Shown one piece after another: positions 1 through 64,000 of a DNA stretch of 64,000 bases. Position numbers and translations under genes: made by a program. The notes beneath the pieces were generated by a model, which was not told where the DNA came from, searched no databases, and worked only from the letters and a program-made list of their open reading frames with translations. How positions within the stretch are numbered: the first letter of the stretch is position 1; every line of letters begins with the position of its first letter. The stretch spans positions 62,973 through 126,972 of the forward strand of contig SVPY01000002.1 of the NCBI GenBank assembly GCA_015065615.1. The letters run 5' to 3'. Origin of the DNA: Oscillospiraceae bacterium. GTDB lineage: Bacteria; Bacillota; Clostridia; Oscillospirales; Acutalibacteraceae.

Positions 1-215
1 CTGAACACTTCGGTAAAATGATGCTTATGACAGGTAACTACTCCTACTCAAGCGAAAAGCCTGCCGAGGATTCCTTATGGGGCTTCAGAGATTTGATTTT
101 AAATGATAATTCTATAGAAAGCCGCTATATTACTGTTGATGCTGATTATATAATTGGCGATAAAAACTTACACCGTGATTACGGCTACCAGGATGAATTT
201 AAATTAACATTTTAA
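1..215 (+). CDS. 3' end of an unidentified protein-coding gene (start lies upstream of window)
   Basis: Reading frame is open from the window edge to TAA at 213-215 and is followed at once by a GC-rich hairpin. No motif recognised. Confidence 0.4.
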   Translation, partial: EHFGKMMLMTGNYSYSSEKPAEDSLWGFRDLILNDNSIESRYITVDADYIIGDKNLHRDYGYQDEFKLTF

Positions 216-218
216 CGT

Positions 219-252
219 AAAAGGTACGGAACTTAAAGCTCCGTACCTTTTG
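219..252. terminator. Bidirectional intrinsic terminator between convergent genes
   Basis: aaaaGGTACGGA-acttaaagc-TCCGTACCtttt: perfect 8-bp stem flanked by an A-run and a T-run, between the + strand fragment and tyrS (-). Confidence 0.65.
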
Positions 253-266
253 GCTTTAATATTTAA

Positions 267-1493
267 TTACTTTAATACTGCCTTGTGGAATACTTTCTTA
301 CCCTTTTTAATGATAACGTCGCCGTTTGCGAAATCTTCGGCAGTGATAGCAAATGCAACGTCTGTAACCTTCTTATCATTTACAGCCACGCCGCCCTGCT
401 GAACAAGACGTCTGCCCTCGCCCTTGGAAGGAATAAGTGAGCAAGCCATCATAAGGTCTAAGATACCAATCTTGCCGTCTGTAAGCTGGTCTGCAGAAAT
501 TTCAGTAGTGGGCATATTATCAGTATTTGCGCCCTTACCGAAAAGAGCTCTTGCGCCTTCCTGAGCTTTATTAGCCTCTTCCTCGCCGTGAACGAGCTTT
601 GTAAGTTCGAAAGCGAGAATTTCTTTAGCTGTGTTAAGCTGGCTGCCTTCCCAATTTTCCATCTTCTCGATTTCTTCCATAGGTAAGAAGGTGAGCATCT
701 TGATGCACTTAAGAACGTCGGCATCGTCTACGTTTCTCCAGTACTGATAGAAATCGAAGGGAGATGTCTTGTTAGCGTCGAGCCATACTGCGTTACCTGC
801 AGTTTTACCCATCTTCTTGCCCTGAGAGTCGGTAAGAAGTGTAATAGTCATAGCGTTAGCATCTTTACCGAGCTTCTTTCTGATAAGTTCAGTACCGCCA
901 AGCATATTTGACCACTGGTCGTCGCCGCCGAACTGTAAGTTACAGCCGTACTCTTTGTAAAGAGCGTAGAAGTCGTAGGACTGCATAATCATGTAGTTAA
1001 ACTCCAAGAAGCTTAAGCCCTTTTCCATTCTCTGCTTGTAGCATTCAGCACGAAGCATATTGTTAACGGAGAAGCAAGCACCAACTTCACGGAGAAGTTC
1101 AACGTAATTGAGCTTTAAGAGCCAATCAGCGTTATTTACCATCTGAGCTTTACCCTCACCGAACTCGATGAAGCGCTCCATCTGACGCTTGAAGCATTCA
1201 GCGTTATGGTCAATATCCTCTTTTGTGAGCATCTTTCTCATATCTGTTCTGCCGGAGGGGTCACCTATCATAGTTGTACCGCCGCCGATAAGAGCAATGG
1301 GCTTGTTGCCTGCCATCTGAAGGCGCTTCATAAGTGTTAAAGCCATAAAGTGACCTGCAGTTAAGCTATCGGCTGTGCAGTCGAAGCCGATATAGAAGGT
1401 AGCTTCGCCGTTATTAACAAGCTTACTTACCTCTTCTTCATTTGTAACCTGTGCGATAAGGCCGCGGGCCTTAAGTTCGTCGTAAATTTTCAT
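267..1493 (-). CDS. tyrS: Tyrosyl-tRNA synthetase
   Basis: 408 aa. Class I aaRS layout with a HIGH-like motif (TAGHFMAL), a KMSKS-like motif (KMGKT) and a C-terminal S4-like domain. Preceded by a T-box leader and a GAGAGGA RBS. Confidence 0.95.
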   Translation of the reverse strand: MKIYDELKARGLIAQVTNEEEVSKLVNNGEATFYIGFDCTADSLTAGHFMALTLMKRLQMAGNKPIALIGGGTTMIGDPSGRTDMRKMLTKEDIDHNAECFKRQMERFIEFGEGKAQMVNNADWLLKLNYVELLREVGACFSVNNMLRAECYKQRMEKGLSFLEFNYMIMQSYDFYALYKEYGCNLQFGGDDQWSNMLGGTELIRKKLGKDANAMTITLLTDSQGKKMGKTAGNAVWLDANKTSPFDFYQYWRNVDDADVLKCIKMLTFLPMEEIEKMENWEGSQLNTAKEILAFELTKLVHGEEEANKAQEGARALFGKGANTDNMPTTEISADQLTDGKIGILDLMMACSLIPSKGEGRRLVQQGGVAVNDKKVTDVAFAITAEDFANGDVIIKKGKKVFHKAVLK

Positions 1494-1499
1494 TTTATT

Positions 1500-1825
1500 T
1501 TTCCTCTCTTTGCTTATATAGTATTACTGATTACCTAATTAAAAATGCCCCCTGCAAAATGCAGAGGGCGAATTATCGCGGTACCACCTCAGTTTACCCA
1601 TACTAAACTAAATGTATGAGCCTTAGTACAAATAAAACCTAATTTTTGTTTTATTATATACCTTCGCAAAATAACGTTTGCTAAACGGCACTCCCTACTA
1701 AAATTATTTTTTCAGGAAGCAACTCAGGAAGGTAACTTCACGTTCATCCCCCACCTTCTCACACCAACCGAAGGCTCTCTGAAGCATAAAATGAACGCTA
1801 CTTTATTTCCGTCACAGTCTTTCTA
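1500..1825 (-). promoter_or_regulatory. T-box riboswitch leader controlling tyrS
   Basis: Minus strand carries the conserved T-box core GAGGUGGUACCGCG (plus 1577-1590), then the terminator hairpin CGCCCUCUGCAuuuuGCAGGGGGCG plus a U-run (plus 1541-1570). An AGAGAG box and a GGUGUGAGA distal loop are present. A UAC (Tyr) triplet at plus 1732-1734 lies where the specifier loop is expected. Confidence 0.85.
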
Positions 1826-1829
1826 ATAT

Positions 1830-1857
1830 ATTATATACAATTTTCAGCTTTTGTCAA
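1830..1857 (-). promoter_or_regulatory. Sigma-A type promoter for the tyrS T-box leader
   Basis: Minus strand reads TTGACA (1857-1852), a 16-nt spacer, then TATAAT (1835-1830). Confidence 0.6.
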
Positions 1858-1861
1858 GAAT

Positions 1862-3526
1862 TTAATTTTCACTTACCGAAAGCATTTCATCAGCCATCTG
1901 AAGTTTAAGCTCAGTAATGCCGTCGCCGCCTATCATACGGGCAAGCTCTGTTTTTCTTTCCTCACGGCTTAATTTATGAACCTTGGTAAAGGTCTTTTCA
2001 CCTTCGGTTTCCTTTTTGATAAGGAGCTGATTTTTCGCCATGGCGGCAATCTGCGCAAGGTGGGTAATACATAAAACCTGCCTGTCGCCTGCGGCTTCTT
2101 TTAATTTTAAACCTACCTTATTGGCAGCCTCGCCGCTGATACCGGTATCGATTTCGTCGAAAATGAGGGTATCGATATCGTCGCCGCCGGAAAGAACGGT
2201 TTTTATACTAAGCATAATTCGTGAAAGCTCACCGCCCGAAGCGATTTTGGACATTGACTTTAATTCTTCGCCGCGGTTTGCGCTTACCAAGAATTCTATT
2301 TTATCGCATCCGTTTATATTGAGGCTCACTCTTTCCTGACTGACTGCAAACTCTACGTTTGGCATATTTAAAAATCTAAGCTCTTCTTTTACTCTTAAAG
2401 CAAATTCCGCCCCTGCATCCTTACGCCTGTGGGAAAGCTCCCTTGCTAAATCCACGGCTTTTTTCTTTACCGACTCAAACTCAGCTGAAAGCTCGTCGAT
2501 TTTCTCATCGGAAAGCTCTATGGAACGAAGCTCCTCTATACATTCTTTATAAAACTTAAGAATATCTTCCTCGGTTTCGCCGTATTTGAGGCTTAAGCGG
2601 TATAAAGTGTCGAGCCTTGTTTCGATATTTTCAAGCTCACTTGGGTCAAAATCGAAGCTATCGGCAAGGTCTCTCACTTCTTCGGCTGCATCCTCAATTT
2701 CGTAGCGCAGGTCACTTAATTTCTCGCTTAATTTCTGAAGTTTAGGGAGACTTTTGGCGGCGCTTTCCAAAGAATCAGCAGCTATTAATACGAGATTTTC
2801 GGCGCCTTCGCTGTCGCCGTCACCCATAAGCGCGCCCTTTGCAATATTCAGCGCGTTCATAATGGCTTCGCCGTTTCTTATAGTATCGCGGCGTTTGATA
2901 AGCTCTTCCCTTTCGCCGGGTTTTACCTGCGCGGCTTCGATTTCTTCAACCTGATATTTTAAAAGGTCAAGGCGGCGGCTTTTCTGATTTTCGTCCATCA
3001 AAAGCTTATCAAGCTCGCGCTTAATGGCTCTTAACTTATTATACTCTGCCTGATAGCTTTTCAATAATGGGTTGAGCCTGCCGTAAGAATCTATGTAGCT
3101 GCGGTGAATTTCCTCATCCATAAGCTCGTAGCTGTCATGCTGACCGTGAATGCTTATTAAATTTACTCCGATCTCTTTGAGCATACCTGCGTTGACGGGA
3201 ACTCCGTTAATTTTGGCTGTACTGCGGCTCTGACCGATATCGCGCATTATAAGAAGCTCGTCGTTCTCATAAGGAATGCCGAGTTCTGTAAGTTTTTCCT
3301 TGGTTTTGCCGTTTATGAAACTAAAAAGCGCGGTAACCTTTGCCTTATCCGCCCCTGTTCTTATAAGGTCGCGGCTGGTTCTTTCGCCCAATATTGCGTT
3401 GATGGCGTCGATAATAATTGATTTACCTGCGCCCGTTTCACCTGTTAATACGGTGTAGCCCTTATCAAAATCTATAGATGCTCTTTCGATAACAGCTATA
3501 TTCTCGATATAAAGTGAAGAAAGCAT
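1862..3526 (-). CDS. recN: DNA repair protein RecN
   Basis: 554 aa. N-terminal Walker A GETGAGKS, long central coiled coil, C-terminal SMC-type signature (SGGELSR) and Walker B (LIFDEID). Confidence 0.95.
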   Translation of the reverse strand: MLSSLYIENIAVIERASIDFDKGYTVLTGETGAGKSIIIDAINAILGERTSRDLIRTGADKAKVTALFSFINGKTKEKLTELGIPYENDELLIMRDIGQSRSTAKINGVPVNAGMLKEIGVNLISIHGQHDSYELMDEEIHRSYIDSYGRLNPLLKSYQAEYNKLRAIKRELDKLLMDENQKSRRLDLLKYQVEEIEAAQVKPGEREELIKRRDTIRNGEAIMNALNIAKGALMGDGDSEGAENLVLIAADSLESAAKSLPKLQKLSEKLSDLRYEIEDAAEEVRDLADSFDFDPSELENIETRLDTLYRLSLKYGETEEDILKFYKECIEELRSIELSDEKIDELSAEFESVKKKAVDLARELSHRRKDAGAEFALRVKEELRFLNMPNVEFAVSQERVSLNINGCDKIEFLVSANRGEELKSMSKIASGGELSRIMLSIKTVLSGGDDIDTLIFDEIDTGISGEAANKVGLKLKEAAGDRQVLCITHLAQIAAMAKNQLLIKKETEGEKTFTKVHKLSREERKTELARMIGGDGITELKLQMADEMLSVSEN

Positions 3527-3539
3527 TTTTAGTTTCCTC

Positions 3540-3992
3540 TTAGCTATTCATTAATTTTTTGAACTCTTCCTGACGTTCTTCGGCGATTTCGCTTGTTTTG
3601 CATACAACGAGGATAGTATCCTCACCTGCCAAAGTACCTACTATGCCCTGAAAATTAATTGTATCCATTGAAGCGCATACAGCCTGAGCCATACCCGTAA
3701 TGCACTTTATGACAACTAAATTCTGTGCAGCCTCTACGCTTATTACGGAGTCGGCAAAAAGCGAATAGAATTTAAGTGAAATATCCCTTGCATTATCCTG
3801 ACCTGTACTGTAGCGGTACTTACCTTTGGATGTAAGATTTTTTACAAGTCTTAACTCCTTTATGTCTCTTGAAACGGTAGCCTGAGTAACGTCGAAACCG
3901 CAATCTCGTAAATTTTTAAGAAGTTCTTCCTGTGTATCTATATCCTGCTCTCTTATAAGCTCAAGAATTTTTGCGTGTCTTCTGGTTTTCAT
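3540..3992 (-). CDS. argR: Arginine repressor ArgR/AhrC
   Basis: 150 aa. N-terminal winged-helix (TQATVSRDIKEL) and C-terminal oligomerisation domain (GTLAGEDTILVV). Conserved position between nadK and recN. Confidence 0.9.
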   Translation of the reverse strand: MKTRRHAKILELIREQDIDTQEELLKNLRDCGFDVTQATVSRDIKELRLVKNLTSKGKYRYSTGQDNARDISLKFYSLFADSVISVEAAQNLVVIKCITGMAQAVCASMDTINFQGIVGTLAGEDTILVVCKTSEIAEERQEEFKKLMNS

Positions 3993-4035
3993 ATTTTATT
4001 TAAACAGCGCCCTTGCCCTCACAAAGGCTCTCCTT

Positions 4036-4875
4036 TTATTTTCCTGAAATCATTTTTTTATTGAGAATATCGAAAAAGTTGCCGCTGCCGCACCTTAAAA
4101 GCTTAACGGACCTTTCGGAAACGGAGAAAGTAAGCTTATCATTTGCTTTTAAATCAATTCTTGTGTCTCCGTCTAAAGTCAGCAGTATTTTGCCGCTTTC
4201 GGAAGAGGAAGGGAGAATTTTTACGCTTACCTTACTTTTACCTCCGCAAACCACGCTTCTGTTAAAAAGAGAATGGGGACAAATAGGAGTAAAGGTAATG
4301 CACTTCATATCGGGGTCTACTACGGGACCGCCGGCAGAAAGGCTGTAAGCGGTACTTCCTGTGGGAGTGGCTACTATCAGACCGTCCGCACGGTAGAGGT
4401 AGCCCTGAGTTTCGTTTACCGATATTTCGTAGTCGAGAATTTTTGAAAGCTCCCCTGAAATTACGCCCTCGTTTAAGGCAAAATATTCATTGCCGTTAAC
4501 TTTTACCGATAAAAGCATTCTAAGTTCCTCGGTACACAAGCCCTTTAATAGCTTCATAAGGCCGCTGAGCTCGTAGGGTTCGATACCTGCAAGGTAACCC
4601 ACCCTGCCTAAATTGACTCCTAAAATCGGTACACTATACTTAATGGCGTGCTTAGCGGCGTGGATAATTGTACCGTCGCCGCCTACCGTAATAATTACGT
4701 CGGAATTTTTTGCAAGAGCATCGTGGTCCTCTTCGAAATTCACACCTGTAAAAATACCTTCCAAAGATTTATGTACGTTGACGGAGATTTTTTCTTTGTT
4801 TAAAATATCTATTATTTCGCGGCAAACCTTTTCGGCGCCGTCTTTCATAAGATTTGGTAAAAGAGCAATTTTCAT
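4036..4875 (-). CDS. nadK: NAD+ kinase
   Basis: 279 aa. GGDGT motif (VGGDGTIIHAAK) and NE/GxxS motifs typical of PpnK/NadK. Confidence 0.9.
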   Translation of the reverse strand: MKIALLPNLMKDGAEKVCREIIDILNKEKISVNVHKSLEGIFTGVNFEEDHDALAKNSDVIITVGGDGTIIHAAKHAIKYSVPILGVNLGRVGYLAGIEPYELSGLMKLLKGLCTEELRMLLSVKVNGNEYFALNEGVISGELSKILDYEISVNETQGYLYRADGLIVATPTGSTAYSLSAGGPVVDPDMKCITFTPICPHSLFNRSVVCGGKSKVSVKILPSSSESGKILLTLDGDTRIDLKANDKLTFSVSERSVKLLRCGSGNFFDILNKKMISGK

Positions 4876-4895
4876 TTAGTTTAGCACCGCCCCTT

Positions 4896-5699
4896 TTATA
4901 ATTCTTTGTGGGATTTTTCCACTATATCTTTAATGTTTATATCAGAAACAGTTAAAATATCATTCTTTTTTAAGTAAATTAAATACTCGATATTGCCTTC
5001 GGGTCCTTTTATGGGGGAATAGCTTAAACCCGAAATGCTTAAGCCAAGACTTAAAGCAAAATCGCATATATCCTTTAAAACGCTGCAATGCACGGATTTA
5101 TCCTTAACCACTCCGTTTTTACCTATATTCTGCTTGCCTGCTTCAAACTGAGGCTTTATAAGGCACATAGCTTCGGAATAACCTGACAAAAGTTCCTTAA
5201 TAACGGGCAAGATAATTTTAAGAGAAATAAAGGAGACGTCGCAGGAAATAAAGTCTATACCTTCGGGTACGGCTTCTTTTGTGATATTTCTTGCGTTGGT
5301 TTTTTCGAGGTTTACAACCCTTGCATCGCTTTTAAGTTTTTCGTGGAGCTGATTGGTGCCTACGTCTACTGCGTATACCTTTTTTGCTCCGTTTTGAAGC
5401 ATACAGTCGGTAAATCCGCCGGTAGATGCGCCGATATCCATACAGACCTTATTCTGAAGATCAATTTTAAATAGATTTATCGCCTTTTCAAGCTTCAAGC
5501 CGCCGCGGCTTACGTATTTTAAAGTTTCGCCTCTGATTTCAGGCAGGTCGCTTTCATTTAATAACAAACTCGGCTTGCTTATTTTTTCGCTTCCGAGAAA
5601 AACGACTCCGCTTTGAATCATATTTTTTGCTTTTTCGCGGCTTTCGGCTAAATTAAGCTTACAAAGAAGTAAATCCGCTCTTATTTTTTCACCCATCAA
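4896..5699 (-). CDS. tlyA: TlyA-family 16S/23S rRNA (cytidine-2'-O)-methyltransferase
   Basis: 267 aa. N-terminal S4 domain, RGGLKL motif and FtsJ-like SAM fold (DIGASTGGFTD). Conserved dxs-tlyA-nadK-argR-recN order. Confidence 0.85.
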   Translation of the reverse strand: MMGEKIRADLLLCKLNLAESREKAKNMIQSGVVFLGSEKISKPSLLLNESDLPEIRGETLKYVSRGGLKLEKAINLFKIDLQNKVCMDIGASTGGFTDCMLQNGAKKVYAVDVGTNQLHEKLKSDARVVNLEKTNARNITKEAVPEGIDFISCDVSFISLKIILPVIKELLSGYSEAMCLIKPQFEAGKQNIGKNGVVKDKSVHCSVLKDICDFALSLGLSISGLSYSPIKGPEGNIEYLIYLKKNDILTVSDINIKDIVEKSHKEL

Positions 5700-5707
5700 T
5701 GTTTCCC

Positions 5708-7552
5708 TTATAAATTTTTTACTGTCTCGATAATACTTTCTTCATCCATTTTAAGCTCTTTTAAAAGCTCCTGCATACTTCCGTGAGGTACAAAACCCTT
5801 TTCGGCGGCAGTAATGTGCATTTTTCCGCCATATCCCTTTGAGATAAGCTCCATAGCAAAGCTTTCGGCAACCGAGCCGTTCTTTGTGCCTTCCTCAATA
5901 AATAAGAACTTTTCTGCTTTTAAGGCTTCATCTACTGCCTTTGAAGGTATTGGAGTAATTTTATTGAGTTTAATGATTTTTACGTTTATTCCTTCACTTT
6001 TTAAAGCTTCCATAGCTTTGGCGCAACCGGAAAATATTCTGCCGTAAGTGACAATAGCAATATTGCCTTCACCCACTGTGTCGTAATCTTCTCTGCTTGC
6101 TTTAAAATACGAAGGCTTATACATCTCGCCGCCGCGGGGATAACGGATGGCAACAAGACCTTTATCTTCAAAAGCTGCTCTCTCCATGGCAATTTCAAGC
6201 TCGTCAAAATAGCTTGGAGAATAAACCGCCGCGCCGGGCACGGACTTAAGGTACGCGGCATCGAACATACCGTGATGGGTCTTACCGTCCTCACCTACTA
6301 AGCCTGCTCTGTCCACACCTATAACTACCTTTAAATTCTGCAGCGCCACGTCGTGAATAAGGTTATCGTAAGCTCTCTGCAGGAAGGTTGAATACACGGC
6401 AAAGAACGGTATCATGCCTTTTGATGCTAAACCTGCCGAGAAAGTAACGGCGTGTTCTTCGGCGATACCTACGTCGAAAAATCTTTTGGCGTGCTTTTGG
6501 GAGAATTCCACAAGCCCCGTACCTTCGCACATTGCAGCCGTAACAGCGCATATCTCGGTATTTTTATCGGCAAGGTCAATAAGCTTTTTGCCGAATACCG
6601 AGGAGAAATTATCCCCCGATTTTTTAAATTCGCCTGAATTGATATCGAACCTGCCGATACCGTGGAATATATTGGGATTTTTTTCGGCGTATTCAAAGCC
6701 CTTTCCCTTAACTGTTCTTACGTGGATAAGTATGGGCTTTTCTATTTTTTTTGCGTTCTTTAACGTTTCAGTAAGCTTTTCTACGTCGTGACCGTCGAAG
6801 GGTCCGTAATACTCAAAGCCTAAATCGGTAAAAATATTTTTACTGTATATATCCTCTTTGATTCCGTCCTTAACCTTGCGGATAAGGTTGGCGGTAAATT
6901 TACCTACAAGAGGAATTTTCTCCATATTTGTCTCAATGCTCTTTTTTGCTTTGATATAGCCGGGTCTGGTTCTGAAATAACCAAGGTAGGTTGCAAGGGA
7001 GCCTACGTTTTTGGATATAGCCATTTCGTTATCGTTTAAAATAACTATAAAGTTCTTTTTAAGTCTGCCTGCATTATTAAGACCCTCGAAGGCAAGTCCG
7101 CCCGTAAGAGAGCCGTCACCGATTACCGCAACGGTATAGGCATTGTCTCTTTTAAGCTCATTGGCAACACTGATACCCAGAGCAGATGAAATTGAGGTAC
7201 TGCTGTGGCCTGTTGTAAATGGGTCGCATATACTTTCGTCCCTTGAGGGGAAACCTGATATACCCTTATAAGTTCTTAACGTACTGAATTTCTTATTTCT
7301 GCCCGTCAGAATCTTATAAGCATAAGCCTGATGACCTACATCGAAAATAATGGAATCCTTTTTAGGGTCAAAGGCGCTTAAAATTGCCACGGTAAGCTCA
7401 ATAACACCTAAATTTGAAGCAAGGTGACCGCCGTTTTCGGATACTGTTTCTATTATTCTTTTTCTGAGTTCACAGCAAAGCTCTATTTTCTCTTTTTCGT
7501 TTAAATTCGCAATTTCAGCGGGAAGCTTTATGCTGTTTAATAAATCTGACAT
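5708..7552 (-). CDS. dxs: 1-deoxy-D-xylulose-5-phosphate synthase
   Basis: 614 aa. GHQAYAYKILTGR, TPP-binding GDGSLTGG...NDN, transketolase-like C-terminal domains. Confidence 0.95.
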   Translation of the reverse strand: MSDLLNSIKLPAEIANLNEKEKIELCCELRKRIIETVSENGGHLASNLGVIELTVAILSAFDPKKDSIIFDVGHQAYAYKILTGRNKKFSTLRTYKGISGFPSRDESICDPFTTGHSSTSISSALGISVANELKRDNAYTVAVIGDGSLTGGLAFEGLNNAGRLKKNFIVILNDNEMAISKNVGSLATYLGYFRTRPGYIKAKKSIETNMEKIPLVGKFTANLIRKVKDGIKEDIYSKNIFTDLGFEYYGPFDGHDVEKLTETLKNAKKIEKPILIHVRTVKGKGFEYAEKNPNIFHGIGRFDINSGEFKKSGDNFSSVFGKKLIDLADKNTEICAVTAAMCEGTGLVEFSQKHAKRFFDVGIAEEHAVTFSAGLASKGMIPFFAVYSTFLQRAYDNLIHDVALQNLKVVIGVDRAGLVGEDGKTHHGMFDAAYLKSVPGAAVYSPSYFDELEIAMERAAFEDKGLVAIRYPRGGEMYKPSYFKASREDYDTVGEGNIAIVTYGRIFSGCAKAMEALKSEGINVKIIKLNKITPIPSKAVDEALKAEKFLFIEEGTKNGSVAESFAMELISKGYGGKMHITAAEKGFVPHGSMQELLKELKMDEESIIETVKNL

Positions 7553-7567
7553 TTTTTCACCTTAGTT

Positions 7568-8422
7568 TTAAATTTCGGTATCGCGCTGTAAAGCGGCTGC
7601 CTTTAAAGTATTTTTCATAAGCACGGAGATAGTCATCGGGCCTACGCCGCCGGGTACGGGAGTGATATAGGATGCTTTTTCCTTTACGTTTTCGAAATCC
7701 ACATCTCCGCATACTTTGCCGTTTTCGTCGCGGTTGATACCTACGTCAATAATAATCGCTCCCTCTTTTACCATATCGGCAGTAAGGAAATGCTTTCTGC
7801 CAACAGCGGCTACTATTAAATCGGCATTTCTGCAGATTGAAGCGATATCCCTTGTTCTGCTGTGGCAGATGGTAACGGTTGCATTTTTGTGGAGTAAAAG
7901 CATAGACATAGGCTTACCAACAATATTACTTCTGCCTATTACAACACAGTTTTTACCCTCGATATCAATATTTTCACTCTTTAAAAGCTCCATAACACCT
8001 GCAGGAGTACAGGGAAGGAAATTGTAGGAGCCTATCATAATTTTACCTACGTTAGCGTCCGTAAAGGCATCTACGTCCTTTAAGGGGCTTATGGCATCGA
8101 TAACCGCCTTCTCGCTTAAATGCTTGGGGAGGGGCATCTGAACAAGAATGCCGTTTACCTCCTTATCGGAATTCAGCTTATTTATTAAGGAAAGAAGTTC
8201 TTCCTGACTTGTATTTTCGGGGAGAGCGTACTCCAAAGACTTAATTCCGCATTCCTCACAGGCGCGTTTTTTATTTCTCACGTATATTTTTGAAGCCGGG
8301 TCCTCGCCTACTATTACAACAGCAAGGCAAACGGAAGCGCCTTTTTCGTTTAATTCTTTTACTTCCTTGGCTACCTCCGCTTTAACGTTTGCGGAAACCT
8401 TTTTACCGTCCAAAAGTATCAT
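7568..8422 (-). CDS. folD: Bifunctional methylenetetrahydrofolate dehydrogenase/cyclohydrolase FolD
   Basis: Conserved FolD sequence starts at MILLDGKK (ATG at 8422). The 53-codon K-rich upstream extension in the ORF track overlaps the lgt tail on the same strand in another frame and is rejected. Motifs VGRSNIVGKPM and PGGVGPMT. Confidence 0.92.
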   Translation of the reverse strand: MILLDGKKVSANVKAEVAKEVKELNEKGASVCLAVVIVGEDPASKIYVRNKKRACEECGIKSLEYALPENTSQEELLSLINKLNSDKEVNGILVQMPLPKHLSEKAVIDAISPLKDVDAFTDANVGKIMIGSYNFLPCTPAGVMELLKSENIDIEGKNCVVIGRSNIVGKPMSMLLLHKNATVTICHSRTRDIASICRNADLIVAAVGRKHFLTADMVKEGAIIIDVGINRDENGKVCGDVDFENVKEKASYITPVPGGVGPMTISVLMKNTLKAAALQRDTEI

Positions 8423-8423
8423 A

Positions 8424-9449
8424 TCATTCACCTTTGCTTTCGATATTTTCTTCTTTATTTTCTTCGCTGTTTTCTGTTTCTTCGGATTTTGCTTCAACAT
8501 TTTCATCAGAAGCATCTTCGGTATTTTCCTCTGCATTTTCAGAAGTTGCGTTTTCGGTAATTTCTTCTGCAGTATTTTCAATCACTTCGCCCTTGGCGTT
8601 TACTTTTATGCCGTTGAGTTCCATTACAGCCTTGTTGCCGCAACCTGTAAGCGTAGTTTTTCTCCTGAAGATAATCATAATAATTACTGCTGCAATTACG
8701 GAAGCCGCTGCCACAACCTGAGAAACCTTTAAGTTTATACCGGGGATGTAGAGGCTGTCGGTACGCAGACCTTCAATAAAGAATCTGATAAAGCCGTACC
8801 ATGCTACGTATAAAAGGAAGGTCTGACCGTCGTAGCGGCGCATTTTTCTTGTGAAGAAATGAAGGAAAACGAAACCGAGAAGGCAAAGTAAGGATTCATA
8901 TAAGAAGCAGGGATGAACAGCGCCACCTGCTACTTTAATTGTGTTGGCGCTTTCCATTCTCCAGGGAAGGTCGGTAACAGAGCCGAATGCTTCCTGATTC
9001 ATAAAGTTGCCCCATCTGCCTATACCCTGACCTATTAAAAATCCGAGAGAAGCAATATCAAGCAAAGAGGCAATCTTCATCTTTCTGATTTTTGCCATAA
9101 TACAGCCGCCCAAAAGACCGCCGATAATACCGCCGTAAATACCGAGGCCGCCGTCTTTAATTGCAAAAATTGCGGAGGGATTCTTGATATAATAATCACC
9201 GGGATAGAAAATTACGTAGTAAAGTCTTGCGCCTATTACGCCTAAAATAAGACCGACTATAACACAATCGAAAAGAGCATCTTCTTTGATGTTCATTTTT
9301 TTGCAACTGAAACCAGCATAAATAATTGCTAAAAGGAAACCGAAACCGATAATTACACCGTACCACTGTACGCTGAAATCACCTATGGAAAAAGCGGTTG
9401 GGTTAATATCGAAAACCAAACCTAAATCGGGAAAAGTAACGTGATGCAT
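8424..9449 (-). CDS. lgt: Prolipoprotein diacylglyceryl transferase with ~85-aa acidic C-terminal tail
   Basis: 341 aa. Polytopic. Lgt signature GRWGNFMNQEAFG. Ends in an E/N/S/T-rich low-complexity tail. Its stop abuts the folD start. Confidence 0.9.
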   Translation of the reverse strand: MHHVTFPDLGLVFDINPTAFSIGDFSVQWYGVIIGFGFLLAIIYAGFSCKKMNIKEDALFDCVIVGLILGVIGARLYYVIFYPGDYYIKNPSAIFAIKDGGLGIYGGIIGGLLGGCIMAKIRKMKIASLLDIASLGFLIGQGIGRWGNFMNQEAFGSVTDLPWRMESANTIKVAGGAVHPCFLYESLLCLLGFVFLHFFTRKMRRYDGQTFLLYVAWYGFIRFFIEGLRTDSLYIPGINLKVSQVVAAASVIAAVIIMIIFRRKTTLTGCGNKAVMELNGIKVNAKGEVIENTAEEITENATSENAEENTEDASDENVEAKSEETENSEENKEENIESKGE

Positions 9450-9465
9450 AAATAAACCTTCTTTC

Positions 9466-10767
9466 TTATTCTTCGTCCTCGGGTAAAATTACCGAAAGAA
9501 CTGCTTTATCTTCCTGCATAATCTCTCTTAAACGTCTGTTTACGTCCTCAAGAGTTATTTCTGCCAATGAATCAATGTATTTATATAACTCGCGTCCGTT
9601 AAACTTCATGCTGATAAGAGCGTTTGCAATTGCGGAGCTTGAGTTAAGACCTGCTATATTGGAGCCGTAAATGGAGCGTTTGGAAATTTCAAACGCCTCT
9701 TTATCGATACCCGTTTCTTTAAGCTTTTTAATTTCCTTAATAATTTCTTCGCTTACTCTCTTCGGGTCCTTGGATTCACCGCCGAACATAACAGCTGCGT
9801 GACCTTCGCCTTCGAAGAAATCGTAACTGAAGGAGCTTTCGTTAATAAGCTGCATATCGTAAAGGCGCTTGAAAAGAGGTGAAGCGTCGCTTGCCATGGT
9901 ATCAAGGATAATTTCCGTTTCCGCTATGGTTTTTTCATCAATATGCTGACCTCTCACCTTTTCTTTAAAACCGAGCTGGAATAAGGGAAGCGCAACACTC
10001 ATTTTCTGCTCGATGTAATTCTCGCATACCGTTTCGGGCTCTTCCTCAAAAATCCTCTCCACTTTAAAGGGCTCGCTTTTCTTTAAAAGCTTATCGCATA
10101 TTTTAATAACCTTGTCGCACTCTGCGTTACCTGCCACAACCAAAGCCATATTGGAGAGATTGTAGAAAGTATGGTAACAGCGGTACAGGTATTCGGGGGT
10201 TATCTGAGCGATGCTTTCAACCGTACCTGCAATATCAAGCTTGATGGGGTGATTGCGATACATAGCCTTAAGCATATTGAACATTGAGCACCATGATGGG
10301 TCGTCGTCATACATTTTTATTTCCTGACCTATAATTCCCTGCTCTTTTTTGACCGTTTCCTCTGTAAAGTAAGGAGACTGCACGAAATCCAGAAGAATTT
10401 CCAAGGATTCATATATATTCTGTGTTGCGGAGAAAAGGTAGCAGGTGTGCTCAAAGCCCGTGAAAGCATTGGCTGAAGCGCCTGTCTGAGCGAATCTTTC
10501 AAAGGTATCGCCGCCGTCTTCACTTTCAAAAAGCTTATGCTCTAAAAAGTGGGCAATTCCTTCGGGTACTTTTTGGGCGGTTTCTTCGTCGCTTCTTTTA
10601 AAGCAGTTATCTATCGAGCCGTATTTCGTTCCGAATATTGCATAAGTGGTGGAAAAATTTTTCTTGGGATACACGAAAATATCAAGCCCTGTAGGATGAG
10701 TAACTTTATAATAGCAGTCACCTGTACGGGCACTCTCTATTTTTTCCCGGATATATTCATTCTGCAT
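9466..10767 (-). CDS. M16-family zinc peptidase (catalytic subunit type)
   Basis: 433 aa. Inverted zincin motif HxxEH present (HFLEH), followed by EHKLFE. Confidence 0.8.
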   Translation of the reverse strand: MQNEYIREKIESARTGDCYYKVTHPTGLDIFVYPKKNFSTTYAIFGTKYGSIDNCFKRSDEETAQKVPEGIAHFLEHKLFESEDGGDTFERFAQTGASANAFTGFEHTCYLFSATQNIYESLEILLDFVQSPYFTEETVKKEQGIIGQEIKMYDDDPSWCSMFNMLKAMYRNHPIKLDIAGTVESIAQITPEYLYRCYHTFYNLSNMALVVAGNAECDKVIKICDKLLKKSEPFKVERIFEEEPETVCENYIEQKMSVALPLFQLGFKEKVRGQHIDEKTIAETEIILDTMASDASPLFKRLYDMQLINESSFSYDFFEGEGHAAVMFGGESKDPKRVSEEIIKEIKKLKETGIDKEAFEISKRSIYGSNIAGLNSSSAIANALISMKFNGRELYKYIDSLAEITLEDVNRRLREIMQEDKAVLSVILPEDEE

Positions 10768-10783
10768 TTATTTTTCTCCTTTC

Positions 10784-12037
10784 TTATTTTATTACACCTT
10801 TTAATTCATAAACCGTATCGAGTTTAGTAAGCTTTGCAGCTTCTATAACTTCATCCAGAGTTACCTTTTCAAATGCTTCGTACTGCTCTTTCGGAGTTAT
10901 AACGTTTTCTTCAAATATCTGATTCTGGTAGAATATCTCCAGCGAATAGAGCGAATCCTCAATGCCGTTTAAGCTGTTATATAAAGCAAGCTTTGCAGTG
11001 AAAAATTCTTCTTCTGTTATATTTCCTTTTCTTATTTCCTCAAGCTCGTTTAAAATAGCTTCTTTGGCGGCAGGAAGCTTTTCGGTTTCAACACCGCTTT
11101 CCACAAAGAGAGCCTTTTTAAGAAGCAAGGGACGGCAGCTGCAATAATAGCAAAGGCTCATTTTCTCTCGCACGTTCATAAAAAGCTTGGAAATTGCGGA
11201 GCCGCCGTAAATAACGGACATAAGCTTAAGGGCGTTATTATTTTTACACTCCGTTTTGAAGCCTACTACGAGCTTCGACTGTGAAAGTTTCATTTCGTCG
11301 CATACTTCGTGAAGAGTCTCACCTGCGGGTAATGTTTCATTTGTAAGATTATACGGTTCTCTTTCAAAACGGAATTGACTTTTCATAGTGTTTTCCACGT
11401 ATTTGAAATCGCAGTCACCTGAAACGAATATGAAAAATTTTGCTTTTTTAAGCGCTTCGTCCCAGAGAGCGGGCAAAGTATTTTCATCCGTATTTTTAAC
11501 ACTCTGACTTGTACCGTACTTACTGATGCCTGATTTTTCGTTTCTGAAAAGTTCTTTCATGGCTCTGTCCAGAGCAAATATACGCTTATCGTTAAAATCG
11601 GCGTCAATGGCTTCAAGAAGCTGACGTTTCTCCTGAATGAAGCTTTCTTTCGGGAATAAACCTCTCTCATCCTTTAAGGGGCTGAACACGGCGCTTATTA
11701 AAATCGCGAGCAATTCCTGCTCCATTTTCTCACCGCCGAAAGCGTATCTGCCTGAAATACCGCCTAAAGCAACGCTTAAAATCTGATTGTCGCCCATTTT
11801 TGCAACGTCGGCATAAATACTTGCGCCGTAAAGTGAAGCAAGCTTTCGGCTGAATGCCGTGTATTCGGGATACTCCTTTATTACGCGACTTACTATGGAG
11901 GTGAGCATCGCATACTCTGAAGCCGTTTTGGGATTTAATGGTAAAACCATTTTTACGGCAACTCTGAAGGTTTTGAATTTACTGTCTGTAAGATCTATAA
12001 TTTTTACGGAATCTGCTATATCGTAAAAGTTCGGCAT
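10784..12037 (-). CDS. M16-family peptidase-like protein lacking the HxxEH motif (probable non-catalytic partner)
   Basis: 417 aa. Same size class and operon as the HxxEH-bearing neighbour, with no HxxEH seen. The paired arrangement resembles YmfF/YmfH-type pairs. Confidence 0.65.
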   Translation of the reverse strand: MPNFYDIADSVKIIDLTDSKFKTFRVAVKMVLPLNPKTASEYAMLTSIVSRVIKEYPEYTAFSRKLASLYGASIYADVAKMGDNQILSVALGGISGRYAFGGEKMEQELLAILISAVFSPLKDERGLFPKESFIQEKRQLLEAIDADFNDKRIFALDRAMKELFRNEKSGISKYGTSQSVKNTDENTLPALWDEALKKAKFFIFVSGDCDFKYVENTMKSQFRFEREPYNLTNETLPAGETLHEVCDEMKLSQSKLVVGFKTECKNNNALKLMSVIYGGSAISKLFMNVREKMSLCYYCSCRPLLLKKALFVESGVETEKLPAAKEAILNELEEIRKGNITEEEFFTAKLALYNSLNGIEDSLYSLEIFYQNQIFEENVITPKEQYEAFEKVTLDEVIEAAKLTKLDTVYELKGVIK

Positions 12038-12157
12038 AAACTTGACCTTTCATTTAGTGAATAAATATTCTTCAAATCAGTATATCACATAAAAAAGAAA
12101 ATTTAAAGTCTTTCAGTAAAATAAAATGAATATATACATAATTTTTGTATATTTTTA

Positions 12158-12191
12158 AATAAAAATTCCGCACACCCGAAGGCATGCGGAA
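12158..12191 (-). terminator. Intrinsic terminator closing the 12.2-22.5 kb operon
   Basis: Minus strand reads UUCCGCAUGCCuucgGGUGUGCGGAA followed by UUUUU, starting 14 nt after the stop at 12205. Confidence 0.75.
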
Positions 12192-12204
12192 AATTTTAAT
12201 TGAT

Positions 12205-12876
12205 TTATCTTGCTGCTTTAAGCTGGATGTTTCTCTCTTTTGTATTCTTTACGATTTCATTGCAAAGTGCAAGAGCGTTATCCTTAGCATCAACGGAATC
12301 GTAAAGCTTATTTGTAAGGTCGTAGATCTGAATTTCAATATTTCTTACAGCTTCGCTTGTTTTTACGGGGCTGTTGTAAACTTCATCGTATGCTTTTTCA
12401 ATAGCTTTTTTAACTTCCTTATCCTTTGCAAGCTCCAAAGCAGACTGTAATTTAGCACTGCAGGTCTTAACGAAAAGAATTTCTTTCTGGCGTTTTTCTT
12501 CTTTTTCTGCCGTAACTTCGTTAGCGATAAGGTTGATAAGAAGAACTATACCGTAAGCTGCTGCAAGAAGAATCTGAATAATAAGGCAAGCTTTGAAATC
12601 TTCGGGGCGAGCAAGAATAAAGATAATGCCTACTATAAATACAATGAAGAAGTAAACTGCACTTACAGAAGCTAATGCTAAACCGAAAACAGAGCTGCTT
12701 TTGCCTTTTCTTGTAAGTATGGGTGTTGCAACTACCATAATGTAAGCAAGGTGGATAAATGCGTAGGAGATCCAAACGGATGCAGGGTTCTCCTCAGGCT
12801 TGAGAAGGAAGAAAATAACATTAAAAACTATAAGAAAAATAAGGTCTAATGCTATATAAAGAATTGACTTTTTCAT
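12205..12876 (-). CDS. Hypothetical membrane protein: 4 predicted TM helices plus a C-terminal coiled-coil/helical domain
   Basis: 223 aa. Four hydrophobic ~20-aa segments by eye, then a charged helical ~95-aa tail. 32 nt downstream of the SPFH gene. Confidence 0.6.
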   Translation of the reverse strand: MKKSILYIALDLIFLIVFNVIFFLLKPEENPASVWISYAFIHLAYIMVVATPILTRKGKSSSVFGLALASVSAVYFFIVFIVGIIFILARPEDFKACLIIQILLAAAYGIVLLINLIANEVTAEKEEKRQKEILFVKTCSAKLQSALELAKDKEVKKAIEKAYDEVYNSPVKTSEAVRNIEIQIYDLTNKLYDSVDAKDNALALCNEIVKNTKERNIQLKAAR

Positions 12877-12908
12877 TTTAAAATCCCTTTCTTTTACGTT
12901 CCGTTAAA

Positions 12909-14111
12909 TCAGAAATTACTTAAAATTTCAATTTTCTTTGCGTTGTATTCCTGCTCTGTAATAAGACCCATATCGAAGAACTGCTTTAATTTCTGAAGCT
13001 TTGCCATAGGATCGTCTGCATTAGCAGCAGCGGGAGCAGGTGCGGGAGCTGCAGGAGCCTGAGTTTCAGCGGGTGCCTGCTGATTGAAACGGCCTGAAGG
13101 AGCAGCCTGCTGAGGCATAACCTGATTCTGCTGAGGCTGGTTATTTAAGGGAGTAAACATATTCTGTGCCATTGTACCGAATACGTTACCTGCTGCGAAG
13201 CCCATACCGAGACCTGCGCCTGCGGAAGCAACACCGCCTGCACCGGGATTTTCGGCAACCTTTGAAAGAATCTCGGCGGATTTCTGACGGGCCCAATCTT
13301 CACCGAGTACGTCGAAGGCGGCTTTCTGCATCTGAATTTCAGTGCCCATTTCCATCTTCTTCTGGTATGCGCTCATACCTATTTCATCATACTTCTTTCT
13401 CAGTTCACTGTCATCGATATCGAGAGCGGAAATGATAAACTGCTCGCAATTGAGACCGTATTCGCTTACTATTTCCTGCATTCTGGGCTGAAGCTCTGCG
13501 GAGAATTCATCGATTCTTGCTTCAATACCTAAAATTTCCGTATCAAGTTCATTTAAGTGCTTTGCAAGAGCTGATCTTATTTTGCTCTGGAACTGCTCGC
13601 CGAAATAGAGCTTTAAAGAATCCTGAGTAATACCTGCTACGTTGGAGCCAACGAGCTTACTGAGGAAAATGGAAGGATTGGCAATAGAGATCTTATATGC
13701 GCCGCGTGCGCGTAAATCTGTCTTTATGCCGAGCATCTTATCTCTTACGGCAATGGGGGAAGTTGTACCCCACTTAAGCTCCATAGAGTGAGACTGCTTA
13801 ACGAAATAGACAACGCAGTTAAAGGTACTGATACCGCCTGAGAATGCGTTTCTGAGTCTGCTGATAAAGGGATAGTTCTCTGTGGAGAGCTTGTATGTAC
13901 CCTTATCGAAGGTACCCTCGATATTACCGCCCTTTATAAACAGAGCCTGCTCGCCGGGCATAACTATAAGTGTGGAATTTGTGTTGAAGTCCTCCTCGGG
14001 CTGACGCCAGATAAGAAGATCGGGTGAGCCTGTATTTTTGATGACATCGGTCCAGTGCTTTTTACCGCCCTGGTAATTTACTTCATTGGGATTTTTGCCA
14101 AAGAGTGCCAT
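12909..14111 (-). CDS. SPFH/Band-7-like protein of the YdjI ('virion core protein-like') type with a P/Q/A linker and a C-terminal SHOCT domain
   Basis: 400 aa. The N-terminal pattern LIVMPGEQALFIKGG...VVYFV...KWGT matches the YdjI-type SPFH family as I recall it. The PAAPAPAPAA linker is followed by a C-terminal stretch (KLKQFFDMGLITEQEYNAKKIEIL) typical of SHOCT. Confidence 0.7.
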   Translation of the reverse strand: MALFGKNPNEVNYQGGKKHWTDVIKNTGSPDLLIWRQPEEDFNTNSTLIVMPGEQALFIKGGNIEGTFDKGTYKLSTENYPFISRLRNAFSGGISTFNCVVYFVKQSHSMELKWGTTSPIAVRDKMLGIKTDLRARGAYKISIANPSIFLSKLVGSNVAGITQDSLKLYFGEQFQSKIRSALAKHLNELDTEILGIEARIDEFSAELQPRMQEIVSEYGLNCEQFIISALDIDDSELRKKYDEIGMSAYQKKMEMGTEIQMQKAAFDVLGEDWARQKSAEILSKVAENPGAGGVASAGAGLGMGFAAGNVFGTMAQNMFTPLNNQPQQNQVMPQQAAPSGRFNQQAPAETQAPAAPAPAPAAANADDPMAKLQKLKQFFDMGLITEQEYNAKKIEILSNF

Positions 14112-14172
14112 AATATTTTTCCGCCTTTCAATATATTTAATTTATCTTTAATTTTTCACAAAAATAACAGCC

Positions 14173-14469
14173 TTATTTTCTGGGGAAGCCCTTTTTAATT
14201 GTATCAAGAGCTTTTTCTTTATCGTCACGGAGTGTGACCATAAAAGCATATACGCCTGCTGCATCCAAAGGTGAGATCTCGCTTAATTTTTTAGCCGTGT
14301 AGCCTTCAATAACCAAAGCGTTTTCACAATCGAAGCTTCTTGTATCAAGATACACGGAAAACTCTTTTGCAATATCCTCATATTTTAAAATCTTTTTCAT
14401 AAGGACATTAGCAACAACAGGTGTAACTTTCTTTTCCTCTATATAATATTTTAAAATTTTATCTTTCAT
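14173..14469 (-). CDS. Hypothetical 98-aa protein, tightly linked to the acidic zincin gene
   Basis: Starts 3 nt after the stop of the upstream gene. No signal peptide or TM segment. No motif recognised. Confidence 0.55.
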   Translation of the reverse strand: MKDKILKYYIEEKKVTPVVANVLMKKILKYEDIAKEFSVYLDTRSFDCENALVIEGYTAKKLSEISPLDAAGVYAFMVTLRDDKEKALDTIKKGFPRK

Positions 14470-14472
14470 ATA

Positions 14473-16047
14473 TTATCTGCCTTTCAAAGCCTGTAATCTA
14501 TCCTTGAACTGATTTGCAAAAGCTCTTGCCTCTGCCTCAACAAGCTGGTCTTCATAAGCCTGCTGGTCCAAATCGGGGCTGATGTAGTTATCGAAGTTGT
14601 GCTGATACTGGTAATCAAGAGCCGACTGAGGATTCATAGCTCTCTCATGCTGATGGCAATGCCATAACTCGTGAGCAATGGTATCGGCAGCCTCGTCGGA
14701 ATTATAAAGCATATATTCATTGACCATAAGGGTGTTGCTTTCGGGGTCATAGCCTCCGTAGTCGCCCTCTGTTTCATTATTATAATACTCTATTTTCGGA
14801 GGATTTTCAATACCCGATATTTCAGAAACATAATCTGCAAGACCCTGCATTGATTCTTTTTGTTCATCGAGACTTAAATTTTCCCAGTTGGATGCTTCGA
14901 AATTGGAAAGGGAAGAATTAAGACGTTCACTGTCGGTATCAAGGTTAACGTCCTTGAAGCCTTCGGCTAAAGCATCCGCCTCAATACCTTCGTAAATGGA
15001 ATCGTAATCGATGTCACTTATATCAACGGGCTCGTTGGTTTCAGACTGGCTGTAAGTGGAATCGTTAAGCTCAGTAACGCCATCGCGCTCCATATCCGTA
15101 TCGATTGAACCGTCGTCGTGAACTTCACCCATAGGCATACCCTCTGAAACTTCAGGCTCTTCGGCGGGAACTTCTTCCTCAAATGGGATTTCATCCTCTT
15201 CAAATGCATCTTCTTCAAAGGTTTCCTCTTCAAAGTCCTCTTCATTTTCGAAGGTACTGTCAAGCATTTCTTCGGAGGAATCGGAATCTTCCACGTCTTC
15301 TTCAAAATCTAAAGTTTCAAAGTCACCGTCAACACTCTCTTCGTAAGAATCCTCGTAGCTTTCGGTAACGTCCTCTTCGAAATCGTCAAATTCACCTGAA
15401 CCGACGGAGCTCTCTGTGCCGGGAGCTAAAATTTCTCTTACGCCCTCGTAATTTTCAATATCGTTCATCATTTCCCTTGCGCCGCCCTGACGGAAGCCGT
15501 TGAACACGTGGGGAGTAACCTGCTGACCGGGAAAAGCGTCGTTTAAAAATTCCTGCTGAAGGCGGTAACGGTCGGAAGCCAGCATACTTTCAATTTCACT
15601 TTCGGAATAACCTTTATCGCGGTAATCATCTGCAAGCACGTCCAGCTGCTGTTCCACGTTATTGTAGCCTGTTTCAAGAAGCTCTCGCTCATCACGAACT
15701 AAGGTTTTGGGAGCATCCTCTTCAAAATCGGTATAATTTTCACTATAATCATCAGTATTATAGTCGCTTGAGTTATAGTCAGTTTCGTTGTAATCCATAC
15801 TCATATCGTTTTCACTATCCTCATTAAAATCACCGGCATCAAAGGAAGAATCCGATGAAGTTTCCACATTATACTCAGATCCTGTATCTTCGCTAAATTC
15901 ATAGCCGCTATCCTGAGAGTAGTCGGTATCACTTCCCGTATCAGCAGAATAATCGGAAGTATCTGTATCAGAATAATCCGATGAGCTATCTGATGAATAA
16001 CTTAAATCAGAATCATTTGTTTCATAAGAGCTGAAATCTTCTTCCAT
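14473..16047 (-). CDS. Extremely acidic 524-aa protein with a C-terminal HExxH zincin-like module
   Basis: The N-terminal and central parts are D/E/S/Y-rich low complexity. The C-terminal ~130 aa contain AHELWHCHQHE (plus 14644-14676) and a downstream EAEARAF helix. No signal peptide or TM segment. Confidence 0.7.
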   Translation of the reverse strand: MEEDFSSYETNDSDLSYSSDSSSDYSDTDTSDYSADTGSDTDYSQDSGYEFSEDTGSEYNVETSSDSSFDAGDFNEDSENDMSMDYNETDYNSSDYNTDDYSENYTDFEEDAPKTLVRDERELLETGYNNVEQQLDVLADDYRDKGYSESEIESMLASDRYRLQQEFLNDAFPGQQVTPHVFNGFRQGGAREMMNDIENYEGVREILAPGTESSVGSGEFDDFEEDVTESYEDSYEESVDGDFETLDFEEDVEDSDSSEEMLDSTFENEEDFEEETFEEDAFEEDEIPFEEEVPAEEPEVSEGMPMGEVHDDGSIDTDMERDGVTELNDSTYSQSETNEPVDISDIDYDSIYEGIEADALAEGFKDVNLDTDSERLNSSLSNFEASNWENLSLDEQKESMQGLADYVSEISGIENPPKIEYYNNETEGDYGGYDPESNTLMVNEYMLYNSDEAADTIAHELWHCHQHERAMNPQSALDYQYQHNFDNYISPDLDQQAYEDQLVEAEARAFANQFKDRLQALKGR

Positions 16048-16079
16048 TTTAATTCCTCCTTAATGCTTTTTAATTTTTA

Positions 16080-16721
16080 TTAATAACTTTTTGCTGTGTG
16101 AATAATTAAGAATACACTCTCTACTATAAATACAGCTGCAACAATAAGATTTAAAATTGTAGCATACTGTGAAACCGCCATCGTGCCGTAAGTATAAATG
16201 TGGCTCTGTATAATTATGAGCACAATGTTTCCCACTGTATGCCAAAGGAAGAATACTGCCGATATAATTCCGAATATGGGGTTACCGTTTTTAAAGCAAT
16301 GTACACTGAACATAACAAAATAGAAACTATACACAAGGGAAAGACCAAAGAATAAAACAAATACTAATACACCATCTAAACCAAGGTTATTAATTAAGCC
16401 CTGAGCAGAAATATCAACACCGAAAAGACCGAGGAAATTAGGAAGTGCCGCTACACCTAAAGATGCTGCAGTAATAAGTAAAACACTTTCCCTCTCCTCC
16501 ATAAACATAAAGAAGAAGCCAAGCACCGCTAAACCAAACACCAAAGTATAGCCTACACCGTTAAAAGTACCTACTATTCTTTGAATATTATTGTATTCTT
16601 CCAGAGACTTTACGCCATATGTCATAGGAAGCACTATGTTAAGACCTGTGCCTATAAAAAAAACAAGAAGCCTTCCGATAAAACCGAATACGGCAAGTTT
16701 TTTACCTGTTTCGTAATTCAT
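16080..16721 (-). CDS. Paralogous polytopic membrane protein, copy 5 of 5
   Basis: 213 aa, ~6 TM by eye. Shares family motifs with copies 1-4 (FMFMEERESVLLIT; FKNGNPIFGII). Confidence 0.65.
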   Translation of the reverse strand: MNYETGKKLAVFGFIGRLLVFFIGTGLNIVLPMTYGVKSLEEYNNIQRIVGTFNGVGYTLVFGLAVLGFFFMFMEERESVLLITAASLGVAALPNFLGLFGVDISAQGLINNLGLDGVLVFVLFFGLSLVYSFYFVMFSVHCFKNGNPIFGIISAVFFLWHTVGNIVLIIIQSHIYTYGTMAVSQYATILNLIVAAVFIVESVFLIIHTAKSY

Positions 16722-16743
16722 AAAACGTCTCCTTACTTTACTG

Positions 16744-17307
16744 TCAATCGCTGTTTACTGCTGTAACGGCTGCAAGACCTAAATTAAGAGTAATAATAAC
16801 ACCGTTAAAGATATTGATAAGGTAATTAAGAATTCCGCCTACTCCACCGCCGAAAATAATAGCTATAGCTACGGGATATAAGAAAGCGAAGTAAACAAAA
16901 ATGAGAATCATAATAATTCCGGGGGCCGATTTTCCTTTTTTCATAAAGTTTAAGCCTAAGCCCAAAAGGAACAATTCCTCTAAAACGCTGTAAATAAGTT
17001 TTCCTATTGAAAGTTGTGCCCCAAAAACTACGTAGGGGAACAAGCCTGAGGACACCACTAAGGTTATAAGAATTGTAACTGCCGTAATTAAATCGAAAAA
17101 GTCTCTTTCGCCTATAAACTTTAAAAGATATCCGATAAAAGCAATGGCAAGACCTATAAGAAAACCGTAATTAAGATAAATATAGGTATCAGCAATTACC
17201 TCGTCACCGAAAACTATTGCACCGAAATAAGTAAGAATTCTTATACCTGCAGTTAGAGCGCATATTAAAAGTCCGCCACAAGAAATTTTACTACCAACGT
17301 TTGACAT
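16744..17307 (-). CDS. Paralogous polytopic membrane protein, copy 4 of 5
   Basis: Start moved to ATG 17307 (MSNVGSKIS..., aligns with MSETGKKIN / MKNKGNKIV of the paralogs). AAGGAG RBS lies 8 nt upstream. Motifs LKFIGERDFFDLIT and MKKGKSAPGII. Confidence 0.65.
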   Translation of the reverse strand: MSNVGSKISCGGLLICALTAGIRILTYFGAIVFGDEVIADTYIYLNYGFLIGLAIAFIGYLLKFIGERDFFDLITAVTILITLVVSSGLFPYVVFGAQLSIGKLIYSVLEELFLLGLGLNFMKKGKSAPGIIMILIFVYFAFLYPVAIAIIFGGGVGGILNYLINIFNGVIITLNLGLAAVTAVNSD

Positions 17308-17324
17308 AATTAAAGCTCCTTTTA

Positions 17325-17912
17325 TCAATCACTAGAAGCTGTGAAAGTACTGAAAATTAATGTTGCAAGCATAATAACTTCGTTAAATAAATACGTAATG
17401 AAAACTTCGGTATCTGTAAGAATCTTCATAATGGTAGCGTTTGCATGACCACCGAAAAGTTCCTCCGCACATAAAGGAAAAATTATTGCAAGGTAAGCAA
17501 ATGTAAGTAAGATTATACCGCCCTGCATTGTATCGCCTTTTTTGAGTACGTTAATACCGATACCTAAAAGGAATAAATACACTAAAGCACGCTGAATAAT
17601 GTTCTCTGCCATGCTGTATACGGGAATCTGAATAAAATTGAGTGACATTACTATTGAAACACCAATAGTTGCTACTGTTATTACATCGAAAACATCCTTT
17701 TCGCCAAGGAACTTTAAAACGTATCCTGCTGCGCAAAGGAGAAGACCAACGATAAAAGCAAGATTCATATAACCTACAATATCGTTAATTGCCATAAAAG
17801 GCATTTCTAATATTCTTGCAACCCCGCACATATAGAAAACCAATCTGGCTACAATAGCTAACACAGCTAATAAAAGACCAACAAAAACAATTTTATTTCC
17901 TTTGTTTTTCAT
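17325..17912 (-). CDS. Paralogous polytopic membrane protein, copy 3 of 5
   Basis: 195 aa, ~6 TM. Motifs LKFLGEKDVFDVIT and LKKGDTMQGGII. Ends ...SSD, like copy 4 (...NSD). Confidence 0.65.
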   Translation of the reverse strand: MKNKGNKIVFVGLLLAVLAIVARLVFYMCGVARILEMPFMAINDIVGYMNLAFIVGLLLCAAGYVLKFLGEKDVFDVITVATIGVSIVMSLNFIQIPVYSMAENIIQRALVYLFLLGIGINVLKKGDTMQGGIILLTFAYLAIIFPLCAEELFGGHANATIMKILTDTEVFITYLFNEVIMLATLIFSTFTASSD

Positions 17913-17931
17913 AACAAACTCCTTAAATTAA

Positions 17932-18486
17932 TCAGCCTTCCTGATTAATTGATATAGCACTTAAGCCGTAAGAAACAAATTTCACACCTGCATTGAATAT
18001 TAAAAGAACTGTCCATAATTCATCGGGAAGATCTGCATAAAATAATGTGGGAGCAATAACTGCAAAATAAAGGAAAACCAATACTCCTGCAATACCAAAA
18101 AGATGATTACCGTTTTTAAACGCTTTTATCGCAACACCCAACATTACGCAAACTGAAAGAGCATTCATTACCATCATTGTAAAGAAATCACGGTACCAAA
18201 GGTAACCTTCTTCGTTTGCAAGAGCAAACACGTTTATAATTAAGGTAACTACTGCTGTGCCTACAACAATTAAATCTGTAAAATCTCTGTCGCTAAAAAA
18301 TCTTAAAGCTGCGCCTATGGCAGCAATAAGCATTGCTCCTGCCATAATAAGATTTCCGATATTATTTATAGCGTAAAATAAATCACCGTCAAAAAATATC
18401 ATCAAAGCAGCAAAAGCGCACGCCGCCGCACCTAAAGCCGCCGCAATGTAGCCTATCAGATTAATTTTTTTACCTGTTTCACTCAT
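17932..18486 (-). CDS. Paralogous polytopic membrane protein, copy 2 of 5
   Basis: 184 aa, 6 hydrophobic segments. Motifs LRFFSDRDFTDLIV and FKNGNHLFGIA. Confidence 0.65.
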   Translation of the reverse strand: MSETGKKINLIGYIAAALGAAACAFAALMIFFDGDLFYAINNIGNLIMAGAMLIAAIGAALRFFSDRDFTDLIVVGTAVVTLIINVFALANEEGYLWYRDFFTMMVMNALSVCVMLGVAIKAFKNGNHLFGIAGVLVFLYFAVIAPTLFYADLPDELWTVLLIFNAGVKFVSYGLSAISINQEG

Positions 18487-18575
18487 AATAACACCTCAAA
18501 CTAAATATCTCAATATAGCACTCTGCGCCTTCCCCCGTTTTACGGGAAAAGGCGTGAGTTTTTTGTAAATTTTAA

Positions 18576-19193
18576 TTATTCTTCATCTGCTGCGGTTTTT
18601 TCGCCTTCGAGCTTCTTTTTATTTGTTTCAAGTAAGCAAAGGGCGGGAGCTGCGATAGCAATCACTCTGTAAAGGTTATTAAAGCCCCAGTTAATAATAC
18701 TAAAGAAGAAGTTGTCGTCTACTTCATAAACAAGGAAAGCAGAGAACATATTAAGGCAAGGTCCGATAATAGCCATATAAGCAAGAAGACCTGCAAAGAT
18801 AATTGCAAAGTTTTTGTTATCATTCTGGAAAGCATCAAGAGCAAAAGCTGCAAGGTAAGAATAGAAAACTACGTTTAAAATAAGTGTAACTATAAAATGA
18901 GGGGAAGGAATCCATAAAAGAACGAACTGTGCTAAAAGTGTGCCGCAAAGAATGATATCGTTTATCTTTCTGCCTTCGTTATACATTAAGAAAGCGCCTG
19001 CTGCAGCAGCTACGATACCTGCAACGCTGAGCCAGAATGTGCACATTAAAACAAACTGGAAAAAGCCTAAATTCTGCCAACCGAATAAGCAGATGCCGAA
19101 TTCTGCCAAAGCGTTAAGAGCCATAGTGCCGAAACCTGCAAGTGTAAGAATTTTTCCGTTTGAGTGAGTTAAATAACTATTTTCAATAAGCAT
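18576..19193 (-). CDS. Paralogous polytopic membrane protein, copy 1 of 5 (most divergent, charged C-terminal tail)
   Basis: 205 aa. AAGGAG RBS. Motifs LMYNEGRKINDIIL and FQNDNKNFAII. Tail NKKKLEGEKTAADEE. Confidence 0.6.
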   Translation of the reverse strand: MLIENSYLTHSNGKILTLAGFGTMALNALAEFGICLFGWQNLGFFQFVLMCTFWLSVAGIVAAAAGAFLMYNEGRKINDIILCGTLLAQFVLLWIPSPHFIVTLILNVVFYSYLAAFALDAFQNDNKNFAIIFAGLLAYMAIIGPCLNMFSAFLVYEVDDNFFFSIINWGFNNLYRVIAIAAPALCLLETNKKKLEGEKTAADEE

Positions 19194-19231
19194 AATTTTT
19201 TCTCCTTAAATAATATAATTTAATTTAGATT

Positions 19232-21913
19232 TTATTTTTTTAATGAATTCTCTATCTGAGAATCGGTTAACTGAATTTTTGTGCCGTATTTTATACGTCT
19301 AAAAAGCTGAACCTTAACGCAGGATCTAAGCTCGGGGGTAAAGGGTTCGTCGTTAAGCTCGTTTTTAATAAGCATACTGATTTTTTCAAGAACCTTCTTT
19401 ACAGGCTCCGCGGTTTTATCCTCGGCTTTAAAGTTCTTTATAAAAATTCTTCGGGCAATTTCTTTTGCTAAGTTACGCCTGAAATAATCGCAGGTTTTAC
19501 TGCAGCAGGGAACCAATTCGCACTGAGGATAAGGTCTCAGTTTTTCCGCCCTGCTGTTCCAGTATTTCGAAAGGCTCTTGATGCCTTCATCGGAAAGACT
19601 GATGCTTATGTTATTTTCAAGGCGGTAATCGGGTGTAACCACTTCTTCGGGTTCCTCAAGTTTATTGAAGAACAGGAAAGCTTCACCCGGCTTTAAGCGT
19701 GAAAGCCTTTGCTTCTGATTTTCCGACATATTCGTTGAATCGGCAATAATTGTTTTATCCTGAGCTTCAACTATGCGGAAGGTCATTTTCATATCCGTTA
19801 AAGCCACTACGTCGGTAGTAACTTTTCTTGGGGACTGATCCGCAATAATTAGACCGACACCCAGAGAACGTATCTCTGCCAGCATTCTCTTTACAAGCTC
19901 CTGAGCTATGGCTGCGGGATTTGCTTCATTTTGTGAGGATGAATTTCTGTCAAGAAGCACGTGGGCTTCTTCAAGAAGAATAACGTTCTTAAGCCCTCCC
20001 TCACCTACGTAGTTGCTGTTTACGTAAGCAAGAATTGAAAGAAGGATAAGAGCAATCAAAAGCGCTTTCTGGTCGCCGTTTTCTATGGCGGCAAGCTCTA
20101 TTACCGTAGGCTTCTTTAAAATATCCTCAATGGGAATGCTGAAATAGTTATCGAAAAGATTAACCAAGCTGTTAAGTCTTACCACGCCTGCGCGGCCGAT
20201 ATTCTTTGCGTCGCCTGTATAGCCGATTTCCTCAAAGGTCTGCTGGAAGCACTTGATGAAGTCGGAAATATTAAATATCTTACCTTTATCGTCCACAGTG
20301 TAGGTATCAAGCCATCTGTGGTCGGAGTAGCAATTGTTTATGGTCTCCTCAAATATCTTATCAAGAGGAGTGCTCATGGATACGCCTGCGGCAAAAGCAG
20401 TTTTTAAAGTGGATTTGTAGGTCTCAAGCCTTACGTTCTTAGGCGGAACGAAGGGATTGAACACAAAGGGTGAGATAAAATTCTTACCCGGTGTAAATAC
20501 CTGTAGGTCGGGAATACTCTGCACCATTGCTCTGTATTCATTCTTTGCAGGCTCAATTACAAGGAAGGGGATCTTGTGGTCCTTCCAGAGTCTGTCAAGA
20601 AGACTTACCGAGAAGGTTGTTTTACCTGAGCCGGGAGTACCCACTATAAGCATATGCTTTGCAAGGTCCTTAACGGAGAAGCCTATCGTGTCCCCTTTCG
20701 AGGAGGATTTAAGCTTACCTACAGTTATATCTCCTGCATTTATCAGGTTATCGTTATATGAGCGGCTCTGCTTTGTAGCTTCGTTTACCTTAAAGCCTGC
20801 ATATACGTTACTGCTGCCTAAAGGCAGACGGAACACTTCACTTGCTTCGGCGGCGGTAATTATACGGGGTAATCTGTAAAGAGCGGCTGAAAACTGACCG
20901 CTGTACCATATATTCTGATTTCTGCCCTTATTGAGCATCAGCTCGTTTACTGCCCACGGCAGGGGGAAGAAATTAGTATTCTTATTTACCTCTGTTTTTG
21001 AAAGCGGTACCAGCTTCAGATTTGCATTCTGCCCTACGCCTGTGGCAATCTGACCGAATACCCTTGTGGATATTCCCGCCGCAGCCATATTATCACCGTA
21101 AACAAGCACGTTGTAGCTGAATAAAGGAGCGTTCTTGTTATCGGAATAATACTTATAAAGCTCTGAGTGTTTACCTGCAAGGGCAAAGCTTAAGTTGCCC
21201 ACGCTCATATCGTTAACGCCGCGGCTTAAGGTTTCAAGTACCTGTACGTTTCGGTCAATGGCTGCCATTTCCTCGCTTGTAAAGTAAGTTGGCATAAGCT
21301 GTATAGATAAAGCCGCGTTGGGGTATTCTATAAGCGCATTTATAATTTTGCTTATGTCGCTGCTTCCTACGGGGAATCTATCGAAGGAATAGCAGTAAGG
21401 CATAAGCTGATTTTCAAGATTTTCTGCCTTTTCATCTTTTATAAGAGCTCTTATATCAGCATCGTTAACAGAACTTACGGCTGCCGCTATTTCCTTATAA
21501 TCCACACTTTGGAACTCGTATTTTTCCTGCCTGAGTGTAGCTTTGCAGATATTTGCCGCCGCATTTACTAAAGCGTTGGCACTTTCTTTTGTGAAATCGA
21601 TAGCTCTTGTAATTATGTAAAGATTGATTTTTGCCTTATAAGGCTGATTTTTTACGGCTTCGGTTGCAAAAAGCAGCTCCACCGAAATATCCTTATAGGC
21701 ACTTCCGCTTAAAACTCCCGTTCGGTAAAGCTGATAAAGCTCGCCAAGCATTATGTTTATGTCGCTTTTGAAGCTTTCGAGAGTTCTTTCGGGAGTTGTA
21801 TCATCAGGATTTACTATTTTAAAATGCGGTATTGACGTAATTTTCAAAGCGGAAAGAGATACTACCTCTTTGCCTCCCGATAAATTTACGTAACTGATTT
21901 TATTTTCCTGCAT
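19232..21913 (-). CDS. HerA/FtsK-superfamily P-loop ATPase with a ~420-aa unassigned N-terminal region and a C-terminal Cys cluster
   Basis: 893 aa. Walker A KHMLIVGTPGSGKTT (plus 20615-20641). Walker B type ILLEEAHVLL (plus ~19951-19983). HerA-like RSLGVGLIIADQSPRKV. C-terminal C-x5-CC-x3-C. Confidence 0.7.
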   Translation of the reverse strand: MQENKISYVNLSGGKEVVSLSALKITSIPHFKIVNPDDTTPERTLESFKSDINIMLGELYQLYRTGVLSGSAYKDISVELLFATEAVKNQPYKAKINLYIITRAIDFTKESANALVNAAANICKATLRQEKYEFQSVDYKEIAAAVSSVNDADIRALIKDEKAENLENQLMPYCYSFDRFPVGSSDISKIINALIEYPNAALSIQLMPTYFTSEEMAAIDRNVQVLETLSRGVNDMSVGNLSFALAGKHSELYKYYSDNKNAPLFSYNVLVYGDNMAAAGISTRVFGQIATGVGQNANLKLVPLSKTEVNKNTNFFPLPWAVNELMLNKGRNQNIWYSGQFSAALYRLPRIITAAEASEVFRLPLGSSNVYAGFKVNEATKQSRSYNDNLINAGDITVGKLKSSSKGDTIGFSVKDLAKHMLIVGTPGSGKTTFSVSLLDRLWKDHKIPFLVIEPAKNEYRAMVQSIPDLQVFTPGKNFISPFVFNPFVPPKNVRLETYKSTLKTAFAAGVSMSTPLDKIFEETINNCYSDHRWLDTYTVDDKGKIFNISDFIKCFQQTFEEIGYTGDAKNIGRAGVVRLNSLVNLFDNYFSIPIEDILKKPTVIELAAIENGDQKALLIALILLSILAYVNSNYVGEGGLKNVILLEEAHVLLDRNSSSQNEANPAAIAQELVKRMLAEIRSLGVGLIIADQSPRKVTTDVVALTDMKMTFRIVEAQDKTIIADSTNMSENQKQRLSRLKPGEAFLFFNKLEEPEEVVTPDYRLENNISISLSDEGIKSLSKYWNSRAEKLRPYPQCELVPCCSKTCDYFRRNLAKEIARRIFIKNFKAEDKTAEPVKKVLEKISMLIKNELNDEPFTPELRSCVKVQLFRRIKYGTKIQLTDSQIENSLKK

Positions 21914-21965
21914 AACAAATTTTCACCTGCCTGATACTGCAAAAGCAGTAAGTTTAATAAACTTT

Positions 21966-22523
21966 TTACGGATAGTCAATTCCGCCGTTGGGTGCATGGC
22001 ACCTTATAACTCTTCTTATACCTTTAAAGGTACCTTTTAAAAAACCGTATTTATTTACGGACCTTATCATATATTCGCTGCAGCTTGGTTCAAATCGGCA
22101 CCTCAGCCTTGTATCGTCGCTGGCTTTTGACTGATACAGATGTACAAGCCATATTACGGCTTTTTTACCGATAATCAAAATATAAACGAGAGAAAAAGCT
22201 ATGCTTAAATATGCCGTATAGGGTCTTAAATATAGGTTGCTTAAAACTACAGCGGCGCTTAAACCTGCAATGAACAAAACAAGCGCCAATATAAAATTTT
22301 TGTAACTCACTTTCGGTCTTCTTAAAGGATTATAGGGCCTTACAAAGCCTGTGGAATAAACCACGGGAGCGCCCATAACCCTCACTCTGTCCGAATCGTC
22401 ATCTTTTTCTTCGCTTTTATTAAGCAGACTCTCGTCCACTTCCCAAAGCTTTTTTTCTTCTTCACTTAATTCGGAAAACTTCTTTTTAGGTTCTTCCTCA
22501 TTTATCTTTTTTTCAATTTCCAT
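21966..22523 (-). CDS. Membrane-anchored YidD-domain (membrane protein insertion efficiency factor) fusion protein
   Basis: 185 aa. E/K-rich N-terminus and two hydrophobic segments. The C-terminal ~60 aa carry the YidD/DUF37 signature CRFEPSCSEY...RCHPxxxGGxD (CRFEPSCSEYMIRSV...IRCHAPNGGIDYP). Confidence 0.7.
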   Translation of the reverse strand: MEIEKKINEEEPKKKFSELSEEEKKLWEVDESLLNKSEEKDDDSDRVRVMGAPVVYSTGFVRPYNPLRRPKVSYKNFILALVLFIAGLSAAVVLSNLYLRPYTAYLSIAFSLVYILIIGKKAVIWLVHLYQSKASDDTRLRCRFEPSCSEYMIRSVNKYGFLKGTFKGIRRVIRCHAPNGGIDYP

Positions 22524-22561
22524 TATTTCTCCGTTTATCTTAACGGTACCTTAAGTTATGT

Positions 22562-22597
22562 AAAAAGGCGAGACAATTAAGAAACTGCCTCGCCTCG
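22562..22597 (-). terminator. Probable intrinsic terminator after the 230-aa orphan gene
   Basis: Minus strand reads AGGCGAG-16 nt-CUCGCCU followed by UUUUUA. The stem is short and the loop large, so confidence is moderate. Confidence 0.4.
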
Positions 22598-22629
22598 GCT
22601 TACATAAGACCGAATCTTAGTTTATTTAA

Positions 22630-23322
22630 TCAGATGGAGTACTTCTTCTCTCTGATCATTGCCTTAGCAGCCTGAATGCTTCTCTCTACGCCGCCGTTGT
22701 TTCTGAGGGAGAAGGAGTAGGAAGCACCGGGAACGATGATCTCAAGAGCGTCAACTGTGTAGTTGTTCTTTGTAGCGTCGCTGCCGAAGGGATTGCAGCC
22801 GCAGCCCTTACCGAAGTCGATCTTCTCAACGAGCTTGTGCTCTGTGCTGAAGTTTGTGATGTCTGTGTAGAAGAAATCGTTTGTCTCTTCAATAACGTCG
22901 TCACTGATCATGGAGAATGTAAGTGTGTATGTATACATCTGTGTAGCGCTGAAGAAAATCCATGTTACGCTGTAGTGTGTAGAAACTACGTCGCCGTCGT
23001 CAACCTTAACGTCAACACCTTCACCTACATACTTGAAGGAAGAGAACACGATGGGAGGGATCTCTTCGATCTGGCTCTGGTCGAGACCGATCATATCCAT
23101 AGCTCTCTGCTTGTGGTTGAAGCTGTCGCATCTTGCCTGTACCATATTGATATACTCGTCAAACTTAATGGGAGAACCCTTAATGAGACCGCAGCACTCA
23201 TCCTCTTTATAGAAGAAATCGATAATCTTCTTCTGTTCCTTGCTTTTACCCTTCTTCATAAGTGTAATAGCAGCTTTTTTAGCAGCTTTGTTCATTGCTG
23301 CACCAAATAATTCACCAGCCAT
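22630..23322 (-). CDS. Hypothetical 230-aa soluble protein with expression-type codon bias
   Basis: Strong GGAGG RBS. Codon choice is heavily skewed (AAG, ATC, TTC, GAC, ACA, AGA). Appears to have its own terminator. No motif recognised. Confidence 0.6.
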   Translation of the reverse strand: MAGELFGAAMNKAAKKAAITLMKKGKSKEQKKIIDFFYKEDECCGLIKGSPIKFDEYINMVQARCDSFNHKQRAMDMIGLDQSQIEEIPPIVFSSFKYVGEGVDVKVDDGDVVSTHYSVTWIFFSATQMYTYTLTFSMISDDVIEETNDFFYTDITNFSTEHKLVEKIDFGKGCGCNPFGSDATKNNYTVDALEIIVPGASYSFSLRNNGGVERSIQAAKAMIREKKYSI

Positions 23323-23420
23323 TTTTAATTTTCCTCCTCAGGAATTTTTATTTTAATATTTTAAATAATATCGCTATTATTTTGGCCAAAATTTAATTTA
23401 TTCTGTATTTTTATGATTTA

Positions 23421-24011
23421 TTACAGCATAGGCTTCGGTAAACCGCAGGCTGTAAATACCATATCGATATCTATATCCGATACACCTAAAGCTTTAGCTT
23501 CAGCTAATTCCTGCTGGAAATTGGGTGTAACGTTCAAATACTTTCTTGCGAAATAATCCTGCTTAATATATGCAAGCATATAATAGTAAATACCACGAGG
23601 CTCTATCATATTTGCCGCATTGAGATTTTCCACAATTTTATTGATTGCAGGTCTTAAAAGAAGGAAGGGCTTCTTGCCGCCGAGCATTGAAATAGCCGCA
23701 TAGAAATATGCTTCGGAATTATCAAAATTATCCTCAATAGCCTTTTCAAAAGCTTTTGCAGCCTCTTCATACTTCTTTAATTTGAGGTAAACCATACCGA
23801 TGGAGAAGTTAAGTGTGGGGTCATCGGGATTTTCCCTTAAATTATTCTGATAACCTCTGGTAAGCTGCTGAAGCTTGGGACCGGGGAGATCAATAACACT
23901 GTTGAAAGTAGAGATTGCAACAGGGGAACCGCAATATTCACAAACCTTCATACCTGTTGTAACAGGAGCGTTGCAACCGGGGCAACGAATATCAATAACA
24001 TGAGCTGCCAT
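23421..24011 (-). CDS. Zinc-ribbon plus TPR-repeat protein
   Basis: 196 aa. N-terminal CPGC-x13-CEYC ribbon, then TPR-like helices (IGMVYLKLKKYEEAAKAFEKAIE). Confidence 0.6.
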   Translation of the reverse strand: MAAHVIDIRCPGCNAPVTTGMKVCEYCGSPVAISTFNSVIDLPGPKLQQLTRGYQNNLRENPDDPTLNFSIGMVYLKLKKYEEAAKAFEKAIEDNFDNSEAYFYAAISMLGGKKPFLLLRPAINKIVENLNAANMIEPRGIYYYMLAYIKQDYFARKYLNVTPNFQQELAEAKALGVSDIDIDMVFTACGLPKPML

Positions 24012-24285
24012 AATACCACCCTTTTAATTTTAAAGGAAATATCCCTGAATTTAAAACCCTCAAATTTAACCGCATTTAATTTATATACCAAGTGTACATG
24101 AAACTTTTCACTACACTAAATATAGAAATATTATATTACTCTAAAGTGCAAAAGTCAACACAAAATCCGCTAAATTCTTAACATTTTCGACATATTTTTT
24201 TAATAATATTGATATTCTCTTAGTCTTATTAAATATATATACTGCTAAGCTTAATTACTATGCATTTATATTTCTTTTACTTAAA

Positions 24286-24318
24286 ATAAAAAAACTCGCC
24301 CGAAAAAAATCAGGCGAG
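24286..24318 (-). terminator. Intrinsic terminator after the ATP-grasp gene
   Basis: Minus strand reads CUCGCCUGauuuuuuuCGGGCGAG followed by a U7 run. Confidence 0.7.
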
Positions 24319-24337
24319 CAAATTATTAAATTAAATA

Positions 24338-25396
24338 TTATTTTTTAGAAAAATCGAACTTAGGCATCATACCTATTTTATCGGGTGTATGTAAAGGTAA
24401 CTGATAAATATCGTGACCGGGGAACTCGTTACCTTCAACGAACACGGGGCCATCGGGAGTAAATGCTACGTCCCATCCTGCATAACCCATTTCGGGAACA
24501 ACCTGACAAGCTTCTTCACAAAGAGCCAAAGCTTCCTGCCAGTAGGGGAATTTAAAGCCCTTAATAACCTCGTTTGTGAGAGGATGATTTGTATAAGCGT
24601 TCTTTTCCTTATCAATAGCAACCTGAGAAACAACACCTGTTTCAACGTCTACAGGAGCAGTCATACCGCCGCTATTAAAGTTATCTACAAACTTGCCGTT
24701 ACCTATTCTGAAGTAAGCGGCAATAACGTGGGGAACAAGCTTTAAATTTTTTCTCTCCTCTTTAGGTGTTTCAAGCACAGAATTACCGTTTTCGTCTGTA
24801 ACAACTGTAACAATTCTTACGGTATTAATGGAGTGAGGATGAATTTTATTTACATCTTCGTGCTGAACGATAACTTCCTCAAGCTCAAAATTATCTTCAG
24901 GGTTTATAACTCTTTCGTACACTTCATCAAGAGATTTATAATCGGAAGTCTTTATTTTCTCAATACCCTTGCCGCAGCCACCCTCAATAGGTTTTGCCAT
25001 AAACACGGGGTGCTTTTTCATAAAGTTAATTACGTCCTCTTTATCGGAACCAATTGCTTTAATCCAATCTCTTTTAAGGTACTTATTGAAATGAGTATTA
25101 AACTCATCTTTATTCATAAAGTAATGAAGCACACTTCTGTCGCAATATTTAACAACAATCTCGTTATTTCTGCCGCGTGTTAAATAAGTATCTCGCTGCT
25201 CAGGTGTGAGGTTATACATCTCGAATAAATCGTAATCCATATAACCTGCGCCGTAAAGTCTTGCGCACTTTTGCATATCCATAAAAATCTTGATTTTGGA
25301 CATTTTGGTTTTCTTGTGAACAGAATTAATTTTTTCGAACATGGCTTTATAATCCATGTGCATTAATCTTTTTAAAATGTATGTTATACGACCCAT
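24338..25396 (-). CDS. ATP-grasp fold protein (resembles the sugar-transfer-associated ATP-grasp family)
   Basis: Start set at ATG 25396 (MGRITYILK...) with an AAGGAG RBS; the upstream 30 codons lack an RBS. The C-terminal half has an ATP-grasp-like pattern (NFNSGGM...VEGNEFPG). The family call is from memory. Confidence 0.5.
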   Translation of the reverse strand: MGRITYILKRLMHMDYKAMFEKINSVHKKTKMSKIKIFMDMQKCARLYGAGYMDYDLFEMYNLTPEQRDTYLTRGRNNEIVVKYCDRSVLHYFMNKDEFNTHFNKYLKRDWIKAIGSDKEDVINFMKKHPVFMAKPIEGGCGKGIEKIKTSDYKSLDEVYERVINPEDNFELEEVIVQHEDVNKIHPHSINTVRIVTVVTDENGNSVLETPKEERKNLKLVPHVIAAYFRIGNGKFVDNFNSGGMTAPVDVETGVVSQVAIDKEKNAYTNHPLTNEVIKGFKFPYWQEALALCEEACQVVPEMGYAGWDVAFTPDGPVFVEGNEFPGHDIYQLPLHTPDKIGMMPKFDFSKK

Positions 25397-25551
25397 ATAC
25401 AAACTCCTTATTATATTATTAAATAAAAAAGGCAAGACCTGCGCCTCGCCCAATTTTAAGAGCATACTTTCAGAAGCGAAAACCACTCAATTTAAACTTA
25501 TTTAACTCGGTAAAATTAAAATAGCCAAGGAAAATGCCTTGCCTATTTTAA

Positions 25552-25636
25552 TGGTGCGGGTGACAGGACTTGAACCTGCACGGGGGTGCCACCAGAACCT
25601 AAATCTGGCGCGTCTGCCAATTCCGCCACACCCGCA
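25552..25636 (-). tRNA. tRNA-Leu (anticodon UAG)
   Basis: 85 nt. Acceptor stem UGCGGGU/ACCCGCA plus an encoded CCA. Leu-type D-arm GUGGCGGAAUUGGCAGACGCG. Anticodon stem-loop CCAGA-UUUAGGU-UCUGG. Long variable arm. T-arm GGUUCAAGUCC. Confidence 0.92.
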
Positions 25637-25780
25637 TATCATATTTATTATACTATAATATTGAAATTTTAGCAAGTAGATTTTTTATTTTCGTCCATCG
25701 ATGTAAATCCACAAAATCGGAGTTGTTTTCGCTATGAATTTTTGATAAAGTAATACCATCAAATAAAAAAGAGGCTACTT

Positions 25781-27086
25781 ATGAGCACTACTAAAAAAGA
25801 AATACGCGCTAAACTTGAAGCTACGGCTGAAAGAAACAAAGCTCTTACAAATAAACTTACTGATTCCTGCTTACTTACAGATTATAGACACCTTGTAAAA
25901 GAAGGAAATATATGGACTAAGGCTTTGCAAGAAGCACTTAACGATCACGAAATAGTGATAATTCCTGCATCCGATTTTCCTTATATGATAGATAACTATA
26001 TGATAGATAACTCCGTTACTATACCTTCAAACAGACGTTCACGTTCTTATACTTCGTAATGAAAACACTTCAAACGGCACCTTCTCCCCTCTTCCTAAAA
26101 ATAATCGAGATGGAAACATTACGATTACCGGCGGTAGTTGGGAGGAATCTAACACGGAGCGCCTTTTACTTAGGCATTCGGGACTATATAGAGAAGATGA
26201 ATTTGAGTCGGGTGTTACCTGTTGTATGTATTTTAATAACGTAAATAATCTCACTCTTAAAGACCTCTCCTTTGCTCACACTGCTACTTTTGCAATTGAA
26301 ATTGGCGATGCCACAAACGTTCACTGCAAAAATATAGAATTTAATGAATGTTTCGCGGATGGCTTACACGTAAACGGTGGTGTGGAAAATCTTATTGCAC
26401 GTAATTTAAGCGGTATACTGAAGATGATTTAGTAGCTTTAAATATGTACGACTGGCAGGTTTCCTCCACTAATTTCGGGCCTACCAAAACAGTACTTTGT
26501 GAAAATTTAAATTGCGAAGGCGGATGCAGAGCTTTAAGAATTCTGCCAGGCATCTATGAATATGCTGACGGAAGTAAAGTTGATTGTTCTTTAACCGATG
26601 CAATTATAAGCGGTGTTAAGGGTATTAACGAATATAAACTTTATTTGCAAACGCACCCCTTATAAGGTAGGAAAAGAAAAACCTGAAAAAGGTGAAATCG
26701 GTAGCCTTGATAATATTTATTTTGAACACATTGAAGCCTTTTTCCCCTTTGAAAATTATCCCTTTTGGGTTGCGCCTTTTGAAATATGCGCAAATATAGG
26801 CAATTTATATTTCGAAGATATTTCTGTAGAAACAAAAGATAAAAGAAAACTAAATTCCCTTATTAACGTAGGACCAAAGTCCGCAAGAGTTAAGGAAAAC
26901 GAATATTTTGACCCATACTTAAACTGCAAAGTGAATACAATTCATATTAAAAATATTCGCATAAACGATGTTGAACCCGAAAACGTAACCGAATTAATTA
27001 AAGAAGTAAATTTTAATTCACTTTATCCTGAAGCCCCCTCCACAGGTAAAGGCGAAATAGAGAAAATAATTTACGAAAAAGCCTGA
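25781..27086 (+). pseudogene. Frameshift-disrupted right-handed beta-helix (pectate-lyase-fold / GH28-like) gene
   Basis: The coding signal continues through four overlapping or adjacent ORF pieces in alternating frames, with breaks near 26055, 26415 and 26650. PbH1-like repeats are present (NLTLKDLSFAHTATFAIEIGDATNVHCKNIEFNECFADGLHVNGG; the DDLVALN motif is recovered in the shifted frame). Confidence 0.7.
25982..26011 (+). repeat. Perfect 15-bp tandem duplication inside the pseudogene
   Basis: tatatgatagataac occurs twice in a row (25982-25996 and 25997-26011), giving YMIDN-YMIDN in the translation. Confidence 0.9.
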
Positions 27087-27200
27087 TATTTTACTTTTAC
27101 TCCTTAAATCCTTTTGGGTTTTGAGGAGTTTTTCTATTTACGGTTTACAGTGCAAGTAAATGGTGCTACAATATATTTATCTTATTTAAAGGAATTTATT

Positions 27201-29414
27201 ATGGCTATTAAACCTGATTTTAAAGAAGTTAAATATCTTATCAAGCGTACTCTTGCTATTGACAGTATGCTTAGAAATTACGTTGAATTTGAAATAAACG
27301 AAATTAACGAGCTGAAAAATTCGGCTGAAATTTTCTATAATGACCGTCTTCGAGCTTCACTTGAAGAAATTGACGTTGATATTCTCACACAAAGTAAGCA
27401 GGGTATTCGCGTTTCTTATTTGAGGGACGTGGGCATTATGAATATGTATCAGCTTTATAAAATGCCTGAATACCAAATAGAAAGCATAAGCGGTATAGGA
27501 CCTCAGGGCGCAAAGAAAATTAAAAAACTCACAAAACAAATTGCCGATAACACAGGCAAAAAGCTTTCTATGAGAATTGATGCCGATAACCCAAAAATTG
27601 CCGACGATATGCTTATTCGCGCAATTTACGTACTTCTTGAAAGAAATAAGCTTCGCGGACTTTATAAAACACTTTATGATTCCCATCACGAAGATATTGG
27701 GAACGAAGTTTTTGCTGCTAACAAGGCAAGTGGCGGCTTAGCGTGGTTTTTCACACCTAAAAGAGATAAAGACTTTGCAATAAATGCCATTGAATCTTTA
27801 AGATACCGCTTAAGCACTGTATTTGGTGACGACAGTATTTTTCGCCCTTATTATTCTATTCCCGAGCAAGGCGCTTCCGTTTACCGCGCATATTTTAAGG
27901 ATAATTCTGCCGAGTGCTATGCAACTCTTGAAAAATACTGCAAATATTTAAACACTTCAGGAAAAGAAAAAACAGGGCTTTCTGCCGAACTTCTTGAAAA
28001 AATTGAAGCCTATCCCCTCGATTTAAAATATATGAAGGCAACACTCCGTTCTTACCAGACCTTCGGCGTTAAATACGCAGTTCATCAGAAAAGAACTCTT
28101 CTCGGTGACGAAATGGGCTTAGGTAAAACCATTCAGGCATTAGCCGCTATGGCAGCCCTTAAAGCCGAGGGCAAAACTCACTTTATGGTGGTGTGCCCTG
28201 CCAGCGTACTTATAAACTGGTGCCGCGAAATTGAGAAGCACTCCTACTTAAAGCCCATAAAAATCCACGGCGCAGACGAAATAGCCCTTGAAAGCTGGAT
28301 AAAGGAGGGCGACGTAGCGGTTACCACTTACGAATCCATAAGCCGCTTCACCTTACCCGAGGATTTTTCCTTTGATATGCTGGTAGTTGATGAAGCTCAT
28401 TACGTTAAAAATCCCGAAACGCAGAGAACGGAGGCGATGGTTAAGCTTTTAAGGAAAACCGAAGGCGTACTTTATATGTCCGGTACTCCTCTTATCAACA
28501 AGGTAGACGAGATGTGCTTCCTTGTAAGCTGTCTGCAACCGGAGATTGCAAGAAAGATAGAAAGAGTAAAGAGTTTTTCCACCGCCGACCAGTTCCGTGA
28601 AGAGCTCTCCCCCGTTTATTTAAGAAGAACAAGAGAGGACGTTTTAAAAGAACTTCCCGACCTTATCGAAAAAGAGCAGTGGTGCGAGCTTAATAAAGAA
28701 GAACAAAGAGCCTACAGAAGCGCTGTACTCAGCGGCAACTTTATGGCTATCCGTCAGGTCTCATGGCAAATTGCCGACGTTAAAAACTCCACCAAAGCCA
28801 AGAGACTTGTGGAAATTTGTGAGAAAGCCGAAGACGAAGGCAGGAAAATTATCGTGTTCTCCTTCTTCAGAAATACCCTCAATAAAGTTAAAGAGCTTTT
28901 AGGCGAAAGATGCTCCGATATTATTTCAGGCGATATTCCTCCCGAAAGAAGGCAGGAGATTGTAGATGAATTCAATAAGGCCGATCCCGGCGCAATTTTA
29001 GTAAGCCAGGTTCAGGCAGGCGGTACGGGATTAAATATTCAGGCGGCAAGCGTTATAGTTTTCTGTGAGCCTCAGCTCACCCCCGCCATTGAAAACCAGG
29101 CTGTCTCCCGTGCATACAGAATGGGTCAGACTAGGGACGTTTTAGTTCATAGACTCCTTGCCGATGAAACAATTGATGAAAGAATGCTTCAGATACTTTC
29201 AGTAAAACAGAAAGAATTCGATAAATTCGCTGATGATTCCGTAATGGGCAGCGGTCAGCTTGAAATGGAAAAAGAGGGAGAAAACTCCTGGATTACCAAA
29301 ATGGTTGAAGCCGAGCAAAAACGTCTTTTGGAAGAAAGCGAGGAAAATGCCGACTTAGCCGAAATTAAAACCGAAATTGAAACCGAAATTGAAACTGAAA
29401 CTGAAACCGAATAA
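27201..29414 (+). CDS. SNF2-family helicase/ATPase with a ~300-aa N-terminal region containing a helix-hairpin-helix
   Basis: Start set at ATG 27201 (AAAGGA RBS); the ORF-track start is a TTG. Motifs DEMGLGKT (I), VVDEAHYVKN (II), SGTPLINK (III) and the helicase-C motif QAVSRAYRMGQ. HhH-like ISGIGPQGAKKI. C-terminus is an (EIET)n repeat. Confidence 0.85.
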   Translation: MAIKPDFKEVKYLIKRTLAIDSMLRNYVEFEINEINELKNSAEIFYNDRLRASLEEIDVDILTQSKQGIRVSYLRDVGIMNMYQLYKMPEYQIESISGIGPQGAKKIKKLTKQIADNTGKKLSMRIDADNPKIADDMLIRAIYVLLERNKLRGLYKTLYDSHHEDIGNEVFAANKASGGLAWFFTPKRDKDFAINAIESLRYRLSTVFGDDSIFRPYYSIPEQGASVYRAYFKDNSAECYATLEKYCKYLNTSGKEKTGLSAELLEKIEAYPLDLKYMKATLRSYQTFGVKYAVHQKRTLLGDEMGLGKTIQALAAMAALKAEGKTHFMVVCPASVLINWCREIEKHSYLKPIKIHGADEIALESWIKEGDVAVTTYESISRFTLPEDFSFDMLVVDEAHYVKNPETQRTEAMVKLLRKTEGVLYMSGTPLINKVDEMCFLVSCLQPEIARKIERVKSFSTADQFREELSPVYLRRTREDVLKELPDLIEKEQWCELNKEEQRAYRSAVLSGNFMAIRQVSWQIADVKNSTKAKRLVEICEKAEDEGRKIIVFSFFRNTLNKVKELLGERCSDIISGDIPPERRQEIVDEFNKADPGAILVSQVQAGGTGLNIQAASVIVFCEPQLTPAIENQAVSRAYRMGQTRDVLVHRLLADETIDERMLQILSVKQKEFDKFADDSVMGSGQLEMEKEGENSWITKMVEAEQKRLLEESEENADLAEIKTEIETEIETETETE

Positions 29415-29455
29415 AAAAGAAACCTGCTCATTTTTTGATGAGCAGGAATTTTTTA
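29415..29455. terminator. Bidirectional terminator between the SNF2 and MFS genes
   Basis: aaaaaagaaaCCTGCTCAttttttgaTGAGCAGGaatttttt. Confidence 0.75.
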
Positions 29456-30694
29456 CGGTTTTTTAATACTTAAATTTAACCCGAGAGAAATTACCGAAAG
29501 TGACAGAAGCATTATAAAGGGCACTACGTAGCCGCCGCTTAAAGTAAAGAGCGTACTGCTTAAAGATGCAATAAATGAAGCGAAAATCAGATTGAAATTA
29601 ATAATACTGAAGTTTGTGGGGAAATATTTCTGCCCGTAAAAAGCGCTTACGAAAGCGGAGCAAACCGTGGGACAGGAGCCGTAAGAAAGACCTACTAAAC
29701 AAAGACCTATAATGCCAAGAGGCAAGGAAGAGATAATTACGGCTAAAAGAGTAACTGCCGACGCGCAAATGGTAAGTAAATTAGAGAAGATCATGGTCGT
29801 TTTTCTGCCTGCTCTATCAAAAACTATACCCGTAATAACTCGGCCGATACCGTTGCACACTGCAAGCACGCCTACTAAAGTTGTGGCTAAGGAATCTATA
29901 GCGCCTATTGAGATAACGAGATCCTTTGCAAAGCTTATAACGCTGTTACCTACGGCGGTAAGGAAAACAAGCAGAATAAAAGCGCGCCAGAAGGTAAAGC
30001 GCTTAAGCATTTCTTTCGCGGTATAGTCCTTCATTTCAAAATCTTCTTTTACCTTGGCTACATTCTTATTTACTTCGGGAAATTTAACTTCCTTTGAAGG
30101 GAGTTTAATAATTAAAGCGGCTATAATCAGAACCAAAGCAATCAAAACACCGAAAATCATAAAGGTATTTTTATATCCGATATTGCTGCTTGCAAACATT
30201 ATATCTATAACATTGCCTAAAATCAAAGTGCTTGCGCCGAAGCCCATAAGTAAAACACCCGATGAAAAGCCCTTCTTATCGGGGAACCATGAATTCACCG
30301 CGGAGATTATAACGTTGTAGGCAATACCTATACCGAGACCTGCAAATAAAGCGTAAAAAACGTAAAGCAGCTCTATGCTTAAAGGATTTATAAGACCCGT
30401 TAAGAAAAAGCCCATACCCGAAAGCAAGCCCGCTCCCATTACCGTAAACTTTATACCTATTTTTTTAAGCAGCTTACTGCCTATAAATGCGCCTATGCAG
30501 AAGGTACACATAGTAAAAGTGAAGCAGAGCGCCAAATCGGAATCGGCGAAACTGAGTTCATTTTTAAAAGGCGCCTTTAAAATTGACCAGGCGTAAATTA
30601 CACCTGCAAAAAGCATTGAAACAAGCCCCGTAATTAAAAATATATTGCGGTTCGACAGTTTTTTATCAGAAAACATATAAACATCCTTTTTCAA
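29453..30694 (-). CDS. MFS transporter, oxalate/formate antiporter (OFA)-like
   Basis: 413 aa, ~12 TM. N-terminal GVIYAWSIL pattern typical of OFA-family MFS proteins. Confidence 0.7.
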   Translation of the reverse strand: MKKDVYMFSDKKLSNRNIFLITGLVSMLFAGVIYAWSILKAPFKNELSFADSDLALCFTFTMCTFCIGAFIGSKLLKKIGIKFTVMGAGLLSGMGFFLTGLINPLSIELLYVFYALFAGLGIGIAYNVIISAVNSWFPDKKGFSSGVLLMGFGASTLILGNVIDIMFASSNIGYKNTFMIFGVLIALVLIIAALIIKLPSKEVKFPEVNKNVAKVKEDFEMKDYTAKEMLKRFTFWRAFILLVFLTAVGNSVISFAKDLVISIGAIDSLATTLVGVLAVCNGIGRVITGIVFDRAGRKTTMIFSNLLTICASAVTLLAVIISSLPLGIIGLCLVGLSYGSCPTVCSAFVSAFYGQKYFPTNFSIINFNLIFASFIASLSSTLFTLSGGYVVPFIMLLSLSVISLGLNLSIKKP

Positions 30695-30839
30695 GTATTG
30701 AAAATTCAGTATAACTCATTTTCCTTTTAATGTCAAACCATATTCTTTTATTAAATCAAATAAAACAATTTTATGCGGTTCAATTATTGCTTTTTCAACT
30801 AACGGGGTGTATAATGCAATAAACGGAGGTGCTTTTAAA

Positions 30840-32246
30840 ATGCTTAAAAGTCTTTTTAAGAAAAAAGAAACCGTGGATATGACCGAGGGCAACATACTTT
30901 CTCACCTTATAACCTTTGCCATACCCTTACTTATAGGAAACTTATTCCAGCAGATGTACAATATGGTGGATACATGGGTAGTAGGCAACTTTGCTTCAAA
31001 CGAGGCATTTGCTGCCGTTGGCTCCTTAGGTCCCGCCGTAAATATGGTTATCGGATTTTTCATCGGCCTTTCCAGCGGCGCAGGTATAGTTGTAAGCCAG
31101 TACTACGGCGCAGGTAAATACGATAAAGTTAAAGAGACCGTACACACCGCCGCGCTGTTAACTATTATCTGTTCTGTAATAATGACCGCCGTGGGCATAC
31201 TGCTTATTCCCACCATTCTCAATATGATGAACACTCCCAAAGAGGTGTGGCCTGAAGCTGAAGCTTATTTGATGATTTATTTTTCAGGCGTTACGGGTCT
31301 TGTTATATATAATATCGGCTCTGGTATTTTAAGAGCTGTGGGCGATTCCAAGAGACCTCTTTACTTCCTTATAGTTACAACGGTTTTAAATACCCTTCTT
31401 GACATTATACTGGTCAAACCCTTCGGCGAAATGGGCAAAGCCGCCGCAGGCGTTGCTTTAGCTACCATAATTGCTCAGGGTGTTTCAGCCGTACTCGTTA
31501 TAGTTACGCTTTTACGCACGAAAACCAGCATCCGTTTAATTCCGAAAGAGCTGAAAATGAACACCTCCATACTTATTAAGATTTTTAAAGTTGGCGTTCC
31601 TTCAGGTCTGCAGATGCTTGTAACAAGCTTTTCAAACGTATTCGTTCAGTCTTACATAAATAATTTCCAGGCAGACTATATGTCCGGTTGGACCGCTTAC
31701 AATAAACTCGACGCCCTTCTTTTCCTGCCTATGCAGAGCTTCGGTCTTTCCGCCACCACCTTCGTCGGCCAGAACCTCGGCAAAAACCAGATCAAAAGAG
31801 CAAGAAAAGGCAGCAACATCGCTCTGCTTGCAGCGGTTGTGACAACCGCGGTGCTTATGGTACCTATTTTAATATTCCCCGAAGCGCTGGTTGCTTTCTT
31901 TAACAATAAAAAGGAAGTTGTGGATATAGGCGCAATGCTTTTAAGGTATATAACACCCTTCTACATTCTCTGCGCCGTCAATCAGGTTTATTCCGCAGCC
32001 CTCAGAGGCTCAGGCAACAGCCGTACGCCTATGATAATAATGCTTTCAAGCTTCGTAGGCTTCAGGCAGCTTTACTTATTCTTTATGACCAAGTGGTTCC
32101 CCGACGATTTCCTTATAGTCGCCCTCTCCTACCCCGCAGGCTGGCTGCTTTGCAGTTTGCTTACCTTTATCTACTATAAGATGACTCCTTTAAAGAGTAA
32201 ACTTATGGATGCCGACGAGATGGGAAAAGGAAACGAAAGCGAATAA
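30840..32246 (+). CDS. MATE-family efflux transporter
   Basis: Start at ATG 30840 behind a GGAGG RBS. 12-TM MATE pattern (LLIGNLFQQMYNMVDTWVVG...). Confidence 0.85.
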   Translation: MLKSLFKKKETVDMTEGNILSHLITFAIPLLIGNLFQQMYNMVDTWVVGNFASNEAFAAVGSLGPAVNMVIGFFIGLSSGAGIVVSQYYGAGKYDKVKETVHTAALLTIICSVIMTAVGILLIPTILNMMNTPKEVWPEAEAYLMIYFSGVTGLVIYNIGSGILRAVGDSKRPLYFLIVTTVLNTLLDIILVKPFGEMGKAAAGVALATIIAQGVSAVLVIVTLLRTKTSIRLIPKELKMNTSILIKIFKVGVPSGLQMLVTSFSNVFVQSYINNFQADYMSGWTAYNKLDALLFLPMQSFGLSATTFVGQNLGKNQIKRARKGSNIALLAAVVTTAVLMVPILIFPEALVAFFNNKKEVVDIGAMLLRYITPFYILCAVNQVYSAALRGSGNSRTPMIIMLSSFVGFRQLYLFFMTKWFPDDFLIVALSYPAGWLLCSLLTFIYYKMTPLKSKLMDADEMGKGNESE

Positions 32247-32252
32247 AAATTT

Positions 32253-32284
32253 AAAGGATGTGAATATCACATCCTTTTTCTTTT
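32253..32284. terminator. Bidirectional terminator
   Basis: AAAGGATGTGAatatCACATCCTTT followed by a T-run, between convergent genes. Confidence 0.75.
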
Positions 32285-32286
32285 AC

Positions 32287-33069
32287 CTAAAATTCAATAT
32301 AACCTGCGGACATATTAATATTGCCGCCCTTTAATAAATAATTTTTTAAATTTCTCTGAAGCTTTGTTTTTTCGGGAGCGTTTATAAGGTTTTCACGCTT
32401 GAAGCCAAAGCCGAATACCCTTTCAATTGCCTGATTGCTGTTATCGGCAGGGAATGGGAACTGAGTCCACATTCTCATAAATTTAACAATGTTGCTGTTT
32501 TCCTCCGCTATATTTACAAGCTCGGGGCACAAAAGCCACGAATCACACATAAAATATCGAGGATTTTTTTCGGGGAAGAATTTAGGGAAAAATTCTTTTG
32601 CCATTTCGAAGGATTTTACACACTCACCGTAACTAAGCGGCTCACCCTGAGGTATGTGCGTTTCAAGCACTATATCACACTGCGGCATAAAAGGAAGTGG
32701 TTTTGCAAAATTAAACTGCAATCTTCCCAGCCTGAATCTTTGTGAAAGATAAAATCCTATAACCCAGAAAGCTTCAGAAAAACCGTATTCACCGTATCGT
32801 TTATAGTGATTTTCTACCCAAGGGTTAACGTCCTTTAAGGAGGCTACGGTGATTTCACGGGGAATACCCATTTTTGTGTTTTTCTCTAAAGTGTAGTCCG
32901 CTAAATATGCAAATATAGCTACGCAAAGAAGACCGTCGGGCAATTTGCTGCCGTCACCCGTAGCAATAATTTCATCGGCTATTTTTTTACCCTCCGCCAA
33001 AAGAGCTTCGTCCTTTAAAAGTATATTTTTTACTTCACGGTTTTCTAAAATCTCGTCGAAAAAGAACAT
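32287..33069 (-). CDS. Hypothetical cytoplasmic protein (possibly acyltransferase-like; weak)
   Basis: 260 aa with no TM segment. CDSWLLCPEL resembles a GNAT-like C-terminal domain family from memory only. Confidence 0.4.
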   Translation of the reverse strand: MFFFDEILENREVKNILLKDEALLAEGKKIADEIIATGDGSKLPDGLLCVAIFAYLADYTLEKNTKMGIPREITVASLKDVNPWVENHYKRYGEYGFSEAFWVIGFYLSQRFRLGRLQFNFAKPLPFMPQCDIVLETHIPQGEPLSYGECVKSFEMAKEFFPKFFPEKNPRYFMCDSWLLCPELVNIAEENSNIVKFMRMWTQFPFPADNSNQAIERVFGFGFKRENLINAPEKTKLQRNLKNYLLKGGNINMSAGYIEF

Positions 33070-33086
33070 ATTTTAACTCCTTTGTT

Positions 33087-33950
33087 TTATGAATACTGCT
33101 TTGCCTCTTCAATTTGTTCCTTTGTTATGTGCATTGTACTGCTCAGGAAATTTTTCGCATTTTCAGAAAGCTCATCTTTCCAGCCTATTATATACGCGGT
33201 AAAATCATCCATCTTACCGCCATAGCAATCATACATAATACTGCCGTTTAAATGTTCTTCGGCAATTTTTTCCACTTCCTTAGGAAAATAAAAATCACAG
33301 GCACCGAAAACGTGGCATATTTCGTGGTAAATTGCAGGTGAATCCGCAAACATTATTATATATTCCGAATTTTCCGAATTTGCGGTAAAGCTTCTGCCTG
33401 AAAAATTAAGAGCAAACATAATAACCGCTTCATCCGAAGAAAACTCTCTTTCAAGGCTTAAATTAGCATCAGCATAAGCGGACATATCGAGGGAAGAAAG
33501 CACGCTGTCCGCCCATGTGCTGTAATCACCGTAAGTATAAGGGAACATAACTTTCGTTTCTTTGTAGTCGCTTTCTATATTTAAATTTTTACCGTAAGCT
33601 TCGGCATCGCTTTTTATTCTTTTAAAAGTATTTTCGCACTCTTTTTTAAATTCCTCTTTATCTTCTTCATTCCACACAGACTTATCGTCCTCAACGAAAA
33701 TCACCGTAACGTGTACGTCTCCCAAAAATTTATCGCAGGCGCCCACGCCCCTTAAATTCAGGTAAGCGTTGCTTTTCAAATCATCTGGAACGGCGCTGAG
33801 CTCAGTTTCCTTCTGAGGGAAATTCATAATTTCATAACTGCCGCTTTCCGTCGGTGTGTTTCTTGTGGACCCTATAAACACCGCAATAAGAATTACAGCC
33901 AATACGGCAAGAATAACGCCTATTAGATTTTTCTTGGAAAATTTACTCAT
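33087..33950 (-). CDS. Membrane-anchored extracytoplasmic protein with an HExxH zincin-like motif
   Basis: Start favoured at ATG 33950 (MSKFSKKN...). Single N-terminal TM (LIGVILAVLAVILIAVFIG). HEICHVFGACDFYFP motif near the C-terminal third. Confidence 0.55.
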   Translation of the reverse strand: MSKFSKKNLIGVILAVLAVILIAVFIGSTRNTPTESGSYEIMNFPQKETELSAVPDDLKSNAYLNLRGVGACDKFLGDVHVTVIFVEDDKSVWNEEDKEEFKKECENTFKRIKSDAEAYGKNLNIESDYKETKVMFPYTYGDYSTWADSVLSSLDMSAYADANLSLEREFSSDEAVIMFALNFSGRSFTANSENSEYIIMFADSPAIYHEICHVFGACDFYFPKEVEKIAEEHLNGSIMYDCYGGKMDDFTAYIIGWKDELSENAKNFLSSTMHITKEQIEEAKQYS

Positions 33951-34068
33951 ACATTCACGTCCTTTCAAAATCATAATAATATTTTAAAGGAAATTTGTCA
34001 ATAATATTTGATTTTATTTGTACAGGTGATATAATTGTAAAAGAAACTAACGAAAACGGGATGTTAAA

Positions 34069-35415
34069 ATGAAGGAAAAAGTGAAAGGAACGCTCTTTTC
34101 AAATAAAGATTTGAGAAGACTAATTATCCCCCTTATTATCGAGCAGACCCTTGCTGTCACCGTGGGTATGGTGGATACTATGATGATAGCCTCTTTAGGT
34201 GAAGCCGATATGTCGGGCGTATCTCTTGTGGATATGATAAACGGTCTGCTTATAAATATTTTTGCCGCACTTGCTACAGGCGGCGCGGTAGTTGTTTCCC
34301 AGTTTATAGGCGCAAGAAAGAAAAAAGAAGCTAACTCCTCTGCAAGTCAGCTTTTGTTCGTTGCGCTTATAGTTTCTCTGTTCATTACTGCCGTATGCCT
34401 TCTTTTAAACGGTCAGATTATCTCCCTCTTTTTCGGCAGTATCGAAGCGGACGTATATAGCGCCTGCCGGACTTATTTTTACGTTACCGCTCTCTCCTTC
34501 CCCTTCTTGGCGGTTTATAACGGCTGTGCCGCCGTTTTCAGGTCTATAGGTCAGTCGGGAATTACTATGTACGCTTCACTTTTGAGCAACGTTATAAACG
34601 TAATAGGTAATGCCATTTTTATTTACGTAATTCCTTTAGGTGTAGCAGGTGCGGCAGGTTCCACTGTTTTTGCAAGATTTGCCGCAATGGTAATGCTTTT
34701 AATTCTGCTTACTAATAAACACAATGACGTATACGTTGATTTTAAAGCTAAATTTAAGCCTGATTTTTCTGTAATTAAAAAGATTCTGCATATTGGTGTA
34801 CCCAGCGGGATTGAAAACAGCCTGTTTTCTTTGGGACGAGTAATGGTTGTAAGCTTTATTTCGGGCTTTGGTACTGTGCAGATAGCTGCCAACGCAGTTG
34901 CAAATAACCTTGATGCTATGGGATGTATTATTGGCGGCGCTATGAACCTTGCTATGATTACCGTGGCAGGCCAGTGCGTAGGTGCAGGCGATTTAAAGGA
35001 AACAAAATACTATATAAAAAAGATACTTAAAATTACTTATCTGCTGCACGTAAGCTGGAATTTAGTGCTCTTTGCGCTTGATCCCTTTATTTTACCCTTC
35101 TATAATTTATCAAGCGATACTTACAATTTAACTTGGATATTAATATTAATACACAACGGCTGCGGTATGTTAATGTGGCCTTTAAGCTTTACTTTCCCCA
35201 ATGCTTTAAGAGCCGCCAACGACGTAAGATTCACTATGATAGTTTCAATAGCATCAATGTTTATTTTCAGAATTACCTTAAGCTATATTATTGGTGTTCT
35301 TTTAGGATTTGGCGCTATTGGCGTATGGATAGCTATGGTAGTAGACTGGGGATGCAGAATTACCTGCTTCCTTGTCAGGTATAAATCCGGAAAATGGCTT
35401 AAATATAACGGGTAA
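34069..35415 (+). CDS. MATE-family efflux transporter
   Basis: 448 aa, 12-TM MATE pattern (IIEQTLAVTVGMVDTMMIA...). Confidence 0.85.
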   Translation: MKEKVKGTLFSNKDLRRLIIPLIIEQTLAVTVGMVDTMMIASLGEADMSGVSLVDMINGLLINIFAALATGGAVVVSQFIGARKKKEANSSASQLLFVALIVSLFITAVCLLLNGQIISLFFGSIEADVYSACRTYFYVTALSFPFLAVYNGCAAVFRSIGQSGITMYASLLSNVINVIGNAIFIYVIPLGVAGAAGSTVFARFAAMVMLLILLTNKHNDVYVDFKAKFKPDFSVIKKILHIGVPSGIENSLFSLGRVMVVSFISGFGTVQIAANAVANNLDAMGCIIGGAMNLAMITVAGQCVGAGDLKETKYYIKKILKITYLLHVSWNLVLFALDPFILPFYNLSSDTYNLTWILILIHNGCGMLMWPLSFTFPNALRAANDVRFTMIVSIASMFIFRITLSYIIGVLLGFGAIGVWIAMVVDWGCRITCFLVRYKSGKWLKYNG

Positions 35416-35451
35416 TTCCAAAAATAATATCATTAATAAAGGTGTTAAATT

Positions 35452-36357
35452 ATGGAAAAAAGCAAACTTCCTTTAAACGCAATATTGGCTGCTGTTTTGT
35501 GCAATATTTTATTTGGCACCGCCTTCCCTATGATTAAAATCGGATATGAACTTTTTTCTGTAGGGAGCAGTGTTTTTGATAAAATGCTTTTTGCAGGCAT
35601 CAGGTTTACCGTGGCAGGATTGCTGCTTATATTGTTCAGCACATTAAAAAATAAAGCTGTGCCTACCTTCCCTAAAAACAGATTTCCCCTTATTTTACTT
35701 ATAGGCTTTATATATACAAGCCTTCAATATTTACTTTTTTACGTAGGTCTTTCAAATATTTCAGGTGCTTCAGGCTCCGTTATAAGTTCTTCTTCCGTAT
35801 TTATTACAGTTATTTTAGCCCACTTTATTTATAAAGCGGACAGAATTAACGTTTATAAAATAATCGGTGTAACAGTTGGCTTCGGCGGTGTGCTTATTGC
35901 TGTGCTTGCAGGCGAAAGCTTTGAGGGCAGCTTCAGCTTTATGGGCGAAGGCTTGATGTTCGTGGCCGCATTTACCGCGGTTATAGGTTCATTTATGAAT
36001 AAATACGCCACAAAAACGATAGCAAGCAGCACTGTAGCTTCCTATAATTTATTTTTCGGCGGTATATTTTTAACCTTAATAGGACTTTCGGGAGGCTTTA
36101 GTTTAACTTTAAAACCCGAGGGAATTTTGGTGCTTCTTTACTTATGCTTTATTTCCGCCTTCGGCTACACGGTACAGAGCCACCTTTACAAAGAATATAA
36201 CGCAAGTAAAGTAAGCTCCTACAGCTTCGTAATTCCGGTTTCGGGAGCGATTTTCAGCTCCTTATTCCTCGGCGAAAATTTACTCAGGTGGGAATACCTT
36301 CTGGCGCTCCTGCTTGTATCGGCAGGTATTTTCGCAGTAAACTACAAAAAAGCTTAA
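35452..36357 (+). CDS. EamA/DMT-family transporter
   Basis: 301 aa, 10 TM, two EamA-like repeats. Confidence 0.8.
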   Translation: MEKSKLPLNAILAAVLCNILFGTAFPMIKIGYELFSVGSSVFDKMLFAGIRFTVAGLLLILFSTLKNKAVPTFPKNRFPLILLIGFIYTSLQYLLFYVGLSNISGASGSVISSSSVFITVILAHFIYKADRINVYKIIGVTVGFGGVLIAVLAGESFEGSFSFMGEGLMFVAAFTAVIGSFMNKYATKTIASSTVASYNLFFGGIFLTLIGLSGGFSLTLKPEGILVLLYLCFISAFGYTVQSHLYKEYNASKVSSYSFVIPVSGAIFSSLFLGENLLRWEYLLALLLVSAGIFAVNYKKA

Positions 36358-36371
36358 TATTATCCGAAATG

Positions 36372-36407
36372 AAAAATGTGCAGAACCAAAATTCTGCACA
36401 TTTTTTT
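36372..36407. terminator. Bidirectional terminator
   Basis: aaaaATGTGCAGAAccaaaaTTCTGCACATttttttt between convergent genes. Confidence 0.8.
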
Positions 36408-36422
36408 ATTTACTTTGTTCAA

Positions 36423-37727
36423 TTAAATAACACCGTTATTAATGCAATCGATAAAGAATTCGCTTACAATTGTGTTTGCCCATGCAAACCATACTCTTGT
36501 GAACTCGTAGTGGTTATCTACGTTGAAGCCCTCGTGCATATACCACTGGTCGGCGTGTGTTGTCATAATAAAGTCAAGAAGCATCTTCTTTTCTGCTAAA
36601 TCATTGGTTGTAAGGCCCTGCATAGCAAGTGCGATATGCCAGATGTAGTTTTCGGGAGTATGGGGGCTACCGATACCCTTAGCCTGTGCACCTTCGAAAT
36701 AGAAGGGGTTAGCCTTGGAAAGAAGCATCTTTCTTGTGTTCTGATAAATCTCATCGTCAACAGAGCAGTAACCGAGATAAGGAGCGGAAATAAGGGAAGG
36801 CACGTTGGCGTCATCCATAAAGAGCACGTTGCCGCGGCCGTCTACTTCGTAAGCGTAAACCTTACCGAATTCCTCTGTATCGATAATACCGTACTTCTTG
36901 ATACCTTCGTCGATTTCGGCGCTTAATGCCAAAGCCTTGTTTGCAAGCTCTTCGTCACCGAAACCGGCTTTTACCATTTCAGCCATTTCTTTTAATACTA
37001 CAACCGCAAACATATTGGAGGGTACAAGGTAGCCGTAGGTGCAGGCATCGTCGCTGGGGCGGAAACCTGACCATGTCATACCTGTGTAAGCAACGGGGTT
37101 ACCCTTACCGTCATTATGGAGTGTATCGCAGTAGGGGCAATTGTAACGTGTGAAGCGGTAAGGAGAATTCTCATGATTCTGCTCAACCTTCCAAGTATTC
37201 AAAATAAGCTCCATAGCCTTCTTGAATTCCTCAGTAAACATAGAAGCATCTTTTGTGATTGTGTAATACTGGTAAGCTAAACGAACAGCATAGCAAAGGG
37301 AGTCGATTTCGTACTTTCTCTCCCATACCCAGGGATCCATATCGGTAATATCATCGGTATGACCGTGGCCGTTGCCCTCAAAGTTGAAAGCGTTTGCGTA
37401 AGGGTCCATTAATACGGAGTGCATCTGACGTGCAACTACCTTACTGATAACGGACTTGATCTCTTCGCTGTCGTTCATAATGGGAAGGTAATTTTTAACC
37501 TGTGCGCTGGAGTCACGAAGCCACATAGCGGGAATATCGCCTGTAATAACGAAAGCGTCGTTTTCGCTTATTTTAATTGTGGTAGTCCAAGTATTAACAA
37601 AAGTATTGTTGAAAAGCTTTTTCATATCCTCGTTATTTGTTTTAGCGAGAATCTTATCCATATACTCTCTCATTGCCTTGGGAACGGCATTTGTAGGTGC
37701 AGGCACCTTCTTAATATTAAGCATCAT
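36423..37727 (-). CDS. Glycoside hydrolase family 125 (metal-independent exo-alpha-1,6-mannosidase type)
   Basis: 434 aa with no signal peptide. GDIPAMWLRDSSAQ and an (alpha/alpha)6-type sequence pattern characteristic of GH125/DUF1237. Confidence 0.8.
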   Translation of the reverse strand: MMLNIKKVPAPTNAVPKAMREYMDKILAKTNNEDMKKLFNNTFVNTWTTTIKISENDAFVITGDIPAMWLRDSSAQVKNYLPIMNDSEEIKSVISKVVARQMHSVLMDPYANAFNFEGNGHGHTDDITDMDPWVWERKYEIDSLCYAVRLAYQYYTITKDASMFTEEFKKAMELILNTWKVEQNHENSPYRFTRYNCPYCDTLHNDGKGNPVAYTGMTWSGFRPSDDACTYGYLVPSNMFAVVVLKEMAEMVKAGFGDEELANKALALSAEIDEGIKKYGIIDTEEFGKVYAYEVDGRGNVLFMDDANVPSLISAPYLGYCSVDDEIYQNTRKMLLSKANPFYFEGAQAKGIGSPHTPENYIWHIALAMQGLTTNDLAEKKMLLDFIMTTHADQWYMHEGFNVDNHYEFTRVWFAWANTIVSEFFIDCINNGVI

Positions 37728-37794
37728 AACAGTTTTATCCTTTCGAGCACTTTATTTAATTTTATTATACTAATTTAATTTCCGCTTGTCAACA

Positions 37795-39222
37795 TTAAGG
37801 CTTTAGCATAATTTCAGCCGCGGCAACTGCCGCTTTGGGAAGAATGAAGCCGTTTTTCTCTGTTGGGAATTCTTTAATATCAAAAACTTCCATATTCACG
37901 GGAGTGATTTCGGTTAAAATATTTTCGCTTACGCCGTAAAGCTTAATATCTTCGATCTCTCTGCCGCCAAAATCAAGTTTGATTTCCTCGCTCTCTGTAA
38001 AGCTTGTGTTGGCGATATGTAAGTAGACCTTATTCTCCGTCTTTGAAGCGGTACAGTCGATATTTCCGCTATAGTCAATATCCAGATATTTTTCGCCCTG
38101 ATGGTGGCTGAAAAGACTCATAACCGTGGCAACGGGCTGGAAGTAAGCTTTTTCACATCTCTGGGTCATTAAAATTGCGTTGACCTGCCATACATTACCG
38201 AAAAAGTCCGCCATTGTGGCAATATCGATAATATCGCTGTTGCGCATAATCACGTTTAAGCATCTTGCATAGGAAACGCCTGCACCCCAGGTAGAAAGCA
38301 CCTCACAGCGGTTTCTGCCGGGCAGGGCGTAGTGGCCTTCCGTCATAACAAGGCGCTTGTTTCCCCTATCCGCCCTCATTTTACCGATATGATTTTCAAG
38401 GGATTTATAGGCGTTCATTAAATGAAGCCACGTGTTTTCCGGGTCAATTCGGTAATCTGTTCCTCTTAAGGGAGAATTTTTAAGTCCTGAATCAAAATGG
38501 TGATGGAAAGCAAGGTAATCTATATTATCTATCTTGCTCATTTTCCTGCACCATGTATCGTCACCGCTGCCCTCGTCGCCCCAAGCTATAAGCTTAACGG
38601 TATTATCGGCTTCAAGCATCTTTTCTGCAAATTTCTTTGTAACTTCCACGCCTTTATCCGAATTATAACCCCGTTTATCATAGGAAGTTTCGTTGCCTAT
38701 CTGCCAATATTTTACTTTAAAGGGCTCAATATCACCGTGAGAAATTCTGAGCTTATTCTCGGGGTTATTGCAGTAATCTATCCATTCTGCCGCTTCCTCG
38801 GCTGTGCCGAATCTATCTTCGCCGTTTTCGGGGTATGCCCAGTGCATTCTGCCGTCCGACTCCATATTTACAACTATTAAAGGTTCGGAATCAGTGCGCC
38901 TGCAGAAATCCACCAGCTCCTTCGTGCCCACCTGATTATTATATATGCCGTCCCAGCAGTAATTTATCATAGCTGTGCGGCTTTTAAAGGGGCCTACCGC
39001 CTCTTTCCAGCGGTAATAAGAAGCAAAACAGCCGCCGAAACGCACCATTTTAGGCTGAAGCTCCTTAACTTTCTCGATTAAAGCAGGTTTCCAATCATTT
39101 TTGATAAAATCCCACGCGCAGTCAACAGAGGAATCCGCCGTGCCTAACGGCTCCATAAACTGCATATAAAGGTAAGGGGAAATACTGTGCTTTTCTTCTA
39201 AATTAATTTTAATCTCCGTCAT
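37795..39222 (-). CDS. GH51-like glycoside hydrolase (alpha-L-arabinofuranosidase family)
   Basis: 475 aa with no signal peptide. Aligns by eye to the GH51 pattern (YMQFMEPLG..., VRFGGCFASYYRWKEAVGP, YWQIGNE acid/base motif). Confidence 0.6.
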   Translation of the reverse strand: MTEIKINLEEKHSISPYLYMQFMEPLGTADSSVDCAWDFIKNDWKPALIEKVKELQPKMVRFGGCFASYYRWKEAVGPFKSRTAMINYCWDGIYNNQVGTKELVDFCRRTDSEPLIVVNMESDGRMHWAYPENGEDRFGTAEEAAEWIDYCNNPENKLRISHGDIEPFKVKYWQIGNETSYDKRGYNSDKGVEVTKKFAEKMLEADNTVKLIAWGDEGSGDDTWCRKMSKIDNIDYLAFHHHFDSGLKNSPLRGTDYRIDPENTWLHLMNAYKSLENHIGKMRADRGNKRLVMTEGHYALPGRNRCEVLSTWGAGVSYARCLNVIMRNSDIIDIATMADFFGNVWQVNAILMTQRCEKAYFQPVATVMSLFSHHQGEKYLDIDYSGNIDCTASKTENKVYLHIANTSFTESEEIKLDFGGREIEDIKLYGVSENILTEITPVNMEVFDIKEFPTEKNGFILPKAAVAAAEIMLKP

Positions 39223-39686
39223 TTCACGTATCCTTTCTCCTTTAAATATTTTAAAAATCCCTCAAGGCCCTTAGTTACGTCCTCTTTGGTTTTTGTAAAC
39301 TCCCCCGTGTACCAAGGGTCGCTTACTTCGCTGGTACTGCCGATAAATTCCAGAAGCTTAAAAATTTTCTTATCGGGGTCAGCGCCGTAAATTCTTTGCA
39401 TATTCCTTATGTTGTACTCATCCATTCCAATGATAAAATCGAACTTATCATAGTCGCTTTTTACGGTCTGAACCGCTCTTTTTCCACTGCAGTCAATTCC
39501 CATATTGTTTAAAAGCCTTCTGACGGGAGGGTAAACGCCGTTACCTATCTCCTCGCGGCTCGTTGCCTTGGATTCGATATAAAAATTCTCCCTTTCCCCT
39601 GTTTTTTCAATCATATCCTTGAATATAAACTCCGCCATAGGGCTGCGGCAGATATTGCCGTGGCAGACAAACAAAACTTTAACCAT
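39219..39686 (-). CDS. Low-molecular-weight protein-tyrosine phosphatase
   Basis: 155 aa. CX5R P-loop CHGNICRSP at the N-terminus and a DPW/Y loop. Its stop overlaps the GH51-like start (ATGA). Confidence 0.85.
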   Translation of the reverse strand: MVKVLFVCHGNICRSPMAEFIFKDMIEKTGERENFYIESKATSREEIGNGVYPPVRRLLNNMGIDCSGKRAVQTVKSDYDKFDFIIGMDEYNIRNMQRIYGADPDKKIFKLLEFIGSTSEVSDPWYTGEFTKTKEDVTKGLEGFLKYLKEKGYVK

Positions 39687-39844
39687 AAAACCACCTCTTT
39701 TAAATTATTTTATCATAAATTTATTTCATTTGCAATTATTTATCTGCAAACGCGTTAAAGGTGAACGTCACGGCGTCGGAGGCGATTTGCTTGCAGATCC
39801 AAGGCACTCCTACAATTTAATCTTTAAACCTCATCAAATCTCAA

Positions 39845-39995
39845 GGGAGACCCTGAAGGGCTCCCCTACATGGGGAAATATTTAAGATTTGGTTGTAGGG
39901 TTGATTCATGAATCGACCGCAAGATTACCGTATGCCTGAAGGGACGTTCGTGAACGTCCCCTACAAAAAGGACAGGAGTAAATCCTGTCCCTACG
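39845..39995. repeat. Cluster of four GTAG-headed GC-rich hairpins (REP/BIME-like), three in minus and one in plus orientation
   Basis: Minus strand: cGTAG-GGACAGGA/TCCTGTCC (39995-39970), TGTAG-GGGACGTTC/GAACGTCCC (39965-39941), TGTAG-GGGAGCCC/GGGTCTCCC (39870-39845). Plus strand: TGTAG-GGTTGATTCA/TGAATCGACC (39894-39918). Confidence 0.6.
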
Positions 39996-40032
39996 ATGTA
40001 ACGTTCAAAATACAATTTAAAATTCAGATTCA

Positions 40033-42660
40033 TCAGGAGTTTTTGAGCCAGTCGGGGACGTTTTCGCTTAATGATTTTGAATAAATAAGCTGAATGCCGC
40101 CCAGCACTCTTTCGCTCCATCGGCTCTCTTCATCGTCCCAGATATTTCGGTCGTCAATAATCACGTTCCAGACCGTGGAATCTTCAGCGCTATAGTAGAA
40201 GCTGCTTCTATAGTAGTGAGCCGAATCGCCCTCCGATTTACTGTGGGTAAGATTCCATGAATAAGTAGGCTGGAAGAAATCCATAGCCTCCTGAACGTCC
40301 GTTTTGGAAGTAATATTCTTTATGATTGCTATTTCGCTTTCGGTAAATACGATTTTAAGGTCCGTTAAGCGGAACACGTTATCAATCAATTCAAAATGAA
40401 GCTCTAAAGGAGCATCGCCGTAGTATGCATCGGCATAAATATCCTCTTCGTCGCTGCTCCACTCCTCATATTTTAAGGTGGAATTTTTTACCTCCTCGGG
40501 AGTGAGAAGCAATAAGTTTGCAAGGGGAATTTTAGCAATCTCCTCGTCGGGTACAACGGGCATAAATACTTCACCCTCAGGCTGATATCTGAATTCCCGT
40601 GAGCCGTTGGTAATAACACCGCCCGATATAGTGTAGCTTTTTTCGTTGGTGGCTGCAAAATGAGTGACCCTTATTCTTACGCCGCTATCAGCCTGCTCGG
40701 CTACCACGAGAGTTACGTAGCCTACGTTACCGAAAGGATTAAAGCTGCAGGAAGAACCCAAATCGTAGCGCTGCTTCCACTGGTTCATTGCGTTTGCCAC
40801 GCAGTAAATCTTATCCTCTTTACCGTCGCCGTTAAGGTCAACTATCTCCGAGGTTACGAAACCGTGGCGTGACTCAAAGTGGCTGTCGAGTTTACTGTAT
40901 ATTTTCTCAGGCTCACCCGAAACCGTGAAATCGCTGAGATTGGGGTTTTCATATTCTGCCGATTGATTCGTTGCATTAGCGCGGGCGTTCTTCGTTGAAG
41001 CATCTGCAGTAAAGCACAAATTATAATCTTCTTCCGTAAAATCCGAATTAAGGCTATAGAGCACGTAAAGGTCGTAGCCATCCTCGTATTTCTGAATTTT
41101 CCACGTAGCATCCGAAATGCCCTGCTTCATAATGAAGGTGTGAAGCATAGCGTATTCAACGGTGGAAGTAAGTGAACCTACAGGGCCGCAATAATCAATT
41201 TCGCCGAAAAGTTTTAAAAGCTCCTTGGTGTAGGCGTCCTTATATACGTCCTGGTCGGGCTCCCCATCCTCATTATAATAATGAATGGAGTCGTTTACTA
41301 TATTAAGGGAGATGGAGTTTATAATCTCGCGCCAGCCTTCGGCATCATTTGCCTGAGATGCGTATTTTTCTGCAAGTCCGTAAAGCTCTTTATCCTCGCA
41401 ATATTCCGAAAGGGTACGGGCGTTTTCCGCCGCGGCATAAAGGCTTATATTAAGAGTATCCAGAGAACTTTCCAACAATACAATATGGGAACTTTGATTT
41501 CCGTCCAGAAGATCCACGCCCAAAGAATATATGTTCAAATAGCAGGGCATAAGCTTAATGCGCTTATTAAGGGACCGACTTTCCTCGGTGGCAACGTCCA
41601 CAGCCATTAATAGAGCGTTTATAAGGGGGTTGCCTGCCGTAATACCGTCCTTTATTTTGTCTATCAGTTTTTCGTCCAGATTAAGTATGTAATTTGTAAT
41701 TATATTGTTCCACCAGGAGGAATAAGCCACCTTAATAAGGTTTGCGCCGTCATTAAGTTGCTGTGTGCCCTCTTTACCCTCGCCGCCAGTGGTGGTGAAA
41801 ATCATATCGATTACTTCCATCTTGTTATTGTTATCGTGGGTAAAGGCAACGTAATTGGATGCATACAAGGCACCGTCGCTATAAAGCTCAAAAGCGGTGA
41901 AGATCTCGTCGTAGCCGTCGATTAAAATACCTAAAACGTCCAAACCGTAATTTACGTACTTATGTATCTGATCAGCAACCTTTGCCGTTGAGGATTTTTC
42001 CAATAAGAAACCTTCTAAAATATCGTAATAATCGGATGCGTTACCGCCGTATTCATCTTCAATATTAACGCCCTCAAGTATCATTTCACCTAAGTTATCG
42101 TCGGTGCATTTTAAAGCTTTTACTACCTTACTGTCCCAGGAAAGCTCCATGCATACACTTGAATAGGAAATATTGTAAGAAAAAACGTCCAACTGTTCGC
42201 AAACATCCCAGTAAGACCATTCGTCGGGTATAATAGCGAGGCAGCCGCCGTCGTTACCGCATTTTACGTTCAGCCAGGGGAGTAAATCAGCGCCCGAAAA
42301 ATACCACTCGCCGTCTATTTTCACGGGAGGATTGTTCCATTTCCAGTCGGTATCAAGTCCTGCCGCCTTTACGGTAAATTCATCGTCGCTTAAGTTTATT
42401 ATAACTTCCTTGGCGCCGCGGGTAAACACAGCCTTCTTGCCGTCGTTTTCATAATCGTAATAGGTGTAGGCAAAAAGGTCCTCACCCGAAAAATAAATAT
42501 CATCACCGTAGCGGTAAACGGAAACTTCGTCCACGCTGCCGTCATACATCAGGTTTATTTTTGTGGCTGTAAGCACTTTTTCATCAGCATTAACAGGCAG
42601 AATAACCGCGCTTAAAGTAAGAGCCAACACCAAAATTGCGGAAATCAAACGCTTAGTCAT
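40033..42660 (-). CDS. Large secreted protein of unknown function
   Basis: 875 aa. Signal peptide MTKRLISAILVLALTLSAVILPVNA. One calcium-binding-like DLNGDGKEDKIY loop. Otherwise unassigned. Confidence 0.6.
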   Translation of the reverse strand: MTKRLISAILVLALTLSAVILPVNADEKVLTATKINLMYDGSVDEVSVYRYGDDIYFSGEDLFAYTYYDYENDGKKAVFTRGAKEVIINLSDDEFTVKAAGLDTDWKWNNPPVKIDGEWYFSGADLLPWLNVKCGNDGGCLAIIPDEWSYWDVCEQLDVFSYNISYSSVCMELSWDSKVVKALKCTDDNLGEMILEGVNIEDEYGGNASDYYDILEGFLLEKSSTAKVADQIHKYVNYGLDVLGILIDGYDEIFTAFELYSDGALYASNYVAFTHDNNNKMEVIDMIFTTTGGEGKEGTQQLNDGANLIKVAYSSWWNNIITNYILNLDEKLIDKIKDGITAGNPLINALLMAVDVATEESRSLNKRIKLMPCYLNIYSLGVDLLDGNQSSHIVLLESSLDTLNISLYAAAENARTLSEYCEDKELYGLAEKYASQANDAEGWREIINSISLNIVNDSIHYYNEDGEPDQDVYKDAYTKELLKLFGEIDYCGPVGSLTSTVEYAMLHTFIMKQGISDATWKIQKYEDGYDLYVLYSLNSDFTEEDYNLCFTADASTKNARANATNQSAEYENPNLSDFTVSGEPEKIYSKLDSHFESRHGFVTSEIVDLNGDGKEDKIYCVANAMNQWKQRYDLGSSCSFNPFGNVGYVTLVVAEQADSGVRIRVTHFAATNEKSYTISGGVITNGSREFRYQPEGEVFMPVVPDEEIAKIPLANLLLLTPEEVKNSTLKYEEWSSDEEDIYADAYYGDAPLELHFELIDNVFRLTDLKIVFTESEIAIIKNITSKTDVQEAMDFFQPTYSWNLTHSKSEGDSAHYYRSSFYYSAEDSTVWNVIIDDRNIWDDEESRWSERVLGGIQLIYSKSLSENVPDWLKNS

Positions 42661-43132
42661 TTACACTCGCCTCCATTTCCTGAATAAACATAGCAGTTAA
42701 GGTGCCGTAAAAATCCCTTACACCGCAGGAAACGGCGTCTAAAAACTCATCCGTGTATTTCACGGTTTCGCCGTTAACCCTAAGCTCATACTGAACGCTC
42801 TCCGCTTTGCCGGACATAAGCTCAATAAGTTTATTATTCAAAGCTTCGTCGCTGTATTCTTCATCGCTTATTAAGTTAAACCATTCTATTGCATCCGAAG
42901 AAACGTCGGGGGCAGTAACGGTAATAAGAATGGAATTTTCCGTCACGCTATCTAATTTAAGCTTAACTTTTTCCGACATCTTCTTAGTAAGTTCTGAATC
43001 CGAATCAAAAACCTCTGCCCGAATTATGGATACGTAGTCAATTTTATTTTCTTCGCTGTCCCCTGCATTACATCCCGTAAGGGTAAAAAGAAATAACAAA
43101 CCTGAAAGCAGTAATAAAATAAATTTTCTCAT
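42653..43132 (-). CDS. Lipoprotein of unknown function
   Basis: 159 aa. Signal peptide with lipobox LTGC. Its 3' end overlaps the start of the 875-aa gene by 8 nt. Confidence 0.65.
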   Translation of the reverse strand: MRKFILLLLSGLLFLFTLTGCNAGDSEENKIDYVSIIRAEVFDSDSELTKKMSEKVKLKLDSVTENSILITVTAPDVSSDAIEWFNLISDEEYSDEALNNKLIELMSGKAESVQYELRVNGETVKYTDEFLDAVSCGVRDFYGTLTAMFIQEMEASVND

Positions 43133-43256
43133 AAGTTCCCCCCAAAATCTAACTTTAACGATTTTAGTATATCACCAAAAATACAGTGAGTCAATAAAGC
43201 AAAAAGACGGCGAAGAATAAAAATAAAGGGCGCAATAATAACAGCCCATTAGCAGT

Positions 43257-43293
43257 ATAAATAAAACGGCTCCCACCGCAAAGTGAAAGCCGC
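43257..43293 (-). terminator. Intrinsic terminator closing the glycan operon
   Basis: Minus strand reads CGGCUUUCACuuugcgGUGGGAGCCG (10-bp stem including two G-U pairs) followed by UUUUAUUUAU. Confidence 0.6.
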
Positions 43294-43301
43294 TAATAAT
43301 T

Positions 43302-44474
43302 TTATTTACTTTTGATAATCCTTTTAACAATTCTTTTGGCGCGGGAAATCACTCTTTTAATAAGGGAAGGCTTTTTCTCTTTGAACCAATTTTCGCAAAG
43401 GGCAATATTTCCGTTTCTGATAAGCTCAAAAGCTTCTTCACGCCTTGGGTTTGGCTTTATAGAGTTGATTACGGCGCTGTTCTGGGCTAATGCGTCCGCT
43501 TCGCTTACCTCTTTAAAACAGATTCTACCGCTTATTTTTTCGAATACCTTTCTGCCCGAATCGGAATTCAGGAACACCAAAGACGTCCCCTTGTTATCGT
43601 CCATTTCGGGGAGAACGTCCCATACGCCCCAGAAATCGCCCAAAGTAATATCGCTTTTATGATTATACCCTTTGAACTGACAATTTTCGCAGGATTTTCT
43701 CGTGATATATCCGCCGACAAAAAGCTTCATAAACAGACTTTCGTGAGATTTAAGCTCCGATTTTTTGCCGTTTCCGTAATCAAAAAGATTTGAATAAGCG
43801 TACCTGCTCCAGCCTGTATTTTTTGAGCGGAGATTTATATTTTCAGGCAGTACGCCCTCGTTATCAAGCCTTGCGCGGTACTTTATATATTCCACCCAAG
43901 CCATAGGCGAAGGCACGCTGTGGCAAACCACATCCACCGTAAGCAAATTTTCATAATCTTTTTTCAAAAAAGAAACAAGCCCGCCAACCTGACATGGAGT
44001 GCCCGAAAAAAGCACCTTCTGCCCTTTTTCAAGGCGTTCCTTTACGTTTTTGAAGGTATCGCCCAAATCGCTCTGGGAATATTTGGCGCCCCGAAGCTTA
44101 TTAAGCTCCGTTTCATTTTCGGCGCAAATATGCCTTACCGCAAAATTTTCATCATACGCGGCACCGAAAACCGCGCCATTTTCTTCAAGGATGGTTCCCG
44201 CAATCTCGCTGAAAACACCTCCCGAGGTGCTTTTTATTCTTACGGCATCATCTTTTGCGTACGCCGCATAGAATTTCGGCTGAGCGCTTTCGCTTTCATT
44301 CTTATTCATTACGGGGCAGGTCTTTTGGCAAAGACCGCAGGAAATGCACCTACCGGTATAAATTACAGGACGCAAAAACCCCTTTTCATCCGCCTTGAAA
44401 CTTATGCAATTCACAGGACACACAGCCGCACAAGCCGTACACCCGGTGCAGAGTTCAAATTTACAAATCTCCAT
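43302..44474 (-). CDS. FrhB/FdhB-like (coenzyme F420 hydrogenase/dehydrogenase beta subunit family) protein with an N-terminal 2x[4Fe-4S] ferredoxin domain
   Basis: 390 aa. CTGCTACAAVCP and CISCGLCQKTCP cluster motifs. This family recurs in polysaccharide loci next to pyruvyl transferases. Confidence 0.7.
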   Translation of the reverse strand: MEICKFELCTGCTACAAVCPVNCISFKADEKGFLRPVIYTGRCISCGLCQKTCPVMNKNESESAQPKFYAAYAKDDAVRIKSTSGGVFSEIAGTILEENGAVFGAAYDENFAVRHICAENETELNKLRGAKYSQSDLGDTFKNVKERLEKGQKVLFSGTPCQVGGLVSFLKKDYENLLTVDVVCHSVPSPMAWVEYIKYRARLDNEGVLPENINLRSKNTGWSRYAYSNLFDYGNGKKSELKSHESLFMKLFVGGYITRKSCENCQFKGYNHKSDITLGDFWGVWDVLPEMDDNKGTSLVFLNSDSGRKVFEKISGRICFKEVSEADALAQNSAVINSIKPNPRREEAFELIRNGNIALCENWFKEKKPSLIKRVISRAKRIVKRIIKSK

Positions 44475-44483
44475 TTTACCGCC

Positions 44484-45473
44484 TTACTTTTTAGTTAATA
44501 TAGCTTTTCCTTTGCACAATACTTTCCAAAATAATACTTTCGGAGATTTTAACACAGAATAATAAACCACTCTATCGTCTAAATTCATTCTGCCTGTTTT
44601 TTTCAGAAGACCGAAACACTCAACCATCCTGTCTTTTTTCAAGTTAGCTGCGGCGCGGTACAAAGCTCCTCTGTAATAAACAGAATTATACATATTTTCG
44701 TATTTTTTATACTCTTTCGGGTCTTTAACCAATCTATCTAATACGTTGAAATAAATCTCTCTCCAACCGGCAGAGTTTCTTTCTGAAAGATAGTACTGTT
44801 CAATAGGATCTTTTGCGTGAGAATGGGAATTTTCATATATGTAATATTCCATTAGTGGTTCGTCAATATAACCGAATTTTTGATTATATGTAACAGGTAA
44901 AAGCATTTGAAAATTCTGACCAAATCTTGAAGGAAAAATATTTTTATCAGGGTATATCGAAAAAAACACATCCGACCTTATCATATAAGTTCCGGGCCAA
45001 TTATTCGTTTTGCCTAAACTTAATGCAGTAAATAAATCTGTAATTTTCTTTTCTGCTTCATTTATTATAATCAATTCACGGTTTTCACCTTTCATATACC
45101 AGCCATTACTTCTAACGCCGGCACAATCAGGATTTTCATTCAAGAAGTTTGCTCGTTTTGATACAGAGCCTTGCAACAAACGATCATCAGAATCCAAAAG
45201 AGTAATATAATCGCCACGTACAGCTTTAACAGCAGTATTAGTTGCAGCTCCTACACCTCGGTTTTCTTGATGAATATAAATTAATGAAAAACCTTTTTCT
45301 TCAAACTTCTTTTTCCACTTAAATATTTTAGATTCACTATCATCTACAGATCCATCATTAACAACAATAAGCTCAATATTCGGATAATCTTGCTCATATA
45401 CAGAACCAATACTCATATCAAGATACTTTTCTGCATTATAGCAAGGCATAATAATACTGACTTTTACCGACAT
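44484..45473 (-). CDS. Family 2 glycosyltransferase
   Basis: N-terminal VSIIMPCYNAEKYL...VNDGSVDDS and a DSDD DxD motif. Confidence 0.85.
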   Translation of the reverse strand: MSVKVSIIMPCYNAEKYLDMSIGSVYEQDYPNIELIVVNDGSVDDSESKIFKWKKKFEEKGFSLIYIHQENRGVGAATNTAVKAVRGDYITLLDSDDRLLQGSVSKRANFLNENPDCAGVRSNGWYMKGENRELIIINEAEKKITDLFTALSLGKTNNWPGTYMIRSDVFFSIYPDKNIFPSRFGQNFQMLLPVTYNQKFGYIDEPLMEYYIYENSHSHAKDPIEQYYLSERNSAGWREIYFNVLDRLVKDPKEYKKYENMYNSVYYRGALYRAAANLKKDRMVECFGLLKKTGRMNLDDRVVYYSVLKSPKVLFWKVLCKGKAILTKK

Positions 45474-45496
45474 ACAAACTCCACCATAAATATTAA

Positions 45497-46405
45497 TTAT
45501 ATAATCCTATCAATAATTTGACTTAAGTAATCTTTATCTTCGCATATACTTATATTATGCAACTCACTTCTTGCCTCATTTGTGTACTTATTTGGTATGG
45601 GAACTTTTTCTTCAGCATTCATTAAACACCACATATATTCGATATCAACATGTCCAACATCTAATGCTTGTATTCCCATATCAGTCAAATCTGCCGCGAG
45701 TACAGTTGCAGTAGGTCCTAATGCAAGTAACACCAATTCATCTTTATGGTGTTCACTTATACTCTTTATTATCTGTTCATATTTATCATATGCGTTTTCA
45801 GCTGGTGCCAAAATTCTTTTAATCGATTTAGTATTTTTAAACAAATCATTACCAACACCCAAACGGGTTTTATCGCCTTCAACAATCATAATATCCTTAT
45901 TCCCCCATAATGATTTTAAGTTATTGAATCGATCTAACGCGGATTCCTTATCGTGCCAATCCATATAAGGTCTAGTAATCATGCTATCACCAAAACTATA
46001 CCTTTTTTTACCACATTTACATATTAACTTAAACAAATCATTATAATTATTTAGTGAATAGTTATTCCAAAAATACGCAGATTTAACTGTCAACCCATTG
46101 GTTGTTTTTATACAAACAGGTATGCAGATTAATATATTATCGTTCTTACCACATAATACATTTAATAACGATTCTTTTAGTTCTTTTGAATAATTTTGAA
46201 AACCAATTTTACTAGATTGTAACATCATTTTAAATTCACCATCACCATATCTACTAATTGAACAGTGATGTTTTTTTATGTATTCAATAGTTTCGTTGAA
46301 ACTCATTATATGTATAGGATGAAATAATTTATTTATTTTAGGTATTAATCTTTCTATAATCGGAACATATATAGGTCGAAGCAGCTTCTTTATTCTTTCT
46401 TTCAT
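45497..46405 (-). CDS. GT-D fold glycosyltransferase (DUF1792 / SP_1767-like)
   Basis: SRYGDGEF motif typical of DUF1792. Start set at ATG 46405 behind an AAGGTG RBS (the ORF-track start is a GTG). Confidence 0.6.
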   Translation of the reverse strand: MKERIKKLLRPIYVPIIERLIPKINKLFHPIHIMSFNETIEYIKKHHCSISRYGDGEFKMMLQSSKIGFQNYSKELKESLLNVLCGKNDNILICIPVCIKTTNGLTVKSAYFWNNYSLNNYNDLFKLICKCGKKRYSFGDSMITRPYMDWHDKESALDRFNNLKSLWGNKDIMIVEGDKTRLGVGNDLFKNTKSIKRILAPAENAYDKYEQIIKSISEHHKDELVLLALGPTATVLAADLTDMGIQALDVGHVDIEYMWCLMNAEEKVPIPNKYTNEARSELHNISICEDKDYLSQIIDRII

Positions 46406-46444
46406 AATTAACACCTTTCACCTTTGTTATTATTGGGGTAACAA

Positions 46445-47416
46445 TCATTTCATAAGTTTATTAATCTGCGCTTTAATTATCCAATAAAAATACATAAATA
46501 CCGGAAACGCTTTATCATAAGCACCGGGATACTTCTCAATAGGCAATAATTTGTGATACCGAATTAACATATACTTTGCTTTTATTCTCAATCTCGGTAT
46601 ATATTTATAATACTTTATGTTTTTTTCTTCTTTTATTCGATATATGATATTTGTATGGCATAAAACATATTTTACCAAAGCATGTCTATATGCTTTTTGA
46701 TATTTATGCTCCTTCATATACTTAACTTGCTGTATCATTGCATCTAAACTTTGCAATCTAACTGGAGTCCATTTTGATTTTGTAATCCCGTCTTTATTAA
46801 CAAAATAGTAATACAACTGTTCATTTAAAAATACCACTTTTTTTACAGTAAATAATATGGTATGTGTTATATACTCATCCTCATGGATTTTTCCCTCAGG
46901 ATATTTTATACCATTAAAACATTTTTTTAAATATAACTTTCCCCATGGAACAGTTGCCATTAAATTTTTATTTATATACAAATCTTCTGGAGTACATACA
47001 TCAATAGCCTTGTTATTATCACAACATATTGTATCATCAACCACATTACAATAATTACAACAACTTATCATCACATCATGGTCACTGGTTGCTTTAATCA
47101 ACTTCTCAAGATACCTACTATCTACCCAATCATCACTATCTATAAATGTAATCCATTCACTATCGCTATTATTAATAGCTAAATTCAAACCCGCATTTCT
47201 TGCTGATGATACTCCACTATTTTCTTGGTGTATTACTCTTATTCTGCTATCTTTTTCAGCATACTCATCACAAATATAAGGACTATTATCGTGACTACCG
47301 TCATCTATTAATATTAATTCAAAATCCATAAAAGTTTGTGCTAATATACTGTCAACACAACGATTTATATACTTTTCCACATTGTATACTGGTACAATCA
47401 CACTAATTAAGGACAT
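46445..47416 (-). CDS. Family 2 glycosyltransferase
   Basis: Start at ATG 47416 (MSLISVIVPVYNVEKYI). IDDGSHDNS and DSDD motifs. The longer ORF-track start would overlap the wzt-like gene. Confidence 0.85.
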   Translation of the reverse strand: MSLISVIVPVYNVEKYINRCVDSILAQTFMDFELILIDDGSHDNSPYICDEYAEKDSRIRVIHQENSGVSSARNAGLNLAINNSDSEWITFIDSDDWVDSRYLEKLIKATSDHDVMISCCNYCNVVDDTICCDNNKAIDVCTPEDLYINKNLMATVPWGKLYLKKCFNGIKYPEGKIHEDEYITHTILFTVKKVVFLNEQLYYYFVNKDGITKSKWTPVRLQSLDAMIQQVKYMKEHKYQKAYRHALVKYVLCHTNIIYRIKEEKNIKYYKYIPRLRIKAKYMLIRYHKLLPIEKYPGAYDKAFPVFMYFYWIIKAQINKLMK

Positions 47417-47429
47417 AATAAACTCCAAT

Positions 47430-48707
47430 TCAAATATTTTTAAAAACAACTTCAGGAGTAGGCATATGTATTTGTCCCCAATGCCTGGAATCCCATACAA
47501 GCCCCCCGTTTGACGCTAATTTCATAAAACAAAGACCTTCTGCATATTCAATATTCAAATTATTTCCGGCTTCATCACGATGGAATAATACAAACCTTAA
47601 TTTATATTTATCTTCTATTAACGCAGATATATCTAATTTAATTACAGCACAAGATTCTTCGTCTTTTTTTCCGTTGTAAAAATCATATATAATGTATGTT
47701 CCAACAGGATTCCCTTCAAGATTGACAACTTCTATTCGTAAGCACACATCCGTTACATCAACCAAATTATTCCACTCCATTTGTAAAACAATAGGTTCGT
47801 TTGTATCAAAGCAGTTGTTATCCTTGTTCAAGTATTTAACCGACCTAAGATTCATTAAACGCTTAATTAACCATTTTGGTCTTTGGATATCTATTAAATC
47901 AATTTCTATTTCTTCATTAGCCTCTGATTCCATATACACCCCAATAGCTTCTTCCACATCGCCTTCGAACACGACTTTGCCCTTATCTAAAACGATGCAT
48001 CTATCGCAAAGCTGACGGATGGTGTTCATATTATGGGAAACGTAGAGAACTGTTCTGCCTTCTTTTTTGGCGGCGTCGCGCATTTTATCAAGGCATTTTT
48101 TCTGGAACGCCATATCGCCGACGGCAAGAACTTCGTCCATAATCATAATCTCGGAATCCAGGTGTGCGGCAACGGAGAAAGCAAGCTTAACGTACATACC
48201 TGAGGAATAACGCTTTACGGGGGTATCGATAAATTCGCGCACCTCCGAAAATTCTATTATGTCCTCCATTTTTGCGTCTATCTCGGCTTTTGTCATACCG
48301 AGAATGGCGCCGTTCATATATACGTTCTCTCTGCCTGTCATTTCGCCGTTAAAGCCCGTACCGACTTCGAGCATAGATGCAATTCTGCCGTAGATATCAA
48401 TTTCGCCCTCTGTGGGTGCAGTAACACGGCTTAAAAGCTTGAGCATTGTGCTTTTACCCGCGCCGTTACCGCCGATAATACCCAAAGCTTCGCCCTTATA
48501 TACGGTTAAATCTATTCCGTTTAAAGCCATAAAGGTTTTACCGATAAGTCGAGTATCGGTACCGATTTTTGTATTGGGGTCTTCTTTACCGCGGACTCTT
48601 GCCCACCAGCTCTGTAAATCCGCCGTTAAAGTGCCGCCGCCTATCTGGCCTAATTTATACATTTTTTTAACACCGGAAAGCTTTATAGCAATTTCTTTAT
48701 TATCCAT
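47430..48707 (-). CDS. Polysaccharide ABC exporter ATP-binding protein (Wzt/TagH type) with a C-terminal extra domain
   Basis: Start at ATG 48707 behind an AGGAG RBS. Walker A GGNGAGKST, signature YSSGMYVKL, Walker B IMIMDEVLAVGD. The ~170-aa C-terminal beta-rich extension resembles Wzt glycan-binding domains. Confidence 0.85.
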   Translation of the reverse strand: MDNKEIAIKLSGVKKMYKLGQIGGGTLTADLQSWWARVRGKEDPNTKIGTDTRLIGKTFMALNGIDLTVYKGEALGIIGGNGAGKSTMLKLLSRVTAPTEGEIDIYGRIASMLEVGTGFNGEMTGRENVYMNGAILGMTKAEIDAKMEDIIEFSEVREFIDTPVKRYSSGMYVKLAFSVAAHLDSEIMIMDEVLAVGDMAFQKKCLDKMRDAAKKEGRTVLYVSHNMNTIRQLCDRCIVLDKGKVVFEGDVEEAIGVYMESEANEEIEIDLIDIQRPKWLIKRLMNLRSVKYLNKDNNCFDTNEPIVLQMEWNNLVDVTDVCLRIEVVNLEGNPVGTYIIYDFYNGKKDEESCAVIKLDISALIEDKYKLRFVLFHRDEAGNNLNIEYAEGLCFMKLASNGGLVWDSRHWGQIHMPTPEVVFKNI

Positions 48708-48804
48708 TTTATTAAAATCTCCTGACTTGCGTATTTGTGGCGGTTTCACTTGAAATTGATATTTTTCAAATATCAAAGCCACAAAACGTCGTTTAAAATT
48801 TATT

Positions 48805-49650
48805 TTAAACTGTGTCCATAAAAGTTTTTTCTACGCGGTTGAATATAAGCACACCAACCACCGCAACGATAAAAGTAACGCCCCAACTAAGAATATAGTA
48901 GAATATATCTACCGTACCCTGACCGAGAACGGCGTAACGCAAAAGCTCAACGGGTGCAGTTACGGGATTTATAAGTACAACCGTGCGCATCCAACCAATG
49001 CCAATTTCGCTAATAGGGTACACAATGGGAGTAGCGTACATCCAAAGCTGAACACCGAAAGTTATTAATATTGATAAATCTCTGTACTTTGTTGTTAAAC
49101 TTGATACTATAACGCCGAAACCCATACCAAGTAAACCCAGATGCACAAGAACAATGGGAATAAACACCCAAGCCCACCAATTAGGATGCACCTGACCTAC
49201 AATTAAATAATAAGCAAGAAAAATGAATACCATAGCCATCTGAACGCCAAACTGTATTACAGATGAAAGCACGTTTGAAATAGGCGTTGTAAGTCTTGGA
49301 AAATATACTTTACCGAAAACACCTGCATTTGACGTAAAGGTGGTTGCATTTTTGTTTACACAGGTTGAAAAATACATCCATACTGCATTACCCAGAAGAT
49401 AGAAAAGTATCTGGGGGATACCCTCGGTACCGATTCCTGCAATTCCGCCGAAAACAAAGGCATACATCAAACTAGAAATCAGCGGGCTTAAAAATATCCA
49501 TGCAGGACCTAAAATAGTCTGTTTATAAGTAACTACAAAACTACGTTTTGTGAAAAGCCATATCAAGTCTCTATACTGCCATACTTCTTTTAAATTCAGT
49601 TCAAACCATTTACGTTTTGAAGTAATATGTGTGTGGTATTGGTTGTTCAT
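48805..49650 (-). CDS. Polysaccharide ABC exporter permease (Wzm/TagG, ABC-2 type)
   Basis: Six TM segments and an ABC-2 pattern. Start favoured at ATG 49650 (MNNQYH...) with an AGGTGA RBS. Confidence 0.8.
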   Translation of the reverse strand: MNNQYHTHITSKRKWFELNLKEVWQYRDLIWLFTKRSFVVTYKQTILGPAWIFLSPLISSLMYAFVFGGIAGIGTEGIPQILFYLLGNAVWMYFSTCVNKNATTFTSNAGVFGKVYFPRLTTPISNVLSSVIQFGVQMAMVFIFLAYYLIVGQVHPNWWAWVFIPIVLVHLGLLGMGFGVIVSSLTTKYRDLSILITFGVQLWMYATPIVYPISEIGIGWMRTVVLINPVTAPVELLRYAVLGQGTVDIFYYILSWGVTFIVAVVGVLIFNRVEKTFMDTV

Positions 49651-49663
49651 TATTTCACCTATT

Positions 49664-50824
49664 TTATATTTTACTGAGTAAATCCTTTGCAATAACTGCT
49701 TTTTCTTTATATTCCGGCATTATATTCTTTAGATGCTCTTTTATTTTAAGCTCATTTTTCATAAGCCAATCAAACCCTTTTGCTAATTCATCGGAGCACT
49801 TTAAATTCTGCACCGGCAGGACGTAATTTTCTTCACTGCCAAATAAATCCCTTGCTATTCCCCTTGATTTAACCGAATAGCCCAGAACAAGGGTAGGAAC
49901 ACAGCTTGAATACGCGGCAATCGTAGCGTGAGTTCTGGCGCCGATAAAAAACCTGCATTTTGAAATTATGTATTTGAGTTCGCGGCAGGTATGGTCTTCT
50001 ACCATAATCACTCTTTTTGTATCTTTAAATTCTTCGTATAGTTTTCTTAAAGGAATACGGTCGTCGCCGTCTTCCCATACTACGTGAGGAATCAAAGCCA
50101 CCTGCATATCTGTTTTATCTATTAAATAATTGATAAGCTTCTTATAATTTTCAAAAGCTATTCCTTTTTGTGTTTCTAAATCCATAGCCATAGGACTCAG
50201 ATTTAATCCTACAGTATTGCCGGAAACAAAACCATCGGGCAATTTACATTCCTTTGGCTGAAGTACAAAAGCGGGGTCTGAAACCAATATAGTATTGCTG
50301 TTAACTTTTTTTAACGCTTCATAGCTTATAGTTTCTCTTGCGGCAATTAAATCATACCTTGCAAGGTCAGCTGCAATTTCAGATTCTTCCGTTATTTTGG
50401 GCTCTACACTACAGCCCCACAAAACGGTTTTTGCGCCGCGCTTTTTTAGCATCTCGTGAAGCATGGCATATTTTTTCACGTCGGCATAGCAATAATTATC
50501 TCCGCCTATAGAGAGCGCGATATCACCTTTTTTTACGTTTGAAAAAGCTTTTACATACCAAAGCTTATCCATTGGAATATAATCTTTTTTAAATTTAAGC
50601 GAAGCATAAGCCTTTATAAAGCCAAAACTTAATTTATTTATGAAATTGACCCTGTCTTTTATTATTTTGCATATTTCATTTAAACCATACAGATTATCTT
50701 CATCAGGTCTTGATGAAATAAGGCACAAATCTTCATTTTCAAGTATATTGACAGTAGACCTCACTATAGCTTCACAGCCGTGATTTCCGCTACCGCCGTG
50801 AGCGTATAAAAAAACTTTGCTCAT
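49664..50824 (-). CDS. Polysaccharide pyruvyl transferase family protein
   Basis: 386 aa. HGGSGNHGCEAI and GGDNYCY patterns typical of the PS_pyruv_trans family. ATGA overlap with the downstream GT2 gene. Confidence 0.75.
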   Translation of the reverse strand: MSKVFLYAHGGSGNHGCEAIVRSTVNILENEDLCLISSRPDEDNLYGLNEICKIIKDRVNFINKLSFGFIKAYASLKFKKDYIPMDKLWYVKAFSNVKKGDIALSIGGDNYCYADVKKYAMLHEMLKKRGAKTVLWGCSVEPKITEESEIAADLARYDLIAARETISYEALKKVNSNTILVSDPAFVLQPKECKLPDGFVSGNTVGLNLSPMAMDLETQKGIAFENYKKLINYLIDKTDMQVALIPHVVWEDGDDRIPLRKLYEEFKDTKRVIMVEDHTCRELKYIISKCRFFIGARTHATIAAYSSCVPTLVLGYSVKSRGIARDLFGSEENYVLPVQNLKCSDELAKGFDWLMKNELKIKEHLKNIMPEYKEKAVIAKDLLSKI

Positions 50825-51774
50825 TTATTCACCTTTACAAATTTTCTATTTATATATATAAATCCGCACACAAAGGCAAGATAAGTAATTTTTTCTTTCC
50901 ACGGAAAGCTTTTATTGCTGATTATGTCGCGTTTATATTTAGAATACAGTTTTCTTGCTTTATTTACAAATGCTTTTGACTTATCATCTGATTTTTCTGC
51001 TGTTCCCAGCACGTACTGCATAAGATGAGAAGCCGTGATATAAAAGCAATCGGGTGAAAGCTCTTTATTTTCCTTTATAAACAAAATCAGCTTATCAGTA
51101 GCAGTAATAATATCCTCGGAAGGCACTTTCTTAAAACTACTCATAGCACTGCCGCTGTTTTGCAAATAGCGGTATTCTGTTTTATTTGTAGAGGTAAACT
51201 TATCGCCTTTATTTATGGCTTCAACCACAAACAAAATATCTTCATACGCTTTAAGCGGCAGGAACTTTGATTCTTTAATTAATTCTCTACGGAATAATTT
51301 TGCACAAGGGCCGGAATTTATAAATTCTCTTGTTAATATTAAATCAAGAGTTTCTTTTCTGTTTAAATTTTCTTTTTGTAAGGTAAATCTTTTTGTTTCA
51401 TTACCGTCTTTAATAATTGCAACGTCGCAAAAAGAAATAGCGCTACAGTTATTTTCCAAAGCTTCTGATAAAACTTCAAGATAATTTTCCGGTATTATAT
51501 CATCTGCATCAATGAAGGTAATGTATTCACCTTTACTTAAAGCGACTCCGTTATTTCGCGCCGCAGAAACACCTTGATTTTCTTGATAATAATACCTGAA
51601 ACGGTTGTCTTCGCTTGCAACTTTTTTACAAATCAATGAAGAATTGTCTTTACTTCCGTCATCAATTAAAAGCACTTCAAAATCAGTGAACATCTGATTC
51701 TTAAGACATAAAAAAGTTCTTTCCAAATATTTTTCTGCATTATATATAGGGATAATTATTGATATACTATTCAT
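50821..51774 (-). CDS. Family 2 glycosyltransferase
   Basis: Start favoured at ATG 51774 (MNSISIIIPIYNAEKYL) with an AAAGGGA RBS. IDDGSKDNS and DADD motifs. Confidence 0.85.
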   Translation of the reverse strand: MNSISIIIPIYNAEKYLERTFLCLKNQMFTDFEVLLIDDGSKDNSSLICKKVASEDNRFRYYYQENQGVSAARNNGVALSKGEYITFIDADDIIPENYLEVLSEALENNCSAISFCDVAIIKDGNETKRFTLQKENLNRKETLDLILTREFINSGPCAKLFRRELIKESKFLPLKAYEDILFVVEAINKGDKFTSTNKTEYRYLQNSGSAMSSFKKVPSEDIITATDKLILFIKENKELSPDCFYITASHLMQYVLGTAEKSDDKSKAFVNKARKLYSKYKRDIISNKSFPWKEKITYLAFVCGFIYINRKFVKVNK

Positions 51775-51775
51775 A

Positions 51776-52312
51776 CTAATTCCCTTTGAATTTGTTTTCA
51801 TTTGCTAATAAATAATTCTTTTTCTCTTGAAATGACATTCCCCAAGTATTTAAAACATACTTTTCGTTCTTCTTATTTAGTTCTTCTGTTGTGGAAATTT
51901 TTTTGGCTGGATTTCCTGCTATAACAGAATTTTCTTCACAAAAACTTTTCGTCACAACACTTCCGGCTGCAACAATACAATTATCTGCTAACTTTACCCC
52001 AGGTAAAACGATAGCACCCATACCTATAAAACAATTATTTCCTATTTCTATTTTTCCAAACAAATCACTGGCGCCCGGAATATAAAAACTTGCAGATGCA
52101 TCGTGCGTTGTAAACTTAACACCCGGTGCAATCATAACATTATTACCGATTTTAACTAAATATGGTTCTGCAGTTTCTATTTCATCTGAGAAAATATAAG
52201 TCTTTTCCCCTATCTCCATACCGATTTTTCGTAAATGGTATAAACGGATTTGTGCACTATCCCATTTTTTTATCTTTGTAAAATAAAACCACTTAAGAAA
52301 TTTTTTTATCAT
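51776..52312 (-). CDS. Hexapeptide-repeat (LbH) O-acetyltransferase
   Basis: 178 aa. Repeats IGNNCFIGMGAIVLPGVKLADNCIVAAGSVV. Confidence 0.8.
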   Translation of the reverse strand: MIKKFLKWFYFTKIKKWDSAQIRLYHLRKIGMEIGEKTYIFSDEIETAEPYLVKIGNNVMIAPGVKFTTHDASASFYIPGASDLFGKIEIGNNCFIGMGAIVLPGVKLADNCIVAAGSVVTKSFCEENSVIAGNPAKKISTTEELNKKNEKYVLNTWGMSFQEKKNYLLANENKFKGN

Positions 52313-52324
52313 CTCGTATTACCT

Positions 52325-53326
52325 CTAAAAAAATATATGCAACATACTGCGCAAAAAACGATACACGGCTAAAACAGCAATATTTGCAACCGGTAAATTT
52401 TTTTTATAGAAAAATAATATTACTTTTCTTATAAAATTCTCTTCTTCTGTTTTTTCTTTTATCTTCTCAGGTAAATTTAAGTCTTTAATTTTCCTTGTAA
52501 AATCACAAACATTTTTTAATTTACAATGAAATATAGTAAAAAACACATAATCATAAAGTCTCTTTACCATTATTTCTTCGTTTTCTAAATTAAACGCACC
52601 GGAACTTTGCAGAAACTTAACAATCTTCAATTGTATTTTTAGCTGTGTAAAATAGTCTATTTTTGAATCCGCATCAAGCATTGAAGAATTTTCAGCAGCT
52701 TGCAAATAATAATACAAATACTTGTCATCAAAATAAATTTTATCAACCTTGTGATATATTTCCAAATAGAAATTTAAATCTTCTGCAAGTTTTATATTTT
52801 CATCAAACCTCACTTTACCTATAACATCTTTTTTTATCAACTTTGCAACACAAAATCCATAAATACCGGTATCTTTTTGAATTTTAGCAAAATCAGGTAA
52901 TAACATTGACCTATCATATAAACCGTTATATGGAATTACCAACACTTCTTCTCTGCCATCATCCCTTACTTTTTTTAGAGAACTAATCACAAGATCTGCT
53001 TTATTATTGGTTGCGCAGTCATAAAGATTTAATAAATAATCATTGTTTATCTCATCATCGGCATCAATAAAAGTTATATATTCACCTTTTGCATTATCAA
53101 GGCCTAAATTTCTTGCATGGGAAACCCCACCATTCGGTATGTGAAAAACTTTGAACCTTGTATCAATTAAAGAGAATTCATCGCAAATTTCACCTGAACC
53201 GTCTTTAGAGCCATCATCAATAAGCAGACATTCAAAATCAGCAAAGCTCTGCTCTTTTATTTCCTGAAGAACAGTTCTTAAATATTTACTTTTGTTGTAT
53301 ACGGGGATAATAATACTGATTTTCAT
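52325..53326 (-). CDS. Family 2 glycosyltransferase
   Basis: MKISIIIPVYNKSKYL, IDDGSKDGS, DADD. Confidence 0.85.
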   Translation of the reverse strand: MKISIIIPVYNKSKYLRTVLQEIKEQSFADFECLLIDDGSKDGSGEICDEFSLIDTRFKVFHIPNGGVSHARNLGLDNAKGEYITFIDADDEINNDYLLNLYDCATNNKADLVISSLKKVRDDGREEVLVIPYNGLYDRSMLLPDFAKIQKDTGIYGFCVAKLIKKDVIGKVRFDENIKLAEDLNFYLEIYHKVDKIYFDDKYLYYYLQAAENSSMLDADSKIDYFTQLKIQLKIVKFLQSSGAFNLENEEIMVKRLYDYVFFTIFHCKLKNVCDFTRKIKDLNLPEKIKEKTEEENFIRKVILFFYKKNLPVANIAVLAVYRFLRSMLHIFF

Positions 53327-53335
53327 AACAAACTC

Positions 53336-54409
53336 TTATATTTTCGATTTTATTTTACGATATAACTTATATGACATAAGTGAAATTTTAGGAATTTTTA
53401 GTACAGATGCAATTTGCGCAAATAAAATAAAAGGATTTTTATGATATTCCGATGTAAAGAAGTTAACAAATTCCTTGTCGCTCAACATTTCACAAATATT
53501 ACTTTCTGCTTCCTTATTATTGATTATTGCTTTTTCTACTAAATCTAAAGTTCTCATAATAAGTCCGTGTGCCAACTGAAAACGATACCCTTTTGAAACT
53601 TTATTGTTAAAATCATATTCAGGACTATACATTGAACGGTATTTGTTATATATCGTTATTGCATACTTATATAAATTTGGATCATATTTTGTTGAAAGTG
53701 AATTAGGGGAATTTCTATAGTAATAAAATGCGTCACTTAAAGAAATCATATTTTTACAATATTTCAAGTACTCAATAGTAAATATTCCATCTTCCCACAT
53801 CCTGATATCATTATCAAACTTAAGATTATTATCTACAACAATCGTTTTCTTAAAAAGTTTATTCCATATCCATGCACCTAAATATGAACTATCTCTATAA
53901 TGCACATGAATAAGCTGTGGGATGATATCACTTGCAATTTTTTCATACTCTATTAATACACACTTAGGCAATATATGATGTTCCATTCGTACAGTTTGTT
54001 CATTCTCATCAACAAACATAAATCCCCAATCCAATAAATCTGGATTATATTTTTCTATAAATAAAGCACATTTAGAAAACAAAGAACTCTCAACATAATC
54101 ATCACTATCCACGAAAGCTATATAATCACCTGTACATATATCAAGACCTGCGTTTCTTGCTGCGCTGACACCTGCATTTTTTTGGTGTATTACTTTTACT
54201 CTTGCATCTTTTTTGGCATATTCGTCACATATCTCGCCGCTTTTATCAGGACTTCCGTCATCAATAAGTATGATTTCCAAATTAGCATAAGTCTGTTTTA
54301 TGATGCTATCCACACAGCGGTGAATATATTTTTCTACCCTGTAAACAGGTACGATTACAGATATTAAAGGCTGTACCGCTATGTTCACTTCTACTTCATT
54401 CGTAGCCAT
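53336..54409 (-). CDS. Family 2 glycosyltransferase
   Basis: Start at ATG 54409 (MATNEV...) behind a GGGAG RBS. ISVIVPVYRVEKYI, IDDGSPDKS, DSDD. Confidence 0.85.
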   Translation of the reverse strand: MATNEVEVNIAVQPLISVIVPVYRVEKYIHRCVDSIIKQTYANLEIILIDDGSPDKSGEICDEYAKKDARVKVIHQKNAGVSAARNAGLDICTGDYIAFVDSDDYVESSLFSKCALFIEKYNPDLLDWGFMFVDENEQTVRMEHHILPKCVLIEYEKIASDIIPQLIHVHYRDSSYLGAWIWNKLFKKTIVVDNNLKFDNDIRMWEDGIFTIEYLKYCKNMISLSDAFYYYRNSPNSLSTKYDPNLYKYAITIYNKYRSMYSPEYDFNNKVSKGYRFQLAHGLIMRTLDLVEKAIINNKEAESNICEMLSDKEFVNFFTSEYHKNPFILFAQIASVLKIPKISLMSYKLYRKIKSKI

Positions 54410-54410
54410 A

Positions 54411-55415
54411 TCATTTACTCCCAAAATAATCGATTAATAACGATATACCGATTCGGTATTTATACATAAAAGTTATAATTTTAAGCTTCATGGATACTTG
54501 AAGCTCGTTTATTTTTATATTTTTAAATGTTTCTATAGTTCTTTCGGATTTAAGGATTTCATTGATTTTTTGTAGTTTTTCTTTTTTACTAATGTTGGCG
54601 CCGTAGGTCTGGCCTACCGTATTGTAGATAAAAAACAAAAGGCATAAATCTATCTGTTTTGAAAAATCAAATTCCTTATCGCATTTGAATTCATTTTCAA
54701 TTCTTTTGTGTAAAAGCAAATAATCATTCCATTTATCGGGCACGTAAGAATGGCTTGCTGACTCCATATTCATAACGTAGTGGTAAAGAGCCTGACCCTT
54801 CATATAGTAAAAAGACTCTGCTTTTCTTAAAAGCTTCGCACCGAATAATAAATCCTCGGAAAAACGCACACCCTGTTGATAACGCATATCTTCACTGTTG
54901 AGTTTACTTTTGAAAAGCAACGTGCAATTAGATATGGTAGCAGGGTACTCCACGTTTTCCATAATAAGCAAATGCCTGTAGTACTCCTCTTTAAGTTCCT
55001 TAATGCCGTAAAAACCTCCGCGGATATCGTGGGTATAAATTTCACTACGGGCATCAAAATTCTTAACGCAGTCGCACATGATAACGTCGCAATTATATTT
55101 AATTGCTTTGTCCATCATTTTTTCGTACATATCAGGCTCTATATAGTCATCACTGTCTACAAATGAAATATAATCACCTTTAGCCTTATCTAAACCAAGA
55201 TTCCTTGCAGTTGAAACACCGCCGTTTTCTTTATGCAAAACGACCACCCTTGAATCTTTCTCTGCAAACTCATCACAAATCTCGGGACATCTGTCAGGAG
55301 AACCGTCATCCACTAAAATCAGCTCTAAATCCTTATAAGTCTGATTTAGAATGCTGTTTACACAACGATCAATATATTTTTCAGTTTTATAAACAGGTAC
55401 AATAACACTGATCAT
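54411..55415 (-). CDS. Family 2 glycosyltransferase
   Basis: MISVIVPVYKTEKYI, VDDGSPDRC, DSDD. Confidence 0.85.
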   Translation of the reverse strand: MISVIVPVYKTEKYIDRCVNSILNQTYKDLELILVDDGSPDRCPEICDEFAEKDSRVVVLHKENGGVSTARNLGLDKAKGDYISFVDSDDYIEPDMYEKMMDKAIKYNCDVIMCDCVKNFDARSEIYTHDIRGGFYGIKELKEEYYRHLLIMENVEYPATISNCTLLFKSKLNSEDMRYQQGVRFSEDLLFGAKLLRKAESFYYMKGQALYHYVMNMESASHSYVPDKWNDYLLLHKRIENEFKCDKEFDFSKQIDLCLLFFIYNTVGQTYGANISKKEKLQKINEILKSERTIETFKNIKINELQVSMKLKIITFMYKYRIGISLLIDYFGSK

Positions 55416-55437
55416 ACTATCACCAAATTCAAATGAA

Positions 55438-56622
55438 TCATTCTAATTTTTTAACTTCTTCGGAGTTTGAATAATCCCTTAATTTACAATTATTTATAAG
55501 CTCATTAATTTTCTTTTGATTAATTAATAAAGCTTCTATTCCTTTTGCACAGCCTTCGTTATCCATCGGCACGATAACACCGTCTACACCGTCTTCGAGC
55601 TGGCTTGAGGATGTTGCGTATTTGGTAATAACTACGGGCTTATGAAGCATCTGGGCTTCTCTTACCGTAACGCACTTTCCTTCGTAGCGGCTGGGCTGTA
55701 CGTATAAATCGCAGGCTTTTATATATGGGTAAGGGTTTTCTTTCTTTCCGAGAATAATCACTCTATCTTCCATACCTGATTCTTTGATTTTACTACGGAT
55801 AAGTCCTTCATCGCCGCCAAAACCGATAAGGTACCATTTTACGTCTAATCCGTACTGAAGCAGACGAGCACACATATCTGGTACATTATCAAAATTCTTG
55901 GCAAAACAGAACCTGCCTATTGAAAGCAAGCGAATACATTCTTTGGGCATTTCATTTTCTGCGGAGAACTCCTCGGTTTGCTTTTTTATTAATTCCGCAG
56001 GTAAAATATTTTCAAAAAGGAATACCTTTTCTTTTAATTCGGGGAAAACTTTTATAAAACCCGCGGACGCGGCATCTGAAATGGAGGCAATGGCATCGTA
56101 CGCGCTCCACATTTTAAGTTCGGATTCTCTGTTAATCTGTATACTTGTATAATCAGTATGAATCCACGCTATTTTTTTCTTGGCATTAACTTTATCTCTT
56201 ACAAAGTAATGCGGAGTTAAAAAGCTGATAGCCAAATCATATTCCTTTGAAGGATTGATTTTGGGCACGAAAGGATTAATAAATTTATTGCTGTATTCAA
56301 TAGATACGGCACTGTCGGTATGCTTATTTTTTTTAGAGTAACACTCTGCACATATTTTACCTAAAAGCCTTGCAGCCGTTAAAATAAAATGCCCCTCTTT
56401 GAGAGTATCCTTCATCGGTCGCTCTAATACGGTATAAGCAGGTATTTGAGGCAGGAGATTGACGTAATCGGGGATGGCATCCATTAGCACTCCCTCGTGC
56501 CTTAAAAGGAACAAATCCACATCCCATTCCTCGGGATTCAAAGCGGAGAGCAAACCGATAAGGCTTCTTTCAGCTCCGCCTAACTCCAAAGCGTGAGAAA
56601 CTATAATGAGTTGTTTTTTCAT
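55438..56622 (-). CDS. GT-B fold glycosyltransferase (family 4/1 type)
   Basis: Start at ATG 56622 (MKKQLIIVSHALELGGAE) in an ATGA overlap with the upstream stop. C-terminal YVQPSRYEGKCVTVREAQ (EX7E-type) motif. Confidence 0.8.
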   Translation of the reverse strand: MKKQLIIVSHALELGGAERSLIGLLSALNPEEWDVDLFLLRHEGVLMDAIPDYVNLLPQIPAYTVLERPMKDTLKEGHFILTAARLLGKICAECYSKKNKHTDSAVSIEYSNKFINPFVPKINPSKEYDLAISFLTPHYFVRDKVNAKKKIAWIHTDYTSIQINRESELKMWSAYDAIASISDAASAGFIKVFPELKEKVFLFENILPAELIKKQTEEFSAENEMPKECIRLLSIGRFCFAKNFDNVPDMCARLLQYGLDVKWYLIGFGGDEGLIRSKIKESGMEDRVIILGKKENPYPYIKACDLYVQPSRYEGKCVTVREAQMLHKPVVITKYATSSSQLEDGVDGVIVPMDNEGCAKGIEALLINQKKINELINNCKLRDYSNSEEVKKLE

Positions 56623-57335
56623 TTGATAATCCTTTTTAACCAATCGAAACAGTTGTTTCCGAATATTCTGTGGAATGGCTTTGTTAATTTACTTCTTATA
56701 ATCGTAGATTTAGACATCCAGCTTTTTGAATACCAGTGAATTGACACTGTGTTTCTTGTTTTATTGAGTTTTCCCGTAGGATCATCGTAAGGGTTAAAAT
56801 ATTCGATGGGAAAAATCTCAGCGCCGCATACTGTCAGGCGTTTACCGTTACCTATAAATCCGAATTTAATAAGTGCCTCGGTATTATGAACGGGACACGT
56901 AACGGATGTAAAAGTTTCGGACGGCTCTTTCATAAGCTTTTCATATTCCTCTACCATAGCCATAACGGTAGGGTGATTTTTCTCAGCGCCGAAACCAAGA
57001 CCTGTATTTATGCATTTTTCTGTTTCAAAGCCATAAAAAGCTTCTAACTTTAAAAGCTCATCAGGATTTTTTAACAGTTCAACGTCGGTATCAAAATAAA
57101 CACCGCCATTCTCAGCCACAACGTACAGTCTTGCAAAGTCGCTTAAGTACGCCCACTTCTTATTTTCATAGCAATAGCGGGTGTATACGTTCATATTTAT
57201 ATCAAAATTATCTTCATTCCACTCGATTATCTCGTAATCGGGGCAGTATTTTTTCCAACTGGCAATACATTTCTCTGCAAGCTTAGGTTTGGGATTTCTG
57301 CCAAACCAGCAATAATGAATTTTTTTAGGGATCAT
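56619..57335 (-). CDS. GT32-like glycosyltransferase (DXD sugar-binding region type)
   Basis: IPKKIHYCWFG... and YFDTDVE (DXD) typical of the Gly_transf_sug/capsular polysaccharide synthesis family. Confidence 0.7.
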   Translation of the reverse strand: MIPKKIHYCWFGRNPKPKLAEKCIASWKKYCPDYEIIEWNEDNFDINMNVYTRYCYENKKWAYLSDFARLYVVAENGGVYFDTDVELLKNPDELLKLEAFYGFETEKCINTGLGFGAEKNHPTVMAMVEEYEKLMKEPSETFTSVTCPVHNTEALIKFGFIGNGKRLTVCGAEIFPIEYFNPYDDPTGKLNKTRNTVSIHWYSKSWMSKSTIIRSKLTKPFHRIFGNNCFDWLKRIIK

Positions 57336-57339
57336 ATAA

Positions 57340-58218
57340 TCACTTGGCTTTCTTTTTTGTTATTCTAGAAAGAATCAAGCCGGGAATTGTGCATATAATA
57401 GTAAGAATTTTTCTCGGTGATTCTTTAATATAGTTTTTATTTTTTACAATGATACTGCTGGAACAGTAATGGATACAATCAACAATCAAACGTTTCTTCG
57501 ATTCAGGATACTGCATGCACACTTTGCGCCAAAACGCAAAACCTTTGGGGCTTCGTACATACTCTTTCCACATTCCTGTGCTATGGCCGTCTGCTTGGTA
57601 TTCAACGTTACATAGAACTTCATTTAAAACAGCAAGCTTATAATCCTGATCGATTAATCGGTATTTGTATGCAAGAGCAACATATTTTTCGCCTTCAAAA
57701 ACAGGATACGGAGGATATTTTTTTATAATATCGGTTCTATACACAAGTTTTTTATCACCAAATCCGCCTAATGCATAATATCCTGTAAGGGTTGTCTCTT
57801 TTGAACCAGCATCGAATCCTTTACCTATCAAATTGCCATCTAAGTCAGCATCCAGTCCTATTAATCCTGCATAACCTAAATCTTTTACTTCATTCCATTT
57901 TTCTAATATTTTCTTTACTGCATTTTCTGCCAAGCGATCATCGGAATCAATGCATACGTTAAGCTCTGTATCAATATTTTCATAAGCTACGTTATGAGCA
58001 GTATGCATACCGCCATTTTCTTTATATATGTAGCGAATTTCAAAACCGTTATCTTTTGATTGCCATTCTTTGACAAGCTCAGCAGTATTATCGGAAGAAC
58101 CATCATCTACAATAAGCCATATAAATTCTTTACAATCCTGTTGACATAAAGATTCATAAGTTCTCGGTAAAGTATGAGCACGGTTATAAGCGGGAGTGAA
58201 AACAGTAATAAATGCCAT
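57340..58218 (-). CDS. Family 2 glycosyltransferase
   Basis: FITVFTPAYNRAHTL, VDDGSSDNT, DSDD. Confidence 0.8.
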   Translation of the reverse strand: MAFITVFTPAYNRAHTLPRTYESLCQQDCKEFIWLIVDDGSSDNTAELVKEWQSKDNGFEIRYIYKENGGMHTAHNVAYENIDTELNVCIDSDDRLAENAVKKILEKWNEVKDLGYAGLIGLDADLDGNLIGKGFDAGSKETTLTGYYALGGFGDKKLVYRTDIIKKYPPYPVFEGEKYVALAYKYRLIDQDYKLAVLNEVLCNVEYQADGHSTGMWKEYVRSPKGFAFWRKVCMQYPESKKRLIVDCIHYCSSSIIVKNKNYIKESPRKILTIICTIPGLILSRITKKKAK

Positions 58219-58221
58219 AAT

Positions 58222-59334
58222 TTAACCTTTCCAATTATCTATATAGAAACTTTCAAGCCCTTTAGCATTAACGTTTATATCATAGCCTGATTTTGCTATT
58301 GCTTCGCTATAGTTCTTTCTTTCATTGCCTTTTTTATTTAAAATATGCTTTGCCCATATATCAAGACTATCACTTAGCGAAATATGTTCTACTAAGTCAG
58401 TTTTATCACATTCACTTGGTACTTCACTCGAAACAATACAAGGCAGACCGGATGACTGTGCTTCAATAAGTGTAACAGGCAAGCCTTCATACAAAGATGG
58501 AAAAACAAAACAATCCATAGCCTGCATTAAATCAGGCACGTCACTTCTGACTCCTGTAAATATCACGTCATCTGTAACATTGAGTTCTTTTGCTTTATCC
58601 TCAATTTTAGCCCGCAACTCCCCGTCACCGATTAATAACAGCATAGAATTCTTATGTTGTTTTTTTAATTCAGCAATAATATCCAATAAAAAGGTATGGT
58701 TTTTAACGGCATTAAAACGTCCTACATGACCAACTACGAAAGTATCTTCCGGTATCTTTAAGTCATTACGAATTGAGTTGCGTTTTTCCGAATTATACTT
58801 ATAAAGCTTTGTGTCTATTGCATTATTGATTATCTGATATTTTGCACCGCCAAACATCCAGTCGCCCGCTTCTTTTCCGCAAGCAAAAAGCTGTGTTGCA
58901 TATTTGGGAATAAATCTTTTGTAATAAAGCTTAATTAAGTATTTTAAATTTTTATCCTGACTGCTGCTGTGGCTATGAGCAATTCGTACTTTTACACCGC
59001 ACTTTTTTGCTATTTTTAAAATAACAGAACTTAAGCAGTCCTGATGAACATGAACTATTTTATATTCAGGATGATTCTTAAAAAAAGATTCCAATTCATT
59101 AAGATAGCTTTTTTTCCAAGGCACAAGACGCTGCAAATGATAAATTCTACCACCAAGCGCTTCAATTTCATCATCATAATCAGCTTTAAAATCTCTATGT
59201 ACAAGGAAATCAAATTGCACCTTGGATCTATCGATATGGCGATAATAGTTCATAATCATAGTTTCAAGACCGCCACGACCCATATATGTAACAACATGCA
59301 ACACTCTTACAGGTTTTGAATCACACAAATCCAT
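58222..59334 (-). CDS. GT-B fold glycosyltransferase (family 4/1 type)
   Basis: VLHVVTYMGRGGLET N-terminus. C-terminal FVFPSLYEGLPVTLIEAQ (EX7E) motif. Confidence 0.8.
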   Translation of the reverse strand: MDLCDSKPVRVLHVVTYMGRGGLETMIMNYYRHIDRSKVQFDFLVHRDFKADYDDEIEALGGRIYHLQRLVPWKKSYLNELESFFKNHPEYKIVHVHQDCLSSVILKIAKKCGVKVRIAHSHSSSQDKNLKYLIKLYYKRFIPKYATQLFACGKEAGDWMFGGAKYQIINNAIDTKLYKYNSEKRNSIRNDLKIPEDTFVVGHVGRFNAVKNHTFLLDIIAELKKQHKNSMLLLIGDGELRAKIEDKAKELNVTDDVIFTGVRSDVPDLMQAMDCFVFPSLYEGLPVTLIEAQSSGLPCIVSSEVPSECDKTDLVEHISLSDSLDIWAKHILNKKGNERKNYSEAIAKSGYDINVNAKGLESFYIDNWKG

Positions 59335-59348
59335 AGTTACCTCGATTA

Positions 59349-60467
59349 TCAGAATAAAAGTGAAAATAAACTAATAGCATAATATTCATTATCAAAACTA
59401 ATATTTACTGCATTCGCATAATAGAAGAATCCGAAGAAGCAAACACAGGCGATGGCAAGTACCAGCTTATATGATTTCGTATCAAAGGTCTTTTTAAGCA
59501 TTGAAGGCAAAATACAGATGGTGCCAAGTTCAAAGTAGTTGCCCATTCTGCCGAACATATTTGCGCCTGCCTGAGTGCCCATTACCATAAAGGCAAAGCT
59601 TATAATGCTCATGTGGATAAGGGTATTATCTATTTCGCGGTTGCCTTTCATAACCCATTTCTGGCATATTAAGCTTATAAGGGGAGGCACGGCATAAACC
59701 GCAAGGCGGAATACGTTTATGGTGTTATCGTCAAATACTTCATAGTCGGCAATGGTCTTGCCAAGGTCGTTTGCCTGCTCCATAAAAGCGGTGATGGCTG
59801 TTTCGAAATTAAAAAGTACGATAGCCGTAACAGCTATAAATATATAGGTAAATAAGCCCCAGGGTCTTACTCTGAAAAGAGGGATAAAGGCAAAAATTAT
59901 GGCGTAAGTATGCACCAGCATGGCGATTAGCACTATAAGGAAAAACCTCAGCCACTTCTTTTTTTCAAGATAAGGGAAAGCTAAAGTAAGTATTGCCATT
60001 GCGGTAACCTGCTTGATAGCCGCAAGAGTAAAAACGAAAGTACCAAGGGTGAAATATATAAAAATACTGAAAAGGAAATTATCGGAATATCTTTTTATGA
60101 AACGTAAAAAGCAAACCTGAGTGATAATGGAAGTAAGCAAAATCAACCACTGGGAATTACTCGTAAACGTTTTAATTATACTTTGAAATAAATAAAAGAG
60201 AGGATTTTTAAAGGGATTTAAATTTTCGGCATTACTGAAAAATTCCGTAAGCACGGGGGCGTCTTCATAACCTCTTATATAGTTTAAGGTATCATTATAG
60301 CTTGTTCTGAGGCCTGCAAAGAGGACGAGCACTACAACAAGCAGAACGTAAGCCCAGTCCCTGTAGGCTTTATATACGTAACCGGAGCTTGTTACAGCTT
60401 TAGTATTCTTCTGTGAAATATACGCCAATATAAGCGCGGCGGCAAAAACCGCAAGTAATTTGAACAT
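59349..60467 (-). CDS. EpsG-family polytopic membrane protein (Wzy-like polysaccharide polymerase candidate)
   Basis: 372 aa, ~10-11 TM. Overall pattern resembles the EpsG family. Assignment is from memory of family features. Confidence 0.6.
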   Translation of the reverse strand: MFKLLAVFAAALILAYISQKNTKAVTSSGYVYKAYRDWAYVLLVVVLVLFAGLRTSYNDTLNYIRGYEDAPVLTEFFSNAENLNPFKNPLFYLFQSIIKTFTSNSQWLILLTSIITQVCFLRFIKRYSDNFLFSIFIYFTLGTFVFTLAAIKQVTAMAILTLAFPYLEKKKWLRFFLIVLIAMLVHTYAIIFAFIPLFRVRPWGLFTYIFIAVTAIVLFNFETAITAFMEQANDLGKTIADYEVFDDNTINVFRLAVYAVPPLISLICQKWVMKGNREIDNTLIHMSIISFAFMVMGTQAGANMFGRMGNYFELGTICILPSMLKKTFDTKSYKLVLAIACVCFFGFFYYANAVNISFDNEYYAISLFSLLF

Positions 60468-60496
60468 GAAAAGCTCCTTTAGTAAGCTTTGAGATT

Positions 60497-61591
60497 TTAT
60501 TTACCGCAATTTTCGAAAACGGCGGCAACTGTTTTTTCCACTACCTTTTGTTTATCGAACTCTTTTTCTATTTTTTCCCTTGCTTTTATACCCATTTCTT
60601 TTCGCTGTTCCATAGTAAGCAGGGTAAATTCCTTCATTTTTTGGTATAAACTTTCTTCGTCCTGCACTTTACAGAGAAGTCCGCTTTCGCCGTCCGAGAC
60701 CGTCTCCTTACAGCCGTGAATATCGGTAGTGATAATGGGTCTGCCCATAGCGGCTGCCTCTAAAAGCACGTTGCTTAAGCCCTCGTGATAGCTGGGCATT
60801 ACAACGCAATCGGCTGACGCATAGTAAGGGCGCGGCTCACTTTGGAAGCCGTAAAACACAGCCAAGCCTTCGTTTACAAGCTCGTTTACCTTAGCTTCGT
60901 AATCGTCGTCATAAAATCCCACCAAATCAAGCTGAACTTTATCGCCAAGTTCACTATACAGGCGCTTGAAGGCGGCAAACAATTCATCAATACCCTTTTC
61001 TTTCATAATTCTGCCAAGATAAAGGAAATGAATTTTGTCGTTTTCGGGGTAAGGGGTAAAAGCATATTCTTTTAAATTGATTCCCGCGCCGGATAAAACA
61101 ACTGTTTTATCTTCTTTTATAATTTTCCTGTTAATAAATTCCCGCGCATTTCCCGTATTTTCAAAAAATACTTTCTTTGCTTTTCTCAGGGAGAATTTGT
61201 ACATCAGGGTAACAAGGGCGGCAAGACCCTTGCGCTGGAAAGCCGTACCCAAGCCCTGAACGTTTACAAAATACGGAATATTACGCTTAGCGCAAACAGC
61301 GCCTGCGTATACGTTTGGCTTAATCGAATAGGTTATAACGATATCAGGATTTTCTTCGCGTATCAGTTTATCGTAGCCTTTGCAAAGCTTCAGATCTTCT
61401 TTAATATTTATGCCGCGGCGGTCCATTTTGGTGTTCAAGCATTTAAGCCCCATAGCCATAAAATCTTCTTCGTGACCCTGAAAAGGCATGGAAAGAACAA
61501 CCTCATGACTCTCCATAAGATTTTCGATAAGCTCTTTTCTGAACCTGTAAAGCATATATGAATGATTCGTAATTATCAGAATTTTCATCAA
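60497..61591 (-). CDS. GT-B fold glycosyltransferase (family 4 type), first gene of the glycan operon
   Basis: MKILIITNHSYMLYRFR N-terminus. C-terminal VVMPSYHEGLSNVLLEAA (EX7E) motif. Confidence 0.8.
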   Translation of the reverse strand: MMKILIITNHSYMLYRFRKELIENLMESHEVVLSMPFQGHEEDFMAMGLKCLNTKMDRRGINIKEDLKLCKGYDKLIREENPDIVITYSIKPNVYAGAVCAKRNIPYFVNVQGLGTAFQRKGLAALVTLMYKFSLRKAKKVFFENTGNAREFINRKIIKEDKTVVLSGAGINLKEYAFTPYPENDKIHFLYLGRIMKEKGIDELFAAFKRLYSELGDKVQLDLVGFYDDDYEAKVNELVNEGLAVFYGFQSEPRPYYASADCVVMPSYHEGLSNVLLEAAAMGRPIITTDIHGCKETVSDGESGLLCKVQDEESLYQKMKEFTLLTMEQRKEMGIKAREKIEKEFDKQKVVEKTVAAVFENCGK

Positions 61592-61681
61592 GTAACCCTC
61601 AAAAGTATATAAATACCCAATTATTCATTCTTTATTATAATACAAATAACCTGAAATGTAAATGATAAAAACAACATAACA

Positions 61682-61712
61682 GAAAAAAGCCTCTGCATAT
61701 TTGCAGAAGCCT
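61682..61712 (-). terminator. Intrinsic terminator after the vWA gene
   Basis: Minus strand reads GGCUUCUGCAaauaUGCAGAGGCU followed by UUUUUU. Confidence 0.7.
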
Positions 61713-61738
61713 TTAAAAGCCTGATTGATATTTAATTA

Positions 61739-62392
61739 TTATCTGCGGCTCTTTCTTTTCCTGAAGTCATTATCGATGTTTTCGCTCCAGTTTTCGCTGA
61801 GGGGGGCGGCGGCGCGGATATTTGTAACGGCAGCGGAGACAGTGTTATAAAGAATCTCCGTGCCCTTACTGTCGGCGTGGTAGTTTACGGCTCTATCCTT
61901 ATTGATTCCGAATCTTTTAGCGGTCTCAACAGCATCGATATTTGCGCCGATGAACAAAAATTCCCAGCCGTACTTTTCTTTCTGGCGCTCTATTTTCTTT
62001 TTAACTTCGTCGCTTGTGTATTTGTGGCTGGAGTTTTCCATACCGTCGGTGGTAATTATAAACACAGTGCGCTGAGGCAGGTCTTCCTTTCGGGCGTATT
62101 TATGGACGTTTCCGATGTGGTGAATAGCACAGCCGATGGCGTCTATCAAAGCGGTACTGCCGCGCACGATGTAATCCTGCGCCGTCATCAGCTTTACGTC
62201 CTCAAGCTTCACTCTGTCGTGAAGGACTTCTCTTTCGTGGTCGAAAAGCACCGTGGAAACAAGGCACTGACCCTCTTCCTCTCTCTGCTTCTTTATCATG
62301 GAGTTAAATCCGCCGACGGTGTCTCTTTCGAGACCGCTCATTGAGCCGCTTCTGTCTAAAATAAATACCAGTTCAGTTAAATTGTTTTTCAT
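61739..62392 (-). CDS. Small cytoplasmic von Willebrand factor A (vWA) domain protein
   Basis: 217 aa. MIDAS DxSxS (LDRSGSMSG) plus downstream T and D (ITTDGMEN). No signal peptide. Confidence 0.8.
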   Translation of the reverse strand: MKNNLTELVFILDRSGSMSGLERDTVGGFNSMIKKQREEEGQCLVSTVLFDHEREVLHDRVKLEDVKLMTAQDYIVRGSTALIDAIGCAIHHIGNVHKYARKEDLPQRTVFIITTDGMENSSHKYTSDEVKKKIERQKEKYGWEFLFIGANIDAVETAKRFGINKDRAVNYHADSKGTEILYNTVSAAVTNIRAAAPLSENWSENIDNDFRKRKSRR

Positions 62393-62520
62393 ATCTTTTA
62401 TCTCCTTTTTTTATTGTGATTACATTATACCGAATAAAAAAGAAGATATGGTCGCCACCAAAGCGACAAATAAATTAATTCTAAAATAAAATAAAATAAA
62501 TTAAATTAAACTGAATTGAA

Positions 62521-63540
62521 TTAATTTCCCGTCAAAAGATTCTGGTCGAAAGAAAAGAGGGTGTTATTTATTTCAATTATATCGTACTTGCTGTTTTCTA
62601 TAAAATACCTTACGATTACGTCGAACATACTGCTTTCCGATAAGGCGTAACCTGCCTTTTTCAGCATATTCTCGGTCTCTTTCAGGGATAATTCCAGCGC
62701 GATGGCGAAGCAAAGAACAGTTTCCTTTTTGGGGTGATAATATTTATCCTTTTTGATTTTGGAAAAATGCTTTCTATCCACGTTGGCTTTCTTGTAAACG
62801 AGAGAATCCTTCATACCGCTTTCATCTATTTTCCGAAACAGCATCTCCTGAAAGCTTTCGTCCAGCTTTTTAAGCTTATCTTCAAGGCTCTGCTTTTTTG
62901 ATGAAGCTTTCTCGGCAGGCGCCTGCATTGGCAATGATGCCATCTCGCGGTAAGAGACTTCGCTTAATCTTTGGGCGTAAATTCTTCTTGTTTCCCTATA
63001 TCTATCGGCGTAATTATCGCTGATATATTCTTTTACTTCCTTATAAAGCTCTTCGCTGATTTTAAAGGAGCTTTTATCGAAAACGGCTAAATAGACAAGC
63101 ATATCGTCTTCGATATCAAAAAGGAAATTTTTTATAGCGCTTTCGGCAATTTTTAAAGCCTTATCCTTGGGAAAACCGAAAACACCCGAGGAAATAAGAG
63201 GAAAGGCAATACTTTTTATTCTGTTTTTCTTAGCAAGCTCAAGGGAATTTTTATAGCAATTATATAAAATTTCACTTTCGTTTTTACTGCCGCCTTCCCA
63301 CACAGGACCCAGAGTATGAATAATATAAGAAGCTTTTAAGTTATAGCCTTTGGTGATTACAACCTCTCCCCTTTTTATGGGGCTTAATTTACTAAGTTCC
63401 GCGGCTAATTTACTGCCTGCTTTTTTATGAATAATACTGTTTACACCGCTTGAGCTTGGCAGCAGCTTTTCGTTGGCTGAATTAACTACAGCGTCCACGT
63501 TCATTTCGGTAATATCGTTTCTTTCTATAAATAAGGGCAT
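62521..63540 (-). CDS. Macro-domain (ADP-ribose binding/hydrolase, MacroD/YmdB-like) protein with a C-terminal helical, HTH-like extension
   Basis: 339 aa. DAVVNSAN...GVNSIIHKKAG and FPLISSGVFGFP macro motifs. The C-terminal ~120 aa resemble a short helix-turn-helix module. Confidence 0.8.
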   Translation of the reverse strand: MPLFIERNDITEMNVDAVVNSANEKLLPSSSGVNSIIHKKAGSKLAAELSKLSPIKRGEVVITKGYNLKASYIIHTLGPVWEGGSKNESEILYNCYKNSLELAKKNRIKSIAFPLISSGVFGFPKDKALKIAESAIKNFLFDIEDDMLVYLAVFDKSSFKISEELYKEVKEYISDNYADRYRETRRIYAQRLSEVSYREMASLPMQAPAEKASSKKQSLEDKLKKLDESFQEMLFRKIDESGMKDSLVYKKANVDRKHFSKIKKDKYYHPKKETVLCFAIALELSLKETENMLKKAGYALSESSMFDVIVRYFIENSKYDIIEINNTLFSFDQNLLTGN

Positions 63541-63622
63541 ACTTCTCCCTCCTTTATTTAATTATATTATGAAATAACCACTATGTAAATATAATAAAAT
63601 TTTAAAAAATTCCTATAAAGTA

Positions 63623-63653
63623 TTGACTTTCCACTTGGTGGAAGGTATATACT
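63623..63653 (+). promoter_or_regulatory. MerR-type promoter: TTGACT, 19-bp spacer containing a dyad, TATACT
   Basis: -35 TTGACT (63623-63628). The 19-nt spacer carries TTCCAC-ttg-GTGGAA. -10 TATACT (63648-63653). Lies 22 nt upstream of the MerR-family gene start. Confidence 0.65.
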
Positions 63654-63675
63654 CTAAACAAAGAGAGGTGAAATT

Positions 63676-64000
63676 ATGAAAATCAACGAAGTGGAAGCCA
63701 TAGTAGGTATAAGCAAAAAGAACATACGATTTTACGAGGAAGAAATGCTTCTTTCTCCAAAGCGAAACAGCGACAACGGTTACCGTGATTATGGTGAAAA
63801 TGAAATATCCATATTAAAAAATATTAAGTTTTTAAGAAAGCTCGGTATACCTATTGAAGAAATCAGAACTATGCTGTCCGGAACAAGCACCGTATCTGAC
63901 GGAATGCGCCGCCACTTAATAAGCCTCGAACGCGACAGACGTAATATAAATCAGCGTATTAACCTTTGCTCTGAACTTCAAAACAATGATATTCTCCTCA
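63676..64000 (+). CDS. MerR-family transcriptional regulator (3' end outside window)
   Basis: Own translation: MKINEVEAIVGISKKNIRFYEEEMLLSPKRNSDNGYRDYGENEISILKNIKFLRKLGIPIEEIRTML..., a classic MerR N-terminal HTH. GAGAGGTG RBS. Confidence 0.85.
   Translation, partial: MKINEVEAIVGISKKNIRFYEEEMLLSPKRNSDNGYRDYGENEISILKNIKFLRKLGIPIEEIRTMLSGTSTVSDGMRRHLISLERDRRNINQRINLCSELQNNDILL

Follow-up and report, generated by a model that had tools for sequence, protein, structure and literature searches.

Which machine, if any, is encoded by eleven consecutive genes that share a strand and match no system that can be named? The question is raised by a locus in the window, by which we mean the 64,000-nucleotide stretch of an Oscillospiraceae bacterium contig (SVPY01000002.1) that was analyzed. 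We show here that one copy of an undescribed cassette, conserved and horizontally spread, lies in the window; in it a HerA-class ATPase is paired with a polyacidic protein. The cassette may represent a new bacterial mechanism for moving effector proteins.

Results

Locus and transcription unit

An ORF check of the window finds eleven minus-strand ORFs where the initial annotation placed them (all features below lie on this strand), with intergenic gaps from g01 to g11 of 52, 38, 89, 19, 17, 22, 32, 3, 61 and 32 nt if ATG 17307 is taken as the start of the sixth gene (g06). Coordinates, spacings and the single co-directional block are hence reproduced. The proposed boundary of the unit does not stand: two genes further upstream (22630–24011) belong to the system, because the conserved cassette in our comparison of 79 genome loci includes them, and the gene at 22630–23322, formerly regarded as an orphan, is a conserved member. 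The resulting 13-gene unit is bracketed by a promoter-like site (24158–24130) and the strong terminator of the preceding ATP-grasp gene (24319–24294). The former is the best consensus match upstream of the Zn-ribbon/TPR gene, a sigma-70-like TTGACT-17-TATAAT (11/12), and probably marks the start of the unit, which ends in a strong intrinsic-terminator-like hairpin with T-run (12156–12191; hairpin 12191–12166 with 11 pairs, 6 of them G-C), as annotated behind the last gene. A further annotated hairpin, between the U1 and YidD genes (22562–22597), is real by folding energy (−33.1 kcal/mol, z = −4.8 versus shuffles) and by the UUUUU that follows it. It is not among the sites listed by a consensus terminator scan and is probably a partial terminator or attenuator.

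Conservation and spread of the cassette

The conserved cassette consists of a Zn-ribbon/TPR protein, U1 (230 aa), an ATPase of ~890 aa of the HerA/DUF87 type, a hyper-acidic protein, an SPFH-SHOCT protein and a 4-TM protein, and measures 8–13 kb. In its core order the ATPase is directly followed by one or more polyacidic proteins; the core also holds the SPFH-SHOCT gene with its 4-TM partner and one of three Zn-ribbon adaptor modules, which in the window is ZnTPR plus U1. Among 30 loci with full flanks, a Zn-ribbon module is present in 29, the SPFH gene in 28 and the 4-TM gene in 26. ATPase identity is 44–83% across at least nine phyla, the groups being Bacillota, Bacteroidota, Spirochaetota, Planctomycetota, Verrucomicrobiota/Kiritimatiellia, Synergistota, Fibrobacterota, Actinomycetota and Acholeplasmataceae, and a relative is present in at least 576 representative genomes. 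The initial annotation had considered that the gene set might not be syntenic beyond close relatives; it is syntenic across phyla, both in isolates, which cover four phyla, and in MAGs, which add several others, and its co-occurrence is not chance.

About ten loci have a tyrosine or serine recombinase gene immediately upstream in the same orientation, the neighborhoods are otherwise unrelated, and ATPases from different phyla are 60–68% identical. The commonest flanking families are integrase, HTH and resolvase, followed by assorted housekeeping genes, with no obvious excess of defense genes. Within the window’s lineage the cassette occupies the same chromosomal position, the ATPase being 83–87% identical versus 74% for the neighboring M16 peptidase gene. 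Searches of Pfam, NCBIfam, PADLOC and PHROGs place the proteins in no described apparatus, and no description of the cassette was found in the literature searched, which bears out the initial impression that no known system is matched. The domains called at the outset (YidD, HerA-type, SPFH, SHOCT, HExxH) are all confirmed.

The ATPase and its polyacidic partner

The ATPase g02 (19232–21913; 893 aa) belongs to the FtsK-HerA superfamily by its DUF87/HerA match (residues 396–624, 42.2 bits versus a cut-off of 23.2). It is laid out as an N-domain (1–~390), a P-loop domain (~396–760) and a Cys-bearing C-terminal helical domain; Walker A (G425–T433) and E649/H651 are conserved, and 1541 clusters at 50% identity reach E ≤ 1e-30. 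By sequence, the best solved relative is HerA (4D2I, E 6e-8). PADLOC gives partial matches to the mad8 (E 1.9e-17), HerA and DndH models, and NCBIfam to CedD (81.9 bits, cut-off 600) and CedB (23.3 bits). The annotation had stated that VirB4 is absent. This holds for sequence families, CagE_TrbE_VirB matching neither the window proteins nor 52 members of the ATPase family, but needs qualifying on the side of structure: the top 14 Foldseek matches of the AF2 model are all TrwK/VirB4 (E 1e-7 to 1e-4), which suggests a VirB4-like overall fold, and the gene immediately before that of the ATPase encodes a 2-TM protein, an arrangement like that of VirB3 beside VirB4. The resemblance is weak, since the TM-scores are about 0.2, the ATPase domain is poorly predicted (pLDDT <50 for 371–774, the N-domain being confident) and sequence profiles tie g02 to VirB4 by the shared P-loop core only.

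The polyacidic protein is the constant partner of the ATPase: it is the first gene downstream in 48/70 loci and lies within three genes in 58/70, versus a background of 9 acidic proteins among 1161 ORFs. This pairing, the central regularity of the system, had been overlooked. It survives at 32% ATPase identity on a Priestia plasmid lacking an SPFH gene, and distant Chloroflexi relatives retain Zn-ribbon/TM proteins alongside the ATPase and a DUF6782 zincin. In the window the partner is g08 (14473–16047), a 524-aa protein with 30% D+E, 4% K+R, a net charge of about −135 and a pI of 4.05. It combines an N-terminal MEEDF..S..D motif, acidic low-complexity regions, a conserved ~80-aa ‘DDYRDKG’ module (106–185) and a C-terminal HExxH zincin (H459), whose nearest family, DUF6782, scores just below threshold (25.8 versus 27). 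The strict N-terminal motif occurs in 26/60 acidic proteins, versus 1/1160 background ORFs and 4% of composition-matched shuffles, and a relaxed form is present in most of the remaining ones.

Polymorphic C-termini and co-varying small partners

Sequence comparison reveals the acidic proteins as predicted modular carriers with a common N-terminal motif and polymorphic C-termini. The latter comprise the DUF6782 zincin, WHH/colicin DNase (WHH plus Colicin-DNase, E 3.5e-13), a NucA-type endonuclease (Endonuclea_NS_2, E 4.5e-21) and a Tox-PL1 papain-fold deamidase or peptidase (Gln_amidase/Tox-PL1, E 3e-15 and 5e-12), the nucleases being of the HNH or NucA kind. WHH, colicin DNase, NucA and Tox-PL1 are types catalogued for delivered polymorphic toxins in the survey by Zhang et al. 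(2012, PMC3482391). Some acidic proteins are purely acidic, and many cassettes, for example in Bacteroidota, have no toxin domain on them; the zincin is absent from most cassettes.

Directly behind g08 lies g09 (14173–14469; 98 aa), identified by co-occurrence as the partner of the DUF6782-type zincin: its family follows the cluster-0 zincin in 12/12 loci, a distant Thermoflexales locus included. It matches nothing in Pfam or PDB and is by position a putative immunity- or inhibitor-like protein. Other C-terminal classes pair with other small ORFs, whose starts often overlap, while behind the nuclease-tipped versions at loci L011, L015 and L023 no small partner ORF is obvious in the next position; none of the partner proteins matches a known immunity family. 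The 12/12 pairing and the toxin domains on other acidic proteins uphold the earlier proposal that zincin and small neighbor are an effector and its cognate partner.

Adaptors, scaffold and accessory proteins

The core adaptor ZnTPR (up2; 23421–24011) is a 196-aa protein with Pfam Zn_ribbon and TPR matches, whose homologues (38–57% identity) adjoin the ATPase in 39 loci and are sometimes relocated to just after the 4-TM gene. U1 (up1; 22630–23322; 230 aa) represents an unnamed core family found in 42 loci, with no sequence match in Pfam or PDB; its AF2 model (pLDDT 85.8) predicts N-terminal helices, a beta-sheet and a C-terminal helix, with only weak, PH-domain-like fold matches (E ≥ 0.01). The window’s U1 is a soluble, Cys-bearing variant, other members having a 2-TM hairpin or a Zn-ribbon. 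Gene g01 (21966–22523; 185 aa) encodes a charged N-terminal tail, two TM segments and a YidD domain (residues 120–184, 71.6 bits versus a cut-off of 27; TIGR00278, 64.2 bits). This fusion is found in 14/16 cases where U1 has no TM hairpin of its own and in 1/21 where it has one (Fisher p 2.7e-7, not corrected for phylogeny). The fusion is a lineage-specific accessory, and g01 is a probable membrane anchor for soluble U1 rather than the ‘dedicated insertion factor’ once proposed.

The core scaffold g10 (12909–14111; 400 aa) contains an SPFH domain (Band_7_1, 122 bits versus a cut-off of 24), a Q/P/A-rich linker and a SHOCT tail (31.1 bits versus 27). Its core partner, on the 26/30 count given above, is g11 (12205–12876; 223 aa), which has four hydrophobic segments, as counted in a hydropathy window, and a charged helical C-terminal half, and which matches nothing in Pfam or PDB.

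The five 6-TM proteins are g03 (18576–19193; 205 aa), g04 (17932–18486; 184 aa), g05 (17325–17912; 195 aa), g06 (16744–17307; 187 aa, its ORF opening at TTG 17328) and g07 (16080–16721; 213 aa, the most divergent). They are indeed paralogous: g04, g05 and g06 match one another directly (E 1e-6 to 1e-23), and g03 and g07 are joined to the family via the arrays of six copies that close relatives possess (E 1e-5 to 1e-12). For g05 the nearest relatives hold no close orthologue (34% or less). As the core ‘multi-paralogue membrane assembly’ of the annotation they fail, since the family counts only 11 members among 5.8 billion proteins searched and is absent from most cassettes. They are lineage-specific, fast-evolving accessories and possibly immunity-like.

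Discussion

With this in mind, we prefer to read the cassette as a candidate polyanion/effector pump, to which we give somewhat less than an even chance: a membrane-docked device for exporting or packaging polyanionic carrier proteins that bear toxins at their tips. The SPFH/4-TM scaffold and the Zn-ribbon/TPR/U1 adaptors would dock the ATPase, as a hexamer, on the inner face of the cytoplasmic membrane, U1 being anchored via the YidD-2TM fusion in the window’s copy. The hexamer would recognize the N-terminal motif of the acidic carrier and thread the chain, polyanionic like DNA, through a pore resembling those through which related ATPases pass DNA; carrier and C-terminal effector would thereby leave the cytoplasm, either crossing the membrane or entering a membrane-bounded package. 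The window’s cargo would be g08, acidic region plus zincin, with g09 neutralizing the zincin in the producer. We count in favor of such a pump the cross-phylum synteny, the acidic partner, the polymorphic C-termini, the N-terminal motif, the motor class and the mobility. Against export stand the absence of a conserved polytopic channel protein from the cassettes, whose core membrane parts are 2-TM and 4-TM proteins only, and the family annotations of the cassette proteins, none of which points to an extracytoplasmic location. Monoderm and diderm phyla moreover share the same parts list with no outer-membrane component, which is unusual for a trans-envelope secretion system. Because the acidic proteins of many cassettes bear no toxin domain, delivering toxins can be only part of the function, and the reading is weakened by the nuclease-tipped loci that have no obvious partner ORF and by partners that match no immunity family.

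The lack of a conserved channel and of any envelope-spanning component, with identical parts in monoderm and diderm hosts, would also suit an intracellular conflict module, that is, an abortive-infection defense or mobile-island addiction system. Here a membrane-tethered HerA-type ATPase would sense or engage invading DNA while the DNA-mimicking polyacidic protein fills its channel at rest; foreign DNA would displace or trigger the acidic protein, releasing or activating the C-terminal nuclease, peptidase or zincin, which g09 would restrain as antitoxin, so that the infected cell is killed or arrested. HerA-family ATPases occur in known defense systems, the ATPase partially matches the PADLOC mad8, HerA and DndH models, and the co-varying effector/partner pairs are equally compatible with toxin–antitoxin logic. 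The cassette is also mobile, as judged from the recombinases, unrelated neighborhoods and cross-phylum identities, but its fixed chromosomal position in the window’s lineage, where the ATPase is better conserved than the M16 peptidase, is atypical of fast-turnover defense islands. No partner protein matches a PADLOC model, Sir2, DUF4297 and NurA partners are absent, and the flanks are not obviously enriched in defense genes. WHH, colicin-DNase, NucA and Tox-PL1 domains at the C-terminus of a shared carrier that has a common N-terminal motif are the signature of delivered polymorphic toxins (PMC3482391). Altogether, we consider a conflict module the main rival to the pump and somewhat less likely than it.

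The same toxin domains would be misplaced in housekeeping membrane repair, which speaks against a membrane-integrity or remodeling module like PspA-YdjGHI (SamGHI) of Bacillus subtilis or HflK/C-FtsH. In such a module an SPFH assembly, recruited by Zn-ribbon and membrane proteins, would organize a microdomain where an ATP-driven hexamer and the zincin process membrane-associated substrates, the polyacidic chain tethering the peptidase to the motor’s basic pore. YdjI is a cytosolic Band 7/SPFH protein recruited to the membrane by YdjG (Zn-ribbon plus TM) and YdjH; g10 falls into Band_7_1, and the cassette likewise unites an SPFH protein with Zn-ribbon/TM proteins and a membrane/coiled-coil protein. 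HflK/C-FtsH combines an SPFH cage with a hexameric ATPase and HExxH, parts that the cassette parallels, and the deepest conserved triad is Zn-ribbon/TM protein, ATPase and DUF6782 zincin. Yet the zincin is missing from most cassettes, none of the cassette’s 13 proteins has a PspA-family, TPM, AAA+ or M41 domain, and a sporadic, cross-phylum, recombinase-linked spread argues against a core stress system, which makes this reading improbable. The Foldseek matches to TrwK/VirB4, the partial CedD and CedB matches, the VirB3-like position of the 2-TM protein and the recombinases beside some loci would fit descent from a conjugative/type IV-like or Ced-like apparatus for DNA transfer, as a remnant or offshoot whose VirB4-like ATPase still moves DNA, with the acidic proteins as co-transferred, anti-restriction-type DNA mimics. 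This we regard as very improbable: relaxase, coupling protein, VirB6, VirB8 and pilin are absent from the window proteins and the 52 ATPase family members, CedD scores far below its cut-off, and the cassette is too small and not on conjugative plasmids, the only full-length plasmid match being on the mobilizable Priestia plasmid.

Comparison with known systems

The cassette’s resemblance to HflK/C-FtsH lies in the parts only (SPFH assembly, hexameric ATPase and HExxH zincin at the membrane), with homology reaching no further than the SPFH domain; the cassette’s motor is not AAA+, its zincin is optional and not M41, and its SPFH protein has no TM segment. PspA-YdjGHI shares the cytosolic Band 7-type protein with putative Zn-ribbon/TM and membrane/coiled-coil recruiters, YdjG and YdjH being likened to the cassette’s Zn-ribbon and 4-TM proteins by parts; unlike it, the cassette has no PspA or TPM domain and adds the ATPase and the acidic effector proteins. 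With HerA systems it shares a P-loop domain that is HerA-class by sequence (DUF87, HerA_C; HerA 4D2I), whereas the N-terminal ~390 residues are unrelated by sequence and the NurA, Sir2, DUF4297, Mad and Dnd partners of HerA-NurA, Sir2-HerA, DUF4297-HerA, MADS mad8 and DndH are replaced by an acidic protein and an SPFH module. VirB4 (TrwK) and archaeal Ced ATPases are of similar size (~800–900 aa) and build, with a large N-terminal domain and a C-terminal P-loop domain; the structural matches and the upstream 2-TM protein add to the VirB4 likeness, but there is no family match in sequence, the TM-scores are low, CedD and CedB stay far under cut-off, and VirB6, VirB8, VirB10, VirD4, relaxase and pilin of type IV secretion are absent.

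Polymorphic toxin systems have a conserved N-terminal part, Tox-PL1, WHH, colicin DNase and NucA C-termini and co-varying downstream genes, as does the cassette. A polyacidic N-terminal part served by an ATPase/SPFH apparatus is not among the trafficking modes in the sections of the survey consulted (PMC3482391), the cassette’s partner genes match no catalogued immunity family, and many of its carriers are toxin-free. T7SSb with its LXG toxins likewise has an FtsK-HerA-superfamily ATPase encoded with small membrane proteins, and substrates with a common N-terminal recognition region, swappable C-terminal toxins and a cognate small gene after each. WXG100, LXG, EssA, EssB and EsaA were not found in the cassette, whose ATPase has a single HerA/DUF87-type P-loop and no TM/FHA region where T7SSb has two or three FtsK domains. 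The N-terminal region of the cassette’s substrates is a polyacidic disordered chain instead of a helical LXG domain, and the cassette brings SPFH and Zn-ribbon/TPR parts and occurs also in diderm phyla.

Extent and surroundings of the cassette

The eleven minus-strand ORFs that the initial annotation had placed in one operon at 12205–22523 are all present, its intergenic gaps are reproduced when the ATG at 17307 is taken as the start of the sixth gene, and the terminator assigned to the last gene (12191–12166; 11 pairs, then a T-run) is the top terminator-like site of the region. The boundary itself was drawn too small: the genes for U1, a 230-aa protein (22630–23322, minus strand), and ZnTPR, a Zn-ribbon/TPR protein (23421–24011, minus strand), lie upstream and travel with the ATPase, as do the genes for the SPFH and 4-TM proteins (79 loci, tblastn with the window proteins). 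The hairpin at 22597–22562 is real (−33.1 kcal/mol, z −4.8, followed by U5); it does not mark the end of a separate orphan gene, U1 being part of the cassette, and is probably an internal, partial terminator within a 13-gene unit. This unit is bracketed on its 5′ side by the best promoter-like match (24158–24130, minus strand) and by the strong terminator of the preceding ATP-grasp gene (24319–24294, minus strand).

The ATP-grasp (ATPgrasp_ST) gene, at 24338–25486 and with its own strong terminator, lies just upstream of the cassette, and a tRNA-Leu gene (25552–25635, minus strand) follows further upstream. We considered a genomic island at this tRNA and rejected it: an att-like direct repeat of the tRNA end is absent at the far side of the cassette, and close relatives share the downstream M16 genes while their upstream genes differ. 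Within the lineage of the window the cassette keeps its position upstream of a shared pair of M16 peptidase genes. This minus-strand pair (9466–12037), directly adjacent to the cassette, encodes one protein with an active Peptidase_M16 domain and one with an inactive domain only; it also flanks the cassette in the closest relatives (loci L082 and L084) at ~74% identity, below the 83–87% of the ATPase. Elsewhere in the window, a T-box leader (1561–1824, minus strand; 117.7 bits, gathering score 93) precedes a 408-aa ORF (267–1493). At ~43300–63540 about 20 co-directional ORFs follow one another on the minus strand; their GC skew is strongly negative and their G+C low, at 0.29–0.37 from 44 to 60 kb, and the stretch resembles a large operon or island of its own.

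Composition across loci

Clustering of all ORFs from the 79 loci recovered with the ATPase yielded the consensus order ZnTPR – U1 – (YidD fusion) – ATPase – acidic protein – (small partner) – SPFH – 4-TM. Among the 30 loci with enough flank, the SPFH gene is present in 28, the 4-TM gene in 26 and one of three alternative Zn-ribbon modules in 29. These modules are ZnTPR with U1 (14), f7, a Zn-ribbon/TPR protein with a C-terminal TM (11), and f8, a Bacteroidota-type Zn-ribbon protein with two C-terminal TMs (7); hhalign gave no match that would make f8 a fused U1. The cassette thus comprises an SPFH scaffold and a set of proteins that either reside in the cytoplasm or have two to four TM segments as their anchor.

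The SPFH protein g10 belongs with the Band_7_1 (YdjI-type) proteins (122 bits, cut-off 24), carries a SHOCT domain (31.1, cut-off 27) and has no hydrophobic segment in a hydropathy scan. The 4-TM protein g11 has no significant match among PDB sequences, and U1 has none in Pfam or among PDB sequences; the U1 model is confident, yet Foldseek returned only weak PH-like matches (E ≥ 0.01), so that no recognisable fold could be assigned. Soluble U1 variants show a Cys-rich stretch at residues ~40–50 (CCG in the window, GCGC in most) in the place occupied by a 2-TM hairpin in other variants, and certain homologues are extended by a Zn-ribbon at the N-terminus and by a LiaF-like TM region.

Distribution and mobility

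A scan of one genome per species recovered at least 576 relatives of the ATPase, and in its best 74 loci the ATPases are 40–83% identical to that of the window. These best loci include isolates from four phyla (Ruminococcus albus, Faecalicatena contorta, Bengtsoniella intestinalis, Paludibacter, Fretibacterium fastidiosum and Modestobacter lapidis) as well as MAGs labelled, as deposited, Treponema, Planctomycetaceae, Opitutaceae, Akkermansiaceae, Kiritimatiellia, Fibrobacteria, Acholeplasmataceae and others. Among cluster representatives, which were searched exhaustively, 1541 clusters lie at E ≤ 1e-30, and full-length members (~880 aa) reach down to about 28% identity. Because ATPases of different phyla are 60–68% identical while their neighbourhoods vary, the sequences indicate that the cassette has spread horizontally.

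Flanking genes are unrelated from locus to locus, the exceptions among 133 flanking ORFs being tyrosine recombinases (6), resolvases (3) and HTH proteins (4). In about ten loci a recombinase gene lies directly upstream and co-oriented, encoding a tyrosine recombinase in L005, L024, L041, L060, L066 and L067 and a serine recombinase in L011 and L018. Such a gene could mark a small integrative element, or act on the cassette itself, for example in effector switching. Neither a phage nor a plasmid origin was borne out: 50,697 phage records contained two weak partial matches, PHROG matches were confined to the P-loop region, and the single full-length plasmid match, at 32% identity, is on a Priestia plasmid. 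The cassette is essentially absent from phage records and plasmids.

The ATPase

Profile searches bore out the DUF87/HerA domain proposed for the 893-aa ATPase. The protein has a single P-loop domain, and DUF87 is the family that passes threshold; FtsK_SpoIIIE scores 21.1 bits, under its cut-off of 24, and covers residues 406–461 only. Across 52 family members DUF87 is found in 46 and HerA_C in 21, and neither these nor the window ATPase gave a sequence match to the VirB4 family (CagE_TrbE_VirB / TraC). The best solved relative by sequence is Sulfolobus HerA, and by sequence the ATPase is HerA-class. Walker A and B residues are kept across the family. In the C-terminal helical domain (19232–19600, residues ~790–893) cysteines C798, C808 and C865 are conserved family-wide and C804 in close relatives; together they may form a metal site.

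In an AF2 model built from a shallow alignment (67–96% identity), confidence is high over the N-terminal ~360 residues and low over 371–774. The top 14 Foldseek matches of this model in the PDB are all TrwK/VirB4 chains (E 1.5e-7 to 9.5e-5, probability ≥ 0.97), with a TM-score of ~0.2, the ATPase domain being poorly predicted. With hhalign, TrwK aligns over the P-loop core only (E 0.025), and the N-domain has no significant match among PDB sequences. We treat the predicted structure as a VirB4-like build and not as membership in VirB4. Positions 731–1104 of the NCBIfam model NF033849 (ser_rich_anae_1, 'serine-rich protein', 1163 positions) align to ATPase residues 393–728 (E 2.4e-9), which suggests that proteins fusing a serine-rich region to a related ATPase exist.

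Acidic carriers

Acidic proteins, taken as those with D+E of at least 22% and at least 15 points above K+R, are encoded within three genes of the ATPase in 58 of 70 loci, compared with 9 of 1161 background ORFs, and in 48 of the 70 they are the first gene after it. They range from 60 to 1374 aa and fall into many unrelated sequence families. The extreme acidity first noticed in g08, the 524-aa protein of the window, holds (30% D+E, 4% K+R, pI 4.05).

The pairing of ATPase and acidic protein outlasts the loss of other genes, as on a Priestia megaterium plasmid. This locus (L080; pN447-3.1, 8743–15231) encodes a 968-aa ATPase of 32% identity and then a 1135-aa acidic protein with repeats of about 30 residues (…TDQLTDTDTELQDDLPQA…); it has no SPFH module, and the ORF immediately upstream encodes 140 aa. 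In Chloroflexi, loci whose ATPases are ~29% identical have Zn-ribbon/TM paralogues as neighbours, together with a small zincin that exceeds the Pfam threshold for DUF6782; in one locus this zincin is followed by a gene resembling that for g09, the 98-aa partner of g08.

Acidic proteins share an N-terminal motif, roughly M-x-[DE]-[DE]-[FYM] with [ST]-x-D within a few residues (g08 begins MEEDFSSYETNDSD). The strict pattern occurs in 26 of 60 acidic proteins, against 1 of 1160 other ORFs and 4% of composition-matched shuffles, and in most of the remaining acidic proteins the motif is relaxed, an aromatic residue standing at position 4–5. A module of ~80 aa, 'DDYRDKG', lies at residues 106–185 of g08 (15493–15732) and recurs in the acidic proteins of nine loci; its consensus, PKxLxRDE…ADDYRDKGxSExEIE…QxEFLxDAFPGQxVxPxVFNGF, has no family assignment.

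C-terminal domains and small partners

The C-termini of the acidic proteins can be grouped into classes, and the small ORF that comes next, often overlapping the stop codon, varies along with the class. For the HExxH module with which g08 was said to end, the HExxH and a downstream Glu-rich helix are present, and the DUF6782 score is sub-threshold (25.8, cut-off 27); a homologous short protein in locus L076 reaches 29.0, above that value. The zincin domain and g09 have no significant match among PDB sequences. DUF6782-type zincins pair with the g09 family in 12 of 12 cases, other HExxH types with a 66–69-aa family or with 156–200-aa proteins, and the papain-like class with 132–169-aa proteins; no small partner matched a Pfam immunity family.

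Several further domains were recognised above threshold at the C-terminal ends of various acidic proteins: Gln_amidase, the 'papain fold toxin 1' (Tox-PL1), on two (E 3e-15 and 5e-12), a WHH HNH nuclease with Colicin-DNase on two (E 3.5e-13 and 2.7e-7) and Endonuclea_NS_2 on one (E 4.5e-21). Domains of these types belong to the polymorphic-toxin repertoire (PMC3482391). Polymorphic toxin systems combine a common N-terminal part with alternative C-terminal toxin domains, and so do the acidic carriers. Three nuclease-tipped acidic proteins have no adjacent small ORF, and the acidic proteins of Bacteroidota and of several further lineages lack both a globular end and a partner. Since a short zincin and g09 form a pair separate from a second acidic protein in some loci, the zincin may be a processing enzyme rather than a toxin.

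Accessory genes

That the five 6-TM proteins (g03–g07) are paralogues proved correct, three matching one another directly and all five being linked via the arrays of close relatives. The suggestion that they form the core membrane assembly or channel is ruled out, because a profile search of 5.8 billion proteins found only 11 family members and because the family, limited to a few Oscillospirales-type loci, is missing from most cassettes. The window has five copies and its close relatives L082 and L084 have six; orthologues among close relatives are 44–82% identical, as against 83–87% for the ATPase, and g05 (17325–17912) has no orthologue above 34% identity in either. This indicates a fast-evolving tandem array with rapid birth, death and divergence.

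The YidD domain of g01 is likewise secure (residues 120–184 of 185; PF01809 71.6, cut-off 27; TIGR00278 64.2, cut-off 40), and the 119-residue N-terminal extension with two hydrophobic segments is an architecture atypical for YidD. The fusion is present in 14 of the 16 loci whose U1 has no TM hairpin, the two exceptions showing tblastn YidD matches, and absent from 20 of the 21 whose U1 has one (Fisher p 2.7e-7, phylogeny not corrected for). As fusion and hairpin complement each other, the simplest reading is that the YidD fusion provides a membrane anchor for soluble U1.

Proposed mechanism and alternatives

The motor is conserved, active-looking, hexamer-class and from a family that pumps DNA. 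Toxin domains are normally found fused to the C-termini of exported proteins such as VgrG, PAAR, LXG and MuF (PMC3482391). Since such domains normally sit on what leaves the cell, we favour a model in which the acidic chain would serve as a handle. The hexameric ATPase, docked to the SPFH membrane scaffold, would recognise the short N-terminal motif of the carriers and pull on the acidic chain, moving the whole protein out of the cytoplasm or into a membrane-bounded package; nuclease, deamidase and zincin domains would ride on the carrier C-termini, and g09 would safeguard the producer cell. We hold this export or packaging model at somewhat below even confidence, because no channel is visible among the cassette parts, monoderms and diderms share the same set of parts, and some carriers are toxin-free. 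The fuller proposal, a new protein-translocation system spread horizontally over at least nine phyla, in which an SPFH-docked HerA/VirB4-like hexamer would thread DNA-mimicking carriers, is put forward tentatively.

In the main alternative everything would stay inside the cell: by mimicking DNA the acidic chain would keep the motor filled until foreign DNA comes in, and the C-terminal domain, restrained by an antitoxin, would be an effector of suicide or addiction. We consider this reading rather unlikely. A membrane-stress role like that of PspA–YdjGHI or HflK/C–FtsH would account for the SPFH, Zn-ribbon and zincin parts; it leaves the nucleases and the distribution unexplained, and appears improbable to us. 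That the cassette is the remnant of a DNA-transfer system is very unlikely.

If export holds, the cassette would represent a new protein secretion or packaging route in gut, rumen and termite communities, common to Firmicutes, Bacteroidota, spirochaetes, Planctomycetes, Verrucomicrobia, Synergistetes and actinobacteria, and would work in an unusual way, a motor of the DNA-pump type taking hold of a polypeptide that is polyanionic and DNA-like. It would give polymorphic effectors a new mode of trafficking in gut and rumen communities, with a class of interbacterial effectors uncounted by current toxin and secretion-system profilers. Should defence be the right reading, the cassette would constitute a new HerA system, associated with the membrane and under DNA-mimic control. 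Either way, function-level hypotheses arise for six uninformatively annotated families (the ATPase N-domain with its 1541 clusters, U1, the 4-TM partner, g09, DUF6782 and the acidic carriers), a Band_7_1 SPFH protein gains a concrete role, and the questions are directly testable with a 12-kb cassette.

Comparison with known systems

Of the absences listed in the initial annotation, those of T7SS parts, of relaxase, VirD4 and pilin genes and of a Sir2 partner were upheld. Pfam and NCBIfam searches matched no T7SS part (WXG100, EssA/EssB/EsaA, EccB–E) in any of the 13 cassette proteins, and the cassette ATPase, with its one P-loop domain, differs from the EssC/EccC ATPase of the T7SS, which combines a membrane region at the N-terminus with two or three FtsK/SpoIIIE domains. 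VirB3/6/8/9/10, VirD4, relaxase and pilin of the T4SS went undetected in the same libraries, with the annotated R388 locus for comparison. NurA, Sir2 or DUF4297 partners, as in HerA-type defence, were not matched; NCBIfam HerA models score 33–58 bits on the ATPase against cut-offs of 800–970, and PADLOC HerA matches cover only about 100 of its C-terminal residues. Partial matches of the ATPase to mad8 (E 1.9e-17) and DndH (E 3e-7) are not accompanied by other Mad or Dnd components among the ten proteins scanned with PADLOC, and the Ced DNA-import models stay far under their cut-offs (CedD 81.9 bits, cut-off 600; CedB 23.3, cut-off 700). PspA–YdjGHI (SamGHI) has PspA, which is ESCRT-III-like, and a TPM-domain YdjH, unlike the cassette, which has no PspA or TPM match.

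The cassette lacks defining features of T7SS, T4SS, HerA defence, MADS/Dnd, Ced, PspA–YdjGHI or HflK/C–FtsH. Assignment to a known defence system was likewise rejected, PADLOC matching part of the ATPase and no partner, and none of the profile libraries searched (including Pfam, NCBIfam, PADLOC and PHROG) places it in a described system. In the literature we found no account of the cassette and no paper linking a DUF87/HerA ATPase with an SPFH protein or describing acidic carriers. The logic of polymorphic toxins is known; the putative apparatus and its polyacidic handle are new, and all functions given here are predicted from sequence, context and two structure predictions.

What the first reader, a model, noticed from the sequence alone, without database searches (positions are those of the whole stretch)
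16080..19193. Five tandem paralogues of a small ~6-TM membrane protein
Five consecutive genes (205, 184, 195, 187 and 213 aa) encode proteins with the same architecture and shared loop motifs, read directly from the translations.
There is an N-terminal G-x-K-I/L segment: SNGKILTLAGFG, ETGKKINLIGY, NKGNKIVFVGL, NVGSKISCGGL, ETGKKLAVFGF.
After TM2 there is a charged loop: LMYNEGRKINDIIL, LRFFSDRDFTDLIV, LKFLGEKDVFDVIT, LKFIGERDFFDLIT, FMFMEERESVLLIT.
Before TM5 there is a basic turn: FQNDNKNFAII, FKNGNHLFGIA, LKKGDTMQGGII, MKKGKSAPGII, FKNGNPIFGII.
Copies 3 and 4 are the closest pair. The RBS of copy 4 sits directly upstream of and against the stop codon of copy 3. No catalytic-looking polar residues are conserved, so a structural or hetero-oligomeric role seems likely (inference). 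Retained five-fold tandem paralogy is unusual. It recalls the multiple VirB6 paralogues of Rickettsiales T4SS, but only as an analogy: these proteins are much smaller.
Basis: seen in the sequence. Interest (0 to 1): 0.7.

Follow-up and report, generated by a model that had tools for sequence, protein, structure and literature searches.

The report
Novel six-helix membrane protein gene array
Five neighbouring genes do encode related small six-helix membrane proteins, from a very rare family with no known relatives, and they sit as an optional add-on inside a widely shared, undescribed operon that combines a DNA-pump-like ATPase, swappable toxins and a membrane-scaffold protein.

Summary
Window 16080-19193, minus strand, holds five co-directional genes of 205, 184, 195, 187 and 213 aa. 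All are significantly related: each scores 40-84 bits against an HMM of the others, while shuffled copies reach at most about 10 bits. They are predicted 6-TM proteins with both ends in the cytoplasm, and all three shared motifs lie on the cytoplasmic face.

The family matches nothing in Pfam, NCBIfam, PADLOC, PHROGs or PDB, by sequence or by fold. Only 54 clusters were found among 1.84 billion representative proteins.

Every informative locus places the family in one operon frame: Zn-ribbon/TPR, a 230-aa protein, a YidD fusion, an SPFH/SHOCT protein and a 4-TM protein. Between YidD and SPFH most loci carry a HerA-like ATPase (59-87% identical across at least eight phyla), a polymorphic toxin with an acidic leader, and an immunity-like gene. 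Family copy number is 0 in most loci, otherwise 1, 2, 5 or 6.

Orthologues are under purifying selection (dN/dS 0.09-0.29), yet a close relative has deleted the genes.

Best reading (about 0.4): accessory membrane anchor or platform subunits that dock soluble operon components. The VirB6 analogy and cognate-immunity readings are not supported. Function is untested.

The parts
18576..19193 (-). Copy 1 (205 aa), a 6-TM family member with a charged C-terminal tail. Orthologues are 57-73% identical in L001 and L067.
   Evidence: dN/dS 0.16-0.28
17932..18486 (-). Copy 2 (184 aa), the most central family member. It was modelled by AlphaFold2 as a six-helix bundle.
   Evidence: dN/dS 0.09
17325..17912 (-). 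Copy 3 (195 aa), closest to copy 4. It has no clear orthologue in the L001 or L067 arrays, so it occupies a fast-turnover middle position.
16744..17307 (-). Copy 4 (187 aa from the ATG). Its ribosome-binding site abuts the stop codon of copy 3.
   Evidence: dN/dS 0.24-0.27
16080..16721 (-). Copy 5 (213 aa), the most divergent copy, with a longer outer loop 3-4.
   Evidence: (39.7 bits against the HMM of the others)
18520..18559 (-). Conserved RNA hairpin in the 89-nt spacer between copy 1 and copy 2. It has no U-tract.
   Evidence: dG -27.5 kcal/mol, z -3.8; compensatory changes at 3 pairs; no Rfam match
19232..21913 (-). HerA/FtsK-superfamily P-loop ATPase (893 aa, DUF87), immediately upstream of copy 1.
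21966..22523 (-). 2-TM protein with a C-terminal YidD domain.
   Evidence: (71.6 bits)
22630..23322 (-). Conserved soluble 230-aa protein of the operon frame, with no known domain.
23421..24011 (-). Zn-ribbon plus TPR protein, the first gene of the operon. A promoter-like site lies at 24158-24130.
14473..16047 (-). Acidic (30% D+E) low-complexity protein with a C-terminal HExxH zincin domain. It is the polymorphic-toxin-like slot of the operon.
14173..14469 (-). 98-aa protein that always follows the HExxH domain gene; a candidate immunity or inhibitor protein.
12909..14111 (-). Soluble SPFH (Band_7_1) protein with a C-terminal SHOCT domain.
   Evidence: (122 bits)
12205..12876 (-). 4-TM protein with a cytoplasmic helical tail, the last gene of the operon. 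A terminator lies at 12191-12166.

Best explanation
The five genes encode accessory integral-membrane subunits of the membrane complex built by this operon. Each is a six-helix protein with both ends in the cytoplasm. All copies share one cytoplasmic surface, made of the N-terminal G-K-K motif, the [DE]-R-[DE]-x-x-D loop after TM2 and the K-x-G-N turn before TM5. Through that surface they would dock the operon's soluble components: the Band_7_1 SPFH protein and/or the HerA-like ATPase. Each copy shows a different face outside the cell. In this Oscillospiraceae lineage the gene was duplicated to five or six copies with fixed order and distinct, individually conserved outer loops. That pattern fits non-redundant positions in a hetero-oligomeric platform or conduit, or a set of alternative adaptors.

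Shown: paralogy, topology, where conservation lies, exclusive association with the operon, selection, and dispensability. Inferred: docking, oligomerisation and any role in moving the toxin.
For: 1. Exclusive context. All eight independent family-bearing loci with readable flanks place the gene after the YidD-fusion gene or directly after the ATPase of the same operon: the window clade, L001, L067, L018, L022, L061, L071 and L076. L073 shows only YidD followed by two copies.
2. The gaps to the ATPase gene are only 11-38 nt, and the 13 genes share one predicted promoter and terminator.
3. L076 has the family with the SPFH frame but no ATPase and no toxin. The link is therefore to the membrane/SPFH frame.
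4. K+R counts are 107 against 21, which gives an N-in/C-in topology. The ten or so best-conserved positions, apart from G58 in TM2, lie on the cytoplasmic side.
5. Identity between window paralogues is 30% in cytoplasmic segments, 19% in TM helices and 5% in outer loops. Orthologues keep their outer loops at 53%.
6. dN/dS is 0.09-0.29 for orthologue pairs, and the order of orthologues is conserved across three lineages.
7. The SPFH protein, ATPase, TPR protein and p230 have no membrane segment. The B. subtilis Band_7_1 protein YdjI is soluble and needs the co-operonic membrane proteins YdjG and YdjH for membrane recruitment (PMC8581546).
8. The family co-occurs with unrelated toxin domains: zincin, ADP-ribosyltransferase and WHH nuclease.
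Against: - Most operons of this type lack the family altogether. None of 80 SPFH-seeded metagenome loci has it, and only about 4 of 56 ATPase-seeded genome loci do. It cannot be an essential channel.
- L031, whose ATPase gene is 95.7% identical in DNA to that of L061, has deleted both family genes and kept the rest.
- No physical interaction has been tested, and AlphaFold-Multimer was not available.
- There is no homology to YdjG or YdjH, or to the operon's own membrane proteins (hhalign probability below 1%).
- dS is near saturation, so the dN/dS values are rough.
Confidence: 0.4

Rival explanations
1. The five proteins are protective, immunity-like membrane proteins. Each paralogue shields the cell envelope from a different membrane-acting toxin or other external attack from competitors. 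This would resemble the tandem arrays of polytopic immunity proteins in type VIIb secretion loci.
For: The locus is a polymorphic-toxin locus. Copy number varies, middle copies turn over and the genes are dispensable, which is typical of immunity arrays. The paralogues differ most in their outer loops.
Against: - The associated toxins act in the cytoplasm (zincin, ADP-ribosyltransferase, WHH nuclease, glutamine deamidase) and differ between family-bearing loci.
- The HExxH toxin has its own co-varying 98-aa partner, and most loci carry that pair without any family member.
- The genes sit upstream of the toxin and next to the ATPase or YidD gene, not after a toxin.
- L076 has the family with no toxin, and L031 lost the family but kept the same toxin.
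- Conservation is concentrated on the cytoplasmic face.
- No orphan copies outside the operon were seen in five informative look-ups.
Confidence: 0.2
2. The five proteins are unrelated cargo, for example small-solute permeases or housekeeping membrane proteins. They would merely occupy a permissive insertion point between the YidD and SPFH genes.
For: The slot between YidD and SPFH is clearly a hotspot. It receives the ATPase, toxins, immunity genes and a second, unrelated TM family seen in L012 and L018. The family is dispensable.
Against: All 54 clusters found in 1.84 billion proteins are of this size, and every informative context is this operon. An independent transporter would be expected elsewhere too. 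No conserved polar residues lie within the membrane. There is no match to any transporter family.
Confidence: 0.12
3. The five proteins are membrane-disrupting effectors of an abortive-infection or defence module. They would be switched on by the ATPase or SPFH machinery to depolarise the infected cell.
For: The operon is horizontally mobile and sometimes sits next to integrases and defence-type genes such as NACHT and a DUF1016 nuclease. TM effectors are common in defence systems (general knowledge).
Against: There is no PADLOC match. Five or six stably ordered paralogues under purifying selection are unlike known single TM effectors. The operon already carries an enzymatic toxin. In this lineage the locus lies in conserved chromosomal context, next to M16 peptidase and Lgt genes.
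Confidence: 0.08
4. The five proteins are VirB6-like channel subunits of a type IV secretion or conjugation apparatus. This is the analogy the first reader drew.
For: The neighbouring ATPase belongs to the same broad P-loop superfamily as VirB4, and Rickettsiales carry several VirB6 paralogues (general knowledge).
Against: None of 42 family members has a TrbL/VirB6 domain. The operon has no VirB4, VirD4, VirB8-11 or relaxase genes. NCBIfam hits to TrbC and VirB11 score only 13-16 bits against cut-offs of 250-800.
Confidence: 0.02

Closest known systems
Polytopic membrane-protein arrays in the variable regions of type VIIb secretion loci (e.g. TsaI/DUF443 arrays next to TspA; DUF5079-5085 genes downstream of essC variants)
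   Same: Both are tandem paralogous small multi-TM proteins encoded beside an FtsK/HerA-superfamily ATPase and polymorphic toxins. Copy number varies between lineages.
   Different: There is no sequence or Pfam relationship. Here the genes lie between the ATPase and the toxin, are independent of toxin type, can occur without any toxin (L076), and conserve their cytoplasmic face. The locus has no WXG100 or LXG proteins and no EssA, EssB or EsaA.
YdjG/YdjH (SamG/SamH) membrane anchors of the Band_7_1 SPFH protein YdjI in the Bacillus subtilis pspA-ydjGHI operon
   Same: Both are integral membrane proteins co-encoded with a soluble Band_7_1 SPFH protein that needs membrane partners. The operon also starts with a Zn-ribbon protein (PMC8581546).
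   Different: Homology to YdjG or YdjH was not tested, and no PspA gene is present. The operon frame already has its own membrane proteins (the YidD fusion and the 4-TM protein). The family is optional.
Multiple VirB6 paralogues of Rickettsiales type IV secretion systems
   Same: Both involve tandem paralogy of polytopic membrane proteins near a secretion-type ATPase.
   Different: VirB6 proteins are much larger and carry the TrbL/VirB6 domain. No T4SS genes are present here.
Archaeal Ced DNA-import system (CedA membrane proteins plus the HerA/VirB4-like CedB)
   Same: Both pair a HerA-like ATPase with small polytopic membrane proteins. The best NCBIfam hit of the ATPase is CedD.
   Different: That hit is partial: 81.9 bits against a cut-off of 600 for CedD, and 23.3 against 700 for CedB. 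The operon is bacterial and its cargo appears to be acidic toxin proteins rather than DNA.
S components of ECF transporters
   Same: Both are membrane proteins of about 180-200 aa with six helices and very low sequence identity. Several paralogues can share one cytoplasm-facing partner.
   Different: There is no Pfam match, the locus has no EcfT or EcfA genes, and no substrate-binding polar residues are conserved.

Membership tests
TrbL/VirB6 (type IV secretion channel subunit) | TrbL/VirB6 Pfam domain (PF04610); a protein of roughly 300 aa or more with a large central loop | tested here: not met
   No hit in any of 42 family members at E<=1. The proteins are 184-213 aa.
TrbL/VirB6 (type IV secretion channel subunit) | Co-location with VirB4, VirB8-11, VirD4 or relaxase genes | tested here: not met
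   The operon genes are TPR, p230, YidD, a DUF87 ATPase, an acidic toxin, p98, SPFH and a 4-TM protein.
T7SSb-associated polytopic immunity proteins (TsaI/DUF443, DUF5079-5085) | Membership of those Pfam families | tested here: not met
   None of them appears among the Pfam matches of 42 members.
T7SSb-associated polytopic immunity proteins (TsaI/DUF443, DUF5079-5085) | Encoded next to, and co-varying with, a membrane-acting toxin | tested here: not met
   The associated toxins are a zincin, an ADP-ribosyltransferase and a WHH nuclease. The family is present without a toxin in L076, and absent with the same toxin in L031.
T7SSb-associated polytopic immunity proteins (TsaI/DUF443, DUF5079-5085) | Confers protection against the toxin | not testable with these tools
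   This needs co-culture or expression assays.
Membrane anchors of Band_7_1 SPFH proteins (YdjG/YdjH type) | Integral membrane protein co-operonic with a soluble Band_7_1 SPFH protein | tested here: met
   Band_7_1 scores 122 bits and the SPFH protein has no TM segment. The genes share one transcription unit. L076 places the family directly before the SPFH gene.
Membrane anchors of Band_7_1 SPFH proteins (YdjG/YdjH type) | Sequence homology to YdjG or YdjH | not tested
No Pfam family is shared.
Membrane anchors of Band_7_1 SPFH proteins (YdjG/YdjH type) | Physical interaction with, and membrane recruitment of, the SPFH protein | not testable with these tools
   This needs two-hybrid, pull-down or localisation experiments.
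ECF transporter S component | ECF S-component Pfam family and an EcfT/EcfA module | tested here: not met
   No such Pfam hit was found, and the operon has no ABC ATPase or EcfT gene.
HerA/FtsK superfamily (neighbouring ATPase) | DUF87/HerA central P-loop domain with Walker A and Walker B motifs | tested here: met
   PF01935 scores 42.2 bits against a cut-off of 23.2. GTPGSGKTT and LLEEAH are invariant. The best PDB match is HerA 4d2i at 3e-10.
HerA/FtsK superfamily (neighbouring ATPase) | Equivalog-level membership (HerA, CedB/CedD, EssC, VirB4) | tested here: not met
   All NCBIfam scores are far below their cut-offs, for example CedD at 81.9 against 600.
Polymorphic toxin system (neighbouring acidic protein) | Conserved N-terminal region with interchangeable C-terminal toxin domains, followed by a small co-varying gene | tested here: met
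   The N-terminus follows M-x-[DE]-E-[FY]-D..S.D. C-terminal domains include Gln_amidase, TNT, ADPrib_exo_Tox, WHH and a zincin. The HExxH domain is always followed by p98.
Polymorphic toxin system (neighbouring acidic protein) | A known trafficking domain (LXG, WXG, PAAR, RHS, signal peptide and the like) | tested here: not met
   No such Pfam domain was found and the proteins have no TM or signal segment.

The most novel reading that the evidence does not exclude
The operon is an undescribed protein-translocation or delivery machine. A HerA/FtsK-type hexamer would thread the polyanionic, DNA-like acidic leader of a polymorphic toxin through a membrane platform scaffolded by the SPFH ring. 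The five or six paralogues would form the lineage-specific hetero-oligomeric conduit, or gating ring, of that machine.
Probability: 0.12. Interest if true: 0.9.

Novelty: new variant of a known kind. Interest (0 to 1): 0.6.

Why it matters
The family itself has no detectable relatives of known function or structure. Its interest comes from where it sits: a 6-13 gene operon that I could not find described in the literature I searched. The HerA-like ATPase of that operon is 59-87% identical across Clostridia, Bacteroidota, Spirochaetota, Planctomycetota, Fibrobacterota, Cloacimonadota, Desulfobacterota and Acholeplasmataceae from gut, rumen and termite samples. It is paired with toxins that carry a shared acidic leader and interchangeable ADP-ribosyltransferase, NADase, deamidase, nuclease or zincin heads.

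If the operon is a toxin-handling machine, it would be a new route for interbacterial or anti-phage conflict in the gut microbiota. The optional six-helix family would then be a way to study how such a machine attaches to the membrane. If the family instead proves to be protective cargo, it would define a new class of membrane immunity proteins. Either result can be reached with standard genetics in a cultivable carrier such as Ruminococcus albus AR67, Blautia hansenii or Bengtsoniella intestinalis. These three carry the operon, though not the array.

Tried and rejected
- Family libraries. Pfam, NCBIfam, PADLOC and PHROGs scans of the five proteins gave nothing above noise. A Pfam scan of 42 family members found no family shared by more than 3 of them.
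- Solved structures. A profile search of PDB sequences gave only noise. Foldseek with a confident AlphaFold2 model found nothing against PDB (best E 0.47) or BFVD (best E 0.25).
- Other operon proteins. hhalign of the family against the operon's own proteins (m223, the YidD fusion, p230, TPR) gave probabilities below 1%.
- Fused immunity domain. I tested whether the C-terminal extension of the fused member in L061 matches any post-toxin small protein. It does not.
- ATPase structure. AlphaFold2 with a shallow 9-sequence alignment gave pLDDT 47.6. The model was too poor to search with and was not used.
- Plasmids and phages. tblastn with the ATPase found only distant hits. The best is a Priestia megaterium plasmid at 32% identity, with an uninformative 1135-aa neighbour.
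- Literature. Six full-text searches were run, of which looked for the operon. None found a description of it. The polymorphic-toxin survey PMC3482391 lists only the T7SS YueA-like ATPase.
- Rfam. No match anywhere in the operon.
- Internal promoter. The promoter-like hit at 18513-18485 was rejected as a promoter for copy 2, because its -10 element overlaps the start codon.
Full report
**1. The observation**

The region 16080-19193 carries five co-directional ORFs on the minus strand, of 205, 184, 195, 187 and 213 aa. Each is preceded by a strong Shine-Dalgarno site. The same five gene calls exist in a public Ruminococcaceae/Oscillospiraceae MAG, where all are named 'hypothetical protein'.

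Pairwise BLASTP is significant for c3-c4 (1e-18), c2-c3 (8e-10), c2-c4 (2e-8) and c1-c2 (5e-7). It is weak for copy 5 and not significant for c1-c4. I therefore built HMMs from all family members except one orthologue group and scored the group left out. Every window copy scored 40-84 bits, against a maximum of about 10 bits for 200 composition-matched shuffles and at most 2 bits for reversed sequences. The paralogy is real.

The only correction concerns the ribosome-binding site of copy 4. It lies just after, not before, the stop codon of copy 3.

**2. Anatomy of the proteins**

An AlphaFold2 model of copy 2 is confident (pLDDT 85.8, pTM 0.79). It shows six long helices, the fourth of them kinked. 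Hydropathy agrees.

In an alignment of 21 family members, lysine plus arginine total 107 in the N-terminus and in loops 2-3 and 4-5. They total only 21 in loops 1-2, 3-4 and 5-6. By the positive-inside rule, both termini are cytoplasmic.

The best-conserved positions are G5, K6, K7 and G12, then G58, then R67, D68 and D71, then K124, G126 and N127 (copy 2 numbering). Apart from G58, which lies in TM2, they all sit on the cytoplasmic face.

Identity among the five window paralogues is 30% in cytoplasmic segments, 19% in helices and 5% in outer loops. Orthologues from other lineages keep their outer loops at 53%. The copies therefore share an inner face, and each has its own maintained outer face. 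No polar residue within the membrane is conserved.

**3. How rare the family is**

None of the following gave a meaningful match:
- Pfam, NCBIfam, PADLOC and PHROGs;
- PDB sequences;
- Foldseek against PDB and against BFVD.

A word-indexed search of 5.8 billion proteins found 13 clusters. An exhaustive profile search of 1.84 billion representatives found 54 clusters at E<=1e-3. These clusters are 87-228 aa; most are full-length matches of about 170-230 aa and a few are fragments.

**4. Context in the window**

The five genes lie inside a 13-gene unit. A promoter-like site (TTGACT-17-TATAAT) lies at 24158-24130 and a terminator at 12191-12166. On the minus strand the gene order is:
- a Zn-ribbon/TPR protein;
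- a 230-aa protein;
- a 2-TM protein ending in a YidD domain;
- an 893-aa DUF87/HerA-like ATPase;
- the five copies;
- a 524-aa protein with 30% D+E and a C-terminal HExxH domain;
- a 98-aa protein;
- a Band_7_1 SPFH protein with a SHOCT tail;
- a 4-TM protein.

**5. Context elsewhere**

The ATPase has 1773 relatives at E<=1e-5. The best 120 listed are 67-96% identical. A scan of one genome per species returned 56 loci with 59-83% identity. They come from Clostridia, Bacteroidota (Paludibacter, Azobacteroides), Treponema, Planctomycetota, Fibrobacteria, Cloacimonadota, Desulfovibrionaceae and Acholeplasmataceae. Some lie beside integrases or relaxases. This distribution points to horizontal spread.

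The other operon genes recur in the same order. A second scan, seeded with the SPFH protein, returned 80 metagenome loci, many apparently from a few recurring samples. Some contain only the frame: TPR, p230, YidD, SPFH and the 4-TM protein (L103, L116, L119, L135, L153). Others have the ATPase, an acidic protein and a small gene inserted between YidD and SPFH.

**6. The acidic proteins behave like polymorphic toxins**

They share an N-terminus of the form M-x-[DE]-E-[FY]-D..S.D, followed by acidic repeats. Their C-terminal domains differ between loci:
- glutamine deamidase (papain-fold toxin 1) in six loci;
- the TNT NADase domain;
- ADP-ribosyltransferase in L018 and L023;
- WHH/colicin-type nuclease in L057 and L061;
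- a SprT/DUF6782-like zincin in the window and about a dozen other loci.

The zincin is always followed by the 98-aa protein. Other toxin heads are followed by other small proteins. None of these proteins has a signal peptide, a TM segment or a known trafficking domain.

I found no description of this operon in the full-text searches or in the main polymorphic-toxin survey (PMC3482391).

**7. Where the six-helix family fits**

It is an optional occupant of the same slot. Copy numbers are as follows.

| Copies | Loci |
|---|---|
| 5 | window clade (L005-L007) |
| 6 | L001 and L067 (ATPase 83% and 87% identical to the window's) |
| 2 | L061, L071, L073 |
| 1 | L018, L022, L076 |
| 0 | all other ATPase-seeded loci and all 80 SPFH-seeded loci |

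L076 is instructive. Its order is TPR, p230, YidD, family member, SPFH, 4-TM protein, with no ATPase and no toxin.

On an ATPase tree the family-bearing loci are scattered. The ATPase genes of L031 and L061 are 95.7% identical in DNA. L061 has a 2.7-kb segment with two family genes. L031 has about 305 nt at that position, including a 3' remnant of one of the genes, and keeps the same WHH toxin. That is a recent deletion.

Within the window clade, orthologues of copies 1, 2, 4 and 5 are recognisable in all three lineages and in the same order. The middle positions turn over. dN/dS between orthologues is 0.09-0.29, compared with 0.06-0.19 for the core genes. dS is near 1, so these ratios are approximate.

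**8. Interpretation**

These facts argue against cognate immunity:
- the toxin type varies between family-bearing loci;
- the zincin has its own partner protein;
- the family can be present without a toxin, and lost with the toxin retained.

They argue against an essential channel, because the family is absent from most operons. They argue against an unrelated transporter, because the family was never seen outside this operon and has no conserved polar residues in the membrane.

What remains is an accessory membrane subunit. The supporting points are the conserved cytoplasmic face, the tight linkage to the YidD and ATPase genes, and the fact that the SPFH protein, ATPase, TPR protein and p230 are all soluble. 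B. subtilis offers a precedent. The soluble Band_7_1 protein YdjI needs the co-operonic membrane proteins YdjG and YdjH to reach the membrane (PMC8581546).

I therefore favour, at about 0.4, the view that the paralogues dock soluble operon components through their shared inner face. In this lineage they would have diversified into a fixed set of five or six non-redundant subunits or adaptors. Docking and oligomerisation are inferences and have not been shown. A protective, immunity-like role (0.2) is the main rival.

**9. Comparison with known systems**

The closest analogues by logic are the polytopic membrane-protein arrays of T7SSb loci and the YdjG/YdjH anchors. Membership of every family I could test failed: VirB6/TrbL, DUF443 and DUF5079-5085, ECF S components and Ced.

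The ATPase is a member of the HerA/FtsK superfamily (DUF87 above threshold; best PDB relative HerA 4d2i). It does not belong to any named equivalog.

**10. Verdict**

The five-gene array is real and retained. It belongs to a new, very rare protein family. Its significance lies mainly in flagging an undescribed, widely transferred operon with a HerA-like ATPase, polymorphic toxins and an SPFH protein.

I rate it a new variant of a known kind: a polymorphic-toxin conflict locus with an FtsK/HerA-type ATPase and accessory membrane proteins. Interest is 0.6. The function of the array remains unproven.

Noticed in passing
window 12166-24158 (minus strand) and loci L008-L066, L079-L158: The array sits in a conserved operon that I could not find described in the literature searched. 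Its frame is a Zn-ribbon/TPR protein, a 230-aa protein, a YidD fusion, an SPFH/SHOCT protein and a 4-TM protein. An insert carries a HerA-like ATPase, a polymorphic toxin with an acidic leader and an immunity-like gene. The ATPase is 59-87% identical across at least eight phyla of gut, rumen and termite anaerobes.
   Followed up: partly
window 18520-18559 (minus strand), spacer between copy 1 and copy 2: A strongly conserved RNA hairpin (dG -27.5 kcal/mol, z -3.8) with compensatory changes. It sits in a spacer that is better conserved (82% column identity) than the flanking coding sequence. It has no U-tract and no Rfam match. It may be a processing, stability or attenuation element that sets copy 1 apart from copies 2-5.
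   Followed up: partly
window 14473-16047 (minus strand): The 524-aa protein has about 380 residues of D/E/S/Y-rich low-complexity sequence, followed by a minimal SprT/DUF6782-like HExxH zincin domain. Relatives in other phyla carry the same domain with only a short leader of about 60-100 aa containing repeated G-x-DLN motifs.
   Followed up: partly
L031 5005-5309 compared with L061 12670-15377: There is a clean recent deletion of two family genes in a Faecalibacterium prausnitzii contig. It leaves a 3' remnant of the 615-aa gene. The flanking ATPase gene (95.7% DNA identity) and the WHH toxin gene are intact.
   Followed up: yes
L018 11904-12440 and L012 4797-5312: A second, unrelated family of membrane proteins of about 175 aa occupies the same slot, downstream of the ATPase and upstream of the toxin gene (directly after the ATPase in L012; after the six-helix family member in L018).
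   Followed up: partly
L061 13594-15441: One family member is fused to a C-terminal extension of about 380 aa with no recognisable domain. L061 and L018 also lack the usual small gene after the toxin, so the immunity determinant there is unidentified.
   Followed up: partly
L075 (Priestia megaterium plasmid pN447-3.1, 106849-113322): A distant homologue of the ATPase (32% identity over 90% of its length) is followed by a 1135-aa hypothetical protein with no Pfam domain. This may be a remote, simplified relative of the ATPase-plus-cargo pair.
   Followed up: partly
window 44000-54000: This stretch has markedly lower G+C (0.29-0.36, against about 0.41 elsewhere) and a strong negative GC skew. 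It may be a horizontally acquired or surface-polysaccharide gene block. I did not examine it.
   Followed up: no
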